DNA from: Sphagnum compactum
Taxonomy: Eukaryota
NCBI GenBank assembly: GCA_965153455.1
Contig: OZ234493.1
Span: 19,272,213 to 19,336,212, forward strand
Length of the DNA: 64,000 nucleotides
Direction of reading: 5' to 3'
Shown here: one piece after another, positions 1 through 64,000 of the stretch
How the letters are laid out: each line of letters begins with the position of its first letter
Position numbering within the stretch: the stretch's first letter is position 1
Made by a program: the position numbers and the translations under genes
Notes under the pieces: generated by a model
What the model was told of the DNA's origin: nothing
The model's input: only the letters and a program-made list of their open reading frames with translations
The model's database searches: none

Positions 1-541
1 TGTGATGGAGTCTCCATGGTCTGTTTCAGCAGTAGCTAATGGTAAGTCATAATCACCATCAAGACCATTGTCATCTACAAAACAAGGTTAATCAAAAGCC
101 AAGTTTCCTTGCAAGCAGCTCACTGGACAGAATGTCATCTATCTGGACCATTCTACAACAGACCATACACACTTTTAACAGCTATGAGGTCTTATTCTCC
201 CTTTGAACCATTTAATTCTCATGCGAAATTGGTCATTCAGCTCAGTTGCAAATTCTGTAATGTGAGGGAGCACCCATGCTGAATGACTGATTTAGAATAA
301 GAAACCCTTTACAGAAGAGGCAACAGTCAGTGTATACGTGGAGGTATTTTATGACCTGAAGTAGAGAGTGAAAATAATCCAAAGATTGAGGATCAAGAAT
401 ATTTTCAGAGAATTCTCCAATCTGTTTTGGGCATTGCTACTAAACAAAATCTGTGGCCGCTCTCTTCCAATTTGTCATCAGAGATCTCATGACCCTCTTT
501 TAAGCTGTGATTTCCTCATCTTCAAGAATGGTAAGACATGA

Positions 542-1160
542 AATAGAGCAGATCATAGTGTACAAAGTATCTTTCTAGATCTTTCTTTGTTATTTGTTAC
601 TTTCTTCTCTGTAGAGCTTCCCTTTTGTTCTTCCCATAATGGACATTGAGTTCTTGCCAAGAGTTTGTGGTTATCAGTCCAGCTTCTTGCCTACTGATAT
701 CATTGTGATCTCGTCCTTGTGTGAGATGCAAGCCTCACCTCCTTTAATTTTCTTGCTTACCTATCTGCTTGTGATCGTTTAACTCCTTGAAGCAACTCCA
801 AAAATACATTGGGTTAAGTCTTTAGTCTCTACCTCATCTTCTGTTCTCCCTGCAATCTCACTTGCAATACTATTGAAATTCACTTGTGGCCATATTTCTC
901 ACAGGCACAAACAAATGCAATGGAACCTCCATGCCCAACTTTTGAAACCCCTCTGGAAGCTGGAAGCAGCTACTTCTTCTCATCAAGTTCCTTTTATGTG
1001 AGTGTCGTTCTCCAGCTCCTCCCACATTTTCTAACATTTTCCTCAATCTTCCATGGGCCTTGGCTCAGATGGAGCCTTCTTGTGTATGGAACACGAGACC
1101 TCTCCATCGAAAGTGTTGAACAATTGGAATTCATGTAGCTATGGCATGCAAGGAACCATG
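542..1160 (-). pseudogene. ISWI chromatin remodeler (CHR11/CHR17-like) C-terminal HAND-SANT-SLIDE fragment, frameshifted
   Basis: Manual minus-strand translation across frameshifts gives, in order: MP*LHEFQLFN, AFVCACEKYGH, FNSIASEIAGRTEDEVE, FKELNDH, GGEACISHKDEI, VGKKLD*, WQELNVHYGKNK/GKLYREE, MICSI. These follow the plant ISWI motifs (MPQLHDFQFFN, RACEKYGR, SIASEMEGKTEEEVE, KELND, GEARISRKDEI, GKKLD, WLELKIQYGQNKGKLYNEE, MICM). Confidence 0.85.
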
Positions 1161-1706
1161 CAACAAGGTCCTTGCATGCCACGAGGAACCTATCACTCCT
1201 TCAGTTTGATCCAAGTGGTAAGTCTCCATTGCTTACTTTGAAGTAGTTAGACTTTCTCATGTTTGCAGTTGGGTAGCTTAATGTAGTTTTCTAATATATA
1301 CAATTATATCACATTCATTCACCTTTATACAAAGTCAATCCTCCACCACTTCAAGAACTTTTGAAGGAACTTTGTGGTTTGTTAATGTCTTATGTTCAAT
1401 AATGCCTTATGTCTTTATGTCTTCATTTCTCATGTTCTTTCCCCCTTCTCTTATTGGATCATCCTAGCCCTCACTTGACGTTATTTTATTACCTCTTACA
1501 CAAATGCACAACCTTCTCAAAATCCCCACATCTTCATATGAGACACTATGCATGGTAACAAAAACTCAATTGGGCCATCATCCCTTGCTAGTCATTACTC
1601 TCCTAGATTTGTAACTGTCCCCACTCCCTCTCATCAATAGCCCATATAACATTCCTCCCCTACCGTAATAGGGTTAACGTGTAACAAGAATAAATCTAAT
1701 GCCATC

Positions 1707-1907
1707 TTAACCTTGTCAATCAAGAGCCATTGACAAGGTTAACATGAGCAACAAGAAATCTAGCTGTAGTTTCTCAAAAGGCTTCTTCAAGAATAAAAAG
1801 TCAATGTTAACCTTGTCTTGTTGCTCATCTTAACCTTATCAATGGCCATGATCAATAGTCATTCTCAATGGCCAACTTGATCAATGGCCATTGAGAATGA
1901 CTATTGA
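1707..1907. repeat. Cluster of inverted repeats (foldback DNA)
   Basis: 14-bp perfect IR at 1707-1720/1729-1742; near-perfect 28-bp IR at 1729-1756/1816-1843; 23-bp perfect IR at 1852-1874/1885-1907. Confidence 0.85.
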
Positions 1908-2976
1908 GGAAAAAAATCATGCTTTATCTTTGAACCAAAATTGTACTTATTTGACTTCTTGATAGAGATGTAGCAAGATATGAAAGCATGCTCTTGCACT
2001 CACATTTGTTACCTCTAGCAAAAACCATCCTTCCTTCTTCATCAATGTTGTTGAATCATCAAGAGATGTGGAAATTAATATGACAATGAATGTGATTTCC
2101 TTCCTCCCTTTCCTTCCTATATAACTTTTCCTTGCTTTTCATGTGTTGTGTGAATGTTAGGATCCATGGGGAGATATTGTGTGAGTTTTCTTTTGGAATT
2201 TGAAGTCTTATTCGCATTATAAGATGAACTTCTAGCATAGCAAAATTATGCATAACAAATGTTTCATTTCTTCTTCTCTTGCATGACAAACATTTTTTTT
2301 GTTTTTCCTTAATTTGTGTTTGTTCCACTTTGATCTCTAGGATTGATATTCTTTTTCAAATTGGTGCACATGAATGTCTATTGTTCAATTCTCGAAACAC
2401 TCTATTATGATATGTGTAGTTCATGATTATTTCTTCCTAGGGAACTTCCCTTTTGCATTGAATATGGTGGGATTGTGGTGTCTAAAGGTTATTCTATTTA
2501 ATAATTCTCTCCTAGTTTTGTCATTTGCTTCACCCCAACTCCCAAATTTCTCAGAACATGGGGTTCTTTACTTCGTTGCAATATTATAAAATTCTTGTTG
2601 GCAAGCCAACAAAGAACAATAATGAGATTCAAACGGCAGTGTTATGCTAGTAAGGCCTACACACATTGTTGTCTACAACCGTGAAACACACATACAATGA
2701 CCCTTCAACTTGGGGCTAAGGGTGGTCCTCTTCAACCAAATACTACAATGCATGTGAGTTTAAAGATCCAATACGAGGTTACCAAGAGTGGACACCTTGG
2801 TTCCAAGGTGGTGAATTTATTTGGCCACATGCAAATGAGAGCAATGACATTAATTGCCTACTTAAGTCCCCCTATTCTTTGGCCAAGTATAAGCACACTG
2901 AAGGTTCCATGACAAAATTCCTTGTTGAATAAGTCGAACTATAAGTATCAAATGAATCTATGTAATGCACCAAAGG

Positions 2977-3071
2977 CTCAACTAGTCTACCTCAAGTACC
3001 GTCTTTCAAAATAGTGAAATTTTACTCAACTAGTCTACCTCAAGTACCTTCTTTCAAAATAGTGAAATTTT
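2977..3071. repeat. Tandem duplication, 48-bp unit x2
   Basis: ctcaactagtctacctcaagtacc(g/t)tctttcaaaatagtgaaatttt starts at 2977 and again at 3025. Confidence 0.9.
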
Positions 3072-3074
3072 GCT

Positions 3075-3292
3075 ACAAAAACATCACTACCGTTTTGTTT
3101 TCACAAACTAAATTACAACATACAAAAAGCAATTAATAGAAATCATCATCTTTCTGTATTATGTACAAATAGGTAACCAGAAATATAAAAGTATGTTTAA
3201 ATTCCTACTGCCTTTGGTATCTCATTAGTAGACATATTTGGGATAAATCTTCTTATGTACAATTCCTGCTTCGACTACATCACAAAATTCAA
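3075..3292. mobile_element. Copy of a dispersed short repeat family (MITE-like)
   Basis: aggtaaccagaaatataaaagtat and catcacaaaatt are reverse-complement matches to motifs in the copy at 47539-47782. Boundaries are approximate. Confidence 0.5.
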
Positions 3293-4306
3293 CAAATCTG
3301 TAGATTCTTTAATGTGAATCAAGGGTGTAAACTCTAATTACACTCTGGAACATGCCCTGGCTTTGAAAGAACCCAACTGCTACCAAGCCCCATTCTATAG
3401 TAAAATTATGGCCAACCTGGTTGTCAGTTGAAGCCCCTTGAGGTGTATGCTAGATTTAAGCTATGCCAGTTAAATTCAGCCAAACAGATACATCATTCGA
3501 TTGACAGATCAGTTTTCAAGTGTAGACCTGTGGGAAGAGTTGCTAGAAAGTTGGCCCCCTCTTTCTTCAGGTTTTATTGTGTAGGGAAATGCCCTGAGAA
3601 CAAAGTGGGCATTACTCAGCCTTAAGAAGAAGGGAGCACCCTACATGCAGAGGTCCCTTTGTACACATGTATAGAGGTGTGCCTCACAATGTGTAAGGTG
3701 CCTCCATGAAACTGGCATACTTTCAAATGTACTTCTGGGTGATCACCATATGATGCCAGGATTTAGGGCTTGAGAACCAGCAAAGGATTGGAATAGACAA
3801 AAAATTGTCTACCATCTTGTAACTTTTCAATTTTCCATTAACATCTTCAAGAGAACAGTGCAAAGTTTGCACAAGTTGAATAAGTAGACACTGCCATGTT
3901 ACAAGTAGGTTGTGTGTGCCAGACACTTGCAATACTGTCTCTAAACACCCAGAATTTACCATAATCTTTGCAATCTCCTGTCTCCAGTAATTAGTAGTTT
4001 AGGAAACCCCACAAAATATGGCATTTCCTTCATATTCCCTTCATGTTTCCATAAGACATTGTTACCTGTTGACCATAGCGTGGCTAGGCACATTGTACTC
4101 TGAACTACAAGTTTCAAGTAGTCTCCTGTCATGATTCACAAGGGCACCACTCATCCACTCCAGGTTGTCAGCATTTCTTCTTGGCATATTATGACTGACT
4201 CTCTTGATATTGCAGCCAATATGATTGGGGTGGCGGGCCTCTTGTACCTTTTGTCTGAAAGGAAGCCAAGGCCAGAAGATGATGTTATCATAAGCTTTTC
4301 TTCTCT

Positions 4307-10015
<5,709 letters not shown>

Positions 10016-10117
10016 CGTTGTGCAAATCCTTTTTCTCTTCCGGCTCGGTTGTGAAATTCTCCTCCTGCAATTCTGTTTCTGAAAACTCTCCAACAACTTG
10101 GCATATGGGTGGCACTT

Positions 10118-10320
10118 AAACCCTAAACCTAAAACCAGTGTGACCGACCAAATACGGAGCCTTGTTTTTTTCAGCTCCAAAATACGAAGAATACAGGCGT
10201 ACTCAAAATGGGCAGCGTTCAAAAAAATGCTCCGTGTGGAGTACGAATGTAAAGTTTCATATCGATTGAAAATTAACTTGGGCTCCACGCTTGCTGCTCA
10301 CTAGTGTAGACCGGCCCATC
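10118..10320. promoter_or_regulatory. XPB proximal promoter with telo-box and site II-like element
   Basis: AAACCCTAA at about 10118 and GGCCCA at about 10312, just upstream of the XPB start. This pairing is known from plant housekeeping promoters. Confidence 0.45.
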
Positions 10321-10402
10321 ACCGATCGCCTGCCTATGACCAAACACTTCTTTATGTCTTCTTCATCATATGTGCTTCATTTTGGAGTGATTTTAAATGT
10401 TA

Positions 10403-11490
10403 CTAGTTTGAACCCCGCGCCTAATGCACAGGTGTGTTATTTCAACAATGTTTCGTTCATGTTTTAGTTTTTTTTTTTAACTTTTATCTTTTTTATTTTT
10501 TATTTTTATGTGTTTTCTGTTTTTATTATTATTTTGTATAATGGGCACACAAAGCGCAAAGGAAAAGGATTAGTGAAAAAAATAACAAGAAGAAAAATTA
10601 AGCTTTTCACCTTACAAAATGCTTTTTCTTTTTCTTTTTTCTTCTTTTTCGATCTCTCCTACTTATAACTTCATAACTTTTTTATTCATTTTAAACAATT
10701 TAAAGTGCAATAGGAGCGTCACCTGAACGCTTTTACAAATCAATCTTTGAACTTTAATAGCAATAAAGCAACGTACAAGGAATTTTTTGGGTGTTTGAGA
10801 ACTGACCTTTGTAATGTTCACTGGTTTGTTTTTTTTTTGAGTTTTTGACCCACTCTACTTTGGGGGTGCAGAACTTTCTCAATTTTTAATCCGTTTTCAA
10901 AAATTGTTAGTGTGTCAAATGCATCGAGAGGAGGGGTTCAAGTTTTGTTTGGACACCAAAGACGATGGAGCCCTACCCTTGGATTTGGCTTACTTTGAAT
11001 GTTTAAATGGAACAATGAATTAATGAAAAAGATGAGTTGATTTTGCAAAGATGAAGGTTTCATTTCAATAATTTAAATATTAATTGAATTTGCAGAATGT
11101 AACTTGAATTGAATGCAAATTAATTAAATTTGAATTGAATTCAAAGATATTGTGAAATTATTGTTCAATTCAAAATTTTAAATTGAAATGAATTGAATTG
11201 AACATAATGATATTTCCCTTTGGATTCAACATGGGTACTATTTTTATTGACATTTGAATTGAATTGAATTAAATTGGATTCAATTGAATATATTTTGGAT
11301 GAATTTAATTTAGTTTTAATAAAAATTAAATTAAATCCAAATTAGTTTCAGTTAATTTTTTTTCATAATTTTGTTGAGTTGAATTCAACCAAATTATGAA
11401 ATTTTAATTATGAGAAAACACATGTTAATTTGTTTTTTATATTCATGGGAGTGGGTTGACAACGGAGTGACATAATTAAGTAGTTATAGA
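10403..11490 (-). mobile_element. Non-autonomous Helitron
   Basis: The minus strand ends in a GC-rich hairpin (cctgtgc-attag-gcgcggg) followed by gttcaaaCTAG and then T. Candidate 5' end TCTATAACTACTTAA at 11490, although it is preceded by T rather than the canonical A. Confidence 0.6.
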
Positions 11491-14400
11491 ATGTTTTCAT
11501 AATTGTCAAGTGGATGGGGTTCAAAATTGTCATGGTGCCAATCATTAATGAACCTTATACATGTTTCATAGGTTTAACAAAAGCTGCAAGGTTTAGCAAA
11601 AAGCCCTTCAATATCTCTATAAGCAATTAATTGTTAAGTATTTATTTGTTCCCTTATATTAGGAAAAAAATTGTTCACAAAATTTTTTCATCATCTTTCT
11701 ATTTGTCTCTTGACCCTTCCTTCTCCAAGATACAAATCCAACACAATAAATATGGCTATGTATAAATAAATGCATAATCTTGCAAAATGTGATATATTTT
11801 TTTCTTTGTTTTTTGGTTGATAAATCCATTCCATTGAACTGTTCTTTGAGATGACTCATATATAATTTGAACCCCATTTAACAATCCTCCCAAAGTTGAT
11901 AACCTTTTTAAATTGATAAAAATCATGTACATTGATGTTGTTCTTATTATCTTAAATGATTTTTTTTTATATCTAATTTTTTTTCAATAAATATTTGTTT
12001 AGGGAAGTCTACTTATGTATTTTATTTTTGGTTTCCAATTTGTAGTGAAAATTATTGAAAGATGATTAAATATTTGAACTTTATATTTGGTTCAAATTTG
12101 GTTAAATTTTCCAACTGCCAATTGCCATTTTTTCTACATAGAAGCTATGGATGATAACCATTTTGGCTTCATAAAAAGTTTTTAAAAAACCATTGAACAT
12201 TGTGATTCTGTTTAATGTTGTGTTCGGCATGGTTTGTTGGTACAATACTAATGTTTTGTAGATTTGTGATGCACTTTGCAACTACACTACCAAAAAATAA
12301 TAATAATATTTTTTACAAAAAAAATTATTATTATTATACATTTATATCCTTTCAACCTTATTTCCTAGCCATTAAGCATAAAAAAGTTTATTTAATATAT
12401 TATCATTTATCAAAGGGATTTTGGTTTCATGATATCCTTTAATACTTGAGATTACTTTTGTCCATTAATCATTTCATTTGATGGGGGTCAAACTATACTC
12501 ATAAAAAATTTAGATTGTTATAGATATCCTTAAATTCACAAGTCGCATAAATGAAAATTTTGGTTTGGTGTTCTTAACCACCAATTTAACACCTTTCCGA
12601 AAATTGATTATTCTAGTATCTTAATGGATTAGGCAATAAATTTTTTTTAGTTTTCAGTTTTAAAAAAAAATTATTTTGAATGTCAAATTTTCAAATTTTA
12701 GTAATTGTGGCAAGTCCAAGTTGCACCATCAAATTGGGCATGTCATACAATGCAAATTCAAGAAATGAAACACTACCCATTTGGTGAGGTATTTTGATCT
12801 TGAACATCATTGTTTTCTAATTCCTTCAAGGAAATGGTTGATTGTCATCTTTATTATCTCCATTTAACCACTAGTTTGAATTTTTTTTGTGAAAACTCCA
12901 TTTAAGGATAACTTTGTTTCTTTTCTATTGTTGCAAAACAGATAACCAAATTGTGAAAAAGAGGTTATATTATTGAGAAGGTGGAGATCATAGACAAATT
13001 TGTTATTTGATAAAATCATGGGTTCCATTTCAATGCATATTGGACCTTTTTAGCAAACAAGAATTCATGTAAAGGCACATGTGGACAAAAACTAAAAAAT
13101 GTAGCAAATGAATGATGTGCATCAAAATGGATGAAAAATGAGATTACTTCATTCATGTTGAAAACATAAATAAATTTATAACGTGGGCTGAAATCATTGA
13201 AAAAGATATGTAATGTGTCAAATTGCATTTTAAACAATTAATTAATTATTCAGCACAAAAGAGCCAAATTTGTTCAAGTACTAAGGTATTCAAAAGACAA
13301 CATTATACACCCTCTTTTTCCTCAAGTCCTTTCTACCCACTCTTTCCATTCAGAAGTAATTATCATTTGTTGCACAACAAATTTCAATATCAAGAGCCTT
13401 TCCAACATAACAAAATCACTCTAAATAAATTAGATTGCAACTTAATTTACAACTATTTTTTAGTTGCAAATGATGCATGCAACTAAAATCTTTGTAATTA
13501 CATAAGTCAAGTTACATGCACACAACAATTGCAAAGAATGTTAAACTAAACAATTGATTTAGTGCAATGTAAATGAACTATGCCTAAATGTCACCTAGTG
13601 ACATAACCACTTCGTATGCCAACATGGCCTAGTAAATAGTGTTCCAAGCAATTATTTTGGTGTGCCTCTTGGTTGCACCATGTGTAGCCCCATTGTCAAG
13701 TTTGTTTAGACACATGTAAGTTCATTAACAATTGAAGATAATGAAAGAATAAAAACCTTGTGAATCTCAACTAACAAATTTGGTGATATAGATGCATCCA
13801 TATGGTGTGTAATGATCAAAGAGAATATTTGTGGATCATGTGGCTTATGATCTACCACATGTAAATATATAATAATTGCATTAATAATTTTAATAAAATT
13901 TCCATATATAGTTTTAAGACATTTAAATTACATTTACATGTATAATTATGGTTTAAGGTTGAAGCTCTAAATTTATGTTTTATTATATAATTAGGGTTTT
14001 GACATTAGGATATTAGGATTGGGTTTTGGTATTAGGTTGGTATTAAGATTGGTAATAGGGTTGTGATAAGGGTTTTACCTTGTTTCATGCACACAAATCC
14101 AAAAAAATCAGGTAGCAATTTTGGTTCAAGAATTGTCAACAAAATGCACAATTGCATCTACTACTTTGCTTGCCTTCATTATATCTTTAAATACACTAAC
14201 ACATCTCATATTATAATCTACCATGCATAAGGACACCATAGTTTATGACACATCAAACACAAGCATATTCCTTAATTTCCCTTTGAGGGGTCAAAATTAC
14301 ACATACTAGATGGTCCTTTGCAATCCTTAGACATGTTGTTGGCTAACATTTCAATTATATCATTGTAAAAAAAATTGAAGATACAAATTACTCATCAACA

Positions 14401-15360
14401 TATACATGGTGGTTCAAATTTAGATCTCACCATCCTTTAAGACAACACCTTGCTATCATCACCTATCATGGGATTTCATAAACATTGAACTTTTCTTTCA
14501 CATAAATCGGCCTTTCCAAACAAAAATATTATGCCAATTACATCTTTCATCTTGAGTTGTGATGGGTCATGATTTTAATTGGGCACTTGCAAGTGAATAT
14601 TACCTTGGCCTTCCATGATTTCACATAATCAGAGTAGCTATGTATTAGAATGGACAAAAAAAGGCAAATGAAAACTTCACAATTTCACAAGATGTTTCAA
14701 TAACAATCAATACAACAAATCATTAATGCCACTAATGGAAAGGAAAAATGAACTATGCCAACATTTCCATTTTGTAGTTTATTCAAGGAGAAATAACAAG
14801 ATCACATAAAAACCCATAGGTTTGTGAGAACCCTAAATTCTCAATTCAAAACATGGGGCACATTAGCTTAGCAAACGTGGCATGTGACATTAAACACTTT
14901 TATGAAATCATTTCCTCCTTAAATTGATGGTCACCAAACCTTCCAATTGCTTAGAGAATCAACCTTCATTAAATGAAATCAATTAAGTTTCCATAAAGCA
15001 CCTATAAAAGGATTTCATAGATTTTGATCATTTGTAATCTATAACACCAAAAAAAGGTTACTAGGGGTAGAAGTTGTAAATAATAATAAAATGGTTTATG
15101 GGTAGAATGATGGGTATGTATAAGAAATAAATAATGCAACCTATGGGCCTTATCTTGAAAATCCTTGACTTAGGACATAGGCTTAAATTCATGAATAATT
15201 GAATCAACTATTTTTGGTTAAACATGATTAAAAATGAATTAACTTCATGTAATTAAATCTTTAAAAACATATTTCAAATAATTTAATGACTCACACACAC
15301 ACACACACACACACAATTTTAAATAGAATTTTGTTGATGTGGCAACTTGTGTTAATTCAA

Positions 15361-16907
15361 TAAGTACCCTAGGTTGATATGGGGGGGTATTAACTAACAT
15401 TGCAAATGGGGAGGGACAATTATATGAGTGGATTGTAACCTAGAAAGGGTTTGGACCTACCATGAAGGTTAATCTTGAATTAAGTTCTTATTGCTTAGAC
15501 CTACCAATTGATGGGTGGCTACTAATGGGGCCTCCCTTTTTTTCTTTGTGGGGGTAGGGGGAGGGTAAGATTTTTTTTTGGGGAGGGAAAGGAAAAAAAT
15601 ATTGCACAACATGCAAATTGATTATCCATTGTCCACATGGAGAATGGATAATCATTCTCTAGATGCATAGATAAGGGGAGGGATGAAAAGACTAAAAGGT
15701 GGAGGTTGTAACTTTGTTTCAGGTTGTTTGTTTTGTACAAGATGGGACATTTAAAAGATGTTGCAAAAGAAGCAGGGCTTCCCGAATGAAAGATTTAAAA
15801 AAATTGTTGGAAGTTTGTGACTATTGTTGTGGGATGGTTTGATGTAAATCCTAGTTTATTGTCTAAGATGGAAATGTTCATAAAAAAAGAATGTGTAGTT
15901 GGGCTTTGTGCATTAGAAAGGGGTGGCACTCTTTCACATCTTCATATGCAAGTGGTTGTTAAGCTTCATATTTCAAGTTTAAAATGTTGAACAAGGTTCT
16001 CAAAGAGGGGTTGGGGTGGGATGATCCAAAGAAAGCACCAAATGGGCATGTTGTGCATTGCAAGTAGTTATGAGACACGCCTTCATACATTTGTTGGTAT
16101 GGTTGGCTATTATATGAAAGATATTGATGAAGATCATTTTCAATTTGTGCATCATAATGTTAGTGGGGAAATGATGGAGGTTGGCATGTTAAAGTTTGTC
16201 AAATATGGAATCACAATAGTGAAAAATTGAATGTGTCTCACACATCAAAATGTTTTGGATTGCACAACAAATGTTTCATAAGCATGAGATAAAAAAATGA
16301 TGAATTAATATCTTGCAGGGGTTTTACGCCACATGATTCAAACTTGTCAATTTTATCCCGTAGTTGGTTGGGTGGTTCCGTTTCATAACACTGGAATGGA
16401 TCATTAACGATCGGAGTCTTTATGGAAATGCATGATTGCACCACATTTGATGGATCTTCATGACATAACTCAAATTTTTTTTTAACATTCCTCACTTGGG
16501 TCAAAAAATTGGGAAGCTAAAAGGGAGAGTTGTATAATTATCTCTGTAAAGAAAATGTCAAAATAAATTACAGTTGTTCACCATTAGAAGTGCCTAGTGA
16601 TTATGATGGACTGTAGCAAGATTTCCATTTAGATTTTGTGCCTTTGTATTCAAATAATGCCCATGTTTTTAAAGCATTGTTGCAATATGTGTAGTGTTAC
16701 TATGAATAAAACTTTTGTTTCATATCATTCACATTTTAAAAGAATTGTCCTTTTTTGTGACATTTTTTACAAGTTTTTTTCCCTTTTGGACCAATCAATG
16801 AATTTATTACATTTGAAGTTGACACTTCAACCCCCATGACCCCCATTAATGTAATACAAAGATCAATTAATACCCAAAAGGTGGGGTGTTCTTTGCAAGG
16901 GGTATTA
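15361..16907 (+). mobile_element. Replitron-like HUH endonuclease transposon relic, copy 1
   Basis: Decayed ORF at about 15814-16290: FVTIVVGWFDVNPSLL...GLCALERGGTLSHLHMQVVVK (HUH at 15937-15945), then after frameshifts LNKVLKEGLGWD and LHTFVGMVGYYMKD (YxxK at 16108-16119), EDHFQFVHHNVS. Contains internal stops and frameshifts; ends are approximate. Confidence 0.8.
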
Positions 16908-18103
16908 GCCCAAGCAAAAAATGGTGACGAACTTTATTGGGAAGAGAAATTTCATGCAATCAATGGGAAGGTCCAAACATGCATTCAAGGTGCCTTGTTC
17001 TTTTTTATTTTGAGTTTGGTTAATGGGGAAGGGGGCAGGGGGGGGGGGGGTGGTGGGGAGGGGAGGTTTCCTTTTTCAAGCTATATTTGGTGTGGAGAAT
17101 GGATTATCCATTGTTCACTATCCACTTCAACAATGGACTTTCCATGCAAGTTTTAGGGGAGAGGGAGGGGTGTGTCAAAGGGTTTCAACTTAGGCATGAC
17201 AAGGAAGATGAAGGTTCAATATGTACATTGTTATTTAAGAAGTGCCATTAACTCAAGTTGCAATTGGTTAGGGGAGGATCAATTTATCTTGTTTCCATGG
17301 GAAAAATATCTTAGATGAAGGTTTTGGCTAACAAAGCTCCAAAGTTCAAGTCTACACAAGATTTTTTGAAATATTTTGAAGTGTGTCACTACTGGCATTG
17401 TAGGTTTTGATTTTGATCCTTCATGTTTGATGTTCATTGAAGTAGGGTGAAAGTTTGTTTCACTTGCATTTTCAAATGGTTTGTAAGCTCAAGACTGCTA
17501 GCCTAAATTGTCATTGCACAAGGCGTTGAAAGTTACATTACATGGGATTAAGAAATGTGCATGCTTCTTTTTGAAACTATTGAATTGCAAAATTTTGTTA
17601 ATATATTTTCTGATTCTACCTTTGTTTCATTTACATATCAATATTGGTTTTGAATGAAGTGGCTGAAACAATGCCCCAAATTTTTATTTTTATTTTTGTT
17701 AATGTAAGAAATACCATAGAAGACGCTATAAAGGATTTTCATCATGAGTAAGAAGCAGTTCTTGCTAATGCAAAGGATATGTGGGACGAGGTTTTGGAGA
17801 GTGAAGATGATGATGTTTGTGTTGAAATTCCAAATTTCATCTAGCTTTTGGATGGTCCTCTCCACAAAAATATTTTAGTTTTTAATCATGGCTTGCCATG
17901 TATATATGTTTTTGTAATAAGGTTTTTGCTTTCTTTTTATTTTAAGAAAGCCTGTGAAGTTTTCAATTTTACTAATGGTGAGCCAATCGGAATGGTCTAT
18001 TTGAAAAAAAAAGAATCTAAACTTGGGAGACAATTTATCTAATGAATAGAAGAGCTGAATAGGACATGTTATTTTGAATAAGTAGGGTGTTCTTAGGGTG
18101 TTA
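16868..18103 (+). mobile_element. Replitron-like HUH element relic, copy 2 (diverged, internally deleted)
   Basis: About 17340-17550 translates across frameshifts to KYFEV..TTGIVGFDFDPSCL...LFHLHFQMVCKLKTASL..LHKALKVTL (HLHFQ at 17461-17475), collinear with copy 1. It has the same upstream G-tract and hairpin. No YxxK motif was found. Confidence 0.65.
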
Positions 18104-18872
18104 TTGCATTTGCTTCATAACATCTAATTTAACATATAAATGAATGGATGGGCCTATAACTTAATGTTACACAACTATGAAAATTATTGTACCCCTACTT
18201 CCTCCCCTTTCCCCCACCCTTTGCATGCACAAGCATTCACCATGAAACAAATTGATGATGAATCAATATGAGGCATTCAAGTTTTATGAGGTGTGTTCAA
18301 TTGAACATTCCTCAGTTACAAATCAAACAAGAAATTACAAAAATCACAAATTTTCACTCTTCATTTTTCCAAGCTTGTTGCAACTTGTAGCATGGACATA
18401 TTTAAAACTAAATGTTTAAATCCTCTTGAAAGAAAAATTTCAATTTAAGAATTCTACAAAGGAACAAAAACGTGTGCAATATTGCACGTTTGTGAGTCCA
18501 CTCCCTAGAGAGCTTGCCATTATTTTGCTCAGAATTTCCCTTGACATATAGTCAAAGACATGTGGCAAAGTCAATGTAAAACTTGAGCGAGAAGGAGACC
18601 CTATTGGTCAATAATCTAAAAGATGATGAAAATGAACATGGAGAAAACAGAGTGATGATCAATCAACAAAGCTCATAGGAACAAATAGAAGAAAAAATTT
18701 GAATAGCACAAAGATGTTGACAAAACAAAAATGAACATTGCAAAAATGCATTGATGGCAAAACTACATAGCACACAAAAACAAATAGAAGGGCAAAAAAA
18801 AAGGAACAACACAACTTGATGCAAATTGCAAAGAAATGATGGAATGATGTCTTCAAAAAGTTTCAACACCAC

Positions 18873-19286
18873 TGTGCAAAGGTTGCTAGGTTGACAGATC
18901 GAGGTTGTGCAAAAAGTTATGGTGTGATGACAGACAAAAAATGATCCCATTATCTTTGTGCATAGATATGAACTTTGAATAAACAATAGCTTTCATTAGT
19001 ATAGATCTGAGGAGGACCAATCAAGAGATTAAATACAAGGGAACAATCCCAGATGGATAGCAAGTTTCGGTGGTCACCGGGACATATCTCAAGATTCACT
19101 ATTCTAACTATTGGTGATTCACTGGTATTACTATAATAATTAACTGTTATCCACCATCACTACTACATTGATCAATTGCCTAACTTATGTAACTATGAAT
19201 TCTAACAATCTACTTAAATATGTTAACTATTAAATCTAAGTTCCTGCCTATCTCCCACTTATGGAGACAGGTGTGAAAATACAACA
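18873..19286 (-). mobile_element. Putative LTR followed by a degenerate PBS
   Basis: The minus strand starts TGTTG and ends TGCACA, followed directly by gTGGTGTTGAAAC (PBS-like). No second LTR or TSD was found. Confidence 0.35.
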
Positions 19287-19699
19287 CATGATTAAACATA
19301 TGATTAACCATTATTATGATTAAGCATGATTAAAAATTACAAGAGCACCTTTGCATCATGTAACATCTCTTTGTATGTGAATAAGCGCCAAAAATAATCA
19401 TAATCCAGTCACAAAATAACTCATGGGGTTTGACATCTTGTCCATTAGGAACACAGAAATGCAGCTTATTTACAACCATGCCAGAGGTTCCAAACATACA
19501 AGACATATACACTCCCCTTCAAAATCATGTGATTGTGTTCCACTCTCTGAGGTGTGTATTTGCTTCCCGAGATGTGCACTGGTTTCCTAGTAAGGTCCAT
19601 TTGATGGAAGACTTTGCAGGGACCTGTAATTGATCCATAAGGATTTACAGATAAATAGTGGCATAATAAACACTGCATTTTATTATGCCACTATTAATG

Positions 19700-22600
19700 A
19701 ATTTGGACTCCATTTGTAGTTTTTGGTATGCATCAGAGAGGTGCAAACACAGTGCGGATGGTGCTTCAATGCTCATTCTCTTGGCACATTACAGTGACCA
19801 ATCTCCTGATATCTGTTTCTACTGACAATGCTTTTTAGGACATCAGAGTCAACTTAAAACCTGGACTATAGGTCATAAACTATTTCTTGTTCCACGGTCT
19901 TGTGATTGGATGTGAGAACCATATATCTGTACTTCAATTGACAAGAGATTGAGCCAAAAAAGTTTGATGGGCATTCTTGTTTAATGCAGAAAAACATTAT
20001 GTGCATTCTGCAAAGAGATTTAAGTGAGAAGCTCTTCCTCAGCAGGAAAACCTAAGAATTTTCTTGTCTCTTTTGATTCCAGTTCATGTGATCAATGTGA
20101 CTTCATGTTTTCTGCTTTTATAGGTCCATTGTCACAGATTAAGCTGAAATTTCCCCATGTCACATCCATTGAGACAGAAGAATTTTTAATTCATCAGGAT
20201 TCTATCCCCATCTTCCCACTCTTTCTGCCAGGCATACTCCCGGGCATATTGCAGAAGTACTCATTATCCTCCATTTAGATGATCACTCCAGAGTATCTGC
20301 CTCTGAGAAATTCACCTAACGTCTTTTTGAGATTGTAATTTTCTATGTTCTTCACAGACTTCTTCATGTTTGCTATGTGGGATGCTACCTTCAGGTGTCA
20401 CTATCTCAGCTAGTAAAAGGGGATGGCCAGAGTCCACGAGGTCCCATTCTCAGCGTTGTAGGCAAGGTGAGTTGTCCACTACCAAAGTGCCAAAATTCAG
20501 GGATTGACCATTTCTCCTCTATGGGGAGTGACATTCTCATTGTATGAAGACTATGGGTAATTGTGCACTGCATGAAGACAGAACTTGAAACCTGTGCCCA
20601 AAGAGAGGATAGTTTGCATGGAGCTTGATATAAGCTAAGAATTGACATTGTTAACATTTGTTGGAATGCATACTTCTTTTCAGGCAAATCTGACTCATTT
20701 AGGTCCCATGGTTGTTAGACATGCAACTCCAGTGATGTCAGTGATGTCAAATTGGCTGATCTGATTGTGTTGCATCCCTTTACAATAGAGTGATTCCAGG
20801 TGCTTGTAATTGTTCCACAGCTCATGCATTCTGCTCCTTCCAGTACCTCTAGGCTAGATAGGTCTCATAGTCTGGGTCTCACTGATTCTCCAATTACCAT
20901 GTGCACATTGCTTGTGATTGTTCTAACTATTTTAGACCTGCACTTTGAATATATGCAGTGGACACTCCATACTGACCTCTGAATGTTTTTTGTGGATTAG
21001 AATGCAGATATTTGTCTTTCAAGTAAGCTATGAAGCTAGCAGGTCTGGAACCCAGCAATTCCTGAAGACAGTTAAATTCCCTTTTCATTGCAAAATCTCA
21101 AATCCCATACCAAGAGGCAAAGCCTGAACATGAATATGCGCCTGACATGCTCAGTCAAGTCATTTTAATTGATGTGAGTGGTTAGGGAGTAAGTTGGGAT
21201 TGGCTCTTAAGGTTTGCCAAGTTTTGTGAGGGACTCTGCTCCAAAAAGATCAAGTCAATCCTGACCATTGCACATGGGGACTGTTTCTTGTAGATGGCAT
21301 TACCTAGTGGGTCAGGGCATTCATGACAGCAATGTTGATTGACATGGCTGGCTCCTTCACTCTAGCACTACGCTGGCAACATATTATCTTGTTAAACAAC
21401 TGTGTGTTTATCTTGAGGTTTGTAAACAATCCACTTTCAACCAGCACTTGGATTCAGGATGAAGGGGTTGATCCACCTACAGAGCCATACGAACAGCCAG
21501 AGTTTAGAAGAACTGTCTAATGTATTTAAGGTATGCCCACTTGTATGCAATACATTGTCTTTCCCTGCTATTTTTTTCATCGAAATGTTTGCAGAGCTTG
21601 AACATTAGTAAGAGTTTTCTTGACAGTAATGTTAGTCATATCCCAGTCCCCCGCAGGTAAGAGGATACCTGAGTCTGGATTTTGGTCTTTGGTTGTAGCC
21701 ACCTGAAGTAACTAGCCATGCCATTCCATGAAACAATACCTGAGAGGCTAGCAAAGTTGGCAAGGAGAAGCAGCCTGCATGTTTGTGGAAATCAAATTCC
21801 TAGACACCAAAGTACACACTCTCATTACACATGACCCTGGTTGAATCCTTTGCACTTTCATTAGGAGCTTTGCTGGACAAGAGCTGTCAGCTGTTCCTCA
21901 CCAAGTGGCTCTAATGACCATCTATACTACAGGCTCATATCAGAGTAATGACAGTACAACAATATGGTATCGCAGATTCAATTTGAGAGGCATGTTGACA
22001 CCAACTCCAGGCAACTGCCTCATGAATCCCATGATCAGATTGAAGACTTGATTCTTGATTCTTTGTGCCCGGCATTCCATCATGAGAGATCACATGCAAT
22101 GTTAGTCCTTCACTGCTCAAAAGTGACACAGACTTAACACAAATCTTTGCAGTAAGGACCCAGATTGGAAACTTCTATAGATTTAGGATTCTAATTGAGA
22201 TTATCACAACCATCCAAGCAATACAACATTCGGGAGGTAACAAGCATGCATGTAGAGAGCCGCAGGAAGACAAAGAGCATGTCCACTCCATGTACATAGT
22301 GCTAAAACCGAAATCAATCTTCATGGGCAACATTGTCCAGAATATATGCAGCCAACATGCTCATCAACTGTTCAAGAAACATGCAAGACTCACCAAACAT
22401 TCTCAGCTTCTTTCTGCTGTCACTTTCCTGATTGCAACACACAATCCCCTTACTGCAATCCATTGTCCACAACATTTTGTTCAAGGAAAAGAATTACACA
22501 AAGATGATATCAGCAGGAAATTCAAATCCCTCTTCAAATACTATCCAATTTTGTTCAATTGAAGCAAACAAAAAAACCCACAAAGCATAAAGTTCTGATC

Positions 22601-23260
22601 CACCATCAGGTCTGCAAAAGCTAGGAGACAGTGCTGGTGAGCATGTTGGGCATAATGAAAAGGCACAAACAGGACCAAGTACACAAAAACCTCACTGCTA
22701 AGGGCAGCTAAAATAGGTTTCAATCAAGTTTGCTGATGCAACAGTCCTGGCATGGTAGTTGTTCACCACTATTATCCAGAAAATGATGGGATTGGATGCG
22801 TACATGGCACAAGCCTGACAAAAATTCTCAATAGCATAACTTGTGGGAAACTGTCACAAAACATCATGTGCCATGACTGTCATTCCAGACACCTTTGTCA
22901 CTCTGCAGAGGTAGTCATCACCATCTCGCTAACAGACATTCATGCTTCCAGACATACCTATGTGATTGCAGATAAAAACTTGACAACACCACTTTGGAGG
23001 TAAAACAAAACCATTGAGTGCAATATTAACTATATGAGAGTCATTCACAAAGTGTAAGATCGTCACCTTCATCATGAGTAGCAGGCAACAAAACTGCCAT
23101 GACTCCCCACTCCTGTCAGCATAGATAAGTGCATAATAATCTGGTCAAAATTACAGGCAAACTATTATGCAGATATCTGTGTACTGAGTTTCTGTTGCAT
23201 TTCCAGAAGCAATGAGAAGACTCAAGTCATGTTGGCTGGCATCAAGAGACATAACTTCCA
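19700..23260 (-). mobile_element. Highly decayed LINE-like retroelement relic
   Basis: Only short, broken motif-like pieces in LINE ORF2 order on the minus strand: GVMAVLL (about 23100), CAMVRIDL (about 21265), FAMKR/FIAY (about 21030-21095), Cys/His-rich piece (about 19760). No long ORF. Confidence 0.35.
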
Positions 23261-23471
23261 CACAGCACACATTATGAATATGTATTTGCAGAAGAAATGC
23301 AGAAAAAACTACATTTCATCTCCTAGGACCTAAACCAAGCGTGACTATACTGGTGGCAAAATTTTGTCTTCATCAATCCCACTTCTTTGTCCAAGACTGT
23401 TCAGTATGGCCAGAAAGCAATGGGAAGTAATTCCTATGTCTGCTCTCTCTCTCTGCATCTCTTTTCCAACC

Positions 23472-24002
23472 CTAAAATTGCAACTTCTTCTTATGATGCC
23501 TCTCCTTCTTCAAGCGGCCTTGGCTCTTCCCTCTCTTCTTCTTGATGCCTCCCTGCGCCTGCAACAACCTTCCTGTGACCGCACTTCCACCAGCAATGCC
23601 GTCATTATTCATAGCACTTTCACTCTGTCCAACTCTGCCTCGAGTTTGCTCCTCCACCTCTGTCCCCACCATTTTAACATGCTCACTCAGTCACGAAACC
23701 CTAAACACAGACACTGTGTCTCTGACCCACACAGGCATGCCGGCACCTGCTTCATTGTACTGCCATATATTCACCTGTATTTAGAACTTAAAACAAACCT
23801 GTTTTGTAAAAGAGAGAAGAAGGTACTTACCCATAGACTCAGAGTCGCTGCGTCTCTTCGGGAGCTCGATCTTGGGCGCTTGGGCAGCGGCCTCTTGCGC
23901 CGCCAGCTTGGCCAGCTCCTTGGCATCATAGTGAGGAGCCACCAACTCCCGCTTCAAAGTGCGCAGTCTCTTCAACCTCTTGGACCTGATCGACTTCCCC
24001 AT
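23472..24002 (-). CDS. LLP-homolog / learning-associated protein (Laps)-like small basic protein, 2 exons
   Basis: Exons 23831-24002 and 23472-23659 (GT-AG, phase 1). N-terminus MGKSIRSKRLKRLRTLKRE resembles the LLP family MAKSLRSKxKR; the C-terminus is K/R-rich. Confidence 0.8.
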
Positions 24003-24596
24003 CGCTGCAAACACAAATTTGCGGAAACTGCCACAAGCGCGTGTTGTTGCAATTGGTGACAACTCGTAGCAATTGTGTTGTTGGTATTCTCAACCTCCCA
24101 TCATCATCATCATCATCACCCAGAAGAGAGTTTTGACCTAAAAAAAACTCTGAAATTTCCAGCAGTCACAATTTTTGCAGGGTTCACATCTACAGTAGTT
24201 AAAAATCAAAATACAAAATCTATGACCCAAAAAAAATAAAATGTAATCCATTTTGTAAAACCCTAGATCCCAAGAATGGTGTAGCAATCTCTTTAGAACT
24301 GAAATGGCTTACAAATCAAATAATACCATTTGGCAAATCTCCCTAATACCCCACCCCTCCCCACCCATATCTACACTTCACACATGATTTTGTGCTGTTC
24401 TATATTTATGGACTTCAGTTTTAGATACTAATTTATAATGAATTCTCCACCTAAGTTCGTACAATTCACCCACGAGTTTGTTTTGTTTGATATTTATGGG
24501 CATTGCTTTTAGATACAAATGTTTGATGAATTAGGTTTTAGATTTCTAATTAAAAACTGAAGCCCCCTCAAAAAAAAAAAAGGTTTATGAAACACT

Positions 24597-24704
24597 AATT
24601 GCTCCTTTATTTGGGTGTTTTAGTCAAGGTTCTTACAGACCAAAGTATGGAATTGCTCCTTTATTTGGGTGTTTTAGTCAAGGTTCTTACAGATCAAAGT
24701 ATGG
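24597..24704. repeat. Tandem duplication, 54-bp unit x2
   Basis: aattgctcctttatttgggtgttttagtcaaggttcttacaga(c/t)caaagtatgg at 24597 and 24651. Confidence 0.9.
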
Positions 24705-27620
24705 AATTCTGTGTGGAATTCCAAGAAATGTGTGAGAAAGTATTGATATATGATCTAACTATTTCATTAGATCATCCTGAAACACAATTATAAGTTAGTT
24801 GAATGGATGATATAATCAGAGAATTGTGTAAGTATGATCTTCAAAAAGGTCGTACTAAAGATTGGACCCACAATTATCATGCTTATTATAAGATATAGGT
24901 TTAGTTGGTAGGTTTCTTTCACATCATTTTCATCATATTTAACAATTATTCAGCATTGGGATATTTTTCAATATGCCACAATCCAAGGAGATGGATATCT
25001 GCCTCAAGTTCGAACCTAGAAAATTTGTGTACTCCCAACAAACAACACCGACTATTTTGGATGTGACTATATGGCTTGTGATTTTGCATGTGTGGAAGAT
25101 TTTTTTTTTTGGAATGTTATTATTGGAAGGTTGAGATGATCAAACATGAAAAGATCACATGTGTAATTGTGCATCATGTCATCTTTCTCATGTAGATGGT
25201 TAGATTAACCTTTCTTTAAATTTATTCTCATCAACCTTTGTTGTATGTTGTGTGGGTAGTTTACAGGACTGCGATTATGTTGTAAATACGTGATCAGTGT
25301 TCAAGGGGTTGACGTATGAAATGCTTTACACCACTTTCAAACAATAGACCAATTAACAAATGGTTTTGCCCTTAATGTGTTTAATAGATTGAGATTCCTA
25401 AGGTGACTAAGTAAGATTAGTTTAAATAATTTTTTCATGATGATTCACATTTGATTGAAGATTTGAAAAATTATAGTTAGGTGATTAACGATGGGGTTCC
25501 CATATTACACTTAGCCTACTAGTCCCTTCTACTTTGGAACGCTAAATCCAAATGTTAATTAATAATGAATTTTTATAATGCATTTCTTATAATGTTATTT
25601 AAGTTAAAAAGACCTTAGCCTTAGATGGGGGGTAGTTTGTATATGGTTAACCATTTAGGATTTTTATTGTTATGCGTTGTATGTGTGATAAGAATGATAG
25701 TTATAAACATTGATGTGGTAACACATGACAATTGTCAAGTGGTTATGATTAGCCATATAATTAAATTTAAATTAATTTTTCATAACCTTGCTTAATGTTT
25801 AATTTAGTTATGAACTAATTCTAGTGTAAACAAGTTCAAGCTAATCTCCAAATTGAGTAAAAAACCTAAGTTTCGTGATATTAAATTCCTCTTTGGCGAC
25901 TTGAGATTTTAAAATAAAATGTGTTCATGCTTTGTAAGTTATTTTAGTGTTCACATAACTTTTCACGGTACATGTGTTTGTGTTATTTTTATGTTTTGGG
26001 CTTGGATTCTTGCATTATTTTAGATGAGTTTTTTCTAATCATTAAAGGTGACCATTTTAAAAAATTGTTGTTTTGTATTTTATGTGTGATAGCAACAATA
26101 GTTGTAAACGTTGATGTGGTAGCGCATGATAAAAACAACATGAGATAATTTTTTTCCTCACAATGCACCTTATTGCAAATTGATTTATATGTCATTACTT
26201 AACCCATGTTGTTGTGCCTTTGGACATTTAAACATCAAACCAAAAGCATATGTGATTCACAACCATGGCCACCTTACAAATGGACAAGGCTTAAAATTTC
26301 AATTAAGTTACAATAGTTGCTTACCTACTATTATATAAACAACTTGGTTAATAATTCATCAACTTATAATAAGTCACTCAAAACCAGGTGGATATTTTAA
26401 ATTCAAGCTTGTTAAAGAAGTCAAGCAATTGTGAATTCAACAATAAGAAAAGGACCACCTTTCTTGTTAAATAGGTAAGGGAAGTTGTGATATGAGAAAT
26501 ATTTTGAACATTCAATGAGTTCTCCCTCTTTGACAAAGCACTCTTCAAAATCATATTGCCTTGGTGGAAGACCACCATATGAGGCAACTAATTTCTATCA
26601 TGCATTTGAATTGTTGAGTTTTAATCTAAGCAAACCCCTTGGAGTCCAAGCTGCTCACCTTTTGTTGATGCCTTGATGAAAATGTCTTTTTTCTTGAAAA
26701 ACCTTGCTCCTCAAGCATAAATAACATTATGAGAAAAGAGGAAGGATGTTAAACCTACTTTTTAAGCATGGGAGGGGAATTGTGCCTATTTGTAGGTTTA
26801 GGTGCAAGTTTCTTATCATTTTTTAAGGAATGGACTAAGGGACCACTAAAAGGGTGCTGCTTATCCCAAATAGTCAAGTGGATTTAGGTCAAATCTATTT
26901 ATTGTAACCCATGACCTAGAGCTGTTGAACATCCTAATTATGCATAGGGTAAGGAACCCATTAAGGGTCTTCCAAAATTTGAGGGCCTGGCCAAGGGTGA
27001 TAATGAACCTAATTTTTCAATAAGTGTAAGGTATACATAACTTACACTTTTGTAAGATTACTAAATTTGAAAATATTCATTATGTTGGGGGAAGGTACCC
27101 CATTAAGGCTCTTCCTGGATTCTTTGGGCCTAGCCTCAAGCTATCATACCTTTAACATCAAGTTGTATGATGGGTAAAAAGGTCATAGAGGGGCAAGGGT
27201 TCTTACATCTACTCCTTAAGAGTGGGAGGGATCTTACACCTATAACTAGTAGGCATAATTTCTCTCACACCCTTGAGGAGTAGGGGGCCGAACTCGGCTA
27301 TTGCCTTGTCCTAGGCCCCTTATTTTGAGAATGCCCCCACCCTAGGGCTTTACCCTACACTGAAACCTGCCCGAGACGGAAATCCGCGAGAATTCTGCCC
27401 GGGAGAAAATTACGCGGCGAGTCTAGACTTCCCGGTGAGCGTTGTGAAGAGGGAACGCATTTCGTTCTAGGTTTTGCAATCGAAGGGAAAGCTCACAAAT
27501 CTCTTCTCGCCGATTGGATTTGTTGCTGCCGTGAGAACAGGCCAGAAATTTGCATAGAGGTGATTTGCTGTGCAATCACTCGTTGTGGATCAGAAGGAGG
27601 AGGAAAAAAGGCGGTCGGCA

Positions 27621-29160
27621 ATGTCGGGAGCAGCAGCCGGAGCTGCAGCTCCTTACTGGAGAAATGCGGGAATGACGTACATCTCGTATGCTAACACTTG
27701 TGCAGCCATGGTGAGGAACTGCCTCAAGGAGCCTCATAAGACCAAGGCTCTGAACCGGGAGCAAGTTTACTACAAGCTTCAGACCTATCAGGAGGGGGAG
27801 CCTCAGAAACCTGGTACAGGATCTCCCTCTCTTTCTCGCCCTAGATCGGTAGGGTTTCTCGTTCCTGCTGTGTTGGTAGTCTGGAAGGTGGATTAGGTCA
27901 CTGGTCGTGTTGCTTACACTTTTCTTGTTTTGAGATTTGGCTCACTCCCTGTTCCTTTTGTGCATTCTCAAAGATTGATTGTCACTAGTAACGCTCTCTA
28001 TCCATAGCTGGGTGTAGTGGATTGCGGAACCTTTGTATGCGGAACAGATTTTGTGAATGCTCTAGAGCATGGCTTATAGCACTGGTGATGCTTGCAGCTT
28101 TGTATCCATGGCTAGATGTTGTTTTCATGGCATTTTCAGTACATGGATTTCTGGGTGCATGACTTTCCTACCTGTTAGGGGCCACAACGAAGAATGGAGG
28201 TTACTCCCATGAGTGATCATTAAACCTTTCTGTGTAGGCATGTCTAGATTTCAGGTTGCTGCATTCATGTGTGGGGTTTGGTGTTTGCGGGCTTCAGGCA
28301 ATATGCTTCTATTGTAGTTTTAGTCCCTAATGCACATCAGGTCCTTAAATAAGTGATGAGTCCATCGCAATGTCTAATCTTCACTGTAAGAAGTAGTGCT
28401 AGACAATCCAGAGCAGATCATTAGGATCAAAGGCACGTTGTTGTGTAAACACATATTGGCACATCTTTAATCTTCACAAGCTTGTGAGTCCAGGGCAATG
28501 CCCTGGATTCCTCCTTGTACTTTTAGGGTGATTTGAGGACACAACCTGTTGTATGCCAGCTTTCCTGCCCTAGTGACCACTCAGCAAGTATATTTCTCAT
28601 TTTTCCTTGTACATTAGTTTGCTAGCTAATGTGTCCGCAATGTATTGTGATTGCAGTGGTACGGGAGACTCCCCCTGCCCCACCAGCAAAGAAGGAGTAA
28701 TTACTGATGTTTCTAGAGATGTTGGAGCAAGAGAATCAGCCCTGGGATAGACACCACAAGGCTTGAAAAGAATCTGGTACATTCTTGTGGTGTTTGAGTA
28801 CTTTAAACCGTTTGTTTGAACCTGCCATGCCTGGACAAGGTGTGATCCAGGATCTCTCTTAGGTGTTTGCCTCCTTTGTCAATAAACAGTTTACAGTACC
28901 TTGTTCCATCTCGAACTCAAAGAGTCTTTTATTGATTCTATCCTGGTCATTACCATTTCATTAATGAGAGTGATAGCAAGAGAGCAGTTTCTCAATAAAT
29001 GTTGGTGACAAAAGCAGGCAAAGTCTTAGAGCAGTGCGATGCCATGTTTCTAAATGCTGTGTTTGCTTGAATATGGCATAGTCTTCCTATTCATTGCTTC
29101 TAGTCTTCAATCTGGTTCAATCTATTGAGGTTGGCAGTCGTGTCATCTTTACAGGAGTAA
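27621..29160 (+). CDS. Mitochondrial F1-ATP synthase subunit epsilon
   Basis: Exon 1 (27621-27813) encodes [38 protein letters not shown]...EGEPQKP, containing the WRxAGMTYIxY..VRNCLKEP signature. Candidate exon 2 (29138-29160) is phase-compatible and encodes VVSSLQE*; it is less certain. Confidence 0.9.
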
Positions 29161-29879
29161 ATTAGAGAGGCATAATAACAGTGACTCTTCATCACAAGCT
29201 TTTAATGTATCGGCTTGAGTTGAATGTGTATTCGGTCTGAATTCTCAAGGGGGTCAAGTTTGTGTCCTCATTGAGAGCTTAGGAGGAACAGATCAGTAAA
29301 ATCATCGGAAGCATCGAAGATACCTATTTGTCTAAGATTAGAACCATCCACCATAGGAATATGATGTATGAATTACAATGTATTTGCTCAGCTCTGGTAG
29401 AAGGATTGTGTACTCATTTGCAGTTCTGTGAGCCAAAGGCTGCAGATTGTGGGTTCTACCAATGAAATGGCCTCAGACCTTGTGGTCATCCTGAAGTTTA
29501 AGAGTCTGCCTCCAAGGCAAAAGTCTGTTGAACCCAGCCCAATAACAAAAACATGTTGACTAGGTAACAGGGTATGCAGTTTGTGAATCATAGGTTGCAG
29601 AGGTGTTGCAGTTTTGGAGGGAATGGTTCCTTGAGTGTGCAGAATTCATAACCTTAAAGAGATGGAGAAAATACTGATATAGATGTCTGAGTGTCCAAGC
29701 TGTTGTGCAACTGTGTTGAATGATTGCCTCCATCGCCTGTGGAAAATTACCCCACCCAACTCCAAACTCTTTCAAACTCTACATCATCTCCGATTCTACT
29801 TTGAATTCAGGTCTGGACTTCCTCTCAGGTGTAAATAATGGTCACCTTCTTAACATAAAGAATGGATAGCAGCTCTCCT

Positions 29880-30800
29880 GTCAAAGCCCCATGGCTTGTG
29901 ACTCAGAAGTCTCAAATTTCACTATGACAAAGACTAATGTGGGTTGCATAAACGTTAGATGTTTGACTCACCACCTTACAGTTTTGAGTGGAGCTAGTTG
30001 TTACTGCCATTTGACAAAACCAAATGTGCCATTTTGTATCTTCTGGAATGGGCTTGATTGTCTGCATGATTACGTATCCATCCCTCTTTGATGAGGTAGT
30101 CGTGGTGCACACATGTTTTGTGCAGAGGGGAAACTAAAATTGTTGTTAGGGAAGAAATATGGACCTAAAATGCACCAGGGAGACATTCAGTACCCACCAA
30201 CCAAGATTGGGGTTTGTTGCTTGTAATGAAGGTGCCGATCTCATCTTGGGTCAGCTGCACCAAGATGCCAGTGCTGAAGAGAATAACATGCCTTGAATTC
30301 TGCTGTGGTTGTGCTTGCATGTTGCAAAGGGCTAGCATGGTGTATATCAAGAACATGACAAGAACCATCTTGATCCTCATACCAGTAATACTCATATGGT
30401 TGATACTGCCTATCATGCACCTGATGACTTGGTTGCTCATAATGCCTGTGAGGTGCTCCATTCATATAAGCAGAAACATATATGCCAACAGTCTCAAAAT
30501 GAATGTACAGATTGCATCATTGCAAGCCCCATTACCACTCTACTTCAGAAAGCTTGATCCACTGAATTCTGAATTTAGTCCTCATCATTCCTGATTGAAA
30601 AGATTTGGGGAGTTTCTTTTTTTCTGTTATGGTGCCTGAGATAATAGTAGCAACGCTTGCACTTGTGAGAAAACAAGAGCTCAAGTTCAGTCAGCTGAAC
30701 ATAAATGTCATGCCACTCGCAACTGGAAAGTTCTTCAGTGCTTTCTGAAAGTGCCTCTAAATTGCAGCTCCCAAATCTTAAGCTGAGTTCTCAAACCTGA
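29880..30800 (+). mobile_element. Possible decayed LINE endonuclease relic
   Basis: VGCINVRCL (about 29940) resembles the APE-endonuclease start xxNVRGL; FSPHH (about 30580) resembles the SDH motif at a plausible distance. Heavily degraded. Confidence 0.3.
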
Positions 30801-31459
30801 TACCATACTGACCATCTGATCCTGTGTACAGAGTTATTGGAAATCTAGAGGTCAAAATCCCAAGGATCTAAAGCTAAATTAGAAGTCATCCTTGAACTAC
30901 TATGAACAAAACATAAACTTTTGAATTAGGGTGGGAAACAAACCACTGCTACTGCTTGACTTAGAATTGTAAAAGCTAGCATCTTTTGAAGTGTAATTTA
31001 AATGATTACAGATCAAGCTGCATCAATCTGCTTCCTTGAAATCTGTTAGGCTTTAGGCCTTAGGGTGGTCCATTTTCCATAAATCCTGTTTCATTTTGAT
31101 GTAAACCCAGATCAAACATGAGAGCATCAAGAAAAGAAGTGGAGATAGAGTTAGAGGAAGGAAGGATGCAAATTGCAATTGAATTGCTCAAAGTTTAATC
31201 ACTCCAAAGGAGTAAGTGTGGGGCATTTGCTCCATTTTTCATTAATTTTTGTTGTAAGTACTCCTATCTAAGTGTGGGCCTGCTTTCCAAACAGCCTCTA
31301 CCATACTTAAAGATTAGACCCATGTTACTTCCAAGGGTGCTCCCACATCTCTTATCTTATATTTGGATCGCAAATGAATTTTTTTCAAATGAACAGGTCC
31401 AAAACCTCAATAGGAAAATAAATCAGAACATGTGGGTTACTAAGCTTTTGTCAAGTCAT

Positions 31460-32128
31460 GAGTAAAGTCAATGCACAATGACCTGATGTTCCTTTGATCT
31501 TTCATGCAAATGGGGAACTTGCAAACTGCACATAATGGCGCATTGTCAGCATCAGGATGTTGTGGTTCACTTGGATTGGGCCACAGAGATGCACCAAGCA
31601 AGATCATTATTTAGTGATGAAGCTGTTCTCCAGGTAATATGACTCCCTTGGTGTGCTGGACTACACAAGGATTGCTGTCCAAAACAATGCAAAGCACAAT
31701 GTGTTTGACATTGTGAGCATGGTGAACCCAATGTAAGTTTGCTGAAACCGTCCGTCATATGTCTGTTCTTTCCTCTGTTTCCAAAATTGACATGAGATTA
31801 GGCACAGGTCTTTTGTAGTATGAGTGGAGAGAATAGGATCTGTCTGTGTTTCTGTCTGGAAGCTGAACTCAAGCATGCCATTGGGGTACTGCATTTGCAG
31901 GGTAATGTTGATCCAATGATCCTTTTTGGCACTGAGGATGTGATCCATGAAGCAGTGGAAGAGTGTTTAAGAGATGCTGGGGGGAGGCATCACATCTTGA
32001 ATGTTGGGGATGGCATCATCCAAGGCACCCCTTAAGAGGCCATGAAATTCCTCTGCCAGCTGGCCAGAGAGAGCTCCTCTCAACAACAGTGCAGAAATGT
32101 GACACAATCCACCTTGCAGGGGTTGTGA
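31460..32128 (+). pseudogene. Uroporphyrinogen decarboxylase (UROD/HEME) 3' fragment, two exons plus intron
   Basis: PDVPLIFHANG..., VVHLDWATEMHQARSLFSDEAVLQ, intron 31634-31900, then GNVDPMILFG...HHILNVGDGIIQGTP*EAM. There are frameshifts in the first exon, a TAA at 32033-32035 in place of the E of GTPEE, and the NxGHG His is replaced by Asp. No 5' exons seen. Confidence 0.88.
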
Positions 32129-33162
32129 ATCCCAGTGCCATTGAGTTGCTACACATTTAGAGTCCACTATTTTTTATGATACTCCTTGTGATTGCAGATC
32201 CTAATCTTTTGCCAGTTGCATGACAAAATTCTTGAGAGATTTTGAACCTTTGATAGGAACAGTAGTGGGCCTTGTGATTGTTACTATCAAGGAGACTACT
32301 GACAAAATTTTGTAGCCCAAAGAGATGATATCAAGACAGCTTCAAATTTAACACTTACAAGTATGGAGGAGCTTTTGAAGGTGGCTTTGAACTACTGAGA
32401 GACAGTCAATTGTGCTTCTTGACCTGAAGATAAATAGACTAGGACCAAGGTCCTCATATCTTCTGAAGATGATCTCAAACAATGAATAGAGTTCCACATA
32501 CCATGAGGAGCACATATAATTACTTTGCAGTTTAAATGTGCACAATCCTTGACAAACCATGGAGTGTGGTGCACTGGATGGTTAAAAGATCAGTAGTCAA
32601 ATTACCTAGCAACTGATACTTGTTGAAAGATGCAATTGCAGCACAATGTGCACAGTTGCATGGATGGAGCTGTGAGGTACAAATCGAGAAACATGCACAT
32701 AATCTGTCACACTATACAACTTCACTTGTCATGTAACCTGTCAGACTAAACAACTTCAATTGCCCATACTGATGCATTTAAAACCATGAAAAGACTTTCA
32801 TTGACATTTTTGGGACCACTGTAATCCTGAAACATTTTTTTCCTCTGCAGCTCCTAAAGAGCCTTGATTCAATCCACTCTCAAATACCTTGAGAATACCT
32901 TGTTGTCTACCTGACCTAAAATAATCGGGGATTTGAAGTTTTGGACATTCTTGCAGAACACAAACATCTTCACAATTGCCCTGATCCCCACCTACATCTT
33001 GTATTTAGAACATGAACTAATTGGCAGGCCAAACAGTAGGGATTCAAAAGGCCCAACAATATAACTACAATCCTAGAACATGGAGAAGAATGGACATTCA
33101 TCCCATCCACTCACAGTGCTTCAAGGGATTTCAAGAGAAGTGGCATGTCATGGAGAAGAGAC

Positions 33163-35289
<2,127 letters not shown>

Positions 35290-35973
35290 GAATGCACGAA
35301 GCTCTTCTCGTCCCTGGCTTTCGCACAGATTCTCAATTCCCTTCTAGACTCTCAAGATCACGTCTTCACCTGCATGTTTCTTTAGTGGTCTTCAGTCGAG
35401 CATCTTTTCTTTGCATTCTCACACACTTGTTGCTTGCTTGGGCTTGGGAAAAACAAGGTCAAATTTTCCCTTGTTAGATTTCATTTGATTGCTTGATAGT
35501 TTCAAACTTGAATTTGCTTCACTCATTTTTAAATAAAGAGGCATGAAAGGATGGGTTTTTTTCAAATCTATGTTCTTTAATTTATTTATTTTTCAATGTC
35601 ATTTTTCCTATGAGATTTTTTAATATTTGCTCGATCAATTTGCATCTCTCTTTTTTTCAATTTGAATTTTAATTCAATTGTTGAATTGAATTTAGATAAA
35701 TAAGAATTGAATTCCACTGAAATCAAATTTCATTCAATGTATTTGAACTCAATTTCAGAATTTCAATTTCCAATCAAATTTAATTTAATTCAAGTTGCAT
35801 GCAAAGTCATTCAATTGGAACTTAATTTTTACAAAATCAATTCATTTTTTCATCAATTGATCATCGCCAATAGTGTGCAACCATGTGGAGCCCAAGGCAA
35901 TATATATTAATATATAACATGGAGTCAAGACCGTTATTATATATGTTGGTAACTTAATTTGTGTAATACGCAC

Positions 35974-36330
35974 GTGTTCTTTTCAATTTCATGAAGTAGG
36001 TGGACTAGCGATCATCCACAAGAGGACTTAGCCAAATTTGGATACAAGTCACATAGAAAAGTAGATTTAAGAAAAAACCCATTACATATTAGTAACCATG
36101 ATTATTTTTTGGGCAAAAATTTCATATCTTGATGACAAAAAAAAGGGATTGTGAATGGTATAAAGGGTTTTTCTTTGGAAAAATGGGCCTATGTTGCCAC
36201 ATTATGGGAGAAATTCGGTTGATTGTCACCATATTTACATGATAGGTTCTAGTATGTCGCCAATTGATTGTCACCATATTTAGATGATAGGTTCTCGTTT
36301 GTCGCAAACATGCAACAAGATTCCTAAACT
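35974..36330. mobile_element. Copy of a dispersed MITE-like repeat family, with an internal 45-bp tandem duplication (about 36219-36305)
   Basis: ttttcaattt..tga.gt.gg...atcatcca.aag...ttagcca is shared with 47539-47782. Confidence 0.55.
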
Positions 36331-38187
36331 CATTAGAAAAAATCTTGTCCATTCCAACCATATGGTTACGATTATAGATGCGACTGGTGTTCAAATGAAC
36401 TACTTTTATGACTATAGTTAAATTAATCTTATGTGTTATTTTAATCATAAACATGTGTAGTCATATATGTGATTATTGTAATCACATTTGTGACTACAGT
36501 ATTGATATTCAAATGAAGTTGCAAATGTGACTATAATTTGTGACTATTACATGTTTGGATGAAAAAGTAAAATGAAAGTGTACATTTTTCATTCAATACT
36601 ACAAATGAATCCTTCGATGGATGAAAACTTAATTGTTTTTGCAACTAGTCATAGTTGTTTTGGTAACTAAGGCCCAATAATTTTTTAATTATAATACTTT
36701 GATGATTAAAACATATGCGGCATCTTTAAAATTACAACATTTGTTTGATAATCAACTTGTGTCAAATTGTTTATTGGTATTTTTATTTTTTAATGACATT
36801 AACAATACAAATTATTATATTTTTATTAAATATTTTTGAGTTATGATCTATTTATAAATATTAGATATGATGATTACTAATTATATATTATAGATGTAAA
36901 TTAAATTTTATTGGTAAAATTCGAACATATTATAACCATAATCGAGTATGATATGTATTTTAATCAAATAAAGGTTTCAAATGTTTAAAAAATATATCAT
37001 TTATTTGATCATAAAACTTTTACCATAATTTTAGATTATATATATATATTCTCCATCAAATTCATTAATTAATTTAACCTCACTAAATTTATTAAAATTA
37101 CATTTTTAAAATATTTTATATTTTATATTTTTCTGAAATTTGATTGACATATTATCCATTTATAAAAATTATATGTGAATTAATTGAAATTATGATATAT
37201 TATAATCACATTGTAATTTATTTTTATTAAAATGAAGGATTAATATGTGGGAAACCTACATTATTTATTTATCTATTATTAAAGATTAAAATATTTTTCA
37301 TTTATAAATCATGGGCTTGTATATTTTTCTAATGAATCATCATCGAATTGTAATTCAATTTAACAAAATTCAAAATAAATTATTCAAATTAATGTACATT
37401 TTTGGAAGAAAAATATATTTAATTATGTATGTCATTGAAAGTATTTTAAAAATAAATTTTAATTTTTTTCATTTGGACAAATATCAATAAAATGTGAAAT
37501 ATTGAAATTGATGTTTGTGCAATGTTTAAAATCAAATATAGGGTAAATAAAATGCATTCCATTATATTTCCACATTAAATGGGATGGTTTGATGGTAGAG
37601 GAGTTGATATCCATCCTTGGTGTCCAAAGATAAAACCTCACAAGTGACATAGTTGTGGTCAATGATGGTATGTTGATTGCATGTGCCTTACATAGTTAGG
37701 CTACTTAACTTATGTGCCCACCTTAAGCCCACCTAGGTACCTAGACTAGGTGGCCTACCTAGCTACTTAAATTAAGTTTTAAGCCTAGCCTAGGTAATGT
37801 GTCAACAACTCATAGGATGAAAACTTATGAAATTACCAATAATATGAATTATTGCATTGCATTATTTAAATAATCTACTTAATATATGTGATTTTAAATG
37901 TATATTAAATAATTTAAATTTAATTAGTTTTTAAAATGTTGCCCAATATTTTATGTAGTTGTATAGTCCTACGACTAGTCAATGGATGAAAAAGCCATGC
38001 AATCGCACGTGATATGTCACAAATGATATGTGATTGTACATGCCATGTGGAGTTTTTTGCGATTGGTTGTTTTTTTCCACTTGTCCAAGGCGATTATAAG
38101 GTTTGTAGTTGCATATGTTTGTTAGAACTAAAATTTTGTTTTCTACAACTAAAATTGTAGTCATTTATTTCCAAATTTCTTTTAGTG
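36331..38187. mobile_element. Non-autonomous CACTA (En/Spm) element
   Basis: Left end CATTAGAAAAAA and right end TTTCTTTTAGTG (reverse complement CACTAAAAGAAA), flanked by an identical 3-bp TSD ACT (36328-36330 and 38188-38190). Subterminal gacta/tagtc motifs; very AT-rich interior. Confidence 0.75.
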
Positions 38188-39330
38188 ACTTAATGTATGT
38201 ATGTTTTAAGACCTACCAACTTACCTACTTGTGGTTATGTATGACTTACCTAACTATTAAATTTTTTTTTCCAAAATATAAATAATTTGCCATGTGTCAA
38301 CTTTTGATTGTGTCACATGTCACAATCTCATACCATCATTAACAATAATTTGAAAAAATCCAATTATGTACAAAACTTCTCACAATGCCATGTGTAAAAT
38401 TTTAATAGATAGATGACAATTAATGATGTTAGCATGACATCATGGGTGTAGATATAATGGAGTTGCATAATAGTTGAAAATTAGTTGTTGTGACAAAGTT
38501 ATAATTGAGTTGTAATGAATTGCATCGTATATATGATGAATTGCAACTTTACAACTCATGCAACTTGTCCATTAGCACTCACGGCATATAAATACAGTGA
38601 TTGTGAGTGTCCAGTGCAATTCAAAAATTGAGTTTGTAAGCCAATTGTAAAAGACCTTTTTTTTTTTTTCATAGTGTGTGAATCACTAAATTTTCATTAA
38701 AGGGTAAAAACAAGTTATGATGATGCCTTTTTGGGTCTAATACTATAGTATATATGTCCCAAAATGTTTTACATTTAATTTTGGGTTTTAATTTTGGTGT
38801 TTAAGCAGTATGATTATCATTTGAGGAAAAAAACTAATCAAGAAAATTCAAAAAACCATGAATATATTTATGGTATAAACAATATAACAATATTCATTTT
38901 TTGTTTCAAATTACACTAAGTATTTTACTTGATTAATCATTCAAATAAGTGTTTGAAATGGATTTTATGGATTGTTTTTAATCACAATTCACATTCCATT
39001 TCAAGGTGATTGTTTATCAATTTATCACATATTTATGGTTAACATCATAAAAAAACCCCATTTGTGATATGAAAATTATCAAACTTTTCACATGGTTTGA
39101 AATATGTGGAATCACATTTGAAATAATACTACTATTTTCATAAAGATTTAAATAATTTCAATTTTTTTGGAATATATTTTCATTTTTCAATACACAATTA
39201 CAAGTATATTTTTCCTACAAATATATTCCAATCCACCATGATATACTTAAAAACTAATTCTTTTATTTTCTATTTTATTGTTTGGGTTATGTTCTACCAT
39301 AGTATGCAAAAACATTGTGAAACTCCTTAA

Positions 39331-40061
39331 TGTTGACATGGTTTAGGCTACAAAACATTCATTCATGGAACACAAAGTGAAAGCTATAACAGGCATGAAA
39401 ACAACCAAGTCTATAAGATTTCCTAAACCAAAACGAATATAAGGGTAGGCCTAGTTCGGTAGGCCTAGTTCGAAATCCATATCATGAAACAATAAAAACG
39501 AGAACAAAAACATGACATATGTAAGACAAATACATGACATGTGTAAGACAAGGATTTTATTGCGAAAATGAAACAAGAACAAAACAAGGTTGTGACAAGA
39601 AAACCTACCCAAAACTAATGTTGAACATATTGAAGGGTATGTGAGATTCTACTTCTATTTATACCCATTGGGCACTTATCTCAAGGAAACTTTTCAGAAA
39701 ACTTCCAACTTACATGTGGCCCATGTTCATCCATGTGTGACCCATGTGCACCCATGTCCATCCATGTGAAAAATAATGGTGAATTATGAATTAACTAGAA
39801 ATGAATTGAGATTTATTTATGAGTTAATTGAAAGTTAACAGGAAATGAATTAAAATTTAACTGATACTTAATTAAAAGTTAATTAAAAGTACACTGGAGG
39901 TGAACTAAGGGAGAACTACAAGTGAACTAAAACTTAATTAAAAGTTAACTAAGACTTAACTAAAAATGAATTGAAAATAAATTAAGAGTTAAGTTCAAGT
40001 TAATTACAAGTTATGAATGAACATTCATATGAATGCACTCCATGATGGTGGCATTCGTGAC
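39331..40061 (-). mobile_element. Putative solo LTR
   Basis: TG...CA ends (the minus strand starts TGTCACG), a minus-strand TATAAATAG at about 39655, and internal short repeats. No matching TSD identified. Confidence 0.4.
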
Positions 40062-40669
40062 AAAAACACACCAAAGTCCCCCAAAAGTGCACAATATATA
40101 TTTTGTACACACTGAATGTACCCAACCCATTTAATCCAACCATTCGATCAACGTTAATTGACTTAAAATGAACTTTGAATTACAAAAAGTTATCAAAGAT
40201 TTTTTTAAAAATTGTTTGAATTTAGTATTGTCAAAAGGTTACCATCAAGAAAAACTTGATTGTACATTGTTATACTTGTTATACATCACCATTTTTTGCT
40301 TAAAGTCGCCCACCTCTAATGTGCTTTCATTCAATAGTACAATGCGATTACGTAAAACGGTTCACTACCTTTAAATGTAATGGTTAGCACACTAAACATA
40401 TTTACATGACTACAGAAGAAAGGTATAAGAAACAACACTCATGTTGGAATATGGGTGAAATGAAAATTTGGAAGAGACTAAGTAATAAACGTAACTCACA
40501 ATAAGTACCCAAAAGTGACTCAGGTTGGTATTCACATTAACAAAAGATATTTATTTCATCATAATTTGTTTTTAAAGGCTTCATAGTCAACATGGAGTGA
40601 TCCGAATTTGGCTCAACATAAGCATGTCACAGTATTAAGTAGATCTAATCTACAATTAGGAACTTATTT

Positions 40670-43600
40670 CTATTTGTGGGTTTCGAGACAGAATGCATCA
40701 ACATGTAAACCTCCAATACTATATGGGTCAACCATTACAGAAATTCCAGTGCTACCTTCACCCATGTATACACAACCCTTCACCACTGAAACTCCTCCTG
40801 CTAGGCTACTATTTGCCTTGTATTGCCAAAGTATTTTCCCTGATATAGCTTCTAATGCCATAAGTGTACCATATGGTGTTCCATATGCGATGACAAACAC
40901 AACTCCATTGGCAACAGTCACAGGTCCATATGCAATGCTATTGTTTGGTGTAGCAATGGACCATAAAATGGTGCCATTATGTGCATCCATAGCTACCCAT
41001 CCACCTCCATTTGTAACTTCACTGGATGGAAGAAGTGTAAAATTCAGCTTGTCGTAGTTAACAATGTTTGTATAAACCCGTTGGCCATCAGTTGCTAAAC
41101 CCCAACATGCTCCTGCAGGCCCTGCAACCTGTTCAAATTATAGAAAGATACAGATCAAATCCCCTAGTTCATGGAAAATTCAAACCAAAAGCTCCATATA
41201 AGAAGAGAAACAAATTGATGCATAAAGAAAACAAAAGGCTTTTGCTGTTTGAAACAAGTTCCATGTCAAGAGTTTCACTGACCTTTCATTTGATGAACAT
41301 GCATTAATATTACGTAGGTTGCATGATAAACACTATTGAAAATTATTTTGTCATGATGAATGATTTAAGAACATTCAACTTGTAATATATATTTTAATAT
41401 AACGAATAATGGACTTTACCATTGCCCACACAATGTGTCCATCATTGCGATCAAGGGCCCATACAAATCCATTCTTTTGTCCAACAATTGCCACATCTTG
41501 CTTTGAATGCGGATGCACACTGTGGTCCAAAATGCTATGTAGTAATGGGGCTTCACCAAAGTCTGCATCAGGCCCTGGGATTGGTGGACAATTTGGATTT
41601 TGAGGTTGGAAACAATTTACATTCCAAGTATCATAGCCCCCCAAATGATGACTCCATATTATTGTGCCATTCTCCAAGTCTAGTGCAAGGACAGATTCCG
41701 AGTGATCACTTGGTTTAATGCATGGGTCAGGGACAATAGGATGTTTCTCTTTTAGTTGATTTTGTTCACATTGTGTTATGTTAGGAGGTGTGGTGTAGAG
41801 GTTTCCAGTGGCAAAAATAACAAGGTTTCTGTGTATGTCAATAGGCGGGCTACTACCCCATATTGCCGCCCCTGAGTATAAATGTTTATCACCATGATTA
41901 TCAGGTATCATAAGGGTCCTCCATTTGATATCACCTGTAATGAGATCAAGTTTCAAAAAACTTCCTTGAAAATAACAACAATCCACAGAATTGATGCCCA
42001 AGCCCTCCTCTTCAGATGATGTACCTACAAAATACCAACTACAATAAGGTGGAAATTAGCATCACACAACATTAAACCCTTAAATGCCTAGAGCCACCCT
42101 ATGTTATTTGCGAAATTTTCTTTATTTATTGACCTTATATCATAAATGATGAAGTGAAAATCAGAAGGTGAAATGTTTTTCATGCACACAATTTTATAAA
42201 ATAGAGTTATCCATAATGTAAGAAAAACACAACACCAGAACCCTGAGTTTGGTCATACACAGGGTGAGATTCAAAAAACACCTGCAAAATAGTACATTAG
42301 GATTCAACCGGGGTTGAAACTCAGAAAACCATCAACTTTGGTAGTAAACTGAGTTTCATCCTGTTTTTCCTTTTTCCTGAGCGCCTCCACTGCTGCTAGA
42401 TATATTTTTCTTTGCACCTCAGTATACTGTTTACAATTTTACGTCAGTTTGGGACCAGAGAGTCCATTGGACTACTATAATCCATTCTTTGCTCCACAGT
42501 ATACAACTACTATAATTTATCTCGGATCTTGTGCATTAAATGCTAAGTTTCAACATTTCATATTGAGATTTAATAATATGTCTTTACTTTGCGGATACCA
42601 CTGAAAGAGGGGATAGAGGGTGAAAGGGTTTCCAAAGACAGGGTGAAGACAGGGTGAAGACAGGGTTACTTTCCAGATAACTCTCATGTACAAAACATTA
42701 CAAATAAAATTTTGATAGGAAAAGTTTAATTACCTTTTGTAAGCTGTGCCAGACATTGTGAGCACAGCAAGTGGATTTGGGTCCAATAAAGTGGACCAAA
42801 CAATGTCACCTGTATTTCGATCCATAGCAAGCATTAAGGCAGGACCATATATGGCAACTAGTAGTAAATCCTTGGTAACAACAGGTGTTGTTCTTCAAAA
42901 TATTGTTATTGGACTCTTTGTGAGCTCTGTCAAATTCTTTTGCCATATAACATTTCCTTTTGTTGCACAAACTGCATATAAATAACCATTAGAAGATGGA
43001 AAGTATACTACCCCATCCAATGATACAGATGGTGTAGCTGTGACATCGTGCTTGGTCAAAAATTGCCACTTTCTCTTAAGTTTGGCAACTGTTTTGGGGC
43101 TTATTTCCTTTTCATAATAAGCTTCACGTCGGTTTAGAATGCCCCCACCATGATTTGGCCACTAAAACAATGCCACAAGTAAATATTGTGAGATATCACA
43201 AGTAAAGTATCTCATTGTTTAATGAATATGTTCCTTTCCTTTTCTCTATTTGGTGACAAGTTTGTGAAATATCATGTTTCCTAAAACATAGTCCACTTTC
43301 CATGGGTTATTAAATGGGCTTGGAAGCAAGTCTTCTTAATCAAAAAAGGAAAATACCCAAATTTTTGAAAAGGAGGGTTCAATGATGAAAGTCTTAAAAA
43401 TGTAGCATCATCACTTGCACATGCAAAAATTAATGTTGTGATAGAATGCAACCATCACTCTGATGATTAGAAACTCTTCGATCTAGCCATGTTATAAAGT
43501 GGATATCATGTTCATGGTCCAAGATTTCTTGTCACAAATTTCCAATTAGGTTAGGGGAATATGGTGGAATGTGAGAGCTGTGATCCCCTTAATTCTTGTA

Positions 43601-44816
43601 GATTCTTTTCTAAGAGATATCCATTTTGGTCCACATTAGCTTAAGCACTAGAAAATTGGGATATGATTAGCAATAATAGGTTTAACAAAGTTCACAAGTA
43701 AGATGATGTACAAGGGCGAGCAACATTTTTTGGGCTGAACATGTAAACCAATGTCATAAGGACCATTGTCAGTTTTGTTACAGGTAAGATTGCAAACCAT
43801 CCCATGAGGTCATACCATGAATTCAAACTCTTTAGCCACAATAATGGTTGAAAACAACTTGGACATCTGTTTTAAAAATGAAAACCATGAATTTACCATT
43901 TTTAAGTGACAAACTTTAATTTTTCATCAATGAGCATTACACAATATCAATAGAAAATTTATGGTTCTAAAATCTAATGTTTTCTTATTCCCTTATGGCT
44001 ATTCATTGGGCTAGTGGAATGGGAAGCTTGGATAATTATATTGTATTTATAGTTGAAAAGGTTGTTCGAGGATGGCTTTTGGTTGTGTTGATGACTTTCA
44101 ATATCGAAAGTTGTATTAAGTGCATTTTGAAAACTAAGACTAAAACTCAAGAAGTTCATTGCGTTTTCCTCAACTTTTATACATATCGTTTTTGTTTTTC
44201 CATTCTTTTTCCTCCCACAATTACACAAAATATTCAAATGAAATTTACCATTTCAATGAAGGTAGAATACCGTCATGAAATACCAGATCAGTATTGATAC
44301 TGAGTTGTATCATTTAGTCCAAAGATCACAACTATTGGGACTAGCAAGTATCACACCAACAGTCCAAATATTTATATGAGCTTGGTATTTAATCTGAAAA
44401 ATTCTTGAGCTACCTACCAAGACCTGGCTCGTACTAAATCCCTCAAGAATTTACAAACACAAACCCAGAAGGTCTCTTTAGAATATGTTACCCATTCTAC
44501 ATAAGTTAACACCACTTAACCATGAATGATCATTGAAGTTGGGGGTCCTTGGCACCTTGTTATAAGTAGTCAGTACCACATGAATGTATCTGTGTCTATT
44601 AATTTTGGGCCTCACCCCAATGGTTAATATACTCAGTTCAACTGCCTCAAGGGATGATCAGTGAATTTAACCATGTCCTAGGTTGAGAAAGGATTGTTGA
44701 AACATGGAAGATATGTAATGTGTCCAACATACCTGAGGCCCATCAAATTCATCAAATGCCATCAGAAACTTGCAGCTGAAGCATAATAACAATAACCATA
44801 TAGTTTTTGCAACCAT
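40670..44816 (-). pseudogene. Secreted PQQ-type beta-propeller protein ('polyvinyl-alcohol dehydrogenase-like'), 4 exons, one in-frame TGA
   Basis: Exons 44733-44816 (signal-peptide-like), 42734-43161, 41420-42038, 40670-41128, all GT-AG and in phase. Motifs: WPNHGG..NRR, DVTATPSV, GTSSEEE, CCYFQGS, YSGAAIWGSSP, ATGNLY, GPDADFGEAP, GQKNGFVWALDR, repeated G.I.W. TGA at 42895-42897. Confidence 0.88.
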
Positions 44817-46247
44817 TGTGTGATCCTGCAACATCCTGCAACATTGAGCAATAACTTGAGTACATGACTTAGTTTGAAAGTAACATGATTTTAGTGACTC
44901 CCAAATAGTCCTTGATTATCAAAACAAGAGCACAAGAACTTGGCTTTCAAGGGCATCTTGTAAGTTGTTGTAAGTTGTTCACTAGGCCATGCTAGAGTTA
45001 CTTTCAGTAGCCAAGAGCCAACCTGGGTATAAATGGGTTCCCAATAACCAAATTATCAATTAAGAAACATGGGTAAAAATGGTCAAAATTTCATGAAAGC
45101 TTTGATGACCAGCTGGATTGCTGCTAGTATGGCAGTTTGATGGAGGAAGGGTACTAGATGAAAAACGTAATTCGAAAAACAATTGGGCCACATGTTTCCA
45201 TAAACATTTTAGAAAACTTAAGAAAAAAAACTTAATGGATTCAACAAAGAACTGAATGATGTTAGTTTAAATAATCATCATCACTATCAAACCTGACTCT
45301 CTTTTACTTGTACTAATTTTCCATATTATATACATGACATCTTTGATTTGATGAAATCTTATCAAATAACTTCTAACAACGAGAATACTGAGACAAGATC
45401 ATGAACATAAGAGAAAACCACAAATGCAACACATACATGGGAATCAAACTTCAATCTAGCATTCAATGATCAATGGCATGCATACACAACCTTTGCTCAA
45501 ATCAAAAGATCAACCTGATCTAGAACTATAATTCCCTTAAACAGAACATCCATCATAAGGGTAAATTGTAGTATAGCCACTGACAACAGTGCCTCCCCCA
45601 GTCTAACAACCAAAGAGCTTTATGAAGAGGCTCTGGAGATCTTACTTGAAATCTCTGGCTGCGGGGAAATTCTGCCTGGTAAGGTGTGCCCTCCAATTAC
45701 ACTGCACAAATCCCCTCAAGCTGTTACGAATTGTAGAACTATTCCCTTCAACAAGAATATCCACCATAAGGGCTTGTGGAACTGTAGAATTATCACCTTA
45801 AACAAGAGGCATCCATCCTAATTAAGGGTGTGCACGATCAATGACTCACCTCATGCTCAAACTGAAGTATTTATCTGTGTATTTTTTATAAGTTCTGTAT
45901 CCTCAAACCTGGAATTTATTGCTACCTGGCTTCTTCACATCCCATGTGAATTGCTGCAACTCATCTCACATCACAAACACTTCTGCTCTGTAAATTGCTG
46001 AAAAAAAATGATCCTATTGAATTGATTATTGCATTGCTGCATTTGTGGTGCATGTACATATACAAGGTATTGTGCAACAGAGTTCAGACAGAAACCCTGG
46101 TTGATTTCTACAATGAAAGTCCACAATGCAACTTGCAACAGCTTACACTTGCACAACACCTTGTATGGGGGGGAAGAAATACTGGGAGCCGACACCTAGC
46201 AATTGCCACATCCCCTGAAAAATGAGTTGACTTTGAGCATTCTCTAA

Positions 46248-46606
46248 GAGCATCTCCAGCGGTGCTCAGTATGTGACGCTGCCAAAATATTTTTCACATC
46301 CAAGTTTAGCTATGTTCTCCTTTGCAACCCCACCAATAAAACTGAAACCGCGACAGCAAATAGGTGGGGGACTACTAATAGCAAACCACATGGACCAATC
46401 ATTATGATGGGCCAATCAGAAACACTGAACAGTAGTTAGATCTTTTCTGCAGGCGCACAGCACTGCTGCGCCTCGTACCATCCACGGTAACTTGCAGAAT
46501 TATGCTGAGCTAAAACCAATTTCCTGAGTCAAACCGGTACAGGTTGGATTTTCTTCGTCCATTTTTACTGTGCAGGATCACATACTGACCACCTCTGGAG
46601 ATGCTC
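46248..46606. mobile_element. Tourist/PIF-Harbinger MITE, family A copy 1
   Basis: TIRs GAGCATCTCCAGcGGTGcTCAGTATGTGA and TCACATACTGAcCACCtCTGGAGATGCTC, with TAA on both sides. A homologous copy lies at 61127-61513. Confidence 0.92.
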
Positions 46607-46948
46607 TAACCCAATCCCGCCGGGCCACAGTGAACCAGCACCCACCAGCGCACCATCCAACACTGGATGTCCGCTATGACTCAGTTTTGTATGAACCTCA
46701 ACTGAGTTAATATTTGGTTTCATCTTGGTAACCAGTTCTGTAGGAAATAGGTCTCATATAGCCTAGAGGCAGATAGGTAGGAAAATAGGCAACTTAACTT
46801 CTAGGTAAGTAGATATATGGTTTACACATGCTAAGGGCTGTTTTTACTCCCTACCTACTGACAACCTGCTTGTGGGTTTAAATTACATAGGTGGGAAAAA
46901 AAATTAACTGAGCTACCCACCATGGTTAGCTAAGGAACTGGAACCTAA

Positions 46949-47310
46949 GGCCCGATTTGCACTAGGAGTCAGGGCCAATGTTCAACCCAAATCCAGCATT
47001 CCTATTGGTTCAAAAGTTGAAATCAGCCCCCAAGGGCTTTACACTAGGAGCCAAGGCTGAAATAGTTTGCCCCAAGTACTAATAAATGCTGAACATTATG
47101 GCCTTGTATTGGCCCCAAGGCTGAAAAAAGGATATCATCAAATTTGAGAGGCCAATTTGCAACCCTTGGGACCAATGTTCCAGCATTTATTAATATCCTG
47201 ACATCAATGTTCTAGCATTTATAAGTAACTTGGGGCCAATTTGCAACCCAAAAATGCTTGAAGTTGGCCCCAAGGTTTTTTTGGTCCTGACTCCTAGTGT
47301 AAAGCGAGCC
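46949..47310. mobile_element. Tourist/PIF-Harbinger MITE, family B
   Basis: Roughly 30-bp imperfect TIRs GGCCCGATTTGCACTAGGAGTCAGGGCCAA and TTGGTCCTGACTCCTAGTGTAAAGCGAGCC; TAA TSD at 46946-46948 and 47311-47313. Confidence 0.9.
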
Positions 47311-47538
47311 TAAGTCACCAAGTCCACATTGCCACATCGCCAACTTCACATTGTCTGTGCTACATTGCCATCTTCCCAAGTTGACTTCATCTTATGGACT
47401 GCCCTGAATGGTCTTCAAACTGCCCAAAACTATTTCTTACGAGCTACCTAATGAGGGTTCAAACACCCCACCCTTCCCAACCACTGCAGCAACAAAGGCT
47501 CTCACAATGCAATACAGCACTGTAGTCTTGGGAGTACT

Positions 47539-47782
47539 AGGGTTTTTTTTTCAATTTTGTGATGTGGGCTAGCTGAAGTGGCCATCATCCATAAGATTTT
47601 TTAGCCAGATAAAACCAGAATCCTTCTATATTCTTGGCTACCTACTGTAACTTATCATAAAAATCTGACAATTCAATTTTATTTTATTTTTCCTTTCAAA
47701 GTCTGGTGAATTTGGGTGATTTTCTCCATGAAAAATCCTTTGTATACATTGAAATCATGGTTTTCAGGTCGAAATTTGGCAT
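47539..47782. mobile_element. Copy of the dispersed MITE-like repeat family
   Basis: Shares motifs with the copies at about 3075, 35974 and 60070 (either orientation). Confidence 0.55.
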
Positions 47783-48480
47783 AGTGGTTAGTTATGCTAA
47801 ACTTAGCTAGCATAACTAAACCTAGCTTGCCTAGCATATTAACCTAACTAATAAGCTAGGCTAGCTAGTTATGTTAGGTAGCATACCTAAATCTAGTAGG
47901 CTAACTAGCTAAGCTAGTAGGTAACCTAGGCCTAATTAGTAGGTTAGTTAAGCTAAGGTACCAACTAGGTTAAATTGAATTATGGGTTGGTAGGTTAGTA
48001 GACAAGGCTACCTACCTATAATAGATATGTAGGTGGGTAAGTTAGGCTATGTTAAGGGTTTAAAGTAGGTAAATGACCAATACACTTACCTAACTCCAAT
48101 CTACCTACCTATTTTTGACTTACTACTTCCAACCTAATTACTTATTATCTACTTTCATACTTACTTTTGTATCAAATTTGAAATAAACATGTCAAATGAA
48201 TAACTTGACAAAAATCATCACAATATAATGGGATGGTTTATTGAATAAGGATTTTGTTTAATTTTGTGAAGGTGAGGGTTTAGTAGCTTAGCCTAATTAA
48301 CCTACCTTGCAACCTATTAACATGCTTATAGGACTACCTTAAGTAGGCTAGCTAAGCTAACCAAGGATAGGTTAAGTAGCTTAGACTAATGTAAGTGAAT
48401 AGGATAAGGTAGGTAGGTAGGTTATATAGGTTGGCTAGGTAGATAAGAAGGATAGGGAAGGTATTTACCTACCTATTACT
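47783..48480. repeat. Low-complexity (ctag/tagg/ccta)n tract
   Basis: Dense tagct/taggt/accta motifs; a similar tract lies at about 37690-37800. Confidence 0.6.
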
Positions 48481-50318
48481 TACCATTAATAAATTATTGT
48501 TAATTTAAAAAAGATTATACTAATTTTAAAAATGCGATAACAATCAAAAATTTATTTTTGCAACAAAAGCACATTGGGCCCAAAAATTACAAAATGTTTG
48601 GACATATTGACTATAGTCAAATTGGCAAAAAAAAACATTATTGAAAGTGGACGTGTCAAAATTTATTTGTCCAAGATGACATTTTGGTCAAAATGGATAT
48701 GGGGTAAAAAAATGGAAGGGGGGGGGGGGGGGGGGTGGGGGGTATTGATTTTTCTAGAAAAAAAGGTTGTGTTTGAGTCCGAGTTTGAATTTAAGAATTG
48801 GACTTGATAGGTCTACATGGACCTCCAATCAAACAAAAATAGAATTTGACAAATCTACATGGACTTGGAATTAGCCAAAAATTTGACCTAGACTTGTCTT
48901 TAGAATCAAAATTGATAACTTTTTAGGGATCCAAACCCAACAAAAACTGCACTTGATGGGTCTTAAGGGGTTTTTATAAGGTTTGGTTTTTAGGTTTAGG
49001 TAGCGATAAAGATCCTAAGTTTAGATAATGTTTAAAATTTTATGTTTTAAAGTCATATGTTTAAATTATAAGGTTTTAAAGTCATACGTCCTAGCCTTCA
49101 GCTTTAATATATAAACACATTTCCAATGGTAGCATTAAAATAATCTTCATAAAAATGTTTTGTGATGTTCCTTATGGTGTTCCTTATTGTTGTTTTTGGG
49201 AACATTTTGAAAACCCATTGGGAACTTAAAGGAACACAATGGAAACCTTATGGGAATGTGATTGGAACATTTCTAAAACAATAAAATCTGAAAAATCAAA
49301 GTTGTTTAAAAATCAACTTTTGAACCATCCTTCAAAATAAGCCAAAACCAACCCCAACATAAACCTAGAACCAGCCCTAGTGTAAACCTAGAATTGAAAG
49401 TTCTTATAGAGGTTGGATCCATCAAAGTTGGAATTGATGGTGAAGAAAATTTGATCCAACCCTAAAATCAATGGTTTTTAATTTTTGAAAATATTCTCTA
49501 GACCCAAAATTAGGGACACTTTTCATTTAAAAAAACACTTTGGACCCGGATCGAATGGTTTCTGTAAAAACCAAGAACTAGCCAACATTGGTCTCCACTA
49601 TCTTTGGATGTGAGAAAAATAAAATGTTAATGTGATTCAAAGTTGATTTGGAGTTTATTTATGTTACACCTCATTTTTAGGTATTCCTATTAGTATGAAT
49701 AGTTGTAGTACAAGAATTTAGTAGTTAGATTGCTTGGTTTACAACCAAAATTATAAGTTTTCACTTTACCAATTGGTGATCATCTTGCAATATCATACTT
49801 ACAACTTTTTTTTGGGAGGTGTTTTTTAATTTTGAAATGTTTTCAAATTTGTATTTTTTATTTTTATTTTGATGTTATGTTCAATTTTGTTTTGGAATTT
49901 TTTTGCATTATGGCGGCACAAATATTCGAAACAAAATGTGCAATTTTGTTTTAGTCTAAATACCAAAGCCCATAGCATGTTGTAGATTTAATTTTTTTAA
50001 GTTTAGAAAATATGTCAAAAAATTGTTTTTCATTAGGTAATGTTTCTTTTTAGTTCATTTTTTATAAAAAAAATTCACTCCCAGACCTTGGAGCAATATT
50101 TGGAATGGCCATGGAGTGAGGAGTGCTTAACACTCGGAGATGATGTAACCAAATTATTTGCTAAGTTTATTGTTTAGGGTTACCTTTTTGTTACACCTCC
50201 TAGATTTAGGGTTTAAGACTTGTACCATTTGTTTCTCCATGTTTTGTCAAAAGAATTGGAGCTCCCATCAAAATCTTGGGTTTCACTAGAAATCAAATCC
50301 CAAACCATTGGCTCAAAA

Positions 50319-51558
50319 TTAACATACAAATGATATGGTAATAGCTAGGGCATCTGAAAGCAACCAATATCCTTGTCTATGGTTCAGCACACATTGTTGA
50401 ACCATGGGGCCCAAAGTATTAGCAACAACAAAGGCTATTACCCAAACTTGGGGATTAGGCACACAACCTTGTAAAGCCAATGATTGTTGATTTCCATAAC
50501 AAAGATCAATCACATGCTTAAACTCAATAGTTTCTTGGAATATGACAACTTTTGAAGCAAAACAAGTCTTCACAATAGTTTTTAATTTCTTTGGAAGCAC
50601 CCTTGCTAGCTCACATGCTTTGTGCCATTCTTGCCATCCCTTGACACTTTTCTTAGTCCAAGTAATGGTTTTTGGTAAAATTATTTATGCTTCTTTAATT
50701 GAAAATTGAAGGCATGCCAACACATACTTTAGAGTCATCTATCGCATATTGATAGCATTTAAACATTGCATGACCCCAATAAGAACCTACAAAAAATGTT
50801 GATAATCCCAAAACCTCACAAGACACAACAAATGTTAATGCAGAAGTCATGGTGGCAAGATTGTTCCTTTCATCTTTGACATATGCAAGAACATGAATAT
50901 TCAACCCATGTCTTGCAAACAAATTGTTCACTTGTATTGCCATGGCATTTTCAAATGTGTTAATAGTTTCAAAAAGTATAATGATTACATGACAAGGCTC
51001 CCACTTGTCATTCAAGAAATGAACAATAAGAATAAATGTATCAATACCTTCCCTTGACATCCAAAGATCAAAAGATATAGTGCATGTACTACATGATTGA
51101 AAGGTTAGATAAACAAATCTTTCTTTTGTTCGCTCCGTAATCATAAGCAAAAGTTCATTTTTAAACTTTTCCTTTGATGGGAAATTCAATTGAGGATTTT
51201 GCCTTTGAATTAATCTTCTGAAAAAATGAACCTCAACAAATGACAAAAGCACAATTTTTTTGTGTAATGAACAACACAAAATCTTCTTCAAATTTTTTTT
51301 TATGAAGATCAATTTTATTATAAAAAACCAAATTACCAAAAAAAACAAAAATAGTGTTAAGAGTTGGGTTGCACTTTTTTTTTGCTGGATTTTTTTTCCC
51401 TTCAATCCCATCCTCTTGTTGCTCAATCCATTCATTCCAAAGCTCCCAATGATTGCGCTCCAAATGTTTCTGCAATGCAAAAATTCCATTTGTCGATCTA
51501 TCAAACCTTTTTTTTGTTTAACATTTGGAACAAGTGGATAACACACAACACATTTCAA
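50319..51558 (-). mobile_element. hAT-family transposase relic with BED zinc finger
   Basis: KCVVC...MQKHLERNH (BED-like), TISFDLWMSREGIDTFILIVHFLNDKW (first catalytic Asp region), YVKDE, CxGH-like YWGHAMFKC, KLKTIVKTCFAS. Several frameshifts. Confidence 0.85.
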
Positions 51559-51839
51559 ATGTTCAACTTGTGAAGTTGCATTTGAATTTGAATTTGAACT
51601 TACTTCTAGTGAAGAAAATTTTAATGACTCATAAAATGCCCAAGCTATGGTTGTTCAACTTTTAGGTTTCTAAAAATCTCAATTTTTTGCCAACAAAACC
51701 CATAATTTTGAACAACTTGTGCTTGCAAAATTATGAACATGTGATGTTGATGTTGAAGGCAAATTAAGATCAAAAGCACAAAATTATATTCCTAATTGAA
51801 CCTTTATGATTTCCCCATTAGGATCCATGATCCTATCAC

Positions 51840-52405
51840 ATGAACAAGAATAGAAACCAGGAGAACACGACCATAAACACCAACAAAACCCATGAGAGCA
51901 ACGACCAATAACACCAACAAAGCCCAAGAAAGCACAACCATGAACACCAAAAGCCTAAGAAAGCATGACCATGAATGCCAACAAAGCCCAGGAAAATAAC
52001 AATCACAAACACCAAAAGCCAAGAAGAACAATAATCGTGAACACCAACAAAACCCAAGAGAACAACAACCATGAACATCAACAAAACCTTAAATAACATG
52101 ATCAAGAACACCAGCAGAACATTAAGAGAGCACAACCATGAACACCAAACAAAACCAAGGAGAGCACGACTAAGAACACCAACAAAACCCAAGAGAACAC
52201 AACCATGAACACCAAAAGCCCAAGAAAATAACAACTAGGAACACCAACAAAACACAAGAAAGCAATGACCAAGAACACCAAACAAAGTTGAAGAAAACGA
52301 CAACCAGAAACATCAATAGAACCCAAGAAAACACAACCACAAACACCAAGAGCCTAGGAGAGCAACGACTAAGAACACCAATAGAGCCCATGAGAGCACA
52401 ACCAT
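51840..52405. repeat. Degenerate minisatellite, unit of about 30-33 bp
   Basis: Consensus approximately aagagaacacaaccatgaacaccaacaaaaccc, repeated head to tail upstream of the hAT transposase. Confidence 0.9.
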
Positions 52406-54639
52406 GAGTAATGGCAGGGACAATGTTAAATCTACAACTCACCTTTGAATTTTTTTCCTTTGAGCTTCCTTCCAAGGTTCCTCTTAAGCTCCCAAGCTTA
52501 AATGTTTGACCTTTCATGAAAACACAACCCAAAAAATACCCTCTCAAGTTTCTTGTTTCTGTCCTAAGTTTTGTTGAATGGCTTTTCTTCAACACAACAC
52601 AAATTTCCATGAGCTTCAACCTTCAAAATCATTTCAAGCTTAACCTTTTTGAGCTCAACCCTTAAATTATTTTCAACTTCTATTCCTTGAGCTTGAGCAC
52701 TTCAAAAAAAAAAACATTGTTTGAGCTTGTTCACTAAAGAAAAATAAAATGAACAAGAAGGAAGTGATTCATGAAATAGGCGAAAGGGCAACCATACTAG
52801 TCAAAAGTCAAAACTAGTGGATGCCCAAACCCTAACCTTAAATAAAAACCAAAACATGATTTTGAAAAAAAATCAGTCCAATTATTCTTCCCCATTTGAA
52901 TCCAACCCTTGGGTCAAGTTCTTTTTCTACATACAAGTCGAAGTAACCCCCTTGGTTCCCTCCTAGTCCCATACCCAACCCTACTCCTTGTCGACTCTAG
53001 TTTTATCAATTCTAAAACTTGAATCCGGTTTTGGGTAAGTTCTTTAGAACCAAAACTAGAACCACCAATTCCTACCGCCCCAAGCAGGACCCGTCCAACA
53101 CTAGTATGGACACACACACCTTGCTTGAAACAACAAGTAGCAATATGAAACAATTTTTTTGAAAAGTGGTCACAATGAAGTTTGGTGAAAGAAGAAGAGG
53201 GAAAATGTTTTACATCTCACCATCCACATATAAGACCATGTCAACATCTTACATGTTACACCAAACCATTTTACATTGGATAACCCCAATGGCATGTCAT
53301 GCCATACTATATGAGTAGCAAATATGTTATCATCACATCCAATGTCATACATGTACATGTACATGTACAACCCTTCTTAATCCATTTCCTCAAATCCCCA
53401 TACTAGGTGGATTTGATGGGTGCTTAACTTTTGCTTGCATCATTTTCACCCTTAGGTTGGGTATGAATGTCACAATTTTGATCTTCTTACATTAATCACA
53501 ATGTCCTTTCACAATTGTTCCAATCTTGAATATAACCATGGAATTTCCTCACATTCTTTCCCATTCTTCTATGATATGAATCACTTTGTCAATTTTGATT
53601 ATTTCCAACCAATTCTCCTCCACATGTTCCTTGTTTCTTGGAGTTGTTCCATTTTTTTGGCAAGATTCATAATCAACATTCTAAACATCATGAATGATGA
53701 AAATTGTACAATTGAAATTTGGATTGTGCTTTCAACTACTAGATATAAAACATTTTCTTTAACACAACCAATAAATGAGCATTTCTTGCAATAGTTTTAG
53801 CAAAAAGGTCAAGTTCAAACCTTTAATAGCTCCTCTAGATCCTTAGATTACTCTTTTGGTAGCTAGTCCTTTTCCATGTTTTCCTAAATTTGATTCTTTA
53901 TTTGTTTTTTCATAAACCACTTTTTGAAACTTTTTTTCAACCTTTTCTTCTTTTCATATGCCTTACCTTTATTTTTTTTCAACTAAAATAACTTACACAT
54001 TCACTATCCATCACATGTCACAACATGCTTGCCATTATTTTTTTGAATTTGTTTTCTCAAAAATATAACATAACCAAAGTTTTTTTCTCAATGGTAAAGT
54101 TTTGTGAAATTTTCCAAATTTTAATCAATTAATTTATTTTGGCTTGGGCATGCGTTGGAATTGCATTGGGTGGAATTGGGAGACATTTGGGTTTTTTTTG
54201 GAGGTGGGAAATAGGAGTCAATTGGTGGTTGTTTTGGGGGCAAGATTGGGATGGATATGGGAGATTTAACTTGTTATATTATTCGGGCACATTTGAGGAG
54301 TTTTAGGTGAAGGAAAAACATGCAGATTTAGATCTCCTCCAAAAAAATTAAAGGGGAAGAAGGCCGTTTTTGAAGGCAGTGTAATCATTAATTGAAATCC
54401 TAAACATGAAACCCAATAGCAAAAAACAAACTGGCGTTGATCGTTTAGAAATGTTGGGAATATATTAGATGTTGGAAATAGGTTAGTTTATAACTAGGGT
54501 CCATTAGAGTTTTAAAATAGGCTATGTTTGAAATAGGTTTGATATTTTTAATTTTCGAACCTTTGTAGAAGCAATTTTTTTGGAATAAAAGTTTTTTTTT
54601 TTTTGCCTCATATGACTTTTTCCAAGTTTTTGGGTTGTT

Positions 54640-54966
54640 TTGCATACTGGAACCGGGACCTGGAACCAGTTCAATTTGAAGTTAAGTTTCAAATTTGCAA
54701 ATTTTGGAGTTGTTTTGCATATTGGGACCAGAACTAGGGATTAATTGGAATTGATGGTTATGGAACTGATACCCGGAAGTGATGAAAATTGAAACTCTGT
54801 TGTAGAACCGGGACCAAAACCGCCCCAAAATAATTAACCAAAACCAGGATCAAACCTTGGTTCCTTTTATATATAAAAACGAAACCTAACCAGAACCGGT
54901 TCCTTGAAATTTTAAGGAACTGAAACAGGCTGTTCCCCCTAAAACCGAGGAATCACCCAACACGGT
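54640..54966. mobile_element. Probable hAT-type terminal region with aacc(g/a)g subterminal repeats
   Basis: Multiple gaaccg/gaacca motifs ending in CCCAACACGG. Similar ends occur at about 49590 (caacattgg) and 53103 (caacactag), and there is a similar motif-rich tract at about 62625-63170. Confidence 0.45.
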
Positions 54967-55872
54967 CCATACCTTAGATCCTACAATAATTTTGAAGCTA
55001 ATTGTGAAAAGAAAATATTAGGGTTGGACACCCTACAACTATGTTGGAGTCCCGTGACAAAAAATCTTTGCAGGATTTTGTTGAAGTACATATAAAATAC
55101 AATATATCCTAAAGATGTGGAATCAATTTTGACACTTTCAACAAGGTTTGGATGTTTGGATACCTACAAACACTTCCATGGCTTAAGATGAGGACTCCTT
55201 TTCTCTTTTTTGCTATATAATACATGCCTATAATACATGTCCACTTTTTCTACCTTTTAAAGTTCTTTTTTTGAGGACCTAAGTTATGATCATGGTGCCT
55301 TTTTGGTGTTTGAATGCTACTTTTTCTTCTATGGGGATGATTTCCTCCTCTTTTGAGGACCATGGCTTCTCCTTCTATGGGAAATAGGGGTTTGATTATA
55401 GGTGTTTCTTGGTCGTCCTCTTCTTCTTCTTCTGCTTCGCCTTCTTCGTCTATGGCGAAGCACCTTCTTGGCTCCTCTCATCTGGATTCCCCTCAATACG
55501 CCCACAAAAAACATGGTTTTAAACCTTCCTTCACAGAAAAACCAACTAATCCCCATCTGTTGTGTGAATTTGCCATGGTTGATATGGTGCTATTGTGTGT
55601 GAATTTCATTGTCTTTTAATTTTTTGGGGGGAGAAGAACTTGGAACAATGTGTGTTTTTTTCAGCGTAAAAATGTGGTTTTCCAGCAAAATTTGCCACTT
55701 TTGCAAAATAGAAAAATTGAGTTGAAAAAAATGAAAAAGGAACACTGAGTTCATATAGTTGGAAAGGAGGGTGAAATAATATATTTTGAAAATTGTGAGA
55801 AGAAATCAAAGAGTATTGGGTCTGAAGATTTTGGGCATCTGTGTATCTGCTAAGTGATCATGTTAGCCATGT

Positions 55873-57705
55873 TTAAGAGCAGCCTAATGAAGGTTGAGTA
55901 CAAGACCATACCAGCTTTTCAACTGTTCTATGGACTTTGCTGTACACTTCATCAGAAGGTGGTTTTGATGAGATCTGAAAGCCATCAGAAAAACTTGTTT
56001 TATAAACTTCTCTTTTCCTTTGAACAGAAAAAAAAGATGTCATGTATATACATGATAAAAAATTGAATTTATTTCTGCTAAAAAGAAGGTCATAGTAACA
56101 TAAGGAACTAGGATGACTAAGCTTGAAAATGCTTTTAAGGTCAGTTGATATCAATTGTGTTTGAGGTTTAATCTTTACCCTTTTTAAGACAGATGTGTAC
56201 AATGCAATCACAGGTAAAGTCTCTTTTCGGAAGGTGAGAAATCGTTTTTGGATAATCTTCATGTTATCATCACTACGGCAACTTGTCTCACCGCGCTTCA
56301 ACAACCTCTTCTCAAGTACATCATATGGAGCATGCAAGTATATTACCAGATCTGGCTTTTTCACCTACATATATATATCCAACCCATCAATGTTATGTTG
56401 AGCTTCTGTTATGATCCCAGTGTAGTACACATTTGAGAAAATTCCATCTAGAAAATCGCACTTTGCATAGCACTTGTTTTAGCCCAATTGCAGCCATTTT
56501 GGCTACCACAATAGAAGATCAATCTACAATTCAAGGACTGAAATTGATCTAGAAAACAGAAAGCATGTCCAGAAAACCAGGTGGTAGGATTCAAGAGTAG
56601 AAAGCCACCTCTTTATGGAAAGCTGTAGCTTGATCAATTGCACGAGGAAAGCCATCTATGAGATAGCCTTGACAATCCCTAGATGATGATCCACACATGG
56701 CCTTCTTGAGCAACTCTAGTGACACAGATGTGGGCACTAGTTTCCCCTCTGCCATGAACTTGGAAGACTCCCTTCCAATTTTGCTTCCTTGCTTCACCTC
56801 ATCCCTCAATAGATCCCCAAGTGATAGATGCTGGAGTCCAAAGTCTTTAACAAGCTTGTCACATTGTGTCCCTTTACCAGAACCAGGACCACCTGCAGAT
56901 TTAATCCATCACCCACCATGGTTGTTGTTGTTGTTGTTGTTCCTCTTCATAATAATACATACTATGCATTGAGTTTTGGTTCATTCATGCATCATCTTAC
57001 TCAGATTTGTGTATTGTCTTTTGCGTGCTACTTAAACCGACCTTCCTTACATTTTCCCTTCAGACAGTCAACTATGAAACAAGGGGTGTGTCACACTGTG
57101 GCCTTGCCATTTACACTAAAAAAGTATCTTAAGGCAAAAGAAGAATTATGGAAACTCAAATATTTCACCATGCAAAAATATAATGTTCAAAAAAATCCTC
57201 TAAAAGAAACCAAAATCCTTCAAGATATTATAACTCTGTAACTAATCTCAAGTTTCAACACAAGCCAAAATATCATCTTTGAAAATTCCTCATATAAAAA
57301 TAGATCTATTATTACCTAATGGCCAAAATCCATTAAGCTACTATACACTATAATGAATCTGAAACACAATATCCTTGCCTTGCTAGGCAATACCAACAAA
57401 CACAGATTCATGTTTCCTGGACTTTTCTGAAATTTTTTGCAAAAACCCACTAATGGGCGTCATGCGAAATGCATGTGGCTTGGCTAATTCATATGAAGTT
57501 GGACTAAATTTCCTCCATTACTCTGTGCTTTGTGGCTTGCAAATAATTTGTGCCCTTAGAAGTGATGATCAAAATAAGGAATTGTTACTTTAAGGGGGAT
57601 GGGTAAATAGTACATACCAAGGACAAAAATGACAGGCTTTTTTTTCACCTCACTCGGATCAAGAGAGTTTTCTTTCAAATGATGTTTAGATGATGAGCTA
57701 CCCAT
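55873..57705 (-). CDS. Short-type (AK1-like) adenylate kinase with N-terminal myristoylation motif, 4 exons
   Basis: Exons 57618-57705, 56609-56892, 56179-56364, 55873-55974. MGSSSSK...VIFVLGGPGSGKGTQC, HLSLGDLLRDEV, GKLVP, YLIDGFPRAIDQA, short LID RGETSCRSDDN. Confidence 0.9.
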
Positions 57706-60069
57706 TGCCTTAGAATTTGCAGCTCTTTTTCATTTCCACACTTTGAAGTGTTGATGGTGCGGAATTCCCATGATTGAAAAACACCTCCAAAAACTAATCA
57801 AAAAGTTTTAAAGCCGGGGGCAGCCTTGGGTACTTCATCTTCTTCAACTTCCCCCATCACCACCCCATCTGCAAACCCCTAACCTAAATTGGATCAATCT
57901 ACTTTAGGATTGCAATCTTTTGCAGAAATCTCACAAATTTAGAAAAAAACAGATTTGTGGGTAGAGAGAGAAGAGGGTAATACTGAAATGATTCCTTTTC
58001 ACAAACCTTTTTCCTTCTCTACCCAGTTTGTTTCATGTGGATTATAAGTCACCCAATTTTGAAATGTTTGGGAGAACATTGAAAACACCACATGAATGAA
58101 CAATAGGAGAAGGATATGGTGGGGGTCTTTGCCTCTTGGAGAAATGCCCAAAGGGTGTGTAGGTATGTGTGTGTTTTTGGTTTGTACTACACTTGACCCA
58201 TAATCCCTTGAAAGGATGAAATTTTCACATGATCACAAGTGTTTGATTGTTGTTCCCAAAAAAAATGTTCAGAAATTCATAGCCTAGCAACAATTGTCTC
58301 TCAAATAAGTACAACAAAAGTGATCACAAAAGGTGTTGTTCCCAATGGCTGAATGTAGGTGGCATATGATTACCTCTTCACAAGGAGATGAAAGGGTCAC
58401 TTATTAAATAGGCAAATTATGCATGTTCTCCCATGTTTTATTTGGTCCAATGAGTGATCTCCCCTTTTTATTTTACATTATTTTTTTAATCAACTAAAGA
58501 TTATCACATAACCTTTAAGGATAACAATGGAAACCATGAATCCAACCATGTTGAACATATTTAATGACCTCACAAACATGATTTGTCATGGTTAGTCTCA
58601 TCACAATAGTTGTGTTTGCCCAAACATGCTTGGTGAAACCTAGAATCATACATGCATGTCTATTATCTTAGGGCAATAATAATTTTTATACCATAAAAAT
58701 CGACAACAATACAAACAAATTAATCAATTAAAATTTAATTTCATTATATATATTTTTATTAAATATTCATCAAAGCCTTATTGAAGCTTTTAAAATAACA
58801 TCAAATTAATTTTTAAAATTTATATCTCAACAAAATTATATTAAAATTGACATGTTTTATCTTAGTCAATTCTTGCATAATCTTTCAAATCAATTTTTAA
58901 GAATCTCATTTTAATAAGATTTAAATGAATTGAAGCTAATTATTTGTATGTTTATTAAATAAGTTTCATTTTAGAAATTGGTCATATGATTTTTTCTTTT
59001 TACATTCATAGTGACATCAAACTTCATGATACAAAAAGGCAAGTGACAACCCAAAAAAATGAAATGATATGAAGGCATGATTAAATCAATTACCCAACAT
59101 TCATATTTTGAGAAGAAACCCAACAAGTAGATGGGAAGACTTTAAAACAACCCATCAATTGAATGGGTGCACCCAAAATCTACATATGCACGACCACTAG
59201 CTTGGGGCATTAAAGAAACTAGATTATGGTATTCTACTCCCATTCTCTCACGCACATATAATTGAAAATATGGCATATCTCTTATAACCAAAAAATATAT
59301 ACAAACTTGAAATTATGTAATAGTGTTTTGATATACAAGATTGAGTACACTTACCACTACCCATTTGGATGCAAGTCATTTGATACATAAATCTGATGTC
59401 ATGTAGAAAATTTCTCAAATTTAAATGTTTGGTAGAGCGATGCAATGGTTCCCCAAAAAGTGGTTCCCTAAAACTTTTAATTGTGAACAAAATATCTTGA
59501 CATCATCAAATACTTGAGCATTTGATTGTGTAGCCAACTATGTGGCAACAAGATTTCAAAAGAGAAATTACATGTATAAATTAATGTACATAGGACATTT
59601 CTTGTTTAATTTTGGGGTGCCATTCACAAAAGGGTCCATAAAGACAAAGGTAAATACCTTCATGAGAGGATATCACAAGGTGAAAGCCTCTTCAATGCAA
59701 CTATACATTCAATTCATGAGACTAGAATGTCAATTGACAACACTAACCTAGAAAAATGTTCTTTAGAGACGAAAGGAGTTCACATAATCTCACAATGTTA
59801 GATCAATGATTATGCAACTACTAAGCATAATACAACAACAATTAGTTTGTCATTTCAATACCAAAAATAAATAATAATATTGGAACATTATTAAGGCTTA
59901 CCAAAACAAATAATGTCATTGTTGCATACTACACGAACCTAATGAAAAGTAAGAATATTTATCAACAAGAAGCAACCAAGGAAACAAAACCTACCTATTC
60001 CCCAAAATAAAATAAAATGAAAAAAGAAAGATGGATTAAATATGCAAATGCTAACACCCATGGTCTTTA

Positions 60070-60335
60070 CTGTGGCAAAAAATTTGCCATTTCGTGAAAA
60101 ATAAGAAAAAGGCCCAATAACATCAACAAAGGATTTTTTGGGAACCAAAATTTGCCAGATTTTGAAAAAATAAAATAAAAGTCTATAGATTTCTACCTTA
60201 AGGCTCTAGTAGGTAGTCACAATATAAAATGTTTTGAATAAAATCTATTTTGAGATTTGCTTTGTAGCCAACTAGAATGGTTAAATCTCGTTATTAATGA
60301 TCGTCACTCTCGCAACATTGCAAAAACAAAACAAT
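60070..60335. mobile_element. Copy of the dispersed MITE-like repeat family
   Basis: agtaggtagtcacaatataa and ggttaaatct....atgatcgtcact mirror (reverse complement) the copy at 47539. Confidence 0.5.
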
Positions 60336-61126
60336 CACGGGCTAACACATCGAAGCAACATTGTAGATTGATTCATTGAGGCAAAGCTCACTCTTGAAAC
60401 AAAACAATCAATAGAAAAAGGCTTGCAACCCATTCTACCTTGAAATTTTATTCCAATTCAACTTGAAGTTAACCACATGCAACTAGTTAACTTGCTTCCA
60501 ACTTGGTCAATAGGAATCAAGTTAATTAGGATAAACTTTTGATGCTTACCAAATCAGGTGTTAATAAGAAGTTAATAATATTTTTAGAAATTTAGAAATT
60601 TTCATAAAATATTTTTTCAAAAGAAAAATAAATTTGTGCAGGAAAATAGAGAATATTTTGGAATATTCAGAAATATTCCATCGGACATGAAATCTTCAAA
60701 ATTAATTTATTAATCGACAGACATATGTTGAAGCTGCCCCTGTACTACAGTAATAGTAACATGACCTAAAACATGAGTGTCATATTTATTGACTCTTGAT
60801 CTTACACCAGGAGCTAAGAATTAGATGGGTTAGGATTAGTGAACATTCTCATCCACTTAGAGATCAAAGTGTGTCCATATGGTTTCACACTAGGGTCCAA
60901 GACCCTATGGACTAGGTAACCAGTGAGAGGATGCTGGTTACCATAAACATGGAGCCTATTTCCATTAACCAGTGCCCTCTGGTTGGTTACTGGACATAAC
61001 CATCCCTCATGGGAATCTCTCGTTCCATCCACACAGAGATTGGTTATGAAATATTCATCCAAGGAGCAAAGGGTTATGGAATCATTGGGCAAATGAGAGC
61101 CCCAGGGTAGCCTAGTAGATCACTAA

Positions 61127-61513
61127 GAGCATCTTCAGTGGTGCTCAGTATGTGACCTTGCAAAAATATTTTTCACATCCAAGTTTTAGTTATATACTTT
61201 TTTGCAACCCCACCCATAAAAACGAAACTGGGACAACAAATAAGTGAGGTACTACTACCAATAGCAAACCACCTGGACCAATCATTATGATGGGCGAATC
61301 AGAAACACTGACGAGAAGAAGTCAGATCATATTTATTACACTCCTTTGTGCAGGTGCACATCCTTGCTGCTGCGCCTTGTACCACCCACCGCAGAGTGTG
61401 CAATTATATTGATCCAAGACTATTTTCTCAGCCAAACCGGCATATTTTTTTGACATTTCTTCATCTAATTTTACTGTGCAGGATCACATACTGAGCACTG
61501 TGTGGAGGTGCTC
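61127..61513. mobile_element. Tourist/PIF-Harbinger MITE, family A copy 2
   Basis: TIRs GAGCATCTTCAGTGGTGCTCAGTATGTGA and TCACATACTGAGCACTGTGTGGAGGTGCTC, with TAA TSD. The interior is collinear with 46248-46606. Confidence 0.92.
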
Positions 61514-61742
61514 TAATGCAATGGGGCCAAAAGTTATGGGTTGTAACTTTCCACCTGAACAGCAAATGAGAGTGTCATCCAGATTCTCAAGAGTTTTGTA
61601 GGGCCCCTTAAAATTAGGAGCTGAAAAGAAGTTGCCACTTGTCAAATTTTGGGAGTCCCATGCCACTCCTACGTGACAAATACTAGCCAATGGGGATCAA
61701 GGCCACTTGTCACAAGTTCAGGAAGACTGGTGGGACGCAACC

Positions 61743-61773
<31 letters not shown>

Positions 61774-62234
61774 TATTAGGGTTAGGGTTCGGAGAAGGTG
61801 GTGGACGATTCAAGGATTTGCGAGGACGACGGAGTCCGCGTCGATTTTAGAACTATAAGCATTTGAAATAGATGCGAAGGTTTTGTTTGTTGAGCGAATG
61901 GTTTGCAGCAAAAATTGCGATTGTTTTCTCTTTTGCTTCTTCACCCCTGAATCGGTCTGTTCTCCACATCTACCTTAAATTCCTTTCCGGAAGCTTTCGT
62001 CAATCCGTAAGGAACTTGCCAAGAGGTTCCTCGATTTCGAGAAGAACGAAGAAGACGGTTGCGTACGGGCATCGATGGTGCTAAGGATTTGCTGTAGATT
62101 GATTTAGTCTTTCGGTGCGAATTGCAAAAGAAAAAAAATTATAGGAAGAACGGTGGATCTTGAAGGAAAAGCAAGCAAGGCCCGTGGTGGTTGTGATTGG
62201 ATTGCTTTTTTGGGTCTGAGGAAGGAAAGGCACG

Positions 62235-63968
62235 CTGGAGGATCACGTAAGGCACAGAGGAGGTGGTGGTGGAGGATTGGGGAGGTCAAGTGGAGGTGCA
62301 TTCGATGGAGGAGCGATATCTACACATAGCCAGGGCGGCAGCGCTCGACCCTTCGACCCCTCAGTCTCTAGTTTGCAAACAAGGCGAGAACAAACTTCGA
62401 GGTACGATTCACAGCAATCCGACTCATACTGGTCGCGGTCCTACTCTAGCTATGGAAGGTCATGGCGAGGAGGAGGAGGAGGAGGATCTCAGGGACAGCA
62501 GCAAGTAGCTGAATCTGGCATTGACTTCTACTGGTTTATTGGCTTCTTCGTGATCGTGGGTACGCCAGATTTTCTTTCCTCTTCAGCTTTTCCTTCTTTG
62601 GTTGTGCGCTTCTTCCTTTTTAAGAGAACCTCTGGTCCCAGTTTCTCTGGGAGTGGGTTTGAGTCTAGTTCTTTCAATTTCTAAAGCCCATGGTCCTGGT
62701 TCTGGCACATTTTTTTAACAAATTCAAGAACCTCTACTCCTGGTTCTACACACACACTACACACTCCCAAATGTCAGATCTTATAAGTTTTACAACAAAA
62801 TTAAAACAGGGTTTTGTATAGGTAAAGAGTTCAACAACTAGTGAAAATTAATACTTCACTAAGTTCAGCCTACTTGCCAACTTTCTCAAGAAAGAATCAA
62901 CTTGCCCACCTAAAGAACCTGAACATGTACTCAACAGTGGTTTCGTTTTCAGTTCCAGATCTTGTTAAAAGGCTAGTTCCTCGGTCCCATTCTTGTTCCA
63001 GTTCCGTGCCAGTTCAAGTCCAGGGCACAAGAACTTGAAGCCCTGAATTTAACACTACAAACCGGATACCCTCACAAGACTGGTTTGAAACCTTAAATAT
63101 TTGACCTAAACCAAAGCACCAATGCTGGTTCAAACCTGTTCGTGGATTGTTTTTGCTTGTTAGCTGAAATTTGTATTTCAAAGAATGGGAAAGATAATTT
63201 GCACACATTTCACACAGAATCATCATACATTTCAGTCCTGTTGTTATATCATTGTTGTTCTTTCAGCTGCTTGTAGATCTCCATTTTTACAAATGAATAT
63301 TGCACCCACTTTGAGTCCGCAGTGTCACTATGGATGCTTATCAGCCTGTATGGATCTCAAGTCTTGGAGATGGGATTATTTTATTCGCGGATCCTGAAGG
63401 CTAGTCCTTTGTTGGTGAAGGAGATCAAGGTTGGTGAGCATTTTCTAATTGCTTATGAATCCAATGCACATGTGCCATGTTTGCATGTGTTTCATGCTCA
63501 GAGTTGTGGTTTGGAAATGGTTCAATTGCTGGGGGTTCATAATGTTGGACCATCTTGTTGAGTATCATCATCAGTATGGTGCTTTTTTGTGTGTGAGGGT
63601 TCAGGTTCAGAATCTTGGAGAGCCTGGTCCAGTTGTGACTTCATTTGCAAAGCATCCAGGTTATGGTCATCCGTTCATTTCAGACGAAAAATTTAATGTG
63701 ACAGTCAATCCACGGTTCCACCAGGCATGTATCTCTCTGCCATAGTTTCTGTTTGGATTTTGTATTGGACTCTCCTGCTTTTCTTATATGATGGTGGACA
63801 ATTGAAATCACTTTGCATCCATCTGATCTTAAGCAGAATCTGATGTGGTAGTTGTGTTCAATTATCTGCAGCGATATGGATTCTGGCTGAACAAAGGCTC
63901 ATCTTTTACTCTCATATATAATGTGAAAGACTCTTGGGAAGATAGCCTGGTGCTGGCAATTGTCAGAG
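62235..63968 (+). CDS. APD (ABERRANT POLLEN DEVELOPMENT)-type membrane RING E3 ligase, 5' part (continues beyond the window)
   Basis: Exons (start uncertain)-62559, 63323-63429, 63605-63724, 63872-63968. TM segment FYWFIGFFVIVVSLWMLISLYGSQVLEMGLFYSRILKASPLLVKEIKV, then GPVVTSF and YGFWLNKGSSFTLIYNVK...LVLAIVRG, matching APD-family N-terminal and middle motifs. The RING domain is not in the window. Confidence 0.8.
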
Positions 63969-64000
63969 GTGAAAAGGCTGTTATCTTCTTTGAGTTTGTT

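Follow-up and report, generated by a model that had tools for sequence, protein, structure and literature searches.

In Helitrons a two-tyrosine Rep is joined to a Pif1-type helicase, and the element is bounded by TC and CTRR (TC..CTRR), with a hairpin near its 3' end; CRESS-DNA Reps carry a superfamily 3 helicase, and their origin is a stem-loop with a conserved nonanucleotide in the loop. Replitrons were first described in 2023, and in the sections of that description used here the insertion signatures come from one algal element, with termini elsewhere uncertain (Craig 2023, PNAS, PMC10288648). Their direct terminal repeats measure 5-11 bp (PMC10741241). The published set includes an element from Sphagnum magellanicum, Replitron-1_sMag, entered as 'incomplete' at 1,529 bp with 8.3% mean divergence (Dataset S1) and, in that entry, with no termini defined (PMC10288648). 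Helitrons and Helentrons are likewise eukaryotic HUH rolling-circle elements, whose arrays are attributed to their mechanism in the part of the source drawn on (PMC12001565), and for the Helitron-type Helraiser circular intermediates with joined ends are reported in the portion consulted (PMC4778049). The bacterial HUH elements IS200/IS605 and IS91 have end hairpins and use a target that resembles their own cleavage site, as summarised in the Replitron paper's relevant passages (PMC10288648); they are prokaryotic, and their Reps are unrelated to those of the family analysed here.

We analysed a 64 kb window, the whole stretch of DNA at hand. The region in Table 1 is a long-dead array of DNA transposons of the Replitron family, which have a single-tyrosine HUH 'Rep'; on balance we favour the fuller account in which it was built up by insertion at the ends of resident copies. 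The anatomy taken separately, that is the copies, the stub and their termini, is held with high confidence. The family shares with described Replitrons a single-tyrosine Rep, a HUQ-type motif II, GYxxK and the lack of a helicase, as well as short direct terminal repeats, non-autonomous derivatives and presence in moss, and no terminal inverted repeats are noted in the compared sections (PMC10288648).

Table 1 Features of the Replitron-family array, in window coordinates.
Feature	Position	Strand	Description
Copy 1	15361-16875	+	1,515 bp, full-length, non-functional Rep-bearing Replitron-family element
Left terminal direct repeat R, copy 1	15360..15369	+	ATAAGTACCC; doubles as 5' arm of the left-end hairpin
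GGGTATTA, copy 1	15385..15392	+	Forms the hairpin's 3' arm at the left end; supplies the first bases of the conserved left module
Internal palindrome, strong	15619..15654	+	Upstream of the copy 1 Rep frame; inverted repeat I5, 17-nt arms, 94% complementary
Rep pseudogene, copy 1	15805..16479	+	HUH domain ~15817-16188; second-domain remnant ~16321-16479
Rep-type tail, copy 1	16776..16875	+	Ends in right terminal repeat TTAATACCC, 16867-16875; right ends aligned
Copy 2	16876..18065	+	~1.19 kb, Rep-bearing, heavily decayed, different subfamily from copy 1
Type-ii leader, copy 2, hairpin-less	16876..16907	+	AAAAGGTG, GGGTGTTCTT (16884-16893), TGCAAG, GGGTATTA (16900-16907)
Rep remnants, copy 2	17385..17511	+	Two pieces in separate reading frames: VTTGIVGFDFDPS (frame of 17385) and HLHFQMV (17461-17481)
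Right terminal repeat, copy 2, degenerate	18057..18065	+	GAATAGGAC
Third left end, type-ii stub, 28 nt	18076..18103	+	GAATAAGTA, GGGTGTTCTT, A, GGGTGTTA; homologous to 16876-16907

Copy 1 is full-length and belongs to a ~1.5 kb Replitron family, but its Rep gene is broken. The family DNA profile, built from 16 copies that all come from loci other than the window's, matches 15362-16871 at model positions 4-1454 of 1458 (1266 bits); identity to copies at other loci is 69-86%, and the nhmmer tail profile RE matches 16776-16874 (E 3.6e-27). The read-through translation passes Pfam PF21859 Replitron_HUH (E 2.2e-13, 51.1 bits, cut-off 28.5) and contains VTIV, HLHMQ and GYYMK in order, GYYMK being its single Tyr motif. 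Read through in one frame, the gene has six in-frame stops and a longest stop-to-stop frame of 79 aa, and by eye ~15980-16060 reads better in a different frame. The second (C-terminal, possibly oligomerisation) domain, PF21860 Replitron_C, reaches 23.3-24.6 bits on copy 1 (cut-off 27), covering profile positions 24-77 only, and 18.9 bits on the relative P0003. The internal palindrome has a DNA fold that none of 200 shuffles equalled (-12.5 kcal/mol, z -5.15), and it recurs in 7 of the 16 copies taken from other loci. With both copies read through in three frames, no other Pfam family and no helicase came up at E<=10, the whole element measuring ~1.5 kb. A Helitron was set aside on the one Tyr motif (GYYMK) and on finding no helicase or Helitron domain in any frame.

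Copy 2 belongs to another subfamily; its tail is of the type found on the short non-autonomous relatives, and very little is left of its Rep. The family profile, in whose building the window had no part, matches 16894-17429 (~535 nt; model positions 20-446; E 7.6e-26), and the left module at 16900-17021 is matched at E 2.6e-33 and is 73-85% identical to copies elsewhere. Its tail (17949-18058) is recognised by the N-type tail profile (E 2.8e-9) and not by the Rep-type one, the reverse of copy 1. The degenerate right repeat aligns with GAATAAGTACCCC / GAATAGGTA, the ends of the short relatives, and the type-ii leader recurs in L018/L020 and, inverted, in L004/L017; in three sequencing runs 11, 17 and 19 contigs begin matching at 16879, preceded by unlike sequence. 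Pfam searches of copy 2 in three frames gave no family at E<=10, and tblastn within the window, with the copy 1 Rep as query, matched 17431-17511 (52% over 27 aa, E 0.003). The earlier note had placed a second HUH motif, HLHFQMV, at 17461 in a context collinear with copy 1, and the spacing agrees: the offsets from GGGTATTA in copies 1 and 2 are +432 and +485 for the motif I-like stretch, and +552 and +561 for the HUH-like stretch. Its reading of two Replitron-family units head to tail is upheld by the Pfam match on copy 1 and the DNA and tail profiles on copy 2.

By eye, the Replitron-1_sMag consensus (~1.5 kb) starts with the left module of copy 2, ..ATTAGCCYAAGCCAAAAATGGTGAC.., closes with a tail resembling those of copy 2 and the short relatives, and carries a stop inside its HUH motif; its leader before ATTAGCC, ACCCAACC, is another variant. 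The Rep region of copy 1 looks clearly more diverged from it, again by eye, and we therefore treat the copy 1 family as a sibling and not as the same family.

At the DNA level copies 1 and 2 share almost nothing beyond 21 nt of a palindrome and a 63-nt stretch at 68%, and together with the different tail types this bears out the previous view that the pair is not a recent duplication. Since the two belong to different subfamilies, a tandem duplication or rolling-circle concatemer of one element that then diverged for a long time is very improbable. Tandem arrays possible for rolling-circle elements such as Helitrons (PMC12001565) and the joined-end circles of Helraiser (PMC4778049), both from the source sections cited above, speak for such an origin; against it, the copies differ in leader type as well as tail type, each is closer to relatives at other loci than to its neighbour (judged by identities, not a tree), and arrays elsewhere likewise join unlike partners, a Rep element beside a short non-autonomous one.

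Direct reading and pattern search both returned the junction motifs where they had been reported: GGGTATTA at 15385-15392 and 16900-16907 and GGGTGTTA at 18096-18103, all on the + strand, with TAAGTACCC (15361-15369) and TAATACCC (16868-16875) upstream of the first two and GGGTGTTCTT (16884-16893 and 18085-18094) ahead of the last two. The bare 8-mer occurs six times on both strands of the window, where 3.68 matches are expected and 16 of 100 shuffles reach six; it stands beyond chance by its context, the same place in the left ends of related copies at other loci. We fetched 43 related loci, which collapse to 12 independent ones including the window's, a small sample found via the Rep gene and made up of metagenome contigs of presumed host DNA, and set the termini by comparison with the 11 others. 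In left ends with unrelated upstream flanks, ATAAGTACCC is the first conserved stretch, and the family profile begins at 15362. The terminal direct repeat is thus ATAAGTACCC(C), 10-11 nt at both ends, in line with the short repeats of Replitrons; at left ends GGGTATTA follows it after 21-25 nt. Free right ends finish with this repeat, as ..AAGTACCCC, and GGGTRTTA is found there in 0 of 11, so that the motif marks left ends only. At the left end the pairing partner of the repeat is GGGG(G)TATTA, with an AT-rich loop of ~11 nt between the two, and the most conserved left module, ATTAGCC..AAAAATGGTGA.., comes directly after this hairpin or leader. With the repeat present at both ends, GGGTATTA is therefore a left-end feature and not a boundary. 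In distant subfamilies conservation starts only from ATTAGCC onward. Runs X6, X10 and X11 carry ..ATAAGTACCCCCAGTTTATAATG before 16899 on 8, 18 and 15 contigs, and loose ends in the sequencing runs fall before 16899, 16884 and 16879.

The motif had been taken for a terminus or nick site. It does mark left ends, while the boundary itself lies at ATAAGTACCC(C); the corresponding expectation that homology among copies ends at the motif fails, as the aligned left ends begin 21-25 nt upstream of it. Likewise, of three motifs said to delimit two elements, the first two do sit at left ends, and the third belongs to a truncated third left end rather than to the right end of copy 2. At the aligned ends we see by eye no target-site duplication, no conserved target base and no RG target, which differs from the Replitron signatures in the sections compared (PMC10288648).

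The claim that the first two motifs form hairpins with their upstream partners holds as far as imperfect inverted repeats and pairing kept across relatives go, but in the window these fold no better than shuffled sequence. Junction 1 folds at -2.2 kcal/mol, equalled by 136 of 200 shuffles; the best fold of junction 2 pairs TAATACCC with GGGGTGTT, not with GGGTATTA; and no fold was found for junction 3. One relative has a strong homologous hairpin, at the L014 junction (-9.7 kcal/mol, matched by none of 200 shuffles). Over 11 left ends the share of paired cells is 84%, compared with 40-58% when the partner is slid, and covariation is weak (2 pairs change on both sides, a number that 168 of 500 shuffles reach). 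Replitron-1, in the passages on its ends, has a possible hairpin at the right end (PMC10288648), whereas here the repeat forms the 5' arm of a hairpin at the left end.

We consider it extremely improbable that the region is not a transposon but the integrated remains of a CRESS-like or satellite-like episome, a ~1.5 kb unit with Rep only and an origin hairpin at its junctions. The GC-rich stem with AT-rich loop adjoining the Rep unit is reminiscent of such origins, but the loop consensus AGTTTATAAT lacks what we take to be the conserved CRESS nonanucleotide, and the GTATTA inside GGGTATTA sits in the stem. A weak link of Replitron Reps to CRESS-DNA Reps is mentioned in the sections used (Craig, PMC10288648); the copies, however, are dispersed singly among unrelated flanks and have terminal direct repeats, an abundant internally deleted derivative exists, and the domain match is to the Replitron family models, with no helicase domain found. 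Judged by membership features, a CRESS-DNA virus or satellite relic was rejected for the same absence of a helicase in the three-frame read-through.

The stub that closes the array ends before the conserved left module, and downstream of it the left-module, tail and family profiles are all without a match. In run X6, ..AAATAAGTA lies immediately 5' of GGGTGTTC on 8 contigs, as further evidence of the stub. An R-like ATTATTGTACCCC at ~18184-18196 had prompted a candidate mini third element at 18076-18195; it has no profile support, its sole match being on the wrong strand (E 0.076).

The element is dispersed, multicopy and set in unrelated flanks. Its short non-autonomous relative measures ~430-460 bp, and the left module occurs on 63, 76 and 95 distinct contigs in three runs. 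Among public proteins, 10 of 47 candidates are fragmentary relatives with E<=0.001. All 20 Rep copies that we examined are broken, and no intact Rep is among them.

Enrichment of end-to-end arrays, the check that had been proposed, is borne out among the related loci. In the 12 representative loci (15 left-module starts, 17 tails) there are 5 tail-to-head junctions with gaps of 18-38 nt, where 20,000 trials of random placement give a mean of 0.06 and a maximum of 2. Such arrays are thus frequent in this family; by comparison, the word 'tandem' appears 3 times in the Replitron paper, and the passages seen concern repeats of the plasmid pMV158 (PMC10288648). A sixth tail-to-head junction lies in L017. 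The partner of the Rep element is often the ~430-460 bp relative, one junction is tail to tail rather than head to tail (L025/L029), and junction anatomy varies: neighbours in L014 share a single repeat, and junction 2 of the window consists of two abutting repeats. In the sequencing runs the consensus ahead of the left hairpin is AT-rich and not a tail, and many copies genome-wide may therefore lie outside arrays.

Two independent insertions that happen to touch in a transposon-rich, AT-rich stretch are decidedly unlikely as an account of these junctions. The surroundings of the array do hold other repeats and indels, and the window contains one array only, with no further copies by blastn or four profiles; yet none of the random trials reached the five abutments observed. 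It is also unlikely that a composite element moves, either as both units or as a Rep unit with the following left module, the latter serving as a long terminal direct repeat. A left module does follow several Rep copies (the window, L004, L014, L018/L020), and the Replitron-1_sMag consensus, as given in Dataset S4, has two left modules ~180 nt apart at its 5' end (PMC10288648). However, the Rep element of L026 has a free tail followed by unrelated sequence, in L032 the tail is truncated and gives onto unrelated sequence, the closest short relative lying 806 bp further along, and the left module, on 63-95 contigs per run, has a summed depth far above that of the Rep body. Pairs of loci with a common arrangement are all syntenic over their full length (86-96% identity), so that a composite is not seen at any new place, and composite transposition was dropped as unsupported.

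Insertion targeted to the ends of resident copies is the best reading of the arrays, although we place it slightly short of even. A Rep supplied in trans by an intact copy elsewhere would treat the repeat together with the leader as a site resembling an origin, and would terminate at the right repeat. The right repeat of a resident copy would itself be a Rep substrate, and we propose that it would for this reason be a preferred target of strand transfer; new copies would land exactly at old ends and build head-to-tail arrays of unrelated subfamily members. The logic resembles, by analogy, that of IS200/IS605 and IS91, with their target like the own cleavage site. Inside GGGT|ATTA, leaders that differ between subfamilies end and the universally conserved ATTAGCC module takes over, and the stub is cut 4 nt past this switch point. 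From such sequence patterns it is possible, if doubtful, that Replitron Reps target their own kind at the resident right repeat, that GGGT|ATTA marks the site of cleavage and joining, and that the stub is an end left by abortion or read-through. The order of insertion, the nick site and the choice of target are all inferred, since we found no empty site, no polymorphic insertion and no unbroken Rep. The array is already in place at the orthologous loci, which are 92-96% identical. They differ by imprecise deletions, L001 lacking 17029-17166 and L022 lacking 16469-17129.

What these comparisons add for a moss-type family is its terminal repeat, the hairpin or leader of the left end in several exchangeable forms, and a short non-autonomous derivative that is abundant. 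The strong surplus of end-to-end junctions makes the target choice of a helicase-less single-tyrosine Rep testable on defined oligonucleotides such as the repeat-loop-GGGGTATTA hairpin, and targeting of its own kind, if true, would be the first sequence-level handle on Replitron target choice and nick site outside Chlamydomonas. Arrays can also mislead consensus building, as the two left modules that open the published Replitron-1_sMag consensus illustrate.

A search of 13000-21000 against Rfam gave no match at E<=0.1. In the RNA run X22, 93 reads fall on the stretch, all of them partial and none at 95% or more; its junction reads match just ~55 nt of the left module and therefore derive from other copies.

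The two elements in the window, copy 1 (15361-16875, full-length but broken) and the more decayed copy 2 (16876-18065), are Replitrons as judged by the HUH domain of copy 1, the missing helicase, terminal repeats and dispersed copies. Reading the Rep endonuclease of copy 1 through in a single frame (15805-16479, six stops entered as X) gave a match to Pfam Replitron_HUH over profile positions 2-124 of 128 (E 2.2e-13; 51.1 bits, cut-off 28.5) and a score of 23.3 bits for Replitron_C, under its cut-off of 27. Its VTIV, HLHMQ and GYYMK occur in the same order as motifs I-III of the Replitron Rep in Craig 2023 (PMC10288648). A Pfam search of both copies detected no helicase or other family in any frame, and copy 2 had zero matches at E<=10; its single tblastn match to the copy 1 Rep spans 27 residues (E 0.003). 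We found no further copies within the window. Rep is broken in all 20 copies examined (0 intact), with longest stop-to-stop frames of 60-153 aa.

We used a family DNA profile built from 16 copies, all from other loci. It matches copy 1 end to end (15362-16871, model positions 4-1454 of 1458) and copy 2 at 16894-17429 (positions 20-446, E 7.6e-26); therefore, the 5' third of copy 2 is a genuine family member. The left module of copy 2, the conserved stretch from ATTAGCC onward, is 73-85% identical to copies elsewhere. The last 110 nt of copy 2 match the tail profile of short non-autonomous relatives (17949-18058, E 2.8e-9), whereas the tail of copy 1 matches the Rep-type profile instead (16776-16874, E 3.6e-27), and the two copies share next to no DNA similarity. 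These tail types and the near-zero similarity bear out the earlier note's view of two diverged units without recent duplication: judged by sequence, the copies belong to different subfamilies, which disfavours an array arisen by duplication or as a concatemer. A strong palindrome at 15619-15654, which lies some 235 nt inside the element and folds at -12.5 kcal/mol (z -5.15), has a counterpart at 17093-17118 in copy 2 and recurs in 7 of 16 copies of other loci; in copy 1 it shows one G-C to A-T change in both arms (read by eye). It may be a Rep-binding or promoter element.

Relatives were taken from metagenome contigs, where 318 pattern matches yielded 43 loci (L001-L043) in 19 clusters at 97% identity; merging pairs syntenic over their full length at 86-96% left 12 independent loci, the window's counted. 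At left ends with unrelated upstream flanks (copy 1, L014, L026, L031 and L003/L008), the alignment begins at ATAAGTACCC(C), followed by an AT-rich loop, GGGG(G)TATTA and the module ATTAGCC..AAAAATGGTGA... Free right ends finish with ..AAGTACCCC or GAATARGTA(CCC) and pass into unrelated sequence. Since left ends begin and free right ends stop there, the alignments identify ATAAGTACCC(C) as the terminal direct repeat, whose 10-11 nt lie inside the 5-11 bp range stated for Replitrons in PMC10741241. Right ends often carry two partial terminal repeats a few bases apart, such as GAATAGGTA..GGTACCC (L020 7215-7245, L037 10400-10430, window 18057-18087). No target motif or target duplication was found.

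The three motifs and HLHFQMV lie where the earlier note placed them, with both upstream partners and GGGTGTTCTT at the positions tabulated below. Its reading of the motifs as termini did not hold: homology starts 21-25 nt upstream of GGGTATTA, which sits that far internal to the left end, and exact GGGTRTTA within 70 nt past the tail occurs at 0 of 11 non-window tails without a following left module but at 4 of 6 array junctions. Motif 3 therefore belongs to the stub of another left end, after which there are no profile matches. On its own, the 8-mer shows no enrichment across the window (6 matches, with 3.68 expected); its significance rests on context, not on counts.

Motifs and associated features of the array (window coordinates)
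Feature	Position	Remark
GGGTATTA	15385-15392 and 16900-16907	motif 1 and motif 2
GGGTGTTA	18096-18103	motif 3
TAAGTACCC	15361-15369	upstream partner of motif 1
TAATACCC	16868-16875	upstream partner of motif 2
GGGTGTTCTT	16884-16893 and 18085-18094	ahead of motifs 2 and 3
HLHFQMV	starts 17461	copy 2
Left-end stub, 28 nt	18076-18103	carries motif 3

The leader preceding the left module differs by subfamily (a hairpin type, a GGGTGTTCTTTGCAAG type and two further hairpin types), and only the stretch from ATTAGCC onward is common to all. In the three DNA runs, 8, 18 and 15 contigs match the window from 16899 on with ..ATAAGTACCCCCAGTTTATAATG just ahead; for the hairpin-less leader, the match begins at 16879 in 11, 17 and 19 contigs, with no consensus further upstream. 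The proposed hairpin between motif and upstream partner is moderately supported: pairing is kept across 11 left ends (84% of cells versus 40-58% with slid partners), with both-side changes in 2 pairs only, and the hairpin of one relative reaches -9.7 kcal/mol (z -3.8), but the window hairpins fold no better than shuffles.

The short non-autonomous relative, a unit of ~430-460 bp comprising left module, internal part and tail, recurs across loci. Three runs show the left module of this unit to be highly repeated: summed depth, which is not copy number, is 5,400-6,900 (bin 16744-16977) against ~3-60 in flanking, apparently low-copy bins, and position 16936 is covered by 63, 76 and 95 distinct contigs. 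Depth is 105-340 per bin over the Rep body and near flank level in the copy 2 interior.

The window, L004, L014, L020 and L025 each have a tail-to-head junction with a gap in the range 18-38 nt, which makes five among the 15 left-module starts and 17 tails of 12 representative loci. In 20,000 trials of random placement, junctions averaged 0.06 and never exceeded 2, which disfavours chance adjacency and upholds the suggested enrichment of head-to-tail arrays. A sixth junction, in L017, comes from the same locus as L004; L014 may run on into a third unit where its contig ends, and L025/L029 hold one tail-to-tail junction. Neighbours share one repeat at the L014 junction, and at the copy 1/copy 2 boundary the repeat of copy 1 adjoins copy 2's own leader. 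The data establish the anatomy, the assignment to the family and an excess of end-to-end junctions; in the mechanism we propose, repeat and leader would serve a Rep acting in trans as an origin-like site, the right repeat would be its terminator, and right repeats of resident copies would draw new insertions.

The array could instead be one composite unit. We disfavour this reading but keep it alive: L026 has a free tail, a truncated tail in L032 leads into unrelated sequence, and no composite was found at any non-syntenic site, whereas the published Replitron-1_sMag consensus contains two left modules. In that consensus (PMC10288648, Dataset S4) they lie ~180 nt apart at the 5' end, and it may contain an end-to-end junction of its own. 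Replitron-1_sMag, from Sphagnum magellanicum, is listed at 1,529 bp as 'incomplete' (Dataset S1); compared by eye only, its consensus has the same left module at its start and a similar tail at its end, a likeness that would suit a peat moss, or a relative of one, as origin of the window. This kind of element is already known and a sibling family published; the defined ends, left-end leader variants, short derivative and array excess are new. The three occurrences of 'tandem' in Craig 2023 refer, in the passages shown, to plasmid repeats.

The window locus has five orthologous or allelic counterparts (L001, L010, L011, L022 and L034). The earlier note had proposed comparison with an empty orthologous site; none was found, and L001 and L010, mostly 92-96% identical per piece to window 8000-23500 (one stretch 83-86%), already hold the same array. 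L001 lacks 17029-17166 (138 nt) and L022 lacks 16469-17129 (661 nt, taking out the copy 1/copy 2 junction); these differing internal deletions are in neither case precise excisions. Syntenic versions at 86-96% identity exist for 8 of the 12 loci and could reflect either genome duplication (homeologs) or the presence of two host species in the metagenomes.

A 907-bp stretch (14430-15336) lies immediately to the left of copy 1, ending 24 nt ahead of the terminal repeat; it has no Replitron features but includes a (CA)n run near 15293-15316. All five orthologous loci from the metagenomes lack it, with 14429 connected straight to 15337; among the DNA runs it is present in X6, at least its left part in X11, and its depth is near zero in X10. 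Further upstream, a different repeat family is indicated at 13000-13700, where contig depth summed over each of three runs stands at about 2 to 10 times the level of adjacent bins. In run X22, a short segment at 19476-19552 carries PolyA RNA reads to a depth of about 17 (first mate on the minus strand), with unlike sequence to either side; it resembles an exon, or else part of a paralogue that is transcribed.

Follow-up and report, generated by a model that had tools for sequence, protein, structure and literature searches.

Introduction

Replitrons are Y1 HUH transposons that move by copy and paste and have a precise left end; those of Chlamydomonas combine a fuzzy right end with a non-autonomous partner (PMC10288648, PMC9977147). 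In PMC10288648, motif I of the group is defined as SUTU and motif II as HUQ, the published autonomous families mostly measure 2-4 kb, and circular intermediates and terminal sequences are named as open questions; the main text of that paper makes no mention of head-to-tail, nested or concatemer arrangements, nor of right ends continuing into left-end sequence. One subfamily has been published for Sphagnum, Replitron-1_sMag, a Sphagnum magellanicum consensus recorded as incomplete (Datasets S1, S4, S5, PMC10288648). Helitrons resemble the element described below in their HUH chemistry, in copy-and-paste mobility and in usually lacking a target duplication, but they are Y2 elements with a fused SF1B helicase, whereas the present element is Y1, with a HUQ motif, direct repeats and no helicase.

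The window analysed here is a stretch of 64,000 nucleotides from Sphagnum compactum (GCA_965153455.1, contig OZ234493.1, positions 19,272,213 to 19,336,212, forward strand). It contains a locus that shares with Replitrons a Y1 Rep, HUQ, an upstream Glu, GYxxK and a second helical domain (PMC10288648; PF21859, PF21860), as well as the absence of a helicase, short direct terminal repeats and a non-seed plant host (Craig 2023, PMC10288648). The copy is very probably a dead autonomous Replitron of a non-seed plant, from a subfamily outside those with a published consensus. The subfamily is new, but the group is known, and this is a dead member in an already known host genus. The features of the locus are as follows.

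15361..16875, + strand: whole decayed Replitron, subfamily A; ends placed from siblings (15360-17050, overlapping pieces, 72-85%)
15742..16482, + strand: Replitron transposase pseudogene (PF21859 and PF21860); candidate start ATG 15742, conserved part 15814-16482
15814..15825, + strand: position of motif I, F-V-T-I; S-U-T-U/I in relatives and several siblings
15916..15951, + strand: motif II, H-M-Q, and ahead of it a conserved Glu as putative third metal ligand; ERGGTLSHLHMQ, from the homologue alignment
16105..16122, + strand: motif III, GYYMKD (single catalytic Tyr 16108, Lys 16117)
16321..16482, + strand: second (putative oligomerisation) domain, Replitron_C (PF21860)

Identification of the transposase relic

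The region 15814-16482 is a decayed Replitron transposase. In the Pfam scan, the joined pieces matched PF21859 (Replitron_HUH) with 50.5 bits (E 3.4e-13, cut-off 28.5), and the two pieces scored singly gave 23 and 29.8 bits. The locus was also the top match in a PF21859 profile search of the genome (52.1 bits), and none of the 14 control genomes had a match. PF21860 (Replitron_C) scored 28 bits on a 111-residue piece (E 3e-6, cut-off 27) and 25.9 bits on a longer read, and followed the PF21859 Rep domain in the correct order. The initial annotation had proposed a decayed Replitron copy from the letters alone, and this is borne out by both Pfam domains in order, interspersed copies, terminal direct repeats and neutral decay; the profile search that it suggested for the peptide returned Replitron_HUH at 50-52 bits, with no better match to a Helitron RepHel or a host gene. 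Its extent of 15814..16290 was too short, as the gene reaches at least 16482 through the second Replitron domain and the element measures about 1.5 kb.

With a threshold of E<=0.01, all three + frames of 11000-15750 and of 16480-20500 were free of Pfam families, as were the three - frames across 11000-20500. As these nine frames around the gene gave no Pfam match, no helicase is present at the locus, in agreement with the earlier claim for the downstream side. A fragment of a Helitron RepHel that lost its helicase would have ready sources here, as the genome is rich in Helitrons (398 PF14214 candidates, 150 of them listed), which also possess a HUH Rep. The locus, however, has one Tyr, HUQ and no Helitron Pfam match, and its right end lies about 390 nt past the second domain, which is too short for a helicase. 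The probability of such a fragment is negligible, and the Replitron domain matches refute it.

Catalytic motifs and homologues

Both peptides singled out initially, ERGGTLSHLHMQ and GMVGYYMKD, were found, as was their spacing of about 55 codons (His to Tyr, 165 nt = 55 codons). The reading had been described as three joined frames; three pieces are indeed joined, but they occupy two frames only, since both motifs share one frame and the linker alone is shifted. The label HUH was incorrect, as the metal motif is H-M-Q (HUQ) and not H-L-H. The Glu codon lies at 15916 and H-M-Q at 15943-15951, and the corresponding E38, H47 and Q49 were almost invariant among 25 aligned homologues. H-x-Q was kept in all 13 homologues shown, and the first His in only seven of them; motif II was called HUQ because PMC10288648 defines it so and because of this conservation of H-x-Q. 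In motif III, the G, K and D were invariant (25 homologues), the Tyr was present in 11 of the 13 shown, and in the window copy no second Tyr occurred beyond the Lys of GYYMKD. Motif I, F-V-T-I, has Phe in place of Ser and adjoins a frameshift, and siblings such as L003 and L004 possess the Ser form.

In total, 154 database proteins were retrieved, and the 24 longer ones chosen by length for the PF21859 scan all matched the family, including two named fern proteins. The longer homologues were found by a full HMMER search, and none of them through the word index. The AlphaFold model of one fern homologue, which is not the protein of the window, had the strand-helix order of a Rep domain (pLDDT 86). 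With this model, Foldseek returned no match at E<=0.001; the top of its list was taken by papillomavirus E1, pMV158 RepB and circovirus Rep (E 0.004-0.02). By these weak matches the homologue may resemble pMV158 RepB and circovirus Rep, in which a small helical domain comes after a Y1 Rep fold, but those are replication initiators of plasmids and viruses, and the circovirus Rep bears an SF3 helicase.

An endogenous piece of a CRESS-DNA virus would account for the same catalytic centre, as HUQ and Y1 are common to circovirus Reps (PMC10288648) and a circovirus Rep is among the weak fold matches of the fern homologue. Against this origin, which is very improbable, SF3 helicase and capsid families were absent from the flanks in the Pfam scan, Replitron_C follows the Rep domain, and terminal repeats together with gene-less derivatives are typical of transposons.

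Ends of the first element and its head-to-tail neighbour

Direct repeats of TAAGTACCC bound the element, and the window's own repeats are degenerate. The terminal features, and the second relic that adjoins them, are as follows.

15361..15395, + strand: left end, TAAGTACCC followed by a G-run and the conserved left-end core; same start in copies L002, L003, L006, L014 and L016
15619..15654, + strand: subterminal hairpin in the DNA, some 90 nt ahead of the gene; putative Rep binding site
16840..16875, + strand: right end; the direct repeat is degenerate here (7/9 letters, 16867) and intact in siblings L003, L005 and L013
16876..18096, + strand: second Replitron relic, subfamily B (blastn to L029, L033 and L039, 74-80%, E to 1e-105)

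At the DNA level there were 16 matches, the window copy included, scattered over about 14 further places. The joints listed from three DNA runs contained no empty site, and the exact ends and target of the element are therefore inferred rather than proven. About 87 nt at 15430-15516 of the window copy are represented in siblings by a shorter stretch.

The hairpin at 15619-15654 had a z of -4.3, reached by none of 200 shuffles. Across five copies, 92% of cells were paired and three pairs had changed on both sides, a result equalled by 13-14 of 500 shuffles, which is suggestive only of a conserved paired structure. A left-end hairpin was rejected as a universal origin, as it belongs to one end type only and none was seen by eye at other starts. 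Folding of 16880-17000 was no better than that of shuffles.

The second relic starts directly after the right end of the first element, head to tail, with its own left start GGGTGTTCTTTG. It has lost about 380-390 bp of the gene near 17550, retains a motif II remnant at 17431-17548, and its right end was placed somewhere in 18060-18096.

Decay and age

A frameshift-aware alignment of 15817-16482 to a profile of 13 homologues revealed four stops (16065, 16228, 16306, 16405) and four frameshifts (near 15982, 16071, 16261 and 16298), the latter called with a custom aligner that may over-call in diverged copies. Further indels relative to other copies were located near 15773 and 15813. Changes unique to the window copy were spread 12/10/6 by codon position, with 18 non-synonymous against five synonymous; as this spread and the non-synonymous excess fit an absence of selection, the window copy has decayed neutrally. 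It is inactive today.

None of the genomic copies that were read is functional, since the window copy and 24 of 24 other loci each possessed at least one break, 25 disabled copies altogether. The initial suggestion to look for intact copies led to homologous copies but to no intact one among 47 matches; more generally, no intact autonomous copy was present among sets of 10, 23 and 47 matches, which are lower bounds on copy number. At least 47 protein matches to the fern homologue were found genome-wide, and their longest stop-free match did not exceed 116 residues. As a separate observation, several Helitrons of this genome possess open frames of more than 1000 codons, whereas the Replitrons are dead.

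Few copies in the genome are as well preserved as that of the window, which still possesses all catalytic residues, as might be expected of a domesticated host HUH gene whose apparent breaks were introns or assembly errors. This explanation is very unlikely in the face of eight breaks in 666 nt and the non-synonymous excess. A contig of a second organism matched 13052-15931 with nine differences, and the 5' lesions are consequently no assembly error. No depth of polyA reads was detected on the gene, a weak point in itself as it comes from one run, about 12% read, over a stretch with no expressed control gene. The sequence was found in no RNA dataset among the matches listed. CpG depletion was discarded as a sign of silencing, as the flanks were equally depleted.

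K2P distances from the window copy to five siblings were 0.14-0.15. The second relic was present in contigs of three other organisms, and contigs of two organisms covered both it and its flank at about 92-94%. Because contigs of other organisms carry them, the insertions predate the splits from those organisms.

Replitron subfamilies in the genome

The phylogeny included 22 genomic copies and 13 homologues, with four short copies left out, among them the second relic of the window. The genomic copies formed four well-supported clades: A (eight rows, including the window copy; support 100/100), S (seven, sMag-like), C (four) and B (three). Amino-acid identity of the window copy was 56-72% to its A siblings, 38-49% to S and 29-43% to database homologues. 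By eye, each clade had its own first ~25 letters and its own repeat unit, followed by a common left-end core.

Several copies in the genome, including L026 and L035, matched Replitron-1_sMag by eye in both DNA and protein. The window copy likewise shares with Replitron-1_sMag (PMC10288648) the left-end core and, by eye, a similar right-end motif, but falls in another clade and has another terminal repeat. L026, which matches the consensus by eye, was used as its stand-in, and the window copy was 67% identical to it in DNA over 303 bp. Membership of the window copy in the Replitron-1_sMag family was thus rejected, given 67% DNA identity against a family threshold of ~80% and its separate clade.

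Three subfamilies are added in this way to the one published for Sphagnum, along with candidate complete ends to set beside the incomplete published consensus. Neither these subfamilies, nor the small partner presented below, nor head-to-tail chains were described in the literature listed, although earlier annotation in Dfam, Repbase or a figure supplement is possible. As a gene, the window copy is of no importance, since the group was known from Sphagnum before and this member of it is dead.

A gene-less partner element

Elements of 430-570 bp with Replitron ends and no gene were found in at least 154 copies (L051-L065 and L105-L161 among them), a partner family that a search by transposase misses. 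They parallel Replitron-N1 (PMC10288648). The undecayed left 34-mer had 15 exact matches in the genome (control 0), of which 14 entered a non-coding body and seven ended with a TAAGTACCC-type repeat 434-569 nt further on. Exact matches numbered 154 for an internal 20-mer and 134 for a left-core 26-mer (controls 0). As only nine of 26 copies picked by their ends possessed the exact 20-mer, the family is estimated at about 450 copies, probably more. Its status as the dominant repeat of the genome was rejected, as 390 kb of evenly sampled sequence contained, apart from a few diverged copies, a single close one.

Three chimeras (L003, L016 and L166) fuse small-element sequence with subfamily A sequence. 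Considering these chimeras and the common repeat, clade A would be the likeliest mover of the small element; subfamily B and the published subfamilies may also have moved it, as the left-end core is common to them.

Left flanks had A as the last letter in all 25 copies and AA in 21 of them. A target-site duplication of at least seven bases was present in one of the 25, near the null (4/600). This single case, L055 (G000:C5:14669452), has a 12-bp flank duplication preceded by a few extra letters, and resembles the signature of Chlamydomonas Replitron-1.

Right ends were sampled from the first 40 usable of the 154 internal 20-mer loci, 27 of which had a recognisable right end (two of these being duplicates of one insertion). 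In seven of the 17 right ends with the TAAGTACCC repeat type, the sequence continued with the next left-end letters (null 0.9%), and another Replitron start followed the right end in 8 of 27 (null 0.1%). A variant with another right repeat, of the CACACTAT type, accounted for four of 27 and matched the ends of the sMag-like subfamily. Flank transduction was rejected: unique right flanks were shared in two pairs only, and these had their left flanks in common as well and are duplications.

Proposed mechanism

The living element would have encoded a Y1 Rep transposase in which the Glu and H-x-Q hold a metal and the single Tyr cuts one DNA strand and joins it again, as expected from PMC10288648 and general knowledge of HUH chemistry. 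The second domain probably formed oligomers, by which a second Tyr would be supplied. As the element possesses no helicase, single-stranded DNA is proposed to have come from the host: a nick at the left repeat would be followed by host-driven strand displacement. Copy-and-paste transposition would start from a precise left end (TAAGTACCC, with an A-rich target before it) and stop imprecisely at or beyond the right repeat, usually with no target duplication. The AT-rich right ends of older copies would also offer such an A-rich target. The gene-less element of 430-570 bp, whose two ends are the same, was most likely moved by this transposase too. The window element is dead and, at about 1.5 kb, smaller than most published autonomous families (PMC10288648).

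The run-on right ends may stem from a circular intermediate, from tandem parents that were read through, or from a longer repeat that was clipped. We tentatively propose a peat-moss system with at least four subfamilies, each with its own repeats and all with a shared end core, and several hundred partners, in which run-on is the footprint of circular or concatemeric rolling-circle replication and insertions land preferentially at older right ends, giving rise to mixed chains; taken as a whole, this composite proposal is possible but rather doubtful. Chains and run-on would need neither a circle nor end targeting if copying read through the right end into the parent's neighbour, or if the repeat were a longer one that had been clipped, and if a few founder tandems had been copied often. 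This simpler account comes close to an even chance. It is known from Replitron-1 that the parent's flank can be copied along, which makes the right ends fuzzy (PMC10288648), and short spacers are common to several junctions; the followers, however, are of different end types, the junction spacers differ, and where unique right flanks were shared, in two pairs only, the left flanks were shared too, as in duplications. With left ends that are precise, right ends that vary and copies joined in chains, the hundreds of old insertions provide defined DNA substrates and a statistical handle on the questions of circles and termini.

Genomic surroundings

The Replitron pair is flanked by intron-bearing plant genes, and the window contains the following ordinary host genes.

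6060-10297, - strand: XPB-like helicase
23781-24089, - strand: YBL028C-like factor
27564-27896, + strand: ATP synthase epsilon
33111-33563, - strand: carbamoyltransferase
40670-42055, - strand: PQQ beta-propeller protein
55873-56908, - strand: adenylate kinase

Broken frames at 50319-51654 (- strand) look by eye like a relic of a hAT-type transposase; Pfam gave no confirmation of this label. Tandem arrays were found at 51839-52407 (~17 copies of a 34-bp unit) and 34406-35007 (four copies of a 151-bp unit). Upstream of the pair, contig depth was raised at 12000-13600 in three DNA runs, which suggests another repeat family. Downstream, polyA reads partly matched 19476-19552 at less than 95%, pointing to a related sequence transcribed elsewhere.
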